DNA of 37,914 bases, from assembly GCA_964623505.1 (NCBI GenBank), contig CAZUSP010000003.1:1-37914 (forward strand), in the 5' to 3' direction. Numbering within the stretch: the stretch's first letter is position 1; every line of letters begins with the position of its first letter. The notes beneath the pieces are model-generated. The model was not told the DNA's origin, searched no databases, and saw only the letters and a list, made by a program, of their open reading frames with translations. The translations under genes and the position numbers were made by a program. Source of the DNA: an uncultured Candidatus Saccharibacteria bacterium (GTDB taxonomy: Bacteria; Patescibacteriota; Minisyncoccia; Minisyncoccales; UBA1441). Shown in pieces: positions 1 to 37,914 of this stretch.

Positions 1-26
1 ATTTTCCTGCCAGCTGTTTTCTGTTT

Positions 27-1724
27 TCATGCCGAGGGCTTTAAAGATAACATTTCATTGATCTTTCGGCGAGTCCTTAACCCAACATAGCCAGTGCCCC
101 GGGACAGATTGGCCGGCTTTAAGACGTCATCGGCATGTTTTTCCTGAAAACGAATAACCGCTTCCCGGGTAAGCCGGTAAAAGTTTCCCGTCACTAGTCC
201 GGCCGGATATATTTCGGGATCTTGAATGGCCAAAAATAGCTGCAATGCTTTGACCTCATCGCTATTGGTCAAGCCAAAAGAAAGATCTCGCTCAAAAGAA
301 GCCAAGGGAATGTTTTGCCGCCTGGCCAAGACTAGGGCAATCTGGCTGCGCAGATAATCAACCTGTCTCTCCAGCCGCCTTATTTGTTCTTGGAGTTGGG
401 CGATCAACTGTTTACTCCGGTCGTGCGGTGTCGTAATCGCTTCCCATTTAAAGGGTGCATAACTCTCGGTTCCATTAAAGCCAGATTGTTTGCTTTGAAT
501 CGACGGAAGGATGGTCAAAGAGTAGTATGTGCTGCCAAAATTAATAATTTCAATCTCGCCATTTTGATACTCATTCAGGTTAAAAAAACCAATTCGGGTT
601 TTCCCCTGACGATCGATCAAAACATAGGGCACTCGAAAAAGAGTTTCTGATTGGCCAAAAAACCTAATCCTTAAATCTCCGTCCCCGCCAATGAAGCGAA
701 GCCACTGGGCTCCCCAGTTCTGCAGTTGATCAGTCGCGGCCAAAGTAGTCCCTCTATTCAAAGGCAAAAAATTAGTTCGAGGGATAATCCTGATGTCTTC
801 CAGGTTCTTGCTGCGATAGCAATAATGCTGCCCCAAAGAGCAGTTGTTGACCAGAACAGCAATAGTCCAATTCGTATATATCCGGGCAAAATCCTCCTGA
901 TAGCCGTTTTTAATCAAAGCCTCGTTGATCGAGGCAATGCCGATCTTTGGAGAGTGAAGAGAATCGACTAATATTTCCACCCCATAATGATCAACCAAAT
1001 ATTGAACAAAAAGATTCAAGGCGCCATAATCGCCGATCCTTCCTTCCCAGCCAACCAGGGAGTTGTCCGGATGCTCTAAAAATGTCTTGGCCCGCCGCTG
1101 AAGATTGCTTCCTTCGTAGATTCGGTCATAGTTCATAAGGGTCGGGGCATATTCAGCCCTGGCCTCATTAAGCCAAACCTCTTCCGTCACCTGATGCCTC
1201 TTTTCCTTCCGGTGATAAGTGATCAGGTGGGTCAGTTCATGGGCCAGTATGCTCCGAATGTAGTAGTCGTGCAAATGATCGCTGTTGAGATAAACCATCT
1301 GTCTGCCATTGGAAAGCGGATTCTGAAGCCGATCCTGCTGATCAATGGGTCGAAAGTAGCCCCCCGCACCGCCTCTCATTGGATGAATCAAAATATAGAT
1401 CTCCTGCCCTGGAACTGATGTGTCCCCATCCCAGTGATAAGTGCTGCTTAAGATAGGAAAAATGTTCTTATCAAGTTCATAAGATAATATTTTTAGAAAA
1501 TCTCGCCCTTTTTCCCGGCCGCCATCATCAAGCCCGTTCCACCATGTTTGTTCAACATAAAACACTCCTCGATCGCTCTTCTCCAGCAAAACGGCGCTGA
1601 TCTCTTCCCGGGCAAAACGGTCATGGCGACTATCAATAAAAAAAGTCGTCGCCTCGGCCGAAACAGAGGCAGTCCAAATAAAAAACAGGCCGCTGATCAA
1701 TAACGTCTTGGCAAAAATTTTCAT
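27..1724 (-). CDS. Secreted gluzincin-type zinc metallopeptidase with C-terminal peptidoglycan-binding domain
   Basis: 565-aa ORF with an N-terminal signal/anchor (MKIFAKTLLISGLFFIWTASVSA). HELTH (HExxH) is followed about 20 aa later by WLNEARAEY, the MA-clan third-ligand Glu pattern. Coiled coil QLIAQLQEQIRRLERQVDYL. C-terminal PG_binding_1-like segment (ALQLFLA...GNFYRLTREAVIRFQEKH). TGA stop at 27-29. Confidence 0.7.
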   Translation of the reverse strand: MKIFAKTLLISGLFFIWTASVSAEATTFFIDSRHDRFAREEISAVLLEKSDRGVFYVEQTWWNGLDDGGREKGRDFLKILSYELDKNIFPILSSTYHWDGDTSVPGQEIYILIHPMRGGAGGYFRPIDQQDRLQNPLSNGRQMVYLNSDHLHDYYIRSILAHELTHLITYHRKEKRHQVTEEVWLNEARAEYAPTLMNYDRIYEGSNLQRRAKTFLEHPDNSLVGWEGRIGDYGALNLFVQYLVDHYGVEILVDSLHSPKIGIASINEALIKNGYQEDFARIYTNWTIAVLVNNCSLGQHYCYRSKNLEDIRIIPRTNFLPLNRGTTLAATDQLQNWGAQWLRFIGGDGDLRIRFFGQSETLFRVPYVLIDRQGKTRIGFFNLNEYQNGEIEIINFGSTYYSLTILPSIQSKQSGFNGTESYAPFKWEAITTPHDRSKQLIAQLQEQIRRLERQVDYLRSQIALVLARRQNIPLASFERDLSFGLTNSDEVKALQLFLAIQDPEIYPAGLVTGNFYRLTREAVIRFQEKHADDVLKPANLSRGTGYVGLRTRRKINEMLSLKPSA

Positions 1725-1756
1725 AACTTAGTCATTTTAACACAAGAAAAATCCAG

Positions 1757-1936
1757 TTAAAGCCGGCTCGACCGCCAACCCCGGTAGATATTAACCGCCC
1801 CAATCACAATCAGGACGGTGGCGACAATAAAAGCCAAGGTGACCAAAATCACCTTCGGGTTGGCCAAGATTAAAATGCCCAAGGCAACCAAAACTGCTCC
1901 CTGGATCAATCGATAATAGCGACTTAGACCAAACAT
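1757..1936 (-). CDS. Small two-helix membrane protein (HdeD/DUF308-like), 59 aa
   Basis: Found by hand, just under the ORF-track cutoff. ATG at 1936 overlaps the end of the MscS gene by 13 nt in another frame; TAA at 1757-1759. Translation MFGLSRYYRLIQGAVLVALGILILANPKVILVTLAFIVATVLIVIGAVNIYRGWRSSRL contains two hydrophobic helices. Confidence 0.4.
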   Translation of the reverse strand: MFGLSRYYRLIQGAVLVALGILILANPKVILVTLAFIVATVLIVIGAVNIYRGWRSSRL

Positions 1937-2946
1937 TGACTGCCAACAATCTTAATATCCGCCTGATCCAATTGTTCCTTCAAGCGCAAACTTATATCTT
2001 GATGAATTCTCTTCATTTGATCATAATCACTTGTTTCCAGATCATAAAGGATCTCAAAAATCATTCCATCGGCGCCGAACTGCTGAAAGGTTAACTGTCC
2101 GCGGGTCACCATCTCCTTTTGTTCTAAAATATCACCCACAATCCTATCCAGTTGCTTTAATTTATCCGCTTCAGTTTGATAGCTGACCCCAAAGATCAAA
2201 GACATCTTGGTCCCTTTCTTTTTGCTGTAATTGTAGATTATTTTTCTAGCCAGTTCTTGATTGGGCACCAAGATACTCTCGCCGTTTGGAGCTCTCAAAC
2301 AAGTAAAGCGAAGGCCGATTCTTTCAACCCGGCCCCGGGTCAAGCCGGGCCCTCCCCTGGAATCGCCAACGACGATAAAGTCCCCCTCTTCCAGGGCGCG
2401 ATCGGAATAAAGGGCAAAAGAGGAAAACAACTCCAATAATATCTGCTGGGAAGCCACCGCGAAAAGAATGCCGCCCACCCCCAAGCCGGCCAAGATGACG
2501 GTCAGATTATATTCCAGTTTCCAAGCGATAACCAAAATCGCCCCGATCCAAATTAAGACGTCGGCAATTTTACTAAAAAGCTTGAAAGAGGTAACGCTTC
2601 TTCTTTTTTCTTTTCGATCAGCGATCAAAGAATCCATTTGGTAGGTGATCGATCGATGCAGCAACCAGGCCAGATAAACAACAAAAACAACAAAGAAAAT
2701 CAATGATATCTCTCGTCTCGCTTGCAGACCACTCAAAGAAAAATAAGTCGCCAACGAGACGCTTAAAAACAACCAGCGTATCTTTAACGCTCGAATCAAA
2801 GAATAAAAGAATGTGTGACGAAACCGGCCTTTCAATAAAAGCAGGTTTCGGAGAATAAACAGATCAACTAGTTTTAAACCACAAAGAAGGGCCAGAAACA
2901 CCACTATGGCCCGCAATATTATAAAAAGGACATCTTCTGGAAACAT
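1924..2946 (-). CDS. MscS-family mechanosensitive ion channel
   Basis: 340-aa ORF with several N-terminal TM helices, then the MscS beta-domain signature GDFIVVGDSRG...GRVERIGLRFTCLRAPNGESILVPNQEL. Confidence 0.85.
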   Translation of the reverse strand: MFPEDVLFIILRAIVVFLALLCGLKLVDLFILRNLLLLKGRFRHTFFYSLIRALKIRWLFLSVSLATYFSLSGLQARREISLIFFVVFVVYLAWLLHRSITYQMDSLIADRKEKRRSVTSFKLFSKIADVLIWIGAILVIAWKLEYNLTVILAGLGVGGILFAVASQQILLELFSSFALYSDRALEEGDFIVVGDSRGGPGLTRGRVERIGLRFTCLRAPNGESILVPNQELARKIIYNYSKKKGTKMSLIFGVSYQTEADKLKQLDRIVGDILEQKEMVTRGQLTFQQFGADGMIFEILYDLETSDYDQMKRIHQDISLRLKEQLDQADIKIVGSQCLV

Positions 2947-3144
2947 TTATCAAGATGACCGGCCCATTCGATCACGCAGGTCGCCCCAGATGATCTTGAC
3001 CGACTTAATGATTAAGAACAAAGGCAGTAATTTTAACAATACCTTTTCACTGAATTTATCCCACTCCATGATAACTCGATTATTCCATTTTTCCTTCGAA
3101 AAAGCAAACAAAAAACCTGGCCCGAAGAACAGCTGCCCGCCAGA

Positions 3145-3657
3145 TTAAGGCTGAAGCATTTCTTCGGAAGACTCGCCCTGAACTGTAATGATCACTTCAA
3201 GTATTCCTGGAAACTGTTTCAGGGTGCGATTAATCTGTTCCCGCAAGGGAATAACCGTTGCTGAACCAGCTACTTGACCAAGCTCTTGGCTGAAGTCAGC
3301 ATAAGCCGTTCCCTCTTCTACCCTGAGACTGTTCAATCTCGTCCCCGCTGGAATGGAGGTATCAAAAGTGTCTGATTCGGCCAGAATGGGTCCGGCGAGA
3401 AGAAGCCGCAGAGCCTTTTCCGCCCCCCATTCGTTAAATAAAACCGTCCGGGAAACCGGCTGGACCATCTCCTCATAAGCGGCCGTTCCTTCAGCCATCA
3501 TTTCTCGATTAACAAAATAGACATCAAGGCTAACTTCGTTGTCGTTTGGAACAAACGGCTGATCTTGATCTATTGGCCGAAAATCTCCTCGGAAAATAAA
3601 GATCAGGGCGCCCAAAACAACCAAAGCCAAAACAACGATAACCATATTTTTAGACAT
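3145..3657 (-). CDS. Membrane-anchored GerMN-domain protein
   Basis: 170 aa with N-terminal anchor MSKNMVIVVLALVVLGALIFIF. GerMN-like pattern: VYFVN...VSRTV...ALRLLLAGP...IPAGTRLNSLRVEEGTAYADFSQEL...INRTLKQFPGI. Confidence 0.65.
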   Translation of the reverse strand: MSKNMVIVVLALVVLGALIFIFRGDFRPIDQDQPFVPNDNEVSLDVYFVNREMMAEGTAAYEEMVQPVSRTVLFNEWGAEKALRLLLAGPILAESDTFDTSIPAGTRLNSLRVEEGTAYADFSQELGQVAGSATVIPLREQINRTLKQFPGILEVIITVQGESSEEMLQP

Positions 3658-3759
3658 GGTAATAAGTATTAATTATGACCACTAAATCATTCTAACATGT
3701 AATAGCTGTTGAAACAAAAACACCTCCCGATTAAGAAGGCGCTTTTGAAAATCGAAATA

Positions 3760-4149
3760 TTACTCAACAACTTCCGCCTCCGGCTCATTCTCAACTCCAG
3801 CCATCGGGGTTACCTCTATAATCTCAATGGGCAGGCCCCACATGTGGATCCCGATAAAACCTTCAACCTTCCGCCCCCGAAACTGGACAGCGAGGCCATC
3901 ACTTTGGAAATCTTCGCTCAGGTTGATTGGGTAGTACTCAATCCCATCATCTCCCAAGATACCGAAAAAACCCCCGGCCAGATCAATGCGGGCGACAACA
4001 CCGGTGGCGCTGATGATCTCCGGCTCATTATCGGGAGCGAGCGGAGCGGGCTCAACCCTAGTCAACTCCTTTCGGTCTCCGGTAAAAAGCAAAATCAGAG
4101 CGATCAAAACAATCAAAACAACGATCGCAACAACAATGTTTTTAGACAT
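3760..4149 (-). CDS. Membrane-anchored protein of unknown function (paralog A)
   Basis: 129 aa with anchor MSKNIVVAIVVLIVLIALILLF. Core GGFFGILGDDGIEYYPINLSEDFQSDGLAVQFRG...IHMWGLPIEIIEV aligns with the next ORF. Confidence 0.7.
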   Translation of the reverse strand: MSKNIVVAIVVLIVLIALILLFTGDRKELTRVEPAPLAPDNEPEIISATGVVARIDLAGGFFGILGDDGIEYYPINLSEDFQSDGLAVQFRGRKVEGFIGIHMWGLPIEIIEVTPMAGVENEPEAEVVE

Positions 4150-4243
4150 CGTAAAACAAAAAATTAATCATTAGGCTATCGACCCAATGGTCATTCTAGC
4201 ATCAGACAATATAAGTTCAAGCAAACCCACTCTAAGACCGGGG

Positions 4244-4594
4244 TTAATCCGTCAACTCAACTTCTTCTTCAATCAACCACTCTTTCATATGCGTAATGGT
4301 AACGGCCTGTCCCCAATTGATCCCATCTCTCGGCCGGATCACCGTCATCCCTTGAAATTCAACCAATATCCCGTCCCGAGTGAACTCTGGGTCAAGATTG
4401 ATCGGGCGATAATTGCCACCATCTTCCGACAGAATGCCCCAAAACCCGTCCCCCGCCGATATCTTGACCACTAGACCTACTCCGCTCACTGGTTCGCTTT
4501 TTGCAAACAGGTCGGGCCCTAACAACAAAACCACCGCAATAGATGAAAAAACAAGAATCAATCCGATGATCAAAATAATTACCCTAGCGTTCAC
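4244..4594 (-). CDS. Membrane-anchored protein of unknown function (paralog B)
   Basis: 116 aa, GTG start at 4594, single N-terminal TM helix. Core GDGFWGILSEDGGNYRPINLDPEFTRDGILVEFQG...INWGQAVTITHM is homologous to 3760..4149. Confidence 0.7.
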   Translation of the reverse strand: MNARVIILIIGLILVFSSIAVVLLLGPDLFAKSEPVSGVGLVVKISAGDGFWGILSEDGGNYRPINLDPEFTRDGILVEFQGMTVIRPRDGINWGQAVTITHMKEWLIEEEVELTD

Positions 4595-4604
4595 ATCCTT
4601 CCGA

Positions 4605-5402
4605 TCAATTGATCTCGTAAGTTATGCTAACGTTAACCTCGATCTTGTTTTCGCCCGGCTCAATCGAAGGAGCGGTTGACTGCGGTGCTTTTAGGTAGCC
4701 AGCCGCCATGTCGCGCGCCCAAGAAACCACCGGACTATCCTCGCTAAAATTGGTTAGGCGCTTCAGTCTGATCCCAAGCTGATCAGCTAAAATCTTGGCC
4801 TTGTCTTTGGCTTGAGTAATTGCTTCGGCCCGCACCTCCGCCCGGATGCTTTCCTGATTCTCAACTGAAAAACTCAAGTGGCCGACCTGATTGGCTCCTT
4901 TTTCGGCTGCACCCTGGATAATTTCTCCGATTAACTCAAAGTTTCTGATCTTGACCTCTAAAACTTGACTCACTTCATAACCCACCAAAACTCTCTCTCC
5001 TTCATTCCATCTTCCAAGCTCGCGCCATTCATAACGGGGGCTCAGGCTGAATTGAGTTGTCTTGATATCCTTTTCCGACAGCCCTATTTCCTGCTTTAAG
5101 AATGAGATTACGGCATTCATCTTCCTGGTATTATCGCCCATTGCCTGCTCAACCGTTTTCGCCTCGCTGCTAACCCCTAAATTGACTTGGGCCAAATCAG
5201 GTGAAACAAATCTCTCGGCCCTTCCGCTAACCATGATCTCGTGTTGAGCCGGCGGGGCCACCCCGATATACTGATTCTCTTTGAGTCGATTAAAGAACTC
5301 GACGACCGCCACCACCGTAGCCACCATCAAAAAGATAGTCGCCACCCCCAGCAAAGAATCTAGTTTCAGGCGCCAATCTGAAGATCCCTTTAAAATATTC
5401 AT
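4605..5402 (-). CDS. SIMPL-domain (DUF541 / BP26-like) envelope protein
   Basis: 265 aa with an N-terminal TM helix. I recognise the typical SIMPL layout: IMVSGRAERFVSPDLAQVNLGV...QAKDKAKILADQLG...IEPGENKIEVNVSITYEI. TGA stop. Confidence 0.75.
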   Translation of the reverse strand: MNILKGSSDWRLKLDSLLGVATIFLMVATVVAVVEFFNRLKENQYIGVAPPAQHEIMVSGRAERFVSPDLAQVNLGVSSEAKTVEQAMGDNTRKMNAVISFLKQEIGLSEKDIKTTQFSLSPRYEWRELGRWNEGERVLVGYEVSQVLEVKIRNFELIGEIIQGAAEKGANQVGHLSFSVENQESIRAEVRAEAITQAKDKAKILADQLGIRLKRLTNFSEDSPVVSWARDMAAGYLKAPQSTAPSIEPGENKIEVNVSITYEIN

Positions 5403-5412
5403 AATTTAAGAA

Positions 5413-5580
5413 TTAATTGTTTTCTTCCTCAAAGGTGTGTCCCTCCGCCGAACCAGCTGCATCATTGACTAAAAGCTCCATTGGCTGCCCACAGCAAACC
5501 AACTGCCCATACCCTCCATTCAAAACCTGAACAACACTGCCGCAAATACGACACTGATAGATTTGGTTCTTTTTCGCCAT
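5413..5580 (-). CDS. Desulforedoxin (stand-alone Dx domain, 55 aa)
   Basis: MAKKNQIYQCRICGSVVQVLNGGYGQLVCCGQPMELLV matches the CxxC...CC Fe(Cys)4 desulforedoxin / Dfx N-terminal motif. ATG at 5580 lies one base after the rubrerythrin stop (5582-5584). The longer 85-aa ORF-track version would overlap rbr. Confidence 0.8.
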   Translation of the reverse strand: MAKKNQIYQCRICGSVVQVLNGGYGQLVCCGQPMELLVNDAAGSAEGHTFEEENN

Positions 5581-5581
5581 G

Positions 5582-6157
5582 TTAGTATTGTTCACATTTA
5601 ACTTGGAAATATTCTCGATCATGATGACAAGATGGGCATCTCGGCGGAGGTTCATAGCCCTGATGGACATAACCGCACTCTCGACAGACCCATTCCACCT
5701 CTCGGTCTTTCTTGAAGATGGTGCCGGCGGTTATCTGATCAAGAATTTTTTGATAACGCTCTTGATGATGTTTCTCGGCCAAAGCAATGGCTCGAAGACG
5801 GCCAGCCACTTCCGGCCAATTTTCTTCTTCAGCTATCTGGGCAAATTCCGGATACATTTTTTGATATTCATACCCCTCTCCAGCAATAGCGGAACGAATG
5901 TTCTCTTCGGTCGTTGCCCAAATCAAGGGGGCCGCTAATGAAAATGAAAGCTGCCCGGCTTTTTCAGGATTGAGCTCGTTAATCAACGTCCAGAGAGTTT
6001 CCGCGTGTTCTTTTTCGTTCTCGGCCGTCACGGTAAATATTTCCGCAATCTGCTGATATCCTTCTTTTTTTGCTGTTTTGGCAAAAAATTCATACCTATT
6101 CCGCGCCAGGCTCTCTCCGGCAAAAGCAGTTATTAGATTTGTTATTGTTCGCTTCAT
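5582..6157 (-). CDS. rbr: Rubrerythrin
   Basis: 191 aa with four-helix-bundle di-iron motifs (ESLARNRYEFFAKTAKKEGY, ENEKEHAE, GEGYEY, EKHHQERY). C-terminal rubredoxin-like CRECG...CPSC. Confidence 0.9.
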   Translation of the reverse strand: MKRTITNLITAFAGESLARNRYEFFAKTAKKEGYQQIAEIFTVTAENEKEHAETLWTLINELNPEKAGQLSFSLAAPLIWATTEENIRSAIAGEGYEYQKMYPEFAQIAEEENWPEVAGRLRAIALAEKHHQERYQKILDQITAGTIFKKDREVEWVCRECGYVHQGYEPPPRCPSCHHDREYFQVKCEQY

Positions 6158-6192
6158 AATAACTTAAACTATAATCCTTTTGGGAGCTCAAA

Positions 6193-7251
6193 TCAAGCCC
6201 CGGCCTTGATCTCAATAACATCTCCGTCTTGAACCAGGTAATCCCGGCCTTCGGTTCGGACCAGTCCCTTTTGTCGGGCTGAAACATAGCCACCGCTTGA
6301 GACCAGGTCTGACCAGTTAACTACTTCCGCTCGAATAAACTTCTGCTGAAAATCAGTATGGATAACACCCCCGGCTTGAGCCGCTGTTCTGCCCCGAGGC
6401 AAAGTCCAGGCCCTGACCTCGTTCCGTCCAACCGTAAAGAAGGTGATCAAGTTGAGCAGACTATAAGAGGCCTGGATCAGTTGACCAAGACCGTCAGCCA
6501 GCCCCATCTCTTTTCTTTCGTTGTCGGTCAGATCGGCCGCCTCTAATTCGGTCAGTACGTCTAGAATCAGCCATGATTTTCCCTGGAACCTTTTTTTTGT
6601 TTCTTCGGCCACCTCACTCTCCGCAGCATTAATCAAAAACAGCCTTGGTTTGGCTGTCAAAAACTGATAACGAGCAACTACTTCTTGATCAAATTCAGTC
6701 CGCGAGATCTCGACCAGCATCTTCCCCTCTTTGAGCCATTGGCCGAATCGGTCAAGAGTTTCGCTTTCTTTAACCGCCTCCGGCAGCTTGGATTTGATCT
6801 CTTTCGTCAACGATTCAATTCTGCTCTCGATCGTTTCAAGGTCTTTTAAGGCCAGCTCGGCATCGAGAATCTCCTTTTCGGCCCAGGGGTCTATCGCTTT
6901 CTGGATGTTGATAACTGACTCTTTCTGAAATCCTCTTAAAACATAGATCAAGGCATCAACTTGTCGGATATGGGAAAGAAATTTGTTGCCCAGCCCCTCT
7001 CCCTGGCTGGCCCCTTTGATCAAGCCGGCAATGTCTACAAATTCAACCGTGGCCGAGATCTTCTTTTCGCGAGGAAAGATGCCAGCCAGAGCCGTCAGCC
7101 GTTCGTCGGGAACAGCCACCACCCCTAGATTCGGCTCGATGGTGCAAAAAGGATAGTTGGCTCGATCAACTTGCTTTTTAGTAATGGCTTGAAAAAGAGT
7201 TGACTTGCCGGTATTGGGCAAACCAACTAGGCCAACTGATAAAGAAGACAT
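6193..7251 (-). CDS. ychF: Ribosome-binding / redox-regulated ATPase YchF
   Basis: Starts MSSLSVGLVGLPNTGKSTLFQAIT (P-loop) at the ATG at 7251. Has NYPFCTIEPN, VDIAGLIKGAS and a C-terminal TGS-like domain (GGVIHTDFQQKFIRAEV...DGDVIEI). Confidence 0.9.
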   Translation of the reverse strand: MSSLSVGLVGLPNTGKSTLFQAITKKQVDRANYPFCTIEPNLGVVAVPDERLTALAGIFPREKKISATVEFVDIAGLIKGASQGEGLGNKFLSHIRQVDALIYVLRGFQKESVINIQKAIDPWAEKEILDAELALKDLETIESRIESLTKEIKSKLPEAVKESETLDRFGQWLKEGKMLVEISRTEFDQEVVARYQFLTAKPRLFLINAAESEVAEETKKRFQGKSWLILDVLTELEAADLTDNERKEMGLADGLGQLIQASYSLLNLITFFTVGRNEVRAWTLPRGRTAAQAGGVIHTDFQQKFIRAEVVNWSDLVSSGGYVSARQKGLVRTEGRDYLVQDGDVIEIKAGA

Positions 7252-7279
7252 ACACACATTGTATCTCAAAAAAAGATCA

Positions 7280-7308
7280 TTGACAGCCCCCGAAAACAAG
7301 AATAGAAT
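7280..7308 (+). promoter_or_regulatory. Near-consensus sigma70-type promoter (TTGACA-17 nt-TAGAAT)
   Basis: TTGACA at 7280-7285, 17-nt spacer, TAGAAT at 7303-7308. It faces a 150-nt gene-free interval that ends in a strong hairpin terminator. Confidence 0.35.
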
Positions 7309-7314
7309 ACATTC

Positions 7315-7458
7315 AGCAACGGTCGATTGCTAAAAGCAAGATTGAGTGAGCTAATAAGCAGAAAGCTGCGAAAAAAGCTCGCATGAAATGGCCAAGAAGC
7401 CAGAAGGCGATAAAAAATAATCGCTAAACAAAAAGGCGCCTTGAGGGGCGCCTTTTTC
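7315..7458 (+). ncRNA. Candidate ~145-nt small RNA (family unknown)
   Basis: Bounded by the promoter above and the terminator at 7430-7458. Contains local hairpins AGCAA/TTGCT (7316-7332), GCAG-AAAG-CTGC and GCGAT/ATCGC (7407-7424). The only ORF is 11 codons long. Confidence 0.25.
7430..7458. terminator. Bidirectional rho-independent terminator
   Basis: AAAAA-GGCGCC-TTGAGG-GGCGCC-TTTTT. It sits 6 nt downstream of the stop of the 1297-aa minus-strand gene and at the end of the plus-strand sRNA candidate. Confidence 0.7.
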
Positions 7459-7463
7459 TCTGA

Positions 7464-10400
7464 TCAAGATGAAGCCCCGACCACGCAATAGTTCAGGGGC
7501 ATCACTAAATCAAACTTCAGCGGGAGTTTGACGCAGACATTTTCGGCCACACAAATTTCCACTTCATAATCTGTCTCTATCCCTACTCGCCCATTGGCTC
7601 TTCCTGTTTCGCCAGAAGAAGTTGATAGTTTAAAGATAATATCTATGTCCTCGAGATTGACTTTCAAGTCGAAATCCTGTCCATCTAAAACTTCCTGTTT
7701 TATGCGGTTGATGATCTGTTCAAGATTCATACCCGTCTGGCCAACCAACAAGCTGGCAAACTGTTCCAGATTGAGTTCTTTGGAGCAACTTCGGCCTAAC
7801 TGGCAGCGGAAACTCGTCCAGGCATTCAAGATCGGAATGTAAGGCTTGACCCAAACCGACCCAGACCCTCCCTCATTAAACGGGCAGTTCGTTAGATTGG
7901 GCACGTTTTGATCAGTCATAACGCACAGATCAAATGCACTGGCGCCAAATAGCGGCCTCCAGTATGAAGAGATAACTGGCATTTGGTTGCGGCTGGGACT
8001 GCTCTCCAAGTAATTAATCCCCATCAATCCACAGCTGGCCGAACCTCCCCGATCGGTCGAAGCCCTATTGTTCCAACCACACTGAGCATGCTTGGCCCAT
8101 ATCCCGGCCGCATCCGAGAAAGAACACTTTGGAAGGCTAAGCCGGCTGCCCGGCAGACCGCTTACTGGAGTCGGGGCTGGGGTCGGAGCCGGAGCCGGGG
8201 CTGGGGCTGGGGTTGGGGCTGGAGTAGAGGTTGTCGGCACCCCAACAACACAGTAATCAAGGGGCATGACAAAATTGAACTCAAGTGGAATTTTAACGCA
8301 CAGGCCCTGAGCCGCACAAAGTTCAAGCTCTTGATCCGAGTCAACAAATATTCGGCCATGAGATCGACCTGGCTCTTGAGAAGAAGTGTTGAGGCGGAAC
8401 TCAACCGGTATCTCTCCCGAAACAACTTTACTTAAATCAATCTCTAAATTGAAATTCTGACCTTGCAAGAGTTGACTCGCGATCTGCTGAACTGCCTGCC
8501 GCAAACTTGCGCCCACTGACTCCTGTATCAATAATTTCGCCAAATCGGTAATTTTGATGCTCCGAGAACAAGGCTGCCCAACTTGACAGCGGAAGCTGGT
8601 CCAGATAGTCAATACTGGTATGGCCGGCTTGACCCAGACCGCGCCCGTTCCCCCATCGCCGAAAGGACAAGCAGCCAGATTGCTGATATTCTGATCGGCC
8701 GTTGTACACATATCAAGCTGACTGGCTCCAAAAAGTGGAGCCCAATAAGAACTTATCGGTCTTCGATTCCCATCCTGGCCAACTCTTGTTTGATAAACCC
8801 CGGCTAAACCACAACTTGATTGACCGGATCGTAAAGCAGAAACTCTCTTGCCCCAATCACAATGAGCATTCTTCACCCAGATACTGGCCGCGTCCGAAAA
8901 AGGACAGGCTGGCAGCCTGACTTGAGTTCCTGGCATAACGCCAGTTGTTGGGGGCGGGGTTGGGGTCGGGGTCGGAGCCGGAACAGGCGTTACTGTCGGG
9001 GTCGCCGAAACCGCCACCCTGACTGAAGCACAGTCCCGCCACTGATTTTGAGCATTGAAGAAACCGCTCCTGAATTCATACACCCCCGCCGCAGTTCGGC
9101 TCAAAGAAAAGGTCTTCGTGCACTGCTTGGCGTTGTTGCATCCTTGGTGAGGAGCCCAGTTTTGCTGAGCATCTCGATAATGAATGGTGGATACTCCAGC
9201 TGGATCTTGAGCCTCGATGGTCAGTGTGAAATTTTCACCCATTCCGACCGAACTTTTGCTAGCCCTCATTGTGCATTCTGATCTAGTAACGCCAACCGAC
9301 GGGTCGGCCACCGGCTGTTCAGTATAGGTTGCGGGGCCGCCAACAACAAAGCTTCTCCCTTCTCCCTGAACGCGCCCCAACTGATTGACTGCCACCGCTC
9401 GATAGTGGTAGGTTCGACCACTATGTTCGGCCAAATTGGCTTGAGTCAGTCCGGGAATTCCTGAATGAAATTCACCCAAAGATTGAGTTGGTTTTTGTTC
9501 GGTTGTCCCGAGTTCATACTGCGGAGTCAGCCCATACTCGAAATAAACAAGGCCGCCGAACGAGCCTCCCATATCAACCAAGCGGCCCCACATACTGGGC
9601 AAACTACCCGGAGACTGCTTCACCCCTAATGTCTCAACCTTCGGCTGAGAAGTTACCCTTGGCGGGACCCATGTTCCCCCAACCACACAAACATGAACAT
9701 CGACTGGAAATTCTAATCCAATTTTAAGCTCCCGGCTAATCTTTCCAAGGATCGGCAGATCAAGCTCTATCATTAAGCCTGATCCCGTTCTCGCGACGAT
9801 CGCACCCCAGGCTCGGCCGGGATCGTTGGCAAAAGTTTTAATGGTCAGCCCAACGCTCCCGCCTCCAATATTAAATCCCCTGGTTACCTCGCAGTCCCGA
9901 CCCATTTGGCACTTGGCCGCATCCCAGGGGACAATGTTGGCTCCGGGCATCTCTGGCTTAACCCAAACCGTCCCTTGTCCACCGTCGCTGAAAGGGCAAC
10001 CCGGAACATTGCTCAAGTTAGCCGATGAGTCGGCGCAGAGATGAAAAGCCGAGGCCCCGACTAGCGGCAGCCAAAGAGACTGAACGGCCGGAGTGCTGTG
10101 ACTATGACTAACGGAGAACGGCCAATACCAGCGGCAATGCTCATACTGCCCGGTCTGGGCAAAGCGCCAACCAGACAATCTTTGGCGATGCTTGGCATCC
10201 CAACTACATCGAGCATGCTTGGCCCAGATGCTGGCTGTATTGTCTTGGAATGGACACTGGGGCAGTTTGATCGTTGCGCCAACTGATGGGGGCTGGTCAC
10301 CCGGAGCAGGGCTGGTAAAGCAGACCTTTGAAGCAATCGTTCGACTAGCCTCATCCCGCCCACACCCTGGACAGACCAAAGAATAAAGATATTCTTGCTG

Positions 10401-11357
10401 CGGCTCGAGACCTTGATCCTCTTTCGATCCTCGAATTCGTCCAGTACCAAGGTTCATCACAAAAACTCCATTCCGATAAAGGTGAACCTCCATTGTCGTT
10501 TCAAGCATTGCCTGGCCTGAACCGTAGTGCACGGTAATGCTATTATGGGTCTCGCCGGAACAGCTTAGAAGATCTCCCGCTGTTGGAACGGGACAACTGG
10601 GATCGGGAGTTGAGGCGGGGCAGCCGTTCGGAGGAGTTGCCTGGCCCGGATCTTTAACAACGGACACGGACACCTTGGGACAGTGCTTCAAAGCCCCTTG
10701 GGAGTCATAGTAGGCGCCGGCAAATTCATATGTGCCGACAGTGTTCTTGCTAAGGGGGAAACTCTTGACGCAAGTGGCGGCGTTGCCACAAGGATGATGG
10801 GTTGACCACCTAACATCATGGTAATAAGCATAATTTATCCCGGCTGAATCTTCGATGCTGATCGTCAAGTTGAATCTTTCCCCTTCGCCGACAACCTTTT
10901 TATCAACCTCGAGAGTGCATTTAGATTTATCCGATGGTTTTGGCTTCTCGGCGACGCGTCCGGTCGCCGTCACCAGAACCGGCCCACATTCGCGCCAGGC
11001 ACTGCGATTATTATAGAAGCCACCCTTATATTCGTACGTCCCGGGACTTCTTAAAGCCGCTCTCCAAGTCCTCGTACAGGAGTCAACTCGACCGCAAGCC
11101 GACCAAGGAGACCACCTCTCATCTGCTCCATCATAATAATAGGCCCAAGCCACTCCGGTCGGATCACTTGACACAACTGTCACCGTGAACTCTTCTCCGA
11201 CGGTAACGCTGGTTTTACTGACGGTCACCTGGCAATGCCCGGCGGGCGGCTGAGACGTAGCCATTATTTTCGGCGACAGCTCGATCAGGCCCCAAGAAAC
11301 AAAAAACGAAAAGCCGACAATTAATATCGCCCATAAATATTTAGATCTTTTTACCAT
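7464..11357 (-). CDS. Giant secreted cysteine-rich modular surface protein (1297 aa)
   Basis: Signal/anchor MVKRSKYLWAILIVGFSFFVSWG. Three ~90-aa Ig-like modules at aa 42-131, 147-233 and 695-783 (C.V.VSK..V..GE.F.....). Two Fn3-like modules at aa 265-347 and 574-673. Three ~200-230-aa Cys-rich modules at aa 363-561, 813-1039 and 1073-1294, each ending ...C VVG. Pro/Thr/Ala linkers. Confidence 0.85.
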   Translation of the reverse strand: MVKRSKYLWAILIVGFSFFVSWGLIELSPKIMATSQPPAGHCQVTVSKTSVTVGEEFTVTVVSSDPTGVAWAYYYDGADERWSPWSACGRVDSCTRTWRAALRSPGTYEYKGGFYNNRSAWRECGPVLVTATGRVAEKPKPSDKSKCTLEVDKKVVGEGERFNLTISIEDSAGINYAYYHDVRWSTHHPCGNAATCVKSFPLSKNTVGTYEFAGAYYDSQGALKHCPKVSVSVVKDPGQATPPNGCPASTPDPSCPVPTAGDLLSCSGETHNSITVHYGSGQAMLETTMEVHLYRNGVFVMNLGTGRIRGSKEDQGLEPQQEYLYSLVCPGCGRDEASRTIASKVCFTSPAPGDQPPSVGATIKLPQCPFQDNTASIWAKHARCSWDAKHRQRLSGWRFAQTGQYEHCRWYWPFSVSHSHSTPAVQSLWLPLVGASAFHLCADSSANLSNVPGCPFSDGGQGTVWVKPEMPGANIVPWDAAKCQMGRDCEVTRGFNIGGGSVGLTIKTFANDPGRAWGAIVARTGSGLMIELDLPILGKISRELKIGLEFPVDVHVCVVGGTWVPPRVTSQPKVETLGVKQSPGSLPSMWGRLVDMGGSFGGLVYFEYGLTPQYELGTTEQKPTQSLGEFHSGIPGLTQANLAEHSGRTYHYRAVAVNQLGRVQGEGRSFVVGGPATYTEQPVADPSVGVTRSECTMRASKSSVGMGENFTLTIEAQDPAGVSTIHYRDAQQNWAPHQGCNNAKQCTKTFSLSRTAAGVYEFRSGFFNAQNQWRDCASVRVAVSATPTVTPVPAPTPTPTPPPTTGVMPGTQVRLPACPFSDAASIWVKNAHCDWGKRVSALRSGQSSCGLAGVYQTRVGQDGNRRPISSYWAPLFGASQLDMCTTADQNISNLAACPFGDGGTGAVWVKPAIPVLTIWTSFRCQVGQPCSRSIKITDLAKLLIQESVGASLRQAVQQIASQLLQGQNFNLEIDLSKVVSGEIPVEFRLNTSSQEPGRSHGRIFVDSDQELELCAAQGLCVKIPLEFNFVMPLDYCVVGVPTTSTPAPTPAPAPAPAPTPAPTPVSGLPGSRLSLPKCSFSDAAGIWAKHAQCGWNNRASTDRGGSASCGLMGINYLESSPSRNQMPVISSYWRPLFGASAFDLCVMTDQNVPNLTNCPFNEGGSGSVWVKPYIPILNAWTSFRCQLGRSCSKELNLEQFASLLVGQTGMNLEQIINRIKQEVLDGQDFDLKVNLEDIDIIFKLSTSSGETGRANGRVGIETDYEVEICVAENVCVKLPLKFDLVMPLNYCVVGASS
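8173..8218 (+). repeat. G-quadruplex-forming low-complexity tract (encodes the PA/PT linker on the minus strand)
   Basis: Six G4 runs; the core is GGGGCTGGGGCTGGGGTTGGGG at 8197-8218. Confidence 0.6.
8950..8971 (+). repeat. G-quadruplex-forming tract (encodes the PT linker on the minus strand)
   Basis: GGGGGCGGGGTTGGGGTCGGGG: four G4+ runs with 1-2-nt loops. Confidence 0.6.
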
Positions 11358-11389
11358 TTTGCCTATAGTTAATTACTCTTCAACTAAAA

Positions 11390-11398
11390 ATTATAGCA
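11390..11398 (-). promoter_or_regulatory. Extended -10 promoter element (TGCTATAAT) for the 1297-aa gene
   Basis: The minus strand reads ...TTGTCT-16 nt-(TGC)TATAAT, about 32 nt upstream of the ATG at 11357. Confidence 0.4.
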
Positions 11399-11436
11399 AA
11401 GAAAAATCAAAAGACAACCCCTGACAGGGTGGAAGC

Positions 11437-11988
11437 TTACTTGCCCATTCCAGGCAGGAGCTCTTTTTCGGCCGCCCTTTGAACTGATCTTTCCAGCCGC
11501 TCTTGGCGATCGGCACTGGCCTCGAGACGATGATGATATATCTCCGGAAAAGCGGCTTTAGCCGCATCGCGGTCGTCCTCAAATGAACGATGTTCAACAA
11601 TCGTCAGCCGCCCCCGGTCCATGACCGCGGTCAAAACAACTGGTCCGCTGTAAACCAGGCCTTTCTGAAGGTTGCCGGCCTCATCCAGGTAGTACTCCTG
11701 ACAAAGGGCCCACAAATAATAATAAATCCGATCCGGCTGCTGATCGCTGCCCCAAAACTCGTGATCGCAGTAGACCCGGCCGCCAAAGTTGGTCTGGCCG
11801 TAGAAATCAGTTAAATAACCCTTAATCAGGGCATCTCGCTCACTCACCTGGATCGGCCCCTCAATCTGATCTGAATCTTGTTCCAGCGGCTTTTCCACTC
11901 TCTCAAGGCGCCGTTGATTGGCCCAGATAAATCCAACAATCAACATAACCAAGAGTAAACCAATTAGAATGACTATTTTTTTGCTCAT
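11437..11988 (-). CDS. Membrane-anchored protein of unknown function
   Basis: 183-aa ORF with anchor MSKKIVILIGLLLVMLIVGFIW followed by a soluble domain (YCDHEFWG...YYYLWALCQEYY). I recognise no motif. Confidence 0.65.
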   Translation of the reverse strand: MSKKIVILIGLLLVMLIVGFIWANQRRLERVEKPLEQDSDQIEGPIQVSERDALIKGYLTDFYGQTNFGGRVYCDHEFWGSDQQPDRIYYYLWALCQEYYLDEAGNLQKGLVYSGPVVLTAVMDRGRLTIVEHRSFEDDRDAAKAAFPEIYHHRLEASADRQERLERSVQRAAEKELLPGMGK

Positions 11989-12039
11989 ATTCTCTTGAGA
12001 AGGGTTTGTTTAAAGAAGCAAAACCCCTCAAAAAATCAA

Positions 12040-12717
12040 TTAGTTGCCGCTAAAAATACCTTCCAGCCATTTCTTGGCCTGATCCTTGCCACCTAACCCA
12101 AAGGCCAGGGCGGCCGCAATGACAATACCGGCAAAAAGGATCTGAACCAAGACTGAAGCAATATCGAGCTGAATCAGAGCAGCCATAACAGCAAAGATAA
12201 CCACGGCATATTTGGCCAAGCGGCTTAAGCTGACAACCTTGACTTTGGCCAGTCGAGAGGCCTGAAGCGACTTCTGGACAAACTGCTTAACCAGATCGCC
12301 AATGATTAAACCGATGACCAGGATCAAAATGGCGATAATGACATTGGGAATATAAAGAACGATCTCCCTCAAGAAGCCGGTCACTTCTTTTAGTTTGAGA
12401 ATGTCAGCCGCGGCCATAAAGGTGGCAATGATAACAAACCATTTAACAGTCCAGGCAAGGATCTCGGAGGGAATGAAACGAAACCCAACCTCTTCAAACT
12501 TCTCGGTGATCTTGGTCTTATCAAAAAGATGATCTATCTTGATGTAACTAATGACCCATCGGGTTAAGCGAGACAAAAGCACGGCCAATATCAAACCGAT
12601 GGCCAGGATAACAATCGCCCCGATGATATCAGGAATGATTCTCACAAATCCATTCCAGAGGTCTATCATTGAAGCCGTAAAAACTTCTTGGAATGAAACT
12701 ATCTGCGGATTGTTCAT
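12040..12717 (-). CDS. Integral membrane protein with repeated conserved-TM-helix motifs (MscS-associated TM_helix-like)
   Basis: 225 aa. Repeated helices of the form IPDIIGAIVILAIGLILAVLLSRL and IPNVIIAILILVIGLIIGDLVKQF. The functional call is tentative. Confidence 0.55.
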   Translation of the reverse strand: MNNPQIVSFQEVFTASMIDLWNGFVRIIPDIIGAIVILAIGLILAVLLSRLTRWVISYIKIDHLFDKTKITEKFEEVGFRFIPSEILAWTVKWFVIIATFMAAADILKLKEVTGFLREIVLYIPNVIIAILILVIGLIIGDLVKQFVQKSLQASRLAKVKVVSLSRLAKYAVVIFAVMAALIQLDIASVLVQILFAGIVIAAALAFGLGGKDQAKKWLEGIFSGN

Positions 12718-12777
12718 AACTTAAATTGATTTAATCTTAATTGAGTTGTCGACTCGACTGCCTAGATTATAGCCCAA

Positions 12778-13803
12778 CTAATTCTTTTTGCCAAGACGGC
12801 CGTCCATCTTCTTCCTTATCTTCGCCGTCAAGCTGCCTAAAGAAACCTCGCCCGACGGAGAAAGATAAGCACCTGCTTGGGCAATTTGTTTGACCAGTAA
12901 AAAACCCGGGATGGCCGTCAAAACACTAAATAAGGTAAAGGCATTGGCGACAAAGCGAGCACTGGCCAAGTCAGCAGTGATCAGGCCGACCAGAAAAGAA
13001 AACTGGGTCAAAAAGATCATCGCCAGCAGGGCAGTCATCAGTCGAAAGACAAAGAAGCCGCGCGCCACTATTTTGCCCACCCGAGAAGTGATCAAAGAAG
13101 CTAAGTTCACTGTAATGTTGGTGCCGGTAGCCGCTCCGATGACAAAAGGAACAGCAGCCATCGGCGCCAGGAAACCGCTCATGACCATGGCCATGACCAT
13201 GCCCACTGTAACCGAGGAAGATTGAAAGATAATGGTCGCGGCTGCCCCCACCAAAAACATATACCAGGGCATAGCCGCGAAGTAGTTGATCTGCGTGAAC
13301 AGCCATCCATCCTGGTCAAGACCAATAAAGGCACTGGTCATCAAAGAAAGACCAATAAACAATAATCCCAAACTGAATCCGGCCACTCCGACCATCTGAA
13401 TATATTTACCCCTTAAACCAAAGGTCCACCAGATCAGCCCGATGGCCACCAACAAGGGGCCATATTCCATAACTGGAAAAGCGATCAACTGAGCGGTGAT
13501 AGTGCTGCCAATGCTGGCCCCAAGCAGCAGCAGAATACCGGAAAAGACGGAGACTATCCCTCCGCCGACCAGCCCCACCACGATCGATGAAGCCGCCGAA
13601 CTGCTTTGAATCACCGCTGTCACCGAAGCTCCCAATAAGAAATAGAACCACTTGCGCCCCTCGGCCCTTTTGAGCCATCTTTTGACATCAGCACCCAAGA
13701 TCCTTTCTGCGTAACGAGCAAAAAGGAAAATGCCGGATAAAAAAAGACCCAGCCCTAAAAGAAATGTCACCACGGCAACCATCATACGACTCAAGTATAA
13801 CAT
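12778..13803 (-). CDS. Na+/phosphate cotransporter family protein
   Basis: Duplicated Na_Pi_cotrans signature: AVIQSSSAASSIVVGLV...GASIGSTITAQ and TIIFQSSSVTVGMVMAM...GAATGTNITV. I place the start at the ATG at 13803, because the ORF-track start at 13809 is TTG. Confidence 0.85.
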   Translation of the reverse strand: MLYLSRMMVAVVTFLLGLGLFLSGIFLFARYAERILGADVKRWLKRAEGRKWFYFLLGASVTAVIQSSSAASSIVVGLVGGGIVSVFSGILLLLGASIGSTITAQLIAFPVMEYGPLLVAIGLIWWTFGLRGKYIQMVGVAGFSLGLLFIGLSLMTSAFIGLDQDGWLFTQINYFAAMPWYMFLVGAAATIIFQSSSVTVGMVMAMVMSGFLAPMAAVPFVIGAATGTNITVNLASLITSRVGKIVARGFFVFRLMTALLAMIFLTQFSFLVGLITADLASARFVANAFTLFSVLTAIPGFLLVKQIAQAGAYLSPSGEVSLGSLTAKIRKKMDGRLGKKN

Positions 13804-13804
13804 A

Positions 13805-13838
13805 AACAAAAAACGGGCCGTGACTTACCACGGTCCGT
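13805..13838 (-). terminator. Rho-independent terminator after the Hsp20 gene
   Basis: 10-bp stem (13813-13822 pairs with 13829-13838; one G-U), 6-nt loop. On the minus strand it is followed by TTTTTTGTTT. Confidence 0.65.
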
Positions 13839-13844
13839 TTTATC

Positions 13845-14333
13845 TTATTTCTTGATCTGGATCTTTTTTTTCTTTGGCCCCTCGGCCTTGAACAAGCTGA
13901 TGGTCAAGACACCATTCTTGATCTCGGCCGTGGCCTTATCGGCCTCGACCCGGGCCGGCAGATAAATCACTCTTTGGAACTGGCCCGACTCTCTTTCTAC
14001 CCGGTAAAACTCTTTCCCTTTCTCCTCGGCCTGACTTTCGCTTCGGCCGCTAATAAACAGGGCGTCTCCATCGACCTCGATATCAATCAAATCTGGATCA
14101 ATGCCGGGAACGTCGGCTTTAACGGTGATCAGCTGATCATCTTCGCTGATGTCAACCCGGGGGAAACCGGCTACTCGGTGAGCTGAAGGCCGAAAAGAAT
14201 CAAATTGGTCAAAAGGATCCCAGATGCTCTCATCAAACAAACGATTCATCGCCTCGCGCAGGGAGAGCAAATTGCCTTGAGGACGATAAGGGTCAAGAGA
14301 TCGACTCTCTTGATTAGATTTTTTATTCCTCAT
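13845..14333 (-). CDS. Hsp20 / alpha-crystallin small heat-shock protein
   Basis: 162 aa with an alpha-crystallin domain: RVDISEDDQLITVKADVPGIDPDLIDIEV...FYRVERESGQFQRVIYLP...AEIKNGVLTISL. Confidence 0.9.
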   Translation of the reverse strand: MRNKKSNQESRSLDPYRPQGNLLSLREAMNRLFDESIWDPFDQFDSFRPSAHRVAGFPRVDISEDDQLITVKADVPGIDPDLIDIEVDGDALFISGRSESQAEEKGKEFYRVERESGQFQRVIYLPARVEADKATAEIKNGVLTISLFKAEGPKKKKIQIKK

Positions 14334-14399
14334 GGTTGATTAAATTCATTAATTTGGACGACCTTTATCAAAAATATTATAAACGGAGAAGCCCCTCTG

Positions 14400-14588
14400 T
14401 CAAGACCTGGCCGGCTTCAGCCAGATCCAGAAGATATATGCTCCGGAAAAGAAGAAAAGAATAAAAAACAACGGCTGGTAGGATTCCCAGAAATCAAACC
14501 AGCGCACCCCAACCATCAGCCCCAGAGAAAAAAGGCTGATTTCGTAAATTCCGGCCTGCCACCACTTTAATGTTAGATCTTTGATCAT
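14400..14588 (-). CDS. Small two-TM membrane protein (62 aa)
   Basis: ATG at 14588 shares one base with the deaminase stop (TAATG). Translation is hydrophobic: MIKDLTLKWWQAGIYEISLFSLGLMVGV...FFILFFFSGAYIFWIWL. Confidence 0.45.
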   Translation of the reverse strand: MIKDLTLKWWQAGIYEISLFSLGLMVGVRWFDFWESYQPLFFILFFFSGAYIFWIWLKPARS

Positions 14589-15046
14589 TAATAAAGCTGG
14601 CCTCCCTGCTTTTGCCAAACAGTGAAAAGCTCTTCGGCCCTTTTTTTAAAGTCATTAACAGCCACCAACTCTACGCCGCTTCCCTCTATCAGATGATAAA
14701 GCTTCTCGTCTCGAAAACCGGAGCGAGCCGCCAAAGATCTGGGAGCCGCATAATAAACCTTCTGAAGATTGGCCCAGTGAACAGCCATTAAGCACATTGG
14801 ACATGGCTCGGAAGTGGTTACCAAAAAACAATCCGAGAGATGGGGACTGCTCATCTTGGCAGCCGCTTCGCGAATGGCTTTGATTTCAGCGTGAGCCGTT
14901 GGATCATTATCAATCAAGACGCTATTGTAGCCCCGTCCAACAATTTGGTCCCGGCAAACAACCACTGCCCCGAAGGGGCCGCCTGATTGCCGCTCAACTG
15001 CCTTTTCGGCTTCTTGAAAAGCCGCTTCAAAAAAATCATTCAACAT
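14588..15046 (-). CDS. CMP/dCMP-type zinc deaminase, GuaD-like (guanine deaminase / nucleoside deaminase)
   Basis: GGPFGAVVV...GYNSV...DPTAHAEIKAIREA...SEPCPMCLMAVHWA...GFRDEKLY closely follows the Bacillus GuaD pattern as I recall it. Confidence 0.8.
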   Translation of the reverse strand: MLNDFFEAAFQEAEKAVERQSGGPFGAVVVCRDQIVGRGYNSVLIDNDPTAHAEIKAIREAAAKMSSPHLSDCFLVTTSEPCPMCLMAVHWANLQKVYYAAPRSLAARSGFRDEKLYHLIEGSGVELVAVNDFKKRAEELFTVWQKQGGQLY

Positions 15047-15219
15047 GCTTCATATTATAACCAAGTTTTTTGGGAAACTAAATGGGGAAAACTATCCTTG
15101 TATAAAATTATATAATTGCGATAATGAATTTATTAGGGAGGAACAAACAAGGAGGATTTAGGGATAGGGTTTAAGGAGATCTAGCGGAGAGCAAGCTGTC
15201 CTCAAATTTATTGTTCATC

Positions 15220-15861
15220 ATGAATAAAAAACAAAAGATCGAACTCGCTATCATTAGCGGGCTGTTTTTGCTTGGCTTGACGGGAATATTTCTAGCTTAC
15301 CGCCAAAAACCCGAAAACCCATCTTTATCTCATCATGACCTGTTGGTGGAGCCGATGGCCTGGAGTCAAGCTGAAGAGTATCGGCTGGAGAAAGATAAAA
15401 CGGGCACTCGAGTAAGCCACCAACTGACAAGCTTTGAAATGGTCTTTCCCCCGAACTGGTCGGTGGAGATATTGTCGGATAAAGTATCTTCAGAAAATGT
15501 ATCCGTCAGGGCGCTGACCGAGGGAAGCTCTTGGGACCAGAATCAGATAATAAGAGAAGGGTGCTCCATTGATTTTGGATTTGCCTATGCTCCTTTAAGG
15601 CACCAGCTGGCGGAAGAAACTATTGCCGATCTCGGATCAGAGATTCTCAGTGGAATTGGGAAGAAAAGAGTGATCACCGTCTCCTCAACCCGCGGCATTC
15701 TGCGTTCTTCTGTCGCCCAGAATGGACATTATTTTGCCGATATCACCGCCCCGCTGAACAACTCTTATCTGCTTGACGCCTCTCTGGTTTTTTCTGAAGA
15801 CCACCGCCTCGAGTGCCAAAAACAAATTCTAGAGTTATTGGCCGAAGCCAAAATTAGATAA
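15220..15861 (+). CDS. Membrane-anchored protein of unknown function
   Basis: ATG at 15220 (the ORF-track start at 15211 is TTG). Has one N-terminal TM helix. Its stop lies 7 nt before the start of the LTD/GLUG gene, so the two are likely co-transcribed. Confidence 0.6.
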   Translation: MNKKQKIELAIISGLFLLGLTGIFLAYRQKPENPSLSHHDLLVEPMAWSQAEEYRLEKDKTGTRVSHQLTSFEMVFPPNWSVEILSDKVSSENVSVRALTEGSSWDQNQIIREGCSIDFGFAYAPLRHQLAEETIADLGSEILSGIGKKRVITVSSTRGILRSSVAQNGHYFADITAPLNNSYLLDASLVFSEDHRLECQKQILELLAEAKIR

Positions 15862-15868
15862 CCAGCTT

Positions 15869-18800
15869 ATGTTTAAAATAAAAATAATAAGCCGTGTTTT
15901 GGCTGTAATCTTGATTCTTTTCGCCGCCTTAAGCACTCAAGCCGCGGTTTCGGTCAACCTGTCGCGAACAGAGACCGTCCGACATCTCGAAAACATACAA
16001 GAGGCCCTCAGATACTCCCTCCAGGATATCTTTGTCCGAAACCAGTTCGAGCGAATCAATGAGACAGCCGCCATGGCCACCGTTACCCGGTGCATCAACT
16101 CCGAAGCCGTCACTTACTGGATGACCGAAGTTCCAGTCCAGATAATCAAGGAGGTTGTGTGGCGAACGGCCCACTTGGCCAATGCTTTAATATCCAGTAA
16201 TACCATTGCTGTTTTGATCGAATCAATTGAACAGCTGACCATCAATCAATCCAAGCGGATCATTACCGAGTGGATGAAAGAAAACAGCTTGAGAGCAGTC
16301 AGTGGCGATTTAAGAGGATTCTACGAAGATCACCGCCGGGAAAAACACCGGCCTAAAATTCAATACACGATCGTTTACCATCCTGCCGGCAAAGATCGGG
16401 GACGAGTGGTGGCTGAATTTCGCTCACCTTATTCAAGTTCTCCCCCGACCGTTACCTCGCGCACTGTTTGGGACGTCCATGCTTGGCAAAAAACTGGGCA
16501 AAAAGAAATTCCCCCGTTTATCATTAGAATAAGCGGACCGGTCCATGAAAGAAATAGCCTTTTCCGTTGGGTTGAACAACCAAAAATTTCTGTTTCTTTT
16601 CCGGCCCAAGTTCCCAATATTTCAGTTGAAAATAAAACCAGCTTCTGGCAGAAATTGTTCGGTGGAATCATTGGATGGGGCCAGGAAAAAGCAAAAGGCT
16701 TGGCTGCCCGACTGACGCCTTCTCCCCAATCCTCAGACCGGAACGAGATCATAAAGCTTCAAGACGCCGTCAAAGAACTTCGTGAAATCGTCGAGAACGG
16801 ATCTGCTCCAAAAATAGAACCTGCTTTGGATCAAAATCTGTCCAACCTAATTGGCGACCTGTCAAAGGTGACTTCCAGCTTATCTGGATTGTCGGCAGAA
16901 AGCCAGATGATTAGTAAAGAAATGGCTCAAATCGCCAAGTACAGCACCGAAATAATGAGATGGCAAGCCGAAAATGAGCAAGGTAATCCCTCGGTCGCTG
17001 CAAAACCAGCGGTTGCCGCGCCAGAAGACAATCAAGAGAAAAAACCCGAATCCAGCTCTGCTCTCTGCCAAATAAACTCCTCGTCGCCGCCGGCTCATCA
17101 TCCCGTTGTTTTGAATGAAATAGCCTGGATGGGCCGAACCACATCCGCCAACCATGAATGGATTGAACTAAGAAACATCTCCGATAAAAAGATATCGCTG
17201 GCTGGCTGGCAGCTCTTCAATCGAAATCAGAATTTGATGGTTGTTTTCGAGAAAGATAAGGCCATCGAGCCCCAAGGATATTTTCTTCTGGTAAGAACAA
17301 ACAAAGAGAACGTGCCCGAAGCCAGCCCTGACTTGATCTATCCCGGCGCCGTCAAGAATCGAGACGAAGCCATTTATCTCTTCAATGAAAAATGTTCATT
17401 AATTGACCTGGCGCAGGCCAATCCAGAATGGACGGCCGGAGACAACGGCACCAAGAGAACAATGGAAAGAAGAGATAATTTGGAGTGGCAGACCAGCTTG
17501 CTGCCCCATGGCACTCCTCGGCAAGAAAACAGCCGTGGTTATCAGGAAGCCAACTCCCCCGTCCAGTCGGTGGTCGTAAACAGGACCCCCGTTAATACCG
17601 CAACTCCGGCGAACACCGACACTCAGGCACCAACGGCTAATGCCGGACCAGACCAAATAGTCAACTATAACGAAGTTGTTGTTTTGAACGCCAGCCTGTC
17701 TGGAGATAATGTCGGCATTGTGACCTATCGCTGGGACACCAGTAATGACGGGCTTTACAACCACGTCTCGTCTAAACACACTCTGGAAATTCCAGCCGGC
17801 CATTTCTCGCCTGGACAGCATGCTATTACTTTGCAGGTAGCTGATGCCGCTGGCCACACCAACCAGGACAGCCTGATCATCACCGTTCGAGAAATCCCGC
17901 CGATTCTGATCAGCGAAGTTCAATTTCACGGAGCAACCAATCACGACGAATTTATTGAGTTCTACAACCCCCGCTCCGAAGACGTCACTCTGGACCGATG
18001 GTCAATACGTAAAAAGACCTCCGGTGGAAAGGAAAGCCCCTTAGTCAGTTCGTCTGCCTTTAAGGGCATCATTCCGGCTCATAGCCACTTCTTGGTGGCC
18101 AGCCCGCAAAAGCAAGCCGACGGGACCCCTCATTACCAAGGAGGAACCGAACCTGATTTATACTATTCCGGACAAACCTATCACTTCGCGGCCAACAATA
18201 CCATCTTGCTTTATGCGCCAAATGGAACTCTGGTGGATAAGGTCGGGTATGGTACAGCCAGTGATTATCTGGGAAGCCCTTTTCCCGATAATCCTCCTGC
18301 CGGAATGAGCTTGGGCCGTCGCTGGAACCAAGAAAACGAAAGCTATTACAATACCCGCGATAATTCATCTGATTTCGAGCATCAAGTTCCTACGCCCGGA
18401 CAAAGAAACCAGTTCTTTCCCGGCCAAGAAGAAACTGATCTCCCAGAACAAGAAGAAACTGATCTCCCAGAACAAGAAGATGTTTTCCAGGACGGCTCGG
18501 CTGAATCCCCATTTCTGCTCTCTTCTTGTCACGACCTTGTTTTAATGGAAGAGCACCTGGGAGCATTCTATCGGTTAATCAACGACATTGACTGCCAAGA
18601 AACCGAAGATTGGAATGGCGGACAAGGATTCCGACCCATTGGCTTAGTTGACGATGTTCCTTTTATCGGGCAGCTCGACGGTCAGGGATTCTCTATCACG
18701 GGAATACATCAAGAACAGACCGACGGTCATTCTGGGTTATTCAACTGGTTAAGTTATCCGGCAAGAATCATTAACCTTAACTTGAAAGAATCCTATGCCG

Positions 18801-19591
18801 TTGCCTCTGGTTTCTACTCCGGGCTTTTAACCGGAAGAGTCAGTGGCCAAAGCAGTCAAGAGCCGGTCGTCATTGAGCGAGTGACGGTCCAAGGAGAGTT
18901 GGTGACTTCTCACTCGGCCACTAACGCTCCCCAACATGCCGGCGGCCTGATAGGCGGCGCAAGCCGGATCCAGGTTACCGATTCTCATACCAACATCATC
19001 ATCACCGCCAATCAAACTGGCCGCAACGACTCTACTGTTGGCGGGATGTTCGGTCAAGTTGAGTTAGCCGTGATTAAACGATGCTCTAGCCGGGGACAAA
19101 TATCAGGGCAGAGAAACATCGGTGGATTAATCGGCAAAAGCTGGTATGATGTCGTCATCCAAGAAAGCTACTCGCAAGTTAATATTGCGGGCCACAGCTT
19201 CTTGGGCGGATTCATTGGATCGACCAAGACGCTGGTCGGGACAATAAGCGATAATTACGCTACGGGAAATGTAATCGGCTGCTCTGAATCAGGCCAAATG
19301 ATTGGAGGATTTGTGGGAGAGTCCAATCAATGGATAGATCGGTCCTATTCTATCGGCCAAGTGCGGGGAGCCGGCGCCCGTGGATTCATTGGCGGACTAC
19401 CAATAAATCGGACCAACCCCGTGCGCTCCAGCTACTATGATGTAAACACCTCCGGCCGAAGCGGAAGCAACTTTGGCGCTATCGGGCTGACAACCGTTCA
19501 GATGAAACAGCAACTCAGTTTTTCGACATGGAACTTTGAACAAATATGGCGGATTAACGACAGCTATCCATTACTGCGCCAGAATCACTGA
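15869..19591 (+). CDS. Secreted LTD-PKD-LTD-GLUG multidomain surface protein (1240 aa)
   Basis: Signal peptide. Lamin-tail-like domains at aa ~411-553 (VVLNEIAWMG...NHEWIELRN...LAGWQL) and ~677-845 (ILISEVQFHG...DEFIEFYNP...LDRWSI). PKD-like module at aa ~588-674 (ANAGPDQIV...YRWD). The C-terminal ~360 aa carry repeated GLUG-type motifs (AGGLIGG, VGGMFG, IGGLIGK, LGGFIGS, IGGFVGE, GFIGGL). Confidence 0.85.
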   Translation: MFKIKIISRVLAVILILFAALSTQAAVSVNLSRTETVRHLENIQEALRYSLQDIFVRNQFERINETAAMATVTRCINSEAVTYWMTEVPVQIIKEVVWRTAHLANALISSNTIAVLIESIEQLTINQSKRIITEWMKENSLRAVSGDLRGFYEDHRREKHRPKIQYTIVYHPAGKDRGRVVAEFRSPYSSSPPTVTSRTVWDVHAWQKTGQKEIPPFIIRISGPVHERNSLFRWVEQPKISVSFPAQVPNISVENKTSFWQKLFGGIIGWGQEKAKGLAARLTPSPQSSDRNEIIKLQDAVKELREIVENGSAPKIEPALDQNLSNLIGDLSKVTSSLSGLSAESQMISKEMAQIAKYSTEIMRWQAENEQGNPSVAAKPAVAAPEDNQEKKPESSSALCQINSSSPPAHHPVVLNEIAWMGRTTSANHEWIELRNISDKKISLAGWQLFNRNQNLMVVFEKDKAIEPQGYFLLVRTNKENVPEASPDLIYPGAVKNRDEAIYLFNEKCSLIDLAQANPEWTAGDNGTKRTMERRDNLEWQTSLLPHGTPRQENSRGYQEANSPVQSVVVNRTPVNTATPANTDTQAPTANAGPDQIVNYNEVVVLNASLSGDNVGIVTYRWDTSNDGLYNHVSSKHTLEIPAGHFSPGQHAITLQVADAAGHTNQDSLIITVREIPPILISEVQFHGATNHDEFIEFYNPRSEDVTLDRWSIRKKTSGGKESPLVSSSAFKGIIPAHSHFLVASPQKQADGTPHYQGGTEPDLYYSGQTYHFAANNTILLYAPNGTLVDKVGYGTASDYLGSPFPDNPPAGMSLGRRWNQENESYYNTRDNSSDFEHQVPTPGQRNQFFPGQEETDLPEQEETDLPEQEDVFQDGSAESPFLLSSCHDLVLMEEHLGAFYRLINDIDCQETEDWNGGQGFRPIGLVDDVPFIGQLDGQGFSITGIHQEQTDGHSGLFNWLSYPARIINLNLKESYAVASGFYSGLLTGRVSGQSSQEPVVIERVTVQGELVTSHSATNAPQHAGGLIGGASRIQVTDSHTNIIITANQTGRNDSTVGGMFGQVELAVIKRCSSRGQISGQRNIGGLIGKSWYDVVIQESYSQVNIAGHSFLGGFIGSTKTLVGTISDNYATGNVIGCSESGQMIGGFVGESNQWIDRSYSIGQVRGAGARGFIGGLPINRTNPVRSSYYDVNTSGRSGSNFGAIGLTTVQMKQQLSFSTWNFEQIWRINDSYPLLRQNH
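18425..18480 (+). repeat. 24-nt in-frame tandem repeat (2.3 copies), encoding QEETDLPE
   Basis: CAAGAAGAAACTGATCTCCCAGAA occurs at 18425-18448 and 18449-18472, then a partial third copy follows. Confidence 0.9.
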
Positions 19592-19600
19592 AACTTTTGA

Positions 19601-19625
19601 AACCCCCGCCTTCAGGCGGGGGTTT
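19601..19625. terminator. Bidirectional rho-independent terminator
   Basis: AAA-CCCCCGCC-TTCA-GGCGGGGG-TTT, between the convergent LTD/GLUG gene and tRNA-Glu. Confidence 0.8.
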
Positions 19626-19655
19626 CAGATTGCTTCGCTAAGTGATAAGATAACG

Positions 19656-19727
19656 TAGCCCCGAGGAGAATCGAACTCCCGTTCCCAGGTTGAAAACCTG
19701 GTGTCCTGACCACTAGACGACGGGGCC
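19656..19727 (-). tRNA. tRNA-Glu (anticodon UUC)
   Basis: Cloverleaf folded by hand: GGCCCCG/TC/GTCTAGTGGTCAGGAC/A/CCAGG-TTTTCAA-CCTGG/.../GGGAG-TTCGATT-CTCCT/CGGGGCT-A. No CCA is encoded. Confidence 0.85.
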
Positions 19728-19770
19728 ATGACTCATATTCTACAAAGCCATCGATAAAAATCAAGCTAAA

Positions 19771-20952
19771 ATGAAGATACTTGGCATTGAAACCTCATGC
19801 GATGAGACCGCCTTGTCTGTTCTGACGATGAAAGGCCGCTTTCCCGACATTGAGATAGAAACATTAAGCAACATCGTGTCTTCACAGACCGAGGTCCACC
19901 GCCCCTGGGGCGGAATCGTTCCCAATCTAGCTCGTCGAGAGCACCAGAGGAATTTGGTTCCCCTGTTGAAAAAGACTTTAAAGGAATCCAAATCTGTCCA
20001 TAGCCAGTATCGATGGCCGTTAACAAAACAAGAAAAGAATATCATAAAACAAGTTCTGGGGCGAGAAAAAAACCTCGGCCGAAAACTAAAATTCTTTCTG
20101 CATCGGTATGGCCGGCCGGATCTAGACCTGATTGCCGTTACTGTCGGCCCGGGACTAGAGCCAGCCCTCTGGATTGGGACCAACTTGGCCCTCGCTCTAT
20201 CCAAGATATGGGGCGTGCCCATAATACCAGTTGACCACATTGAAGCCCATATCATGGCCAACTGGCTGACATTTCCTAAACCAGAAAGATGGCCCATGGT
20301 CGCCCTGGTCGTTTCCGGCGGCCACACCGAACTGGTCTTGATGAACGGTCCCGGTTCTTACGAGATAATCGGACAGACTCGGGATGATGCCGCTGGTGAG
20401 TGTTTTGATAAGGCCGCTCGAGTTCTGGAATTGGGCTATCCCGGTGGACCGGCTATCTCTGAACTGGCCACTCGGTGGCGACAAACAGATCAAGCCCATG
20501 TACCGGAACAAATAAAACAAATAACTCTTCCCCGACCAATGATCCAGTCCCCTGACTACAACTTTAGCTTCTCGGGGTTGAAAACAGCCGTTCTCTATCG
20601 CCACCAAAGATACCCACAACAACTAAAAAACTCTCCTTTCTACCGGTTGAAAATGGCCGCCGAAATCGAAGAGGCCATCACTGATGTTTTGGTCGCCAAA
20701 ACCATAAAGGCCGCCCAAGACCATAGGGCCCAAACCATACTCCTGGGGGGCGGGGTGGCCGCCAATGGGTGGTTGCGGCTTAATTTAGAAAAAGAAGTCA
20801 AAAGGATCGGGCGCTCTTTCTTTGTTCCTCCGGCCGATCTTTGCACTGACAATGCCGCCATCATTGCTCTGACTGGAGCCATCCACTCAAAAAAAGCACG
20901 ATTATTTGATACAATTGAAGTTAAGGCTAATCTTAATCTAAATAATGGATAA
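19771..20952 (+). CDS. tsaD: tRNA N6-adenosine threonylcarbamoyltransferase TsaD
   Basis: MKILGIETSCDETA..., IAVTVGPGLEPAL, VDHIEAHI, VSGGHTEL, DDAAGECFDK, FSFSGLKT, LGGGVAAN. At 393 aa it is longer than typical. Confidence 0.9.
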   Translation: MKILGIETSCDETALSVLTMKGRFPDIEIETLSNIVSSQTEVHRPWGGIVPNLARREHQRNLVPLLKKTLKESKSVHSQYRWPLTKQEKNIIKQVLGREKNLGRKLKFFLHRYGRPDLDLIAVTVGPGLEPALWIGTNLALALSKIWGVPIIPVDHIEAHIMANWLTFPKPERWPMVALVVSGGHTELVLMNGPGSYEIIGQTRDDAAGECFDKAARVLELGYPGGPAISELATRWRQTDQAHVPEQIKQITLPRPMIQSPDYNFSFSGLKTAVLYRHQRYPQQLKNSPFYRLKMAAEIEEAITDVLVAKTIKAAQDHRAQTILLGGGVAANGWLRLNLEKEVKRIGRSFFVPPADLCTDNAAIIALTGAIHSKKARLFDTIEVKANLNLNNG

Positions 20953-22996
20953 ACGTTTTAATTTCCGAGAAGCTGAACCCAGAATATATCAAAAATGGGA
21001 AGAGGGTGGTTATTTCAATCCCGACAAATTACCCGGTAAAAGAAAAAGAACCTTCACCGTTGTTATCCCCCCGCCGAATATAACCGGCTCTCTGCACATG
21101 GGTCACGCTCTTAATGCCGCCGTTCAGGATGCCGTTGTTCGTCGGCAAAGAATGATGGGCGATCGAACTCTTTGGCTGCCGGGTTTTGATCACGCCGGAA
21201 TCGCCACCCAGAATGTGATTGAAAAGAAGCTATGGAAAGAAAAGAATTTGACCCGATTCGATCTGGGCAAACAAGAATTCATCAGAGAGATCTGGCGGTG
21301 GAAAGAGGAATATCAGGAAATAATCACCGGGCAGCTGAAAAAGATCGGAGCCTCCTGCGACTGGTCCCGCACCAGATTCACCCTGGATCAAGATTATAGT
21401 CAGGCCGTTCAAAAAGCTTTCCATCATTATTATCAAAAAGGATGGATTTATCGCAAAGAAAGAATCGTTAACTGGTGCCCCCGCTGCGGAACCGCCCTTT
21501 CCGATCTGGAACTGGAGCATCAACCCGAGAAAACTCATCTTTGGTATATAAAGTACCCATTAAATGACCATCGCCATCTGACCATCGCCACCACCCGCCC
21601 CGAAACAATGTTCGGCGACCTGGCCGTAGCCGTCAACCCGAAAGATAGACGCTATCAAGAGCTCATCGGTCAAAAAGTCAACCTCCCTTTAACCGATCAA
21701 CATATTCCGATTATTGCCGATGAAATGATCGATCCTGAATTTGGAACCGGTGCCTTAAAATTAACTCCGTCCCACGATCCAATAGACGCTGAGATTGGCG
21801 AGCGTCACCAGCTTGGCTTAAAGACGGTCATTTCTCCCGAAGGAAAGTTAAATGACCTGGTTCCGGAAGCATATCGCCAGCTGACTCTAGCCGAAGCGAG
21901 GAAAAAGATAGTTGCCGATCTTTCCGCCCTAGAGTTGATAGATAAGATCGAGGATTATGAACACGATGTTCCGATCTGTGAAAGATGCCGAACAAAGGTT
22001 GAAACCGTCCCTTCCGAACAGTGGTTTTTAAAAATGGAACATCTGGCTAAAATGGCCGCTGAACCAGTTCGGTCCGGCCAGATAAAATTTCATCCCGGTC
22101 GATGGAAAAAGGTTTATTTGAGCTGGCTGGACAACGTTCAGGACTGGTGTCTTTCAAGACAGATATGGTGGGGGCATCCTATCCCGCTGGAAAACGAAGA
22201 AGATGTTCTTGATACCTGGTTCAGCTCGGCCCTCTGGCCAATAGCGACCATGGGCTGGCCCGATGAGACCGATGATCTAAAAAAATTCTATCCAACGAAT
22301 TTTCTTTCAACCGCGACCGAGATAATAAATCTCTGGGTTGCACGGATGATCTTTTCTGGTCTAGAGTTCAAACAAAAGATACCTTTCTCCGAGGTCTACT
22401 TCCATCCAACTATATTGGACAAAAAAGGAAAAAGAATGAGCAAATCTTTGGGCACCGGCGTGGACCCGCTTGACCTGATATCTCGGTATGGAGCTGATGC
22501 CACTCGCTTTGGCCTTCTTTGGCAAACCGGTTCAAGCCGCCAAGATATAAGATTCGGCGAAGAAGACATCGCCATGGGTCAGAAATTCACGACTAAGATC
22601 TGGAATGCTTCCCGGTTCATCATCAGCCAGGCTGAAAAACATGAAGCTGGTTTAATCAGCCTCAAGAACAATCAAGAATCAGAGATCGTCTCTAAAACAA
22701 AACAAATGATCGCTACCGTTGATCGCCTAATGGATCGGTATCGCTTTGATCAATCTGCTCAAACCATCTATCACTTTTTCTGGCATGATTTTTGCGACCA
22801 GTATTTAGAACAGGCGAAAGCCAAAATAGATGAACCAGGGACCAGAATGACAACACTAAATGATCTGTTTTATGTGCTGACCAGCACCTTGAAGCTCTTA
22901 CACCCATTTATGCCATTTGTCACCGAAGAAATATATCAAAAGCTGCCTTTAGCCGAAAAAAAAGATTCCCTGATGATTGAAACCTGGCCCGATTAA
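20945..22996 (+). CDS. valS: Valine--tRNA ligase (short form, 683 aa)
   Basis: PPPNITGSLHMGHAL (HIGH), editing-domain TTRPETMFGD, WCLSRQIWWGH, DTWFSS, KMSKSLG. Overlaps tsaD by 8 nt. Confidence 0.9.
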   Translation: MDKRFNFREAEPRIYQKWEEGGYFNPDKLPGKRKRTFTVVIPPPNITGSLHMGHALNAAVQDAVVRRQRMMGDRTLWLPGFDHAGIATQNVIEKKLWKEKNLTRFDLGKQEFIREIWRWKEEYQEIITGQLKKIGASCDWSRTRFTLDQDYSQAVQKAFHHYYQKGWIYRKERIVNWCPRCGTALSDLELEHQPEKTHLWYIKYPLNDHRHLTIATTRPETMFGDLAVAVNPKDRRYQELIGQKVNLPLTDQHIPIIADEMIDPEFGTGALKLTPSHDPIDAEIGERHQLGLKTVISPEGKLNDLVPEAYRQLTLAEARKKIVADLSALELIDKIEDYEHDVPICERCRTKVETVPSEQWFLKMEHLAKMAAEPVRSGQIKFHPGRWKKVYLSWLDNVQDWCLSRQIWWGHPIPLENEEDVLDTWFSSALWPIATMGWPDETDDLKKFYPTNFLSTATEIINLWVARMIFSGLEFKQKIPFSEVYFHPTILDKKGKRMSKSLGTGVDPLDLISRYGADATRFGLLWQTGSSRQDIRFGEEDIAMGQKFTTKIWNASRFIISQAEKHEAGLISLKNNQESEIVSKTKQMIATVDRLMDRYRFDQSAQTIYHFFWHDFCDQYLEQAKAKIDEPGTRMTTLNDLFYVLTSTLKLLHPFMPFVTEEIYQKLPLAEKKDSLMIETWPD

Positions 22997-22997
22997 T

Positions 22998-23681
22998 ATG
23001 TCCTTCTTTCTCTTGCTTATCTTTGCCCTAATGCCATCGTTCATCTGGCTTTGGTTTTTTTTACAAAGAGACCGCGACCCTGAACCTCGCTGGATGTTGA
23101 TCAAGGTTTTTCTCTTAGGGGCTTTAATGGTTGTTCCGGCAATCGGTTTTCAATCGGTGCTCGCATTCATTCCGCTGATTTTCATCATATCACTGATCCT
23201 GTCAGCCTTAATCGAAGAAGTAGTTAAATATTGGGCAAGTCGGACAGTTCTCCGTTCTCCGGAATTTGACGAGCCGGTGGATGCCATGATTTATATGATC
23301 ACCGCCGGGCTAGGATTCGCCGCGGCTGAAAATCTTCTGCTGTTGATCGGACCAATGGTCGGAACTATTTCCGATGCAATCGGTATTAGTATTTTGAGAT
23401 TTTTAACGGCCACTTTTATCCATGCCCTGGCCCCGGGTCTTTGGGGATATTTTATTGCCCGACAAAGATTCCAAAACAAGAAGTGCTTCTGGTGGGGACT
23501 AATCGCCGCCACGGCCGTTCATGCCGTCTATAATTTGGCCATCTTTGGCTTAAGCGACCGGATGGACAATCAGCCCTATTTGATTTATGCTTTATTGCTG
23601 ATCGTTCCCTTAGGAATTGGCATCTTAGAAGTGGTTGTCTTTACCCGATTAAAAAAAATAAAACATCAAGAAAATGATTAA
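22998..23681 (+). CDS. PrsW-family intramembrane metalloprotease
   Basis: ATG at 22998, 1 nt after the valS stop. Polytopic, with EEVVKYW, GLGFAAAENL and FIHALAPGLWGY motifs. Confidence 0.7.
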   Translation: MSFFLLLIFALMPSFIWLWFFLQRDRDPEPRWMLIKVFLLGALMVVPAIGFQSVLAFIPLIFIISLILSALIEEVVKYWASRTVLRSPEFDEPVDAMIYMITAGLGFAAAENLLLLIGPMVGTISDAIGISILRFLTATFIHALAPGLWGYFIARQRFQNKKCFWWGLIAATAVHAVYNLAIFGLSDRMDNQPYLIYALLLIVPLGIGILEVVVFTRLKKIKHQEND

Positions 23682-24042
23682 GAAAACAACTCCAAAAAAA
23701 GAAAAACAATGGCTGGAATCAGAAGGAAAGCTGGTTATTGATGTCATTGAACACAAGGACTATTATCTAGTCCAATCAGCCATTGCCGGCATTGAGACCA
23801 AGAACTTGGAGATCGTTTTCAAAAATAATATGCTTTCTGTCAAAGGTCACCGCCCAAAGCCGTCGTCAGATAATGGCACCTATCTTCTCCAAGAATGCTA
23901 TTGGGGACCATTCTCTCGTCAGATATCTTTAGATGAAAGCGTTGATCCTGGCCGGATCAAGGCTTCAATCAAAGACGGAATTTTGATCATCAAAGTCCCC
24001 CGCCTGCCTCAAGAAAAGCAGAAAATCGAGGTCAAGAAATAA
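23674..24042 (+). CDS. Hsp20-family small heat-shock protein (short)
   Basis: 122 aa. LVIDVIEHKDYYLVQSAIAGIETKNLEIVFKNNMLSVKGHR...FSRQISL...ASIKDGILIIKVPR. Overlaps the PrsW gene by 8 nt. Confidence 0.8.
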   Translation: MIKKTTPKKEKQWLESEGKLVIDVIEHKDYYLVQSAIAGIETKNLEIVFKNNMLSVKGHRPKPSSDNGTYLLQECYWGPFSRQISLDESVDPGRIKASIKDGILIIKVPRLPQEKQKIEVKK

Positions 24043-24043
24043 C

Positions 24044-24071
24044 AAAACCCCCCGGTTAAGGGAGGGTTTTT
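24044..24071. terminator. Bidirectional hairpin terminator between convergent genes
   Basis: AAAACCCCCC-GGTTAA-GGGAGGGTTTTT: 10-bp stem with one mismatch, with A and T runs on either side. Confidence 0.6.
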
Positions 24072-24075
24072 CTAC

Positions 24076-24510
24076 TCAACTAAGCCCGGTAATAAAAATG
24101 ACCGCCGCCGGGATAATTCGAGCCAAAAGGGCAACAATCATTCCAACCACCGCAAAGGTGATGATCCGAGTGGCTCTGGTGGTTTTGCTCGGATCGCCAG
24201 CCGAAGTCATAAAGGTCAGGGCTCCATAAAGAACCATTATCGTAACTATAACCACCAGCAGATAAAACACCCAATTCACCACATGATGAACTGCCCCAAC
24301 CATACAGATGATGCCCCAATCTTCATGAGTATCGCTGCTAATTTCATCTCCTCGATGATAAGACTCTTCCCCTAGTCGAAAACTAGCTCGCAGAGTGCAG
24401 CCGGTATATTCTCCCTCCGGCAGAATGCTCCGGTTGTCTCTACTGCCCAGGGCCAGAATCGGAACCAGCAGGATAAAAGTTATTGTGAAAAGAAAAATTC
24501 TTTTACTCAT
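24076..24510 (-). CDS. CPR-type pilin-domain protein (TrbC/VirB2-like, T4SS pilin family), 144 aa
   Basis: Signal peptide and a short Cys-containing ectodomain. Ends in the two-helix pilin signature VVNWVFYLLVVIVTIMVLYGALTFMTSAGDPSKTTRATRIITFAVVGMIVALLARIIP. Confidence 0.75.
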   Translation of the reverse strand: MSKRIFLFTITFILLVPILALGSRDNRSILPEGEYTGCTLRASFRLGEESYHRGDEISSDTHEDWGIICMVGAVHHVVNWVFYLLVVIVTIMVLYGALTFMTSAGDPSKTTRATRIITFAVVGMIVALLARIIPAAVIFITGLS

Positions 24511-24555
24511 AATTTAATATTCAAACCGGATACATTATAACCTATTTGCAAGACA

Positions 24556-24760
24556 AAACAAAGACCGTCAAGAAAAGCGGTCTTGTTTGAGCTCTCGCGG
24601 TGCAGTATTCTTAAAGTAGTCCGAACGCATTTCGCCGCCTGCGGCGGCGAGGAAGCCCCCACCAAAAATGAGTGGCTTCGCCGCACCGATGACAATTTCA
24701 AGTTTTTTAGCGAGCAAAGTCCGCTAGTGAAATCTTAAAAGATTTCATCTTTGGCGGCAA
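24556..24760 (-). promoter_or_regulatory. Promoter-like element, structured GC-rich RNA and intrinsic terminator upstream of the pilin gene (leader or independent sRNA)
   Basis: On the minus strand: TTGCCG (24760-24755), 17 nt, TAAGAT (24737-24732). Nested complementary segments follow: GCTCGC/GCGAGAGC, CGGTGC/GCACCG, GCGGCGAAGCCAC...GTGGGGGCTTCCTCGCCGC and GCCGCC-GCA-GGCGGC. The terminator hairpin is AAGACCG/CGGTCTT (24584-24561) plus a T-rich tail. The pilin ATG lies about 45 nt further on. Confidence 0.3.
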
Positions 24761-24788
24761 ATTCTTTTATGGAATAGAGAGAACACAA

Positions 24789-25319
24789 TTACAAACCCTG
24801 ATTTGTGGTTCGCGATTGCCGAGCACGCTTCACGAATTCATCTCGGAGTTGTTCAGCAACCTCACGAGAAAGGGCTGGTAACCTTCCTTCTGATCCAGCT
24901 CCCCAAGCTCCATGACGAGAAACTTGCGCGCTTGCACCAGCGGTTTGAATATTCAAGTCAGACAATCCTAAGATACGATCAATCACTCCGCGATGAATAT
25001 CAACGTTCTGGATTCTATCGTACGGCACCGTGACGTATTTTTTCCAAATTACTCCATGCTCTTTTCGGAACCCATCCTCTCGAAGTTCATACCGATAGAA
25101 GCGGTAAATAAGTTTGGCCCAAATCCAGAAAAAGATAAGAAGGGCCGGGATCATAATCCACAACCACTTCAAGAATCCAAACGAAAACTCATCGCCGCCA
25201 TCAGTGGTTCCGCTGAAAACCGCCGACAACCAAACACCCAAAAATATCAATGCTAAAAACCAACGCAATATGAGGCTAATAAAGAACGACCAAACTGCTT
25301 TAGGGTCAAGTTGTTGCAT
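24789..25319 (-). CDS. Membrane protein with bacterial PH domain (YdbS/DUF304-like)
   Basis: Two TM helices, then YRYELREDGFRKEHGVIWKKYVTVPYDRIQNVDIHRGVIDRILGLSDLNIQTAG. Confidence 0.75.
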   Translation of the reverse strand: MQQLDPKAVWSFFISLILRWFLALIFLGVWLSAVFSGTTDGGDEFSFGFLKWLWIMIPALLIFFWIWAKLIYRFYRYELREDGFRKEHGVIWKKYVTVPYDRIQNVDIHRGVIDRILGLSDLNIQTAGASAQVSRHGAWGAGSEGRLPALSREVAEQLRDEFVKRARQSRTTNQGL

Positions 25320-25356
25320 AATTACTAAGTTAATGAATTAAACACGACCTTTTACT

Positions 25357-25365
25357 ATTATACCA
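25357..25365 (-). promoter_or_regulatory. Extended -10 element TGGTATAAT
   Basis: Minus-strand TGGTATAAT about 37 nt upstream of the ATG at 25319. There is no good -35. Confidence 0.35.
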
Positions 25366-25483
25366 TAATGATTAAAAACTTTTCTTTCCCCCAAACGAGG
25401 CCGCCAATTCGCTTTTGCCTCCAAAATCCCATACAAAATAATCGCCGAGCGAGGCGAACCGAAATCGCCTACAAAATTCTTAC

Positions 25484-25569
25484 TGGTGCGGGCGGAGAGA
25501 CTCGAACTCTCACGGACTAAGTCCACAGGATCCTAAGTCCTGCGCCTATGCCAATTCGGCTACACCCGC
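25484..25569 (-). tRNA. tRNA-Leu (anticodon UAG), class II, CCA encoded
   Basis: 86 nt. GCGGGTG acceptor, anticodon arm CAGGA-CTTAGGA-TCCTG, long variable arm GGAC-TTA-GTCC, T arm GAGAG-TTCGAGT-CTCTC, then CGCCCGC-A-CCA. Confidence 0.9.
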
Positions 25570-25578
25570 CCACCGAAC

Positions 25579-26043
25579 CTATAGTCCGACAATATGTCGG
25601 ACAGCCACCGGAATAGCTCGAGCCAACAAAGCAATAACCATACCGACAATAGCAAAGGTAATGGTCTTCGTTGCCTTTGAAGTCTTGGCCGCATCGCCGG
25701 AAGAAGTCAAAAACATGAAAGCGCCGGCCAAAATCATCACCATCACAACAGTCATGATAATGTAGAAGATCCAGTTAGTGAGATAATGAATTGTGGCCAA
25801 CAAGCAGACCAAACCCCAGTCATTCTCCGTTCCTGGGTCGACATCATGACAGCTTGGTCCATAACATCCCTTTCCGATTCTTTTATTCGAAAGATTAAAT
25901 TCAACTTTTATGTCACAGGCTTGAACCATATCAGGATTATATGGTCTTCTCCCTGCGGGGCCAGTAGATAAAACCGTTGAAGGCACGGCCATCATGGAGA
26001 CAACCATAACCAATGAACTCAAAACCAAAAGCAACTTTTTCAT
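25579..26043 (-). CDS. CPR-type pilin-domain protein, 154 aa (paralog of 24076..24510)
   Basis: Signal peptide. C-terminal LTNWIFYIIMTVVMVMILAGAFMFLTSSGDAAKTSKATKTITFAIVGMVIALLARAIP aligns residue-for-residue with the other pilin. Confidence 0.75.
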   Translation of the reverse strand: MKKLLLVLSSLVMVVSMMAVPSTVLSTGPAGRRPYNPDMVQACDIKVEFNLSNKRIGKGCYGPSCHDVDPGTENDWGLVCLLATIHYLTNWIFYIIMTVVMVMILAGAFMFLTSSGDAAKTSKATKTITFAIVGMVIALLARAIPVAVRHIVGL

Positions 26044-26061
26044 ATTTTAAAAATCAATTAA

Positions 26062-27666
26062 TTAACCTGGTGTTAAAGACGTTCTTATTATAGCAACTAT
26101 AGCCCAACTAAGCAAGATTATGGTCAAACCAATAGCCCCATACATGATCGTCTTTTGCCCTCGGGCAAATTTGGCCGGATCTCCGCCCGAAAATATCATC
26201 TGGAAGCCTCCAATAATAACAATTAGACTCATGCCGGCTATGCCCAGCCAAAACAATAACCTAACCAAATAGCTGAACAGTTCCATCAAAGAGGTGTGCT
26301 CCAAAGGGGATTTAAACCTTATACCCAGCAGATTTCCACCATTGCCAGGGCCAGCTGCTCCACTATTGCTCCCAGAAGCACTCCCAGCCAAAGTTCGACA
26401 GCTAGCTGAAGCGATTATATTCTTCGCCCCGGAAGATCCGTCTTTTGCCAAATGATACTCATATTTCTTATCGGGTTGAAGCGCTTTATCAGTATGGGTA
26501 TTCTGGCCTGCTTGAGCGCCGGTTAAATGTTGGTCCGTCCGACCGCCCTCGCGAAACAAACTAAAAGTATTGTCTGGAGCTCGGTAGGTTATTATAATCT
26601 CAGACTCGCTTTGCCCTTTGCAAGACAAGCTAACATTGGCATAGTGGGCTGTTATTATTTTGGTTTGCCCGCCCGTAAATTCGATCAGGCAATGCTCGGG
26701 TTCTTCAATCGCTGAAGGGCTACACCCCTCCCAATGAGTAAATGATACATCCTTGTCGGCCGGATGACGACGAGGGACCGAAAAAACAAATCTTTGCCTC
26801 CCGCTGATTTGATCCCCTGAAAGCGAAAAATCCGTTTCTCTTTCTGCGGCGTTGATAATCGGTAAACGTTGTCTAACCATCACCCCCCTGTTCGGAGAAT
26901 CCCCCTCGACCAGACTTTTGACCGTTAAATTATTCGGCTCAGGCTTAAGAATTTGAGACACATCACCATAAACAGCGGTCACTGTTTTGGTCACTCCACC
27001 CGAAACATTAATCGAACACGTACGACGGCCAAGCGTAGAAACCGAGTCACATCCTTGCCAACGATCAAACACCTTATTTCTGTCGGAGGCATGGGTCTCT
27101 GGCGCCGTTAAGTTTTTATTAATAGGACTGGTTTCCGTTATGATGTAATTAGTTGTCTGGCCGTCAATAAGAACACCTGCCGGCTCTGAATTAACTCTAA
27201 GGATATTAGAAGGGGTAGTTGCCTTTGGCGCATAAATAGCCGTAATTGTGTCACTCGTCGCGCCGCTTCCGGACTTGTAATTGCAAGTGCTTCCCCTGCC
27301 CGCCTCACAACGGCCCTCCCATCTCAAGAAACCAGAGCCGTCAAAGCTATTCGGAGCTATATAGCTCGTCATAAGTCCGTCTTCCTGACAGATATCAGCA
27401 ACACATTGAAATTCTGTCGATCCGGTCGAGCATAGCCCAATCCCTTGCTTCCTCATTTGAACCCCCTTTAGCGCATCGCCTCCCCTTTCTGCTTTAACAG
27501 TCAGGGTAAAAATGGCTTCAGTGCAAGGAGGCGCGGCAACATTGGCTTTCAGAATACGATTAAGATTATTCTCGATTCCTCCGAAATAAAATAAACTGGC
27601 GCCGGCCATGATTGAGACCAAAAATAATCCGGCGGCTGAAAATTTTAACAATTTTTCTCGATCCAT
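26062..27666 (-). CDS. Adhesin-like ectodomain fused to a C-terminal pilin domain (534 aa)
   Basis: N-terminal anchor. Three InlB-B-repeat-like modules (FLRWEGRCEAGRGSTC...ITAIYA; FDRWQGCDSVSTLGRRTC...VTAVYG; FTHWEGCSPSAIEEPEHC...ITAHYA). One Fn3-like module and a Gly/Ser linker. The last 75 aa (nt 26065-26289) carry the pilin signature LLFWLGIAGMSLIVIIGGFQMIFSGGDPAKFARGQKTIMYGAIGLTIILLSWAIV. Confidence 0.75.
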   Translation of the reverse strand: MDREKLLKFSAAGLFLVSIMAGASLFYFGGIENNLNRILKANVAAPPCTEAIFTLTVKAERGGDALKGVQMRKQGIGLCSTGSTEFQCVADICQEDGLMTSYIAPNSFDGSGFLRWEGRCEAGRGSTCNYKSGSGATSDTITAIYAPKATTPSNILRVNSEPAGVLIDGQTTNYIITETSPINKNLTAPETHASDRNKVFDRWQGCDSVSTLGRRTCSINVSGGVTKTVTAVYGDVSQILKPEPNNLTVKSLVEGDSPNRGVMVRQRLPIINAAERETDFSLSGDQISGRQRFVFSVPRRHPADKDVSFTHWEGCSPSAIEEPEHCLIEFTGGQTKIITAHYANVSLSCKGQSESEIIITYRAPDNTFSLFREGGRTDQHLTGAQAGQNTHTDKALQPDKKYEYHLAKDGSSGAKNIIASASCRTLAGSASGSNSGAAGPGNGGNLLGIRFKSPLEHTSLMELFSYLVRLLFWLGIAGMSLIVIIGGFQMIFSGGDPAKFARGQKTIMYGAIGLTIILLSWAIVAIIRTSLTPG

Positions 27667-27668
27667 GA

Positions 27669-28193
27669 TTAAGATTTTTTAAATATGAATCCGAAATAGT
27701 AATCGCTTGGCTCAAACTGGTCAATAATCTGAAAACCTAACCGGTCAATCATTATTCTGATCTGCTCTGGAAAAACCGGATTTTGCCCCTGCCTGATCGG
27801 CGCCGAACTGTTCCAATCGATGACCATTAGTTTCCCCCGGGGTTTCAAAACACGATGAGCTTCCGACAAAACGGCTTCACGGTTCTCAACCTGAAACATA
27901 ACATTGGCCATCACCACTACATCCAAAGAATCATCCGGCAGACCCGATCCTCTCAGGGCCGACAGGTCGCGCCGAAGAAACCGGATATTGTTCAAATAAC
28001 TATGACGAGCCTTGGCTTCCAAAGCCAGCAAATAGCTCTCTTGAATATCAATCGCATAAACCAGCCCGTGCATTAGATATCGGGCCATTCCCAGAGCCCA
28101 CTGACCCGGTCCGGTTCCAAAATCCGCCCCATTCATTTTGGAATCAAGTCCAAGTTTCCCCAAAAGATGTTCTATGTCTAAAATATTGGACAT
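27669..28193 (-). CDS. Class I SAM-dependent methyltransferase
   Basis: 174 aa with motif I ADFGTGPGQWA, an acidic loop (VYAIDI) and motif-IV-like VVMANVMFQV. Starts 3 nt after the gyrA stop and ends 2 nt before the next gene. Confidence 0.75.
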   Translation of the reverse strand: MSNILDIEHLLGKLGLDSKMNGADFGTGPGQWALGMARYLMHGLVYAIDIQESYLLALEAKARHSYLNNIRFLRRDLSALRGSGLPDDSLDVVVMANVMFQVENREAVLSEAHRVLKPRGKLMVIDWNSSAPIRQGQNPVFPEQIRIMIDRLGFQIIDQFEPSDYYFGFIFKKS

Positions 28194-28196
28194 ATT

Positions 28197-30668
28197 CTAT
28201 TGTTTACTTTCCTCCAGCAAACAGGCGGCCGAAGCCACCTTATCTCCGGGAGCCAGCTTCATGATCTTCACCCCCGTCGTCGCCCGACCAAAAATTGAAA
28301 TGGTTTTCACTTTGGTTCTGATGATATTGCCCTTGGTGGAAACAACGATCAGGTCGGACTCTTCGTTATCAATAAGTTTAGCAAAAATAAGGTTGCCTGT
28401 CTTGCCCCCCAGTTTTGCCGTAATAATTCCCTGGCCGCCCCGACTTTGCCGGCGATAATTGGCCATGACCGTTCTCTTGCCATAACCCTTTTCACTCAAG
28501 ATCAAAAGTTGAATCTTTTTTAGATCAGTTCCGACCCTGATTACCGCCAAGCCAACAACTTCGTCATCTTTGCCCAAAGAGATGCCCCTGACCCCGGCTG
28601 TTACCCGGCCCGTTGCCCGAACTCCCTTTTCGGGAAAAAGAATTGACTTGCCTTGCCGCGTAACAATCATTATTTGATCATCGCCGCTGGTTTCAGCCAC
28701 GGCTTTCAACCAGTCGCCTTTTTTAAGCTTAATAGCCTGAAGTCCGCTTTTCCTAATATGCAAATATTCTTTCTTGTCTGTTCTTTTGATCATTCCTTTC
28801 TTGGTGGCCATAACCAAATAGTTTTGCTTGGCCCCGGTTTTTTGATTGAGCACCGACAACACTCTTTCGTTGGCCTCAATCGGCAGATAATTAGCCAGTC
28901 CTCTTCCCCGGCTGACCCGGCTTCCCTCTTCTATCTCATAGGCCGGTAAATCATAGACCTTCCCGGTGTCCGTAAAGAACAGCAGCTGATCATGGGTCGA
29001 AACCGAGATGAAGTGTTCAACAATATCGCCCTCAATCGTTTTCATCCCCACGATCCCGCGCCCGCCTCTTTTCTGTAATTTATAGACTTCGGGCTGATTT
29101 CTTTTGATGTATCCCTTTTGAGTGATAATAATGAAATTCTCTTGATCGGGAATCAGATCTTTCTTCGATATCTGTTTAACTGATCCGGCAATTATCTCGG
29201 TTTTTCTCTCGTCTCCGTGTTTTTTCTTGACCTCGGCCAACTCCTGCTGAATAACCTTTTCAACTTTTTTCGGACTGGCCAATAAACTCTTCCATTCTTT
29301 GATCCTCTTCTCAATGTCCTTAAGTTCTTTTTCTATCTCGATTCTCTCCAGTTTGGCCAGACGATGAAGTTTTATCTCTAAAATAGCCTCGGCCTGAACC
29401 TGGCTTAATTTGAAATTCTTGATCAAATTACGAGCGGCATCAATCCGGTCTTCGGATTTTTTAATAACCGCAATCACTTCATCAATGTTCGCCAAGGCGA
29501 TCATTAGCCCGGTCAGGATATGCTGTCGTTTCAGGGCCCGGTCAAGATCAAACTTGGTTCGACGAACAACCACCTCCCGGCGGTGATTCAAATAATGAGT
29601 TAAAATATCAACCAACGAAAGAACCCTTGGCTGGATGCCGTCTACCAGGGCAACCATGTTGATATAATGCTTTTTTTCTAGGTCCGTATAGCGATAAAGC
29701 TGATTCAAAATTCTCTGCGGAAAGCCCTGCGGGGATATGTCTAAAACTACCCTCAATCCTTCCCGGTCAGACTCATCTCTGATGCTCTTAATGCCCTTAA
29801 TCTTTTCTTGGCTGGCCAGATCGGCTATTTTCGCGACCAGAGCCGCCTTGTTAACCCGATAGGGAATCTCCGTGATGATAATTTGAGCCCCTTTTCCTTT
29901 TTCAACTATCTCAGCCCGGCCGCGATTTAAAACCCCGCCCTTGCCCTGTGAATAGGTTGAAACCAGCTCTCCCTGCCCATAAATTACGCCGCCGGTCGGC
30001 AGATCCGGCCCTTTGACAAATTGGAACAGGTCTTCGGTCGTCGCCTCGGGATTATCAACCAGATAATTAAGCGCATCGCAAAGTTCGCTTAAGTTGTGGG
30101 GCAGGATATTGGTGGCCATGCCAACGGCAATGCCCACCGTGCCATTCAACAGTATTTGGGGCACCGGCGAAGGCAGAACCGAAGGCTCTTGAAAGGTTCC
30201 ATCATAATTCTCAACGAAATCAACTGTTTCTTTTCCAATGTCGGCCATAATGTCTTCCCCAAAGGAAGATAGTTTGGCTTCGGTATAGCGCGGAGCGGCT
30301 GGCGGATCGGAATCAATTGACCCAAAATTTCCCTGCCCTATCGCCAGTGGATACCTTCGGACAAAATCCTGGGCCAGCCCCACCATGGCATAATAGACCG
30401 AAGTGTCGCCATGAGGATGATATCGCCCCAGACAATAACCAACAATGGCCGAAGACTTCTTGGTTGGAGAAGAGTGCTTTAACCCCATCTCATACATCGA
30501 ATAAAGTATTCGACGATGAACCGGTTTGAGGCCGTCCCGCACATCAGGCAAAGCCCGAGAAACAATGACCGACATGGCATAGTCCAAATAGGACTCGCGC
30601 ATTTCATCAACTATTTCTCGGGGAACTATTTCTTTGGCCGCTTTAGTTGGATTTTCCGTTTTGCTCAT
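28197..30668 (-). CDS. gyrA: DNA gyrase subunit A
   Basis: 823 aa. SRALPDVRDGLKPVHRRILYSM, HPHGD, catalytic-Tyr region APRYTEAKL, and C-terminal beta-pinwheel repeats. Confidence 0.95.
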   Translation of the reverse strand: MSKTENPTKAAKEIVPREIVDEMRESYLDYAMSVIVSRALPDVRDGLKPVHRRILYSMYEMGLKHSSPTKKSSAIVGYCLGRYHPHGDTSVYYAMVGLAQDFVRRYPLAIGQGNFGSIDSDPPAAPRYTEAKLSSFGEDIMADIGKETVDFVENYDGTFQEPSVLPSPVPQILLNGTVGIAVGMATNILPHNLSELCDALNYLVDNPEATTEDLFQFVKGPDLPTGGVIYGQGELVSTYSQGKGGVLNRGRAEIVEKGKGAQIIITEIPYRVNKAALVAKIADLASQEKIKGIKSIRDESDREGLRVVLDISPQGFPQRILNQLYRYTDLEKKHYINMVALVDGIQPRVLSLVDILTHYLNHRREVVVRRTKFDLDRALKRQHILTGLMIALANIDEVIAVIKKSEDRIDAARNLIKNFKLSQVQAEAILEIKLHRLAKLERIEIEKELKDIEKRIKEWKSLLASPKKVEKVIQQELAEVKKKHGDERKTEIIAGSVKQISKKDLIPDQENFIIITQKGYIKRNQPEVYKLQKRGGRGIVGMKTIEGDIVEHFISVSTHDQLLFFTDTGKVYDLPAYEIEEGSRVSRGRGLANYLPIEANERVLSVLNQKTGAKQNYLVMATKKGMIKRTDKKEYLHIRKSGLQAIKLKKGDWLKAVAETSGDDQIMIVTRQGKSILFPEKGVRATGRVTAGVRGISLGKDDEVVGLAVIRVGTDLKKIQLLILSEKGYGKRTVMANYRRQSRGGQGIITAKLGGKTGNLIFAKLIDNEESDLIVVSTKGNIIRTKVKTISIFGRATTGVKIMKLAPGDKVASAACLLEESKQ

Positions 30669-30966
30669 TGTTTTCTTTTATCTGCTCTAAATCATCTGTT
30701 TCTTGAATCAGGCCATCCATTCCTTCGGGAAAAAGACGATCCAGGCTCCAGCCACCCCAAGGCTGGTCAACCTCTCGCCAATTATCAGAATCTTTGATCG
30801 ATTCAAGGCCAGGAATCTCTGAACGATCAACCGTTCTAATCCTTTCAGCCACTCTCTGCCCCCACCAGAACAACATTATCAATCCCAGCAAAACAACCGT
30901 TCCCCATAGAACATATTCTTTTTGACGCTTCGGTCGTTTTCTCAATTTGGTCAGCCAGACGATCAT
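30643..30966 (-). CDS. Small membrane-anchored protein of unknown function
   Basis: 107 aa with a basic N-terminus, one TM helix (VLWGTVVLLGLIMLFWW) and an acidic tail. ATGA overlap with the upstream gene and a 26-nt overlap with the gyrA start. Confidence 0.5.
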   Translation of the reverse strand: MIVWLTKLRKRPKRQKEYVLWGTVVLLGLIMLFWWGQRVAERIRTVDRSEIPGLESIKDSDNWREVDQPWGGWSLDRLFPEGMDGLIQETDDLEQIKENNEQNGKSN

Positions 30967-31538
30967 GTTTGATTAAGTACTTTAACCACCAAACCCTCCT
31001 TCGGCAGACTGTCAGCCTGAAGATTGATTGAATCTTCTGGCTTAACTTGCTCCACGCCCATTATCTTTAAAAACTGCTTTAGCTCTTCGGGCTGATAATT
31101 CATTGGAACTACCGATCGCGGCTCTATGCGCGAAATTAGCCTGGCCGCAAATTTGGCACCAATCTGCCCCCCGATGGAAATAACCAAAACATGAATATCG
31201 CCCAGTTGCTCTATCTGGCGATCATCCAAGGCGGCCTGCCCTAATCCACTTAAGTAGGCAAGCTTCTCGCCATTGAGATCCAAAATATAGATTATGTGAC
31301 CATCATCCTGAATCCCCTTGACCAATATGTTCTTGATGTCATACTCTCCCGGATAATTGATTAAAAATGTTTTTTCTTCACTGACTCCTTCCATCTTTTC
31401 AGCCAATCCAACCAAAACCAAATCCGGTTCAATTGATTGAATTTTTTTACCCGGATGACCAAGAATAATGGTTGCTTCTGGCTGTTTGACTCTGTCTTTA
31501 ATCAAAAAGCAGCTGTCGCTTAAGCGAGTGATGATCAT
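30963..31538 (-). CDS. MBL-fold (UPF0173-like) protein lacking the HxHxDH metal motif
   Basis: 191 aa. ITRLSDSCFLIK..., PGEYDIKNILVKGI and IHVLVISIGG...IEPRSVVPMNY follow the layout of small MBL-fold hydrolases, but no His cluster is present. Confidence 0.45.
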   Translation of the reverse strand: MIITRLSDSCFLIKDRVKQPEATIILGHPGKKIQSIEPDLVLVGLAEKMEGVSEEKTFLINYPGEYDIKNILVKGIQDDGHIIYILDLNGEKLAYLSGLGQAALDDRQIEQLGDIHVLVISIGGQIGAKFAARLISRIEPRSVVPMNYQPEELKQFLKIMGVEQVKPEDSINLQADSLPKEGLVVKVLNQT

Positions 31539-31610
31539 CGTTATAGATCTATTTTAGCATTTAAAAGCAGAAAAAAAAGCTCCCCTGGCACGCCAGTTAA
31601 TTAAAACGAC

Positions 31611-31636
31611 AAAGCCGATCCGCTAAGATCGGCTTT
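31611..31636 (-). terminator. Hairpin terminator downstream of the pseudogene cassette
   Basis: Perfect 10-bp stem AAAGCCGATC / GATCGGCTTT with a 6-nt loop. The minus strand continues GTCGTTTTAATT. Confidence 0.55.
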
Positions 31637-31709
31637 GAAAAAATCAATCAGTTGGAGCAGGTGGGGGTTCTTCTGTTCGCGGGGTCCGGTTCGACGACCG
31701 CCGAGAAAA

Positions 31710-32195
31710 CTAAATGCAGGAGCCAGCGACCCGGATAAAGTAGCCCCAACCCACCTCTAATCATCCACCAGCCGGAACTCTAACATACTGGTCATCCGAA
31801 CCAAGGCCGGGATCTCGCCGTTGAATAGAAGATGCTTGGCGGTCGCCGGTGATTCAGTCTATTCCAATTCCTCCGGCCGGAGCGCCAATCATGTGCCAGC
31901 CAGCGCCGACCAGATTGACCGAGCCGCTCCAAGGAGTAGTTCCGGGAATCGGAACGGTGTAATCCCGCATGGCTCTAATCCAGCAACCATGACCAGGGGT
32001 TATGGTGCTGGAGGCATCATACTCATTGCGGGCCAGATTCCAGCGACAGAAAGCAACATTCCGGCGCATCTCTGAGAGACATCGCTCAAGCTGGGATCAG
32101 CGCCAGCTATCGGCAAGGAGACCATATTCCACCCTTCTCTAAGAGACCAGCTCTGGCCGCTGGGCGCTGGAGTCGGAGGTGGATCATTCTCAACC
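31710..32195 (-). pseudogene. Degenerate, promoterless copy of the last ~155 codons of the upstream 562-aa gene
   Basis: The translation aligns with the C-terminus of 32251..33939: PPPTPAPSGQSWSLREGWNMVSLP... / ...VNLVGAGWHMIGAPAGGIGID*ITGD...*LEVGWGYFIRVAGSCI*. It is broken by one frameshift near 32065-32075 and two in-frame TGA codons. It lies beyond that gene's terminator. Confidence 0.75.
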
Positions 32196-32212
32196 ACCAA
32201 GGTAAAAACAGG

Positions 32213-32241
32213 CAAAAAAGCCGGCCCCATTAAGGGCCGGC
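32213..32241 (-). terminator. Rho-independent terminator of the 562-aa gene
   Basis: GCCGGCCC-CATTAA-GGGCCGGC (32220-32241). On the minus strand it is followed by TTTTTT (32214-32219). It begins 10 nt after the TGA stop. Confidence 0.8.
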
Positions 32242-32250
32242 CTAATTAAA

Positions 32251-33939
32251 TCAGAAACCCAGAGTACAAGATCCGGCCGTCCGGAACCAGTAGCCCTGTC
32301 CTTCCTCTAAACGAGTCGGTCGAACATACTCCCTGGCTGAAGGGCTCCAGCCCCAGATAGAACTGACCTGGCAGTCGCCGGTGATCCGGTCTATTCCGAT
32401 TCCTCCGGCCGGAGCGCCAACCATGTGCCAACCAGCGCCGACCAGAGAGACGCTACCCCGCCAAGGCGAACCAGTGACGGGAAGGCGGCAGGGTTGATCA
32501 ACCCCGATCCAGTATCCCTGTCCCGGAACCATTGATTCGGGTTTGTAATAACTATTGGCTGATCGAGACCATCCCCAGATAACACTATTCGCACAATGAG
32601 AGGAGATGGTTGAAAAGCTTAAAGAGCCGCTGGCCGGCCAAGAGACCATGTTCCAACCGGGGCTGAGGGATATATTTGAAGCCGCAGAATCCGGCGGAAC
32701 CGGAGTCGGTGGAGCTGCTCCGGCAAAGCTGCACTCAACCGAACCAGAGACCGCCCTCCGGATATTGGGACAGGCACAATCATAGAACTGCCAATCCAGC
32801 CTTGGACGACCCGCTGCTATGCCTCTAGAATCAACTCTAACTGATCCCTGATGCCAAACACCCATCTGCCTTTCATTTGAACTTAGCGGGATCACTCTCA
32901 TCAATCTTGGCTCTTGAACACTCCCGAGATAAAGAGTTGTTCCGGGAGGATTGATATAGCGATAGTTGATAACCACGAAGTCAGAACCTCTCTGGCCACA
33001 ACTAGGTTCTATAACGAAAGAAGTGGGTAGCGCCGCTAAAGTCTGGCAGGTGGCTGGTGAGCCGATATTAGGCCAGCCGCTGGCACTGCTTTTAACCTGA
33101 TAAACATAGCTCTGCCCCTGTTTCAAGTTAGTATCGGAAAAGCTGACCGTTTCATAATCACCGTGCTGTCGGCGCGATAATTTGCTTAATTGAACTCCAT
33201 CTCGATAAAGATAAAAATCGTCGTAGCCGCCACGAACTTTAATGCTTAAGTCGATTGCGCTTTGATTTTTGGCCCGACAGGTAATTTCAGCTGAAGAAGC
33301 GGGGCAGTTGCAGCAACATCTTTCGCAAGGGAAAATCCGGCTGCAAACACTAAGCGTTGTTTGCGGATCTCTCATTCCGGCCGGACAATCCATGAGACAG
33401 CCGACTCCTTTCCACCGGCACTCACCCGGACAACCCCACTTTTCCATACATACGCTGTTACAAGAAGCCGCTTTCGGCTTCTCTTTCTCCGGATCAGAGG
33501 ACTGCCGCCCATAAGAACACTGTGTTTCGGCCAAAATCTTATTGGGCGGACATGATGTGTTTCCTCGCCAGAGATAATAAGTATATTGCCTTTCTGGTTC
33601 TATGCGAAAAGAGCCCCAGTGGCCATAATTAAAAACCTTGTCGTCAACAATGGATCCTGAACTGCTATACGGAATCAACCAAGCTCCGATCGTGGCCACC
33701 GTCTTCTGGTCTTCCTCATCCATTTTCCGTTGATTGTTGAAATAAGAGCCCTTGCGGACAATATGAACGATCTCAATCGCATTGGAAAAGCCATAATTAA
33801 CTGTCACCGAGTTGCCGTTATGAACGCAGGTGATCCATCCGGCCTCCCCGCCTTGCGCTGATGACGTTTGAATCAGCGCCATCAGACCAAAAATACCAAC
33901 GAACAACACCACCAAAGAAAACAATGCTTTGTTTTTCAT
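32251..33939 (-). CDS. Secreted Cys-rich surface protein with Fn3-like modules and two C-terminal GW...IWGW...GQGYW modules
   Basis: 562 aa with a signal peptide (…LIQTSSAQG). Contains 15 Cys within aa 130-221 (CNSVCMEKWGCPGECRWKGVGCLMDCP...CERCCCNCP). Fn3-like segments, a PT linker, then a tandem ~65-aa module pair. Confidence 0.8.
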   Translation of the reverse strand: MKNKALFSLVVLFVGIFGLMALIQTSSAQGGEAGWITCVHNGNSVTVNYGFSNAIEIVHIVRKGSYFNNQRKMDEEDQKTVATIGAWLIPYSSSGSIVDDKVFNYGHWGSFRIEPERQYTYYLWRGNTSCPPNKILAETQCSYGRQSSDPEKEKPKAASCNSVCMEKWGCPGECRWKGVGCLMDCPAGMRDPQTTLSVCSRIFPCERCCCNCPASSAEITCRAKNQSAIDLSIKVRGGYDDFYLYRDGVQLSKLSRRQHGDYETVSFSDTNLKQGQSYVYQVKSSASGWPNIGSPATCQTLAALPTSFVIEPSCGQRGSDFVVINYRYINPPGTTLYLGSVQEPRLMRVIPLSSNERQMGVWHQGSVRVDSRGIAAGRPRLDWQFYDCACPNIRRAVSGSVECSFAGAAPPTPVPPDSAASNISLSPGWNMVSWPASGSLSFSTISSHCANSVIWGWSRSANSYYKPESMVPGQGYWIGVDQPCRLPVTGSPWRGSVSLVGAGWHMVGAPAGGIGIDRITGDCQVSSIWGWSPSAREYVRPTRLEEGQGYWFRTAGSCTLGF

Positions 33940-33954
33940 TTTTTTATTATCTGA

Positions 33955-33982
33955 ATTATACTCAGACCAATTATAAAATCAA
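33955..33982 (-). promoter_or_regulatory. Sigma70-type promoter TTGATT-16 nt-TATAAT for the 562-aa gene
   Basis: Minus strand: TTGATT (33982-33977), 16-nt spacer, TATAAT (33960-33955). The ATG at 33939 lies 15 nt downstream. Confidence 0.45.
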
Positions 33983-33992
33983 TTCTCTTAAC

Positions 33993-34021
33993 TTGCAATA
34001 GATTGCTTTTCGTTATATATT
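33993..34021 (+). promoter_or_regulatory. Sigma70-type promoter TTGCAA-17 nt-TATATT for the S1-domain gene
   Basis: TTGCAA at 33993-33998, TATATT at 34016-34021. The ATG at 34032 is only 10 nt after the -10, so the leader would be very short or absent. Confidence 0.45.
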
Positions 34022-34031
34022 ATAAGACATT

Positions 34032-34967
34032 ATGACCAAAACCGTTAAAGATAAAACTAATTTGATTCCGCCGCTAACCGAAGGAGAGTTTGTTGAAGGC
34101 CGGATCATCGGCTTCGGCCGATCAACTATTTATATTGATCTTAGCCCCCGCGGCACAGCTATTGTTTATGGGCGAGAATTCTATGACGTTAAAAATGCCC
34201 TCAAGGGCCTTTCTATTGGCGATCTTCTTTCGGGAGAGATAATCAGCACCGAGAACGAAGATGGCTATCCCGAGATGTCCATCAAGAGGGCTTTCCGCCA
34301 AAGAATATGGGCAGATCTGACCAAGAAAAGGGAAAGCGGTGAAACGATTGAGGTCAGAGTGTCTGGCGCCAATAAGGGCGGTCTTATCGTCAAAATAGAG
34401 GATATTCAGGCCTTTTTGCCGGCTTCTCAATTATCCTTTGAGCACTTTCCCCGAGTTGAAGATGCCGACAAAAACAAGATTCTAAGCAAACTGGAAGGCC
34501 TAATTGGTCAGACAATAAAAGTAAAGGTGCTTGACTTGGATCGAAAAGAAGAAAAACTCATTCTCTCGGAAAAGCTGGAAGAAATGGAAAAAACCAAAAA
34601 GAATCTCCAGGAATATCAATCCGGAGACGTGATTGAGGGCGAGATCACTGGCCTAGCCGACTTTGGCGCCTTCATTCGCTTCGGTCCCAACAATCTCGAA
34701 GGACTGATTCACATATCTGAACTAGACTGGGGACTGGTCAAGCATCCATCTGACATCGTCAAAGTAGGTCAAAAAGTCAAAGCCCGCATTGTTGAGATCG
34801 GCCGCGATGGACGAGTTTCTCTTTCTTTGAAGTCGGCCCGCACTCCGAAAAAAGCAGCCACTGATCCTAAAGACAAAGAGGCGAAGCCAGTTGCGCAAGA
34901 TGTGCCGGCAGTTAAGAAAAAAGCTTCTGCAGCCAAATCAGCCAAAGAAGATGAGTCAACTATTTAA
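34032..34967 (+). CDS. rpsA: 30S ribosomal protein S1-like (three to four S1 domains)
   Basis: 311 aa. S1 OB-fold repeats: GEFVEGRIIGFGRSTIYIDL; IEVRVSGANKGGLIVKI; GDVIEGEITGLADFGAFIRF...GLIHISEL...GQKVKARIVEI. Lys/Ala-rich tail. Confidence 0.8.
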   Translation: MTKTVKDKTNLIPPLTEGEFVEGRIIGFGRSTIYIDLSPRGTAIVYGREFYDVKNALKGLSIGDLLSGEIISTENEDGYPEMSIKRAFRQRIWADLTKKRESGETIEVRVSGANKGGLIVKIEDIQAFLPASQLSFEHFPRVEDADKNKILSKLEGLIGQTIKVKVLDLDRKEEKLILSEKLEEMEKTKKNLQEYQSGDVIEGEITGLADFGAFIRFGPNNLEGLIHISELDWGLVKHPSDIVKVGQKVKARIVEIGRDGRVSLSLKSARTPKKAATDPKDKEAKPVAQDVPAVKKKASAAKSAKEDESTI

Positions 34968-36789
34968 GAAGATTGGTCTTATCCTGATGATTCTTTTGGT
35001 GGCCTCGGCCATTTTCTCCCTGCTCTTCCCGGAAGAAGAGAGCCCAAAAGAATCGATCGGTTTGAGCCAGCTGATTCAACAAATAAAAAGGGGCGAAGTC
35101 AAAGAGGTAATTGTTTCGGAAGATTCTTTGGAGGTCATCTACCAAGATGAGTCCCGGGCTTTTTCGCGAAAAGAACCCGGCCTGGCCCTGACCCAATCGT
35201 TGGTCAACTATGGAGTTGATCCGACACAGATACAGGCAGTCCAAGTCTCGTTCCAAGAACCTTCGGTTGGTTTGGGAGCCGCTTTCTGGCCGATCCTAAT
35301 TCTTGTTATGCCAACCCTGCTGATTGTTCTCTTCTTTTGGATGATCTTCCGACAAACCAAAGGAAGCGTCAACCAGACCATGTCTTTCTTGAAGTCGCCT
35401 GATCAAAAGTTCGTCGCCCGAAATAAAAATGGAAAAATCAGCTTTAAAGACATTGGCGGACTAGAAGAAGTTAAAAATGAGCTGGAAGAAATAGTTGAAT
35501 TTTTGAAAAAGCCAGACAAGTTTCTGAACATGGGAGCTAAAATTCCCCGAGGGGTTCTGCTGATCGGCGCCCCCGGTTCAGGCAAGACCCTCCTGGCCCG
35601 AGCCATTGCCTCGGAAGCCAGTGTGCCTTTTTACTCTATCTCTGGCTCTGAATTTGTCGAGATGTTCGTCGGCGTCGGCTCAAGGCGGGTCAAAGATCTG
35701 TTTGAAAAGGCCAAAAAAAACCAGCCCAGCATTATTTTCATTGACGAGCTTGATGCCATTGGCCGAACCCGTGGTTATGGCTGGGGCGGAGGAAACGACG
35801 AGCGGGAGCAGACCCTCAACCAGATACTGGTTGAGATGGATGGCTTTCGCCGAGAGGAAAAAGTCATTATTTTGGGCGCAACAAACAGGCCCGATGTCTT
35901 GGACCCGGCTCTGTTAAGACCCGGCCGATTTGATCGAAGAGTGGTCACTGATCTGCCTGATACAAAAAACCGCCAAAAAATACTGGAGATACACTGTCGC
36001 AACAAGCCCTTAAGCAAAGAAGTGGATTTCCGGGAAATTGCCGAAAGAACTTCTGGCTTTTCCGGAGCCGACCTGGAAAACTTAGCCAACGAAGCCGCTA
36101 TCTTGGCCGCGAGAAAAGACCACAAAACCATCTCTCAAGAAGACTTCCTGGAGTCCATCATCAAGGTTATGCTTGGCCCGGAAAGAAAGAGCCACCTGCT
36201 TGATGAACAAGAGAAAGAAATTGCTGCCTGTCATGAAGGCGGGCACGCCCTGATCTCCTCTGTTAGCCCCGGTACCGAGATCATTCGCAAGGTCTCTATT
36301 GTCGCTCGGGGGTTAAGCGCCGGATATACTTTCTCAACACCAGCCAAGGAAAAGAAACTTTTAAGTCAAGAACAGTTGAAAGCAACCCTGACCGCCATGC
36401 TTGGCGGCTATGTGGCCGAGAAGATAAGGTTCGGCCAGGTCTCCACCGGAGCATCTAATGATCTTCAGCGAGCCACCGCCCTGGCCCGAAAGATGGTCAG
36501 CGAATATGGCATGTCCCGTCTTGGCCCAATCAGTTTTCATGAGGAAAGCGAGTGGTGGCCGGCCGGATTCTCAAAAAAAACCTTCTCGGAAGAGTGGGCC
36601 ACCAAGGTCGACGAAGAAATTGACCGACTGATCAAAGAGGCCGAAGCCGAGGCCGTGAAAATACTGAAAAAACACCGGCACACTCTTAATAAGCTGGTTA
36701 AGATTCTAATTGAAAAAGAGACCCTGGAAAGAGAAGAATTCGAAGAGATAGTTAAAGCTGATCTGAAAAAGAGATCTTCTCAACCTTAG
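34951..36789 (+). CDS. ftsH: ATP-dependent zinc metalloprotease FtsH
   Basis: Start chosen at [17 protein letters not shown] (ATG at 34951). Walker [16 protein letters not shown], Walker [13 protein letters not shown] region, zinc site HEGGHAL. Confidence 0.95.
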
Positions 36790-36805
36790 TTTTTTCTGTT
36801 AGAAT
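36777..36805 (+). promoter_or_regulatory. Possible promoter TTCTCA-17 nt-TAGAAT for the tRNA pair
   Basis: The -10 TAGAAT at 36800-36805 is 15 nt upstream of the tRNA-Ile 5' end. The -35 lies inside the ftsH 3' end. Confidence 0.3.
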
Positions 36806-36820
36806 AGGTCGCTTCAGGGA

Positions 36821-36892
36821 GGGCCAGTAGCTCAGCGGCGGAGCAATCGGCTTATATCCGATCGGTCGGGGGTTCGAATCCCTCCTGGCCCA
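36821..36892 (+). tRNA. tRNA-Ile with genomically encoded UAU anticodon
   Basis: GGGCCAG/TA/GCTC-AGCGGCG-GAGC/A/ATCGG-CTTATAT-CCGAT/CGGTC/GGGGG-TTCGAAT-CCCTC/CTGGCCC-A. Anticodon TAT at 36853-36855. Confidence 0.8.
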
Positions 36893-36901
36893 CCTTTGAA
36901 A

Positions 36902-36978
36902 GGGCGGTTGGCTCAGTTGGTTAGAGCGTCACAGTGACATTGTGAAGGTCGCAGGTTCGAATCCTGCACCGCCCACCA
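36902..36978 (+). tRNA. tRNA-Val (anticodon GAC), CCA encoded
   Basis: GGGCGGT acceptor, D arm GCTC-AGTTGGTTA-GAGC, anticodon arm TCACA-GTGACAT-TGTGA, T arm GCAGG-TTCGAAT-CCTGC, then ACCGCCC-A-CCA. Confidence 0.9.
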
Positions 36979-37036
36979 GATAGGAAATTGCAGTTTTTCG
37001 GAGACCATTTCGTAAGCGGCTCGGCAGAGCCGCCCA

Positions 37037-37396
37037 TTAGTTTTGGGGATTGTTTTCAGAGCCGCTCGGCGTGCAGAGGCGCGTCTCGCGGCCGGACGAA
37101 AAGAGGTTCGACCCAAAGACTTCTTTGGCAGCAATCTTTTTCTTAAAAAGGTTGCTATCACTTACGATTTTTGCAAGGGTTTGAGCGTAGTTCGGCCAGT
37201 TTTCCATTAGTTCAACCCAGTCATTCTGCTTTTGTTCAAGTTTGATAATTTGTTCTTCCGACAACTTCTTTTCTGACAATAAAACCACCTTTTGCTCTCG
37301 ATAAGTTTCACGTATGTCTTGCTCAAGATAACCGTCAAGAAGTCGCTGGAGCTTCAGCTTTATTTCATTGACCTTACCTTGGCGCCTCTTGAACAA
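37037..37396 (-). pseudogene. 3' remnant of a large serine recombinase gene
   Basis: The ORF opens on TTG just after an in-frame TAG, and no catalytic or zinc-ribbon region lies upstream. KLQRLLDGYLEQDIRETYREQKVVLLSEKKLSEEQIIKLEQKQNDWVELMENW...KEVFGSNLF resembles the C-terminal coiled-coil tail of CPR recombinase-family proteins as I remember them. It converges on the 3' end of tRNA-Val. Confidence 0.5.
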
Positions 37397-37914
37397 AGAC
37401 GGCGCAGGATCGGGCGGATTCTTTCTTGTCTTTTTCTAACATTATAATGCCGCGCCGTCCGAACTCATCTCCGCCTGTCTGTCAGGGTAGAACGCCGAAA
37501 ACAGAATTTTCTACATTTTTTTGTTTTTTTGCGCGCGCCTGTTTTTTTTAGAAAGAAGAAGAAAATTTTGTTGAGGCCCTGCACCAGAGCGAAGCTCGGT
37601 GCGGAGTAGACTCCGCTGCCGCTTTGCGGCACAGAGGCGTCAGAGCCGCACTTCGCGCGGCTCTATATCAATCGCCGGAATCTTTGGTAAAATGAGTTCG
37701 GGTAAGGTTATATAATCACACCAATATTTATTCGATCTGATTAAAAGATTCTTTTGAAGCGTTTTGATTCAACGAGCCATATTAGTTATAGAAAACAAAT
37801 CGGATGAGCTTGGTTGAGAGTTGTTTTTTAATGCGAATAGATATTGTCAATTAGCCTAAGCCATTAGGCTGCTTTTAAATCAATAATCCTTGCCTTTGGC
37901 CGGAAAACAAATAT

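Follow-up and report, generated by a model that had tools for sequence, protein, structure and literature searches.

The window, as we call the whole analysed stretch of 37,914 nucleotides, contains a known kind of locus, in which an ultra-small member of the Patescibacteria encodes three clustered pilins of the VirB2-like (conjugation) type. Two of its features are unreported: one pilin is fused to a large, probably host-binding ectodomain, and the array is partnered, with deep conservation, by a methyltransferase (MTase) gene. We moderately favor the explanation that a Paceibacteria-type Patescibacterium carries here, at a chromosomal position that is fixed, a VirB2-like (PF18895) pilin array belonging to a conserved MTase-(solute-binding protein)-pilin array-tRNA-Leu unit, with its products assembled by a T4SS encoded elsewhere and the fusion protein, p534, acting as a built-in adhesin.

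The PF18895 pilin array

The array and its surroundings comprise the following features, in the direction of transcription:

28197..30668, minus strand: gyrA, 823 aa, upstream neighbor (DNA_topoisoIV and 6x DNA_gyraseA_C)
27669..28193, minus strand: MTase, 174 aa, class I SAM-dependent (Methyltransf_31/11/25)
26062..27666, minus strand: p534, 534 aa, whole gene; type-A pilin with ~400-aa ectodomain insert (PF18895 at residues 462-526, 31.7 bits)
25579..26043, minus strand: p154, 154 aa; type-B pilin with signal peptide, small Cys-bridged beta-hairpin region and helical hairpin (PF18895, 29.1 bits)
25484..25569, minus strand: tRNA-Leu(TAG), 9 nt past the p154 stop (ARAGORN and Rfam, 57.7 bits)
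25442..25457, minus strand: weak terminator-like hairpin directly after the tRNA, 5-bp stem and T-run (consensus scan)
24789..25319, minus strand: bPH_2 membrane protein, 176 aa, between p154 and p144 (PF03703, 70.3 bits)
24534..24539, minus strand: putative promoter element, exact TATAAT, 24 nt ahead of the p144 start codon (read from sequence)
24076..24510, minus strand: p144, 144 aa; second type-B pilin, in the array segment after the tRNA (PF18895, 28.7 bits)
24044..24070, minus strand: strong terminator-like hairpin, 10-bp stem and T-run, ending the array and facing a convergent HSP20 gene (consensus scan)

The three minus-strand open reading frames with a common two-helix tail that the initial annotation described were found at exactly the coordinates claimed, and their assignment to PF18895 (T4SS_pilin) was right for all three proteins: each scored above the Pfam gathering score of 26.6 bits, with E-values between 1e-6 and 1e-7, over the C-terminal ~60-70 residues. 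A six-frame scan of the window with an HMM of the three tails returned these three copies only. The tails of p144 and p154 share 51% identity, while that of p534 is 20-25% identical to either; over its full length, p144 is 39% identical to p154 and 52-56% identical to L002_142 and L005_142 of related genomes.

Each pilin combines an N-terminal export signal with a C-terminal helical hairpin, in which a short loop of net positive charge (S-G-G-D-P-x-K...K) connects two hydrophobic helices; the loop carries 3 K/R vs 1 D in p144, p154 and p534 alike, and the helical hairpins were modeled confidently in p534 and p154 (helices 73-113 and 118-152 in the latter). The loop motif S-x-G-D-P/A-x-K is common to the three proteins; among homologues its Gly is invariant, its Asp variable (D/N/S) and its lysines nearly invariant. 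An upstream (N/S)PL motif is also kept across diverse PF18895 members, with NPL nearly invariant in the tail alignment. This conservation in homologue alignments bears out the claim that the motif is a family signature and not that of a generic two-TM anchor. In p154, C43, W76 and C80 are invariant in all 19 homologues.

An exhaustive search recovered 3255 relatives at E<=1e-3, and some relatives reach PF04956 (TrbC/VirB2) at E 3e-4 to 4e-3. A weak link to NF045849, the 'pilin-like' conjugal transfer protein of the Mycoplasma ICE, was also seen. The window proteins themselves had no PF04956 match in the Pfam scan, no sequence relation to any solved T4SS pilin was found, and Foldseek gave best matches of E about 1 only, with the Aeropyrum conjugative pilin 8dfu ranking 8th (E 4.2). 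The case for VirB2 homology therefore consists of the Pfam family label and weak cross-hits. Like VirB2, TrbC and TraA (F, pED208 and T pili), the window proteins have a predicted cleavable leader, two hydrophobic helices with a short basic loop, and a probable N-out/C-out membrane topology ahead of assembly. Unlike them, they are larger when mature, with a Cys-bridged region in type B and a 400-aa ectodomain in p534, have no significant fold match to solved pilins, and are encoded with no VirB3, VirB4 or VirB6 adjoining.

The closest known systems are the VirB2-like arrays of Patescibacteria, which hold 2-11 divergent pilin genes (mean identity 25%, maximum 54%) and are often not beside virB4 (Quiñonero-Coronel et al. 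2025, Microb Genom, PMC12102498). One such array, in the SEML1_0006-0019 region, is essential in Southlakia epibionticum (Wang et al. 2023, PMC10633639; PMC12857230). The window array shares with these systems the Pfam family and a monoderm host lineage, and the 20-51% identity of its paralogues falls within the reported range. It differs in lying outside a virB4 cluster, in belonging to an MTase-(SBP)-pilin-tRNA-Leu unit (SBP, solute-binding protein) that in this clade is beside gyrA, and in having one member with a ~400-aa ectodomain; neither the MTase-unit linkage nor the ectodomain fusion is mentioned in Quiñonero-Coronel 2025 or Wang 2023.

The methyltransferase partnership

Recomputed from the coordinates, the gaps between gyrA and the MTase (3 nt), the MTase and p534 (2 nt), and p534 and p154 (18 nt) agreed with those first reported. 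From this spacing the initial annotation proposed that gyrA is co-transcribed with the pilins. The interval between p154 and p144 holds the bPH_2 gene, whose insertion into the array is peculiar to this genome (the L002, L005 and L006 arrays lack it), and tRNA-Leu(TAG), a conserved landmark inside the array that the initial annotation overlooked and that occupies the equivalent place in L002, L005, L006, L010, L014, L015, L018 and L019. The hairpin after the tRNA is only suggestive, as terminator counts were no higher than in shuffles, and no -35 matching the TATAAT upstream of p144 was found. Since the tRNA, the weak terminator-like hairpin and another gene intervene, and p144 has its own TATAAT, p144 is unlikely to be co-transcribed with gyrA.

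The linkage to gyrA is also clade-specific in its tightness. Although 51/55 related loci have gyrA no more than 4.5 kb upstream of the MTase, the gap between them has a median of 372 nt (67 species). A pilin array, by comparison, is found within 2.5 kb downstream of the MTase in 63/66 species despite gyrA identity down to 48%, and junctions of <=20 nt, frequently 4-nt overlaps, separate the MTase from the SBP gene in 56/63 loci and the SBP gene from the first pilin in 56/57. It is the MTase-(solute-binding protein)-pilin array unit that is conserved, not gyrA-pilins, and the deep coupling is that of the MTase to the pilins. The MTase matches Methyltransf_31/11/25 at E about 1e-16, has no signal peptide or TM segment, and is nearest among solved structures to the uncharacterised MTases 3dh0 and 3i9f. 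In the favored explanation it is a cytoplasmic enzyme, coupled in translation to the pilins across deep divergence; we infer a role for it in the array, with the pilin loop or a pilin-associated lipid as candidate substrates.

There is a sizeable chance, if short of even, that the MTase is instead a housekeeping enzyme unrelated to the pilins, in a stable neighborhood where close spacing reflects genome compaction. No diagnostic family was assigned to this generic class I enzyme, it would act in the cytoplasm whereas most of each pilin is extracytoplasmic, and in three species no array follows the MTase. Moreover, LactB3 and gyrA upstream of the MTase are likewise syntenic, so the entire region is conserved. 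However, sequence conservation is absent downstream of the arrays, and both the retention of the array in nearly all species and the contrast between its short junctions and the gyrA-MTase gap argue for a specific association.

The ectodomain of p534

The first gene after the MTase encodes 116 aa in L006, 151 aa in L002, 500 aa in L005 and 534 aa in the window, with a common type-A tail that is 50-74% identical among these genomes. By position, p534 is orthologous to what in relatives is an ordinary 116-151-aa pilin; it has gained some 400 aa, made up of three Cys-paired modules with remote homology to the divergent InlB B-repeat (PF18998) and a β-sandwich:

27571..27666, minus strand: residues 1-32, N-terminal signal peptide or signal anchor (hydropathy segment 6-32; modeled helix 3-26)
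27232..27477, minus strand: module 1, residues ~64-145, Cys-paired, end F.RWEGRC...C...ITAIY (motif scan; module HMM match 84-153, E 1e-5)
26968..27213, minus strand: module 2, residues ~152-233, best-conserved repeat copy, TTNY...LTAP...F.RWQGCDS...C...TVTAVY (module HMM match 160-240, E 1e-19)
26641..26886, minus strand: module 3, residues ~261-342, third repeat copy (module HMM match 308-348, E 2e-6)
26392..26637, minus strand: residues 344-425, 7-strand beta-sandwich with Cys349 and Cys423 at its ends (AlphaFold2 pLDDT 70-87)
26302..26391, minus strand: residues 426-455, flexible linker rich in Gly/Ser/Asn, with the conserved (N/S)PL motif at its end (no secondary structure modeled)
26065..26301, minus strand: residues 456-534, pilin hairpin: helix 460-491, loop SGGDPAKFARGQK, helix 497-531 (pLDDT 89-97)

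A putative cleavage site, AGA followed by S, was placed at 23/24 by inspection. All 12/12 Cys of p534 sit in the ectodomain, paired module by module. The description of p534 as a large, Cys-rich extracellular region and Gly/Ser linker ahead of a pilin domain was supported; the identity of its parts required revision. Pfam gave no direct InlB-repeat or Fn3 match, and the modules, whose own HMM matches three times within p534, were unmatched even at E<=10. The 'InlB-B-repeat-like' label survives as remote homology: HHalign gave the p534 module profile a 92% probability of matching PF18998-positive modules in the pilin fusions of relatives (E 7e-7), over 31 columns only. The 'Fn3-like' module is a confidently modeled sandwich with a sub-threshold Fn3-type Pfam match (Pur_ac_phosph_N, E 0.0099), but its best Foldseek matches were of the PPC/collagen-binding and toxin receptor-binding kind (ColG collagen-binding domain 1nqj, E 7e-4; PPC domain 5sv5; C. 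perfringens enterotoxin C-terminal domain). Model pLDDT was below 50 for all three modules and fell to 46 at linker residues 431-440.

Like PF18998 (Flg_new_2) surface proteins, p534 has modules of ~80 residues with a conserved Cys pair and the end F..W.G.C...C...V.A.(Y/F), and such modules occur in tandem in large secreted proteins and, at 55-91 bits, in relatives' pilin fusions. The p534 modules differ in missing the Pfam model, with profile-to-profile homology confined to the C-terminal half, and in their own N-terminal signature, TTNY...LTAP. Module 2 aligns with residues 377-506 of L006_643 (E 1.4e-10) and its type is also repeated in 800-1855-aa proteins without a pilin domain, while module 3 aligns with the sole such module of L005_500.

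Full-length homologues of p534 numbered one among 5.8 billion proteins, and against L005_500 the tail is 74% identical but the ectodomain 26%. N-terminal ectodomain fusion in type A occurs in the window and L005; in other relatives, PF18998 modules are at the C-terminus of type-B pilins (L006_643, 55 bits; L010_724, 91 bits). Fusions at either end would place the extra domains on the same membrane side, which fits an N-out/C-out hairpin.

Proposed assembly and display

As first reported, no assembly machinery is visible in the 38-kb window: Pfam scans of the other open reading frames found no VirB4, VirB6, VirD4, PilB, PilC or prepilin-peptidase families, although PilB, PilC and prepilin peptidase, being type IV pilus parts, are irrelevant to the PF18895 pilin class. 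No recurrent VirB4-sized open reading frame was found within about 8 kb of the MTase among 80 related loci. Since VirB4 is present in 2417/3035 Patescibacteria assemblies (~80%), the machinery is probably encoded elsewhere, and the same gene arrangement is found in a VirB4-positive genome, that of Parcubacteria bacterium C7867-004 (L057). The locus is 'orphan' in not being next to virB4, but this status is not unusual because pilin arrays away from virB4 are common: pilins were near virB4 in only 1135/1948 VirB4-positive Patescibacteria assemblies with pilins (PMC12102498).

Under the explanation we favor, the hairpin loop would face the cytoplasm with both termini outward, and a monoderm-type T4SS (VirB4/VirB3/VirB6) would pull the hairpins out of the membrane. 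We infer that several divergent paralogues polymerise into a short pilus or channel-associated surface structure and that p534 confers adhesion. As the first-position ('type A') pilin, p534 has its variable segment between signal peptide and hairpin expanded with three modules, a beta-sandwich of ligand-binding type and a flexible Gly/Ser tether while its hairpin is conserved, suggesting that it joins the assembly via the hairpin and presents a host-binding ectodomain. Against this, packing would be difficult if each subunit bore a 450-aa appendage, so p534 would occupy only minor or terminal positions, or the assembly would not be a tight filament.

Somewhat unlikely, in our estimate, is that the hairpin stays embedded in the membrane, as a ring or channel component of a monoderm T4SS or an oligomerising anchor, making p534 a membrane-tethered surface adhesin with no extracellular pilus. 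A pilus is normally absent in Gram-positive-type T4SSs and none has been observed for any Patescibacterial T4SS (PMC12102498, PMC12857230, PMC10633639). In addition, 37 of the top 148 relatives are tandem polypeptides of 2-8 hairpins, reminiscent of fused ring-forming proteolipids, which a membrane-embedded oligomer fits at least as well as a filament; crystallin, TIG and PF18998 ectodomains are all joined to the same hairpin in relatives; and the weak NF045849 relation points the same way. However, the loop and NPL motif are conserved far above the needs of a simple anchor, small stand-alone paralogues without an ectodomain predominate (74/148), and the TrbC/VirB2 cross-hits, if weak, are repeated. 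Maturation of VirB2-family pilins (TraA, VirB2, TrbC) removes long leaders, and the disordered linker of p534 directly precedes the conserved SPL motif at the start of the pilin core, but it is very improbable that p534 is a precursor cut at the linker or (N/S)PL motif into a secreted binding protein and an ordinary-sized pilin, given that the locus has no linked protease gene, that the linker site is not beside a hydrophobic segment as leader peptidase requires, and that the L006 and L010 C-terminal fusions carry like modules without the linker-plus-NPL arrangement.

As a built-in adhesin, p534 would resemble tip or minor pilus adhesins (VirB5 on T-pili, PrgB-type of Gram-positive T4SSs) in that a specialised component of a transfer apparatus is proposed to contact the target cell. 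Those adhesins are separate proteins, and the PrgB type was not detected in Patescibacteria (PMC12102498), whereas the p534 binding domains are covalently attached to a major-pilin-type hairpin. Paralogue number, module content and fusion end all differ among close relatives, which points to rapid diversification for host-surface recognition.

Pilin family and organization of the locus

The proteins p144, p154 and p534 (named by their length in amino acids) scored 28.7, 29.1 and 31.7 bits, respectively, against PF18895 (T4SS_pilin) in a Pfam HMM search, each above the curated gathering threshold of 26.6 bits, and the matches covered their C-terminal 60-70 residues. Membership of this family, as proposed in the initial annotation, was thus borne out, with both a significant HMM hit and a conserved motif present. 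Below threshold, all three pilins also matched NF045849, the NCBIfam model for a pilin-like conjugal transfer protein of Mycoplasma ICEs. Hydropathy and structure models indicated a hairpin of two hydrophobic helices with a short polar/basic loop between them, in which a glycine is invariant and a lysine nearly so; the loop of each pilin carries three Lys/Arg and one Asp, and a predicted export signal precedes the hairpin. Tail identity was 51% between p144 and p154 and 20-25% between p534 and either of them, so that three pilin genes with tail identities of 20-51% form an array in the sense of PMC12102498. A six-frame scan with an HMM of the three tails found no fourth pilin copy in the window.

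A type IV (T4P, PilA-like) pilin could be dismissed: none of the translations starts with the class III signal peptide (G|F/M-TLIE) and hydrophobic helix of that class, the conservation lies in a hairpin at the C-terminus, and no T4P family was matched. Sequence and fold searches did not establish direct homology to the solved pilins of VirB2 type. None of the three window proteins matched PF04956 (TrbC/VirB2) at E<=1, while relatives reached sub-threshold scores of 17.6-21.4 bits (cutoff 27.9). Profile searches of the PDB for solved T4SS pilins returned spurious transmembrane matches only, and Foldseek found nothing below E about 1 (8dfu at rank 8, TMt 0.60), a comparison in which a bare hairpin discriminates little.

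The positions of the ORFs agreed exactly with those annotated initially, as did the gaps of 3, 2 and 18 nt along gyrA, the methyltransferase (MTase), p534 and p154; the tRNA-Leu(TAG) gene had been overlooked. The locus contains, in order of transcription:

28197-30668 (-), gyrA ORF
27669-28193 (-), ORF for a 174-aa methyltransferase
26062-27666 (-), ORF for p534, PF18895 pilin with ectodomain
25579-26043 (-), ORF for p154, PF18895 pilin
25484-25569 (-), tRNA-Leu(TAG), 9 nt past the p154 stop codon
25457-25442 (-), weak terminator-like hairpin directly after tRNA-Leu(TAG)
24789-25319 (-), ORF for a 176-aa membrane protein with a bacterial PH domain (bPH_2), after the tRNA and ahead of p144
24 nt upstream of the p144 start codon, perfect TATAAT
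24076-24510 (-), ORF for p144, PF18895 pilin
24070-24044 (-), strong terminator-like hairpin at the array end

The terminator scan found no strong terminator between gyrA and p154, and a single transcript comprising gyrA, MTase, p534, p154 and the tRNA would be plausible. The promoter scan gave no convincing site (18 sites compared with 11 ± 3.5 expected from shuffles); the sites included a 9/12 promoter match at 27724-27696, within the 3' end of the MTase gene. Neither terminator nor promoter counts in the window exceeded those of shuffled controls. The p144 gene, set apart from p154 by the tRNA-Leu and bPH_2 genes, is probably a separate transcription unit. The repeats around the array were short and no more than expected by chance. 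The bPH_2 insertion was unique to the window genome, with no counterpart in the arrays of the related loci L002, L005 and L006.

The p534 ectodomain and the wider hairpin family

A module HMM built from exhaustive-search matches, together with a motif scan, located three repeat copies in the ectodomain, the part of p534 that precedes its hairpin:

residues 84-153, E 1e-5
residues 160-240, E 1e-19
residues 308-348, E 2e-6

The module consensus is L.V.S.G..GV.I...G.TNY...LTAP...F..W.GCDS...C...V...TVTA.Y. The same HMM and motif scan found it in no other window protein, whereas it occurs many times over in 800-1855-aa proteins without a pilin domain.

The modules had been described as InlB-B-repeat-like. 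Their direct Pfam assignment to InlB or Fn3 families was rejected because there were no matches, and PF18998 (Flg_new_2, gathering threshold 23.6 bits) was not matched by p534 or by the isolated modules even at E<=10. Remote homology was detected, however, to modules of two proteins of related loci, L006_643 and L010_724. These are pilins of the subtype termed type B below, and their extensions at the C-terminus reach PF18998 scores of 55 and 91 bits. Residues 108-236 of p534 aligned with residues 377-506 of L006_643 in phmmer (E 1.4e-10), and HHalign of the p534-type module profile with L006_643/L010_724-type modules gave 91.9% probability (E 7e-7) over 31 columns only, four of the six target modules being PF18998-positive. 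By these sequence comparisons, the p534 modules are remote homologues of InlB B-repeats and not members of the family.

An Fn3-like module had also been described. With an enriched alignment, AlphaFold2 confidently predicted a β-sandwich of seven strands at residues 344-425 (pLDDT 70-87), followed by a disordered Gly/Ser linker and the hairpin helices at 460-491 and 497-531 (pLDDT 89-97), while the repeat modules were modelled at pLDDT below 50. The top Foldseek matches of the β-sandwich were ligand-binding folds and not Fn3 specifically: collagen-binding/PPC and toxin receptor-binding domains, at E about 1e-3 and TMt 0.45-0.56. Among Fn3-type families, p534 matched only Pur_ac_phosph_N, sub-threshold (E 0.0099). 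All 12 cysteines of p534 lie within the ectodomain, paired module by module, which fits an extracytoplasmic ectodomain.

The architecture of p534 is nearly unique, with one homologue at 36% identity. Word-indexed searches with full p534 or the ectodomain alone returned only the database protein P0002 and p534 itself; to find relatives, 1.84 billion representatives had to be searched exhaustively (cutoff E<=1e-3). This search found 3255 relatives, and the top 148 were classified. The small pilins had 19 word-index homologues, all PF18895.

Architectures among the top 148 relatives.
Small pilins of simple architecture: 74
Extended at the N-terminus by 110-200 aa: 10
Extended at the N-terminus by more than 200 aa: 10
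Single polypeptides with 2-8 tandem hairpins: 37
Ectodomain-only matches: 17

β/γ-crystallin and TIG/Kre9 domains were among the long extensions, and the recurrence of extensions across the top 148 shows that the hairpin has repeatedly come to carry extracellular domains. The tandem-hairpin proteins (for example P0029, P0035, P0038, P0091 and P0100) could be polyprotein precursors or fused ring/filament subunits; P0029, checked by eye, has a signal peptide and four hairpins with an SGGDE.K loop in each. We found no description of tandem-hairpin pilin polypeptides in the literature.

Array variation and conserved gene linkage

The contigs that encode the homologues of the small pilins share a syntenic frame of Lactamase_B_3, a small ORF, gyrA, MTase, the pilin array, convergent HSP20, PrsW, ValRS and TsaD. 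Among the window, L002, L005 and L006, gyrA is 81-83% and the MTase 52-64% identical, and the arrays differ in content.

Composition of the arrays (protein lengths in aa).
Window: 534, 154, tRNA, bPH_2, 144
L002: 151, 157, tRNA, 142
L005: 500, 150, tRNA, 142
L006: 116, 155, 148, tRNA, 153, 135, 643

Two pilin subtypes could be distinguished. Type A always heads the array, right after the MTase (p534, L005_500, L002_151 and L006_116), and has the tail "...LVRLLFW.GI.G...M.FSGGDP.KF..G.K..." in common; type B has two invariant cysteines (GCTLR...DWGLIC) before the hairpin. Being first after the MTase and having a type A tail, p534 is by position an orthologue of ordinary pilins of 116-151 aa, enlarged by an insertion of ~400 residues between its signal peptide and pilin core. 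Compared with its L005 counterpart, p534 is 74% identical in the tail, 35% in the β-sandwich and 26% in the remaining ectodomain.

From the three Lys/Arg and one Asp of each loop we infer, by the positive-inside rule, that the loop of the window pilins is cytoplasmic and that the two termini face outward, as in VirB2/TraA before assembly. Independent support comes from the fusions: extra domains are located at the N-terminus in type A and at the C-terminus in type B, and fusions at either end are viable only if both termini lie on the same side of the membrane.

The tRNA-Leu(TAG) gene lies at L002 9873-9957, L005 2526-2610, L006 7879-7962, L010 6797-6881 and L019 3974-4056. It ends the array, just before HSP20, in the more distant L014, L015, L018 and L019, whereas the window's clade has extra type-B pilins, PF18998 fusions included, beyond it; because further pilin genes follow the tRNA in this clade, the tRNA-proximal side looks like the point of array growth.

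A scan with the MTase alignment, using one genome per species, gave 256 confirmed matches, of which the best 80 loci were kept; all 80 were from Paceibacteria-type Patescibacteria. Among these best 80 of 256, a same-strand PF18895-like array was present <=2.5 kb downstream of the MTase in 63 of the 66 loci with sufficient downstream sequence, and gyrA was present <=4.5 kb upstream in 51/55. The gyrA identity to the window was 48-83% across loci (median 51%). Between the MTase and the first pilin, 61-63 loci encode a solute-binding protein of 434 aa (SBP; SBP_bac_8); the gene is absent from the locus in the window's clade and has no homologue in the window.

Gene junctions, measured from longest-ORF starts and thus lower bounds.
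MTase to SBP: <=20 nt in 56/63 loci
SBP to first pilin: <=20 nt in 56/57 loci
MTase to first pilin (no SBP): <=20 nt in 8/11 loci
gyrA to MTase: <=20 nt in 13/67 loci; median gap 372 nt

This spacing indicates that the conserved, translationally coupled unit is MTase-(SBP)-pilins, with gyrA more loosely attached. The MTase itself is generic, and its nearest solved structures, 3dh0 and 3i9f, are both uncharacterised. In L032 the SBP gene is at 8495-9799, a position equivalent to that in 61-63 of loci L020-L088, often with a 4-nt overlap with both neighbours; in L032, the one locus whose flanking ORFs were scanned with Pfam, none of them was an ABC permease. The 646-aa first pilin of L051 (3831-5771), considered as an SBP-pilin "Rosetta stone" fusion, was a longest-ORF artefact: in this high-GC genome the ORF overlaps the true SBP gene in another frame, and surveys of such loci that rely on ORFs call for caution. 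Other ORFs of >=300 aa (L013, L033, L046 and L079) were left out of the results.

Known pilin arrays and other features of the window

Pfam scans found no T4SS core component (VirB4, VirB3/PrgI or VirB6) within the 38 kb. The other substantial ORFs matched housekeeping and surface proteins (YchF, rubrerythrin, MscS, Na/Pi cotransporter, HSP20, TsaD, ValRS, PrsW, FtsH and LTD/PKD), in agreement with the earlier view that the window holds no T4SS or type IV pilus machinery. VirB4 is found in 2417/3035 assemblies, a prior of about 80% that the genome of the window encodes the T4SS core elsewhere. Of the 1948 VirB4-positive Patescibacteria assemblies with VirB2-like pilins, only 1135 have them close to virB4 (PMC12102498). 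For an array labelled "orphan", a location away from virB4 is thus ordinary. C7867-004 (L057), with the same arrangement as the window, is VirB4-positive.

The window array is of the same kind as the known Patescibacteria VirB2-like arrays, of which 441 with 2-11 pilin genes and a mean paralogue identity of 25% have been described (PMC12102498). Patescibacteria retain T4SS and pilin arrays, and in S. epibionticum, the single species examined for this, the array is essential (PMC10633639). Pilus formation by the Patescibacteria T4SS is still an open question (PMC12857230), as is host contact by the pilins. Neither PMC12102498 nor PMC10633639 mentions ectodomain-fused pilins or a link to MTase, SBP, gyrA or tRNA-Leu, and additional searches of the literature turned up nothing more. 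Two features extend the known arrays: a hairpin that covalently bears adhesin-type modules, at either terminus depending on the paralogue, and a deeply conserved MTase-(SBP)-pilin-tRNA-Leu unit.

A hairpin covalently joined to binding-type modules offers a handle on pilus formation and host contact. Such a fusion indicates where host and structure would meet, gives localisation studies a target the size of an epitope, and allows topology and co-assembly to be probed in a natural protein. Since PrgB-type adhesins were not detected in the phylum (PMC12102498), fused pilins may fill this role in Patescibacteria; filament formation and adhesion are putative functions of the window pilins. The MTase-(SBP)-pilin coupling persists across species in which gyrA identity is down to about 50%. 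It makes two genes with no earlier link to the pilins candidate components of their system, with a possible role in modification or uptake. A more far-reaching scheme, which we consider unlikely, is that the MTase-(SBP)-pilin-array-tRNA-Leu unit is a self-standing Paceibacteria surface system. VirB2-type hairpins would serve as modular carriers (N-/C-terminal fusions, tandem "polypilins" and a co-encoded SBP) presenting host-binding or nutrient-capturing domains, and the coupled cytoplasmic MTase would modify the cytoplasmic loop of the pilins or a co-assembling phospholipid. If true, this step would be a maturation without precedent for T4SS pilins.

Four large proteins, secreted or surface, flank the locus, none with the p534 repeat module:

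15869-19591 (+), 1240-aa protein with LTD and PKD domains, kept in L002 and L005
7464-11357 (-), 1297-aa protein with a BatD-like match
32251-33939 (-), 562-aa protein with no Pfam match
27-1724 (-), 565-aa protein with sub-threshold matches only

The cumulative GC skew has its minimum near 34 kb (~33940-34890), at a switch in gene orientation, giving an origin-like look; a replication origin there was rejected because no DnaA-box cluster was present (4 matches compared with 7.2 expected), and the window holds no dnaA gene. A tRNA-Ile with anticodon TAT (UAU) lies at 36821-36894 (+), and also in L012 (2279-2353) and L018 (1331-1406); the usual tRNA-Ile of this kind has a lysidine-modified CAT anticodon. 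The gyrA ORFs of L009 (3553-7599, 1348 aa) and L028 (4051-7701, 1216 aa) exceed the usual length of about 823 aa, which could reflect an intein insertion or an ORF-calling artefact. Lastly, the valyl-tRNA synthetase (20945-22996 (+)) has only 683 aa, compared with 685 aa in L002 and L005 and 856 aa in L019, a shortened form common to the window's clade.

Follow-up and report, generated by a model that had tools for sequence, protein, structure and literature searches.

A probable pseudogene stub of a former tandem paralog, carrying an apparent gene-conversion tract, behind an intact surface-protein gene

The surface-protein gene and the relic behind it

The stretch of DNA analyzed here (referred to as the window) measures 37.9 kb and contains one intact surface-protein gene, gene A in what follows, which was taken from the list of open reading frames (ORFs) and codes for 562 amino acids. 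The parts of its product are, in order, a signal peptide, a Cys-rich region, an Fn3-like unit, a PT linker, and two GW/GYW modules. When the protein was compared with Pfam and NCBIfam, no model reached its threshold. An ortholog, P0002, with 43% identity and shared synteny, was the only sequence returned by a word-index search with the 562-aa protein, and a scan of GTDB genomes for closer relatives gave only distant family members (23 to 34% identity). The positions of all features are collected in Table 1.

A degenerate sequence, relic B, follows on the same strand, between the terminators T1 and T2. Using the last 155 residues of A as a tblastn query against the window, this downstream region was the sole other match, with module 2 aligned at 32042..31716 (51% identity, E = 5e-29) and module 1, in another frame, at 32179..31895 (32% identity, E = 6e-7). 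The matches and the position of T1 bear out the first-pass annotation, which had reported a same-strand copy of the PT linker and both modules of A beyond the terminator of that gene. The two frames of B join once one base is restored at ca. 32057 to 32061, so that the frameshift reported before is indeed present, close to the position originally proposed (32065 to 32075). The two in-frame TGA codons described as standing opposite Arg codons of A were both recovered (CGG and CGT), and a third premature stop, a TAG, has to be added to them. In total, B carries one frameshift and three in-frame stops within ca. 560 nt, and several conserved residues are gone, namely, C77, C116, Y69, and the W-x-W motif of module 2.

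Past the TAG, the frame of B runs for 21 further codons, to ...EEPPPAPTD, and then reaches the original TGA stop at 31644 to 31646. Among 106 family members, 51 have a Pro-rich tail of this kind, while the clade to which A belongs (the gene-1 clade, composed of A, P0002, and P0004) ends in TL[GN]F followed by the stop instead. Similarity between the tail of B and that of P0009, a paralog described below, was not significant (p = 0.27). We also considered B as the former coding tail of A itself, and this was ruled out, since A shares its end point, at TL[GN]F, with its orthologs P0002 and P0004.

A Logan contig, probably derived from the same reads, matches the locus base for base. The Logan assembly of the same sample splits into two contigs at 31694-31695, just beyond the end of the relic, where a branch in the graph or low depth is possible.

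Table 1 Features of the locus, with positions given in the numbering of the window
Feature	Position	Strand	Description
Intact gene A	32251..33939	minus	562 aa, stop TGA; from the ORF list
PT linker and two GW/GYW modules of A	32254..32718	minus	Last 155 codons; portion resembled by the downstream piece
Tract partner within A	32369..32446	minus	Encodes LVGAGWHMVGAPAGGIGIDRITGDC; probable donor
Terminator T1 of A (intrinsic)	32218..32243	minus	11-bp stem and T-run, -24.4 kcal/mol, z = -3.7
Relic B	31644..32206	minus	3' ca. 185 codons of a probable former paralogous gene: PT linker, two degenerate GW/GYW modules, Pro-rich tail EEPPPAPTD, original stop
Frameshift site in B	32057..32061	minus	Lacks one base, GGA(A)T; flanked by the Cys and the W-x-W motif of module 1
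Putative gene-conversion tract in B	31837..31914	minus	72/78 identical to A, 6 transitions
In-frame TGA inside the tract	31854..31856	minus	Opposite Arg CGG of A (two transitions)
In-frame TGA in module 2	31761..31763	minus	Opposite Arg CGT of A
In-frame TAG, third premature stop	31710..31712	minus	Opposite Leu of ...SCTLGF in A
Terminator T2 (intrinsic)	31610..31637	minus	12-bp stem, -26.6 kcal/mol, z = -4.8; begins 6 nt after the original stop of B
Lactamase_B_3-like gene	30963..31538	minus	191 aa; synteny anchor, 58% identical to the protein of the relative

Mosaic similarity between gene A and relic B

A blastn comparison of A and B showed a single shared block of 78 nt, with 92% identity and an offset of 532 nt, in which all six differences are transitions; the earlier description of a core of ca. 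76 nt with about six differences, all of them transitions, agrees closely with this. The longest perfect run between the two copies is now 22 nt. In a gapped local DNA alignment, A and B were 61.6% identical, and outside the core, homology was recognizable only via the protein. We therefore built a codon alignment guided by the protein sequences, in which B and the 3' end of A were joined by the ortholog P0002 (C in the alignment) and the fragment P0004 (E). In the flanks of the core, A and B shared 51% of all nucleotides, with an identity of 0.59 at first and second positions and of 0.34 to 0.35 at third positions, where the random expectation is 0.27. Third positions are thus near saturation, and the first-pass statement that the flanks are visible only at the protein level holds. 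For the flanks of A and P0002, the third-position identity was similar (0.34 to 0.36).

The 24-codon core behaves differently from the flanks. Here, A and B were identical at 67 of 72 nucleotides and at 21 of 24 third positions, compared to 13 of 24 third positions for A and P0002. The difference in third-position identity between the core (21/24) and the flanks (43/124) was significant by Fisher's test (p = 4e-7) and by site permutation (p ≤ 1e-4). The nearest sequence to B is A within the core; the flanks of B, in contrast, are no closer to A than to the orthologs of A. Since constraint at the protein level is unable to yield such identity at third positions, the core is best explained as a genuine gene-conversion tract, as the first-pass annotation had suspected from the mosaic.

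We then compared the flanks at the amino acid level. B was 43% identical to A, 44% to P0004, and 40% to P0002, with higher values within the gene-1 clade (A and P0002, 53%; A and P0004, 58%; P0002 and P0004, 59%). The orthologs that are equidistant from B come from two organisms other than the source. The quartet-informative flank sites were distributed 5:4:2, and a signal joining A and B was absent. The ratio of changes at first and second positions to those at third positions was 0.43 to 0.46 on the branch of B and 0.27 to 0.30 on that of A, where a copy that had never been under selection would give 1. With third positions nearly saturated but an identity of 0.59 at first and second positions, and with a branch ratio that is raised but far from 1, B was evidently constrained by purifying selection for the greater part of its separate history, followed by relaxation, and was inactivated late. 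On this evidence, it was part of a working gene during most of that time.

Along similar lines, outside the core, B is devoid of three synapomorphies of the gene-1 clade, that is, a 1-aa deletion before G-W, the Gly found there, and the FRT of GYWFRT. Instead, it has the length typical of the family and I-R-V. It is thus a well-supported reading of the sequences that B represents the remnant of a distinct array member, functional in the past, and would not be a derivative of the present gene A.

The tract itself contains some indications of polarity. In its first half, B bears the hallmark of the gene-1 clade, GAGWHM, the His of which occurs in only 5 of 145 family members, while P0009 has SAGIYM. 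In the same half, nucleotide identity between A and its orthologs (0.76 to 0.84) is similar to that between the orthologs (0.80). A therefore looks native and B looks acquired in this part, and conversion probably ran from the intact gene A into relic B, a direction based on parsimony over ca. 15 codons. No polarity can be read from the second half (IGIDRITGD), which resembles none of the orthologs. At least five of the six differences within the core are derived in B: a V-to-I replacement, one synonymous change, both transitions in the CGG codon that is now TGA, and a Cys-to-Arg replacement at a Cys that is invariant in the family. Neutral decay of B since the conversion amounts to ca. 7 to 8%.

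The locus in a related organism

The synteny comparison involves one organism, present in Logan sample SRR32456876, which was the sole close relative found, and two of its contigs, L001 and L016, that are not joined to each other. The order of genes is FtsH, S1, P0002 (gene 1), and gene 2 on contig L001, and P0009, a Lactamase_B_3-like gene (191 aa), a 97-aa gene, and GyrA on contig L016. P0009 is intact (444 aa), has its GW modules at residues 188 to 330, and is directly followed by the Lactamase_B_3-like gene. The window agrees with this in its flanking genes and their order, and B occupies the site of the intact P0009. A word-index search with P0009 returned nothing.

Gene 2 (L001, 4850 to 5650), located directly behind gene 1, starts with a signal peptide that is followed by an Fn3-like unit, and it has neither the N-terminal nor the Cys-rich parts. 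Its 3' end is missing, as the gene is cut by the end of the contig, and nothing in the window corresponds to it, so that the size of the array differs between the two organisms. In the relative, there are at least three paralogs at the locus (P0002, gene 2, and P0009), compared to one gene plus the stub in the source genome. A scan of JGI metagenomes anchored on the Lactamase_B_3-like neighbor retrieved only loci that were 29 to 35% identical, with no GW genes nearby.

In order to place B among these paralogs, we relied on the flanks. In a maximum likelihood tree based on the flanks only, B grouped with P0009 (UFBoot, 98), although both are on long branches, and long-branch attraction is possible. 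B and P0009 also have rare states in common, specifically, GYF, additional residues at two indel sites, and Phe and Pro at positions where other family members seldom or never have them. On the other hand, a sister relationship between B and A was not rejected by the AU test (delta lnL, 12.9; p = 0.19), and raw similarity places B nearer to the gene-1 clade (35% between B and A) than it does to P0009 (29%). A 114-aa extension of P0009 has no counterpart in the source. Considering synteny and the shared states, B is probably the ortholog of P0009, while it could also have descended from a member of the gene 2 type.

Some other features of these contigs deserve mention. The DNA upstream of the Lactamase_B_3-like gene (31549-31580, AAATGCTAAAATAG) is 85% identical to positions 1440-1473 of contig L016 and is probably the conserved promoter of a lactamase-like-gyrA operon. 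The GyrA of the relative (L016, 2331-3182) has an intein-like insertion right after GQGNMG (C-F-T-K-D-T-K-I-K-L...), and the GyrA of the window (28197-30668) is uninterrupted there. A 729-bp contig from a third organism, GCA_036681025.1, codes (L003, 1-620) for a protein in which the Cys-rich region (...CPSCQICCCAS...) is joined straight to the GW modules, Fn3-like and middle domains being absent; the start assigned to this protein by the gene caller was an internal ATG.

Origin of the relic and competing explanations

Our preferred reading, to which we assign a probability of about 0.75, is that B is a pseudogene stub, the 3' end of a once-functional tandem paralog located behind A, which was later patched by conversion from A. 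The sequence of events may have been as follows. In the common ancestor with the related Patescibacteria-type organism, several paralogous surface-protein genes would have formed an array, bordered by the S1 and Lactamase_B_3-like genes. In the source lineage, we infer a deletion that spanned the interval from the terminator of the first gene to the PT linker of the final member of the array. The latter would thereby have lost its promoter and start, and its Pro-rich tail, stop, and terminator would have remained together with the two GW/GYW modules. The stub would then have drifted neutrally, by ca. 0.1 to 0.2 substitutions per site, acquiring the frameshift and the three stops and losing conserved Cys, Trp, and Tyr residues. 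Around or after the time of inactivation, a single short ectopic gene conversion of the RecA type may have copied ca. 75 to 78 nt from A into the stub, and five to six more transitions would have accumulated in the patch afterwards, two of them making TGA out of CGG. At present, the stub probably has no function.

Tandem arrays of surface-protein paralogs with lineage-specific gain, loss, and truncated relics are common in host-associated and reduced genomes. The locus is like these arrays, with at least three paralogs in the relative, one and a stub in the source, and a stub that retains its own terminator, and there would be nothing unusual about it; the GW/GYW domain itself is uncurated. 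Ectopic (interparalog) conversion is also well established, with short tracts exchanged between bacterial paralogs such as tufA and tufB and within multigene surface families, and CYP21A2/CYP21A1P as the textbook pair of gene and pseudogene. As in these gene/pseudogene pairs, B contains a short, near-identical tract, synonymous sites included, within old and diverged paralogous sequence, the phylogenetic signals of tract and flanks conflict, and one of the partners (B) is nonfunctional. In contrast to them, the transfer was here probably from the functional gene into the pseudogene, with no phenotypic consequence, and only one tract is visible, itself ca. 8% decayed. A literature search on gene conversion of pseudogenes in Patescibacteria retrieved nothing relevant. 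If the preferred reading is correct, a layout that resembles a cassette for antigenic variation would be explained by an ordinary loss from a tandem surface-protein array plus one inconsequential conversion tract. It would also suggest that surface-protein arrays in reduced genomes of the Patescibacteria type turn over between related lineages and that homologous recombination acted on tracts of less than 100 nt.

An alternative is that only the 3' end of A itself, from the PT linker to the terminator, was duplicated in tandem and that the copy, B, was never expressed and decayed plainly, apart from one later homogenizing conversion. Decay of such a duplication was the null hypothesis of the first-pass annotation. 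It would account for the location of B directly downstream on the same strand, for the identical order of the modules, and for the terminator after each unit, and besides the outcome of the AU test, A is nominally the best BLAST match to the core-masked copy (75.9 bits, versus 70.9 for P0004). However, a copy that had never been expressed would be expected to show a branch ratio of ca. 1 and not 0.43 to 0.46, nor would it retain 59% identity at first and second positions. B is, moreover, equidistant from A and from the orthologs of A in two other organisms, ends in a Pro-rich tail and stop that are missing in the gene-1 clade and has its own terminator, is without the three synapomorphies of that clade outside the core, and lies where the relative has an intact paralog. 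For these reasons, we consider an origin from A itself rather unlikely.

The first-pass annotation had also put forward a silent cassette of the pilS or vls type, by which B would be kept as a promoterless reservoir donating patches that vary the C-terminal modules of A. Silent-cassette antigenic variation is known from Neisseria (pilE/pilS), Borrelia (vlsE/vls), Anaplasma (msp2), Treponema (tprK), and Mycoplasma genitalium (MgPa repeats). These systems have several to many in-frame cassettes, in which conserved anchors flank the variable segments, and transfer proceeds from the donor to the expression site. B is reminiscent of them as a promoterless, partial copy on the same strand, next to an expressed surface-protein gene to which it is linked by one clear conversion tract. 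Where they have several cassettes, a single copy came to light here: no further copy was found in the 37.9-kb window, and no other contig in the one assembly of the sample was at least 80% alike. Instead of conserved anchors bracketing variable segments, there is one homologous patch, the remainder having ca. 51% nucleotide identity, and the longest perfect run is down to 22 nt. The patch holds a TGA and the Cys-to-Arg replacement, and the flanks hold the frameshift, two more stops, and lost invariant residues, so that any transfer would disable A. The near saturation of the flanks points to a very long time with no exchange, ca. 8% divergence has built up since the sole visible event, and the polarity suggests that the expressed gene was the donor, probably the opposite of what a cassette system involves. 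Variants of the expressed gene were not visible in the assembler contigs of one run (ca. 9.5× depth). A silent donor cassette is therefore very improbable. We give equally little credence to a related version, in which A and the stub would form a minimal one-cassette system in an ultrasmall episymbiotic bacterium and the 78-nt patch would have been left by exchange that recurred and possibly went both ways. Were it true, exchange would remodel the loop after the GAGWHM strand, and this loop (IGIDRITGD) is the only part of A that is unlike all its orthologs.

Least probable of all is continued expression of B, be it as small proteins (ORFs of 76 aa at 32000-32230, minus strand, and 71 aa at 31854-32069), through recoding by TGA read-through and frameshifting, or as a structured 3' untranslated region or RNA, since although a gene caller picked the 76-aa ORF in the Logan contig and read-through of T1 could transcribe the region, the ATG of this ORF lies inside the T1 stem, both ORFs are merely unbroken stretches of decayed frames, and a search for sigma-70-like promoters between 31400 and 32400 found none, in keeping with the first-pass view of an untranslatable copy. 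Recoding of TGA was ruled out, since this codon is a true stop here, terminating 8 of the 29 long ORFs in the window, A included, and an RNA element was ruled out on the grounds that no Rfam family matched at threshold.

A more useful by-product of the analysis is the GW/GYW two-module domain itself. The modules of the 562-aa protein and of P0009 matched no Pfam or NCBIfam family at threshold (FlgD_ig, Por_Secre_tail, and others), and the matches of P0003 to PF18962 and PF13860 fall outside its GW/GYW part. In a Foldseek search against the PDB, nothing scored better than E = 0.2, with TM values below 0.3. An AlphaFold2 model of the modules was all-beta, with a pLDDT of 95 and a pTM of 0.85. 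Judging from this model and from the searches, the domain is predicted to fold with confidence, is uncurated, and has no solved structural relative. It is also widespread; an exhaustive search at E ≤ 1e-3 recovered 2,715 cluster representatives, in both archaea and bacteria, in which the two modules are usually C-terminal and occur alongside PKD, CARDB, and other surface domains.
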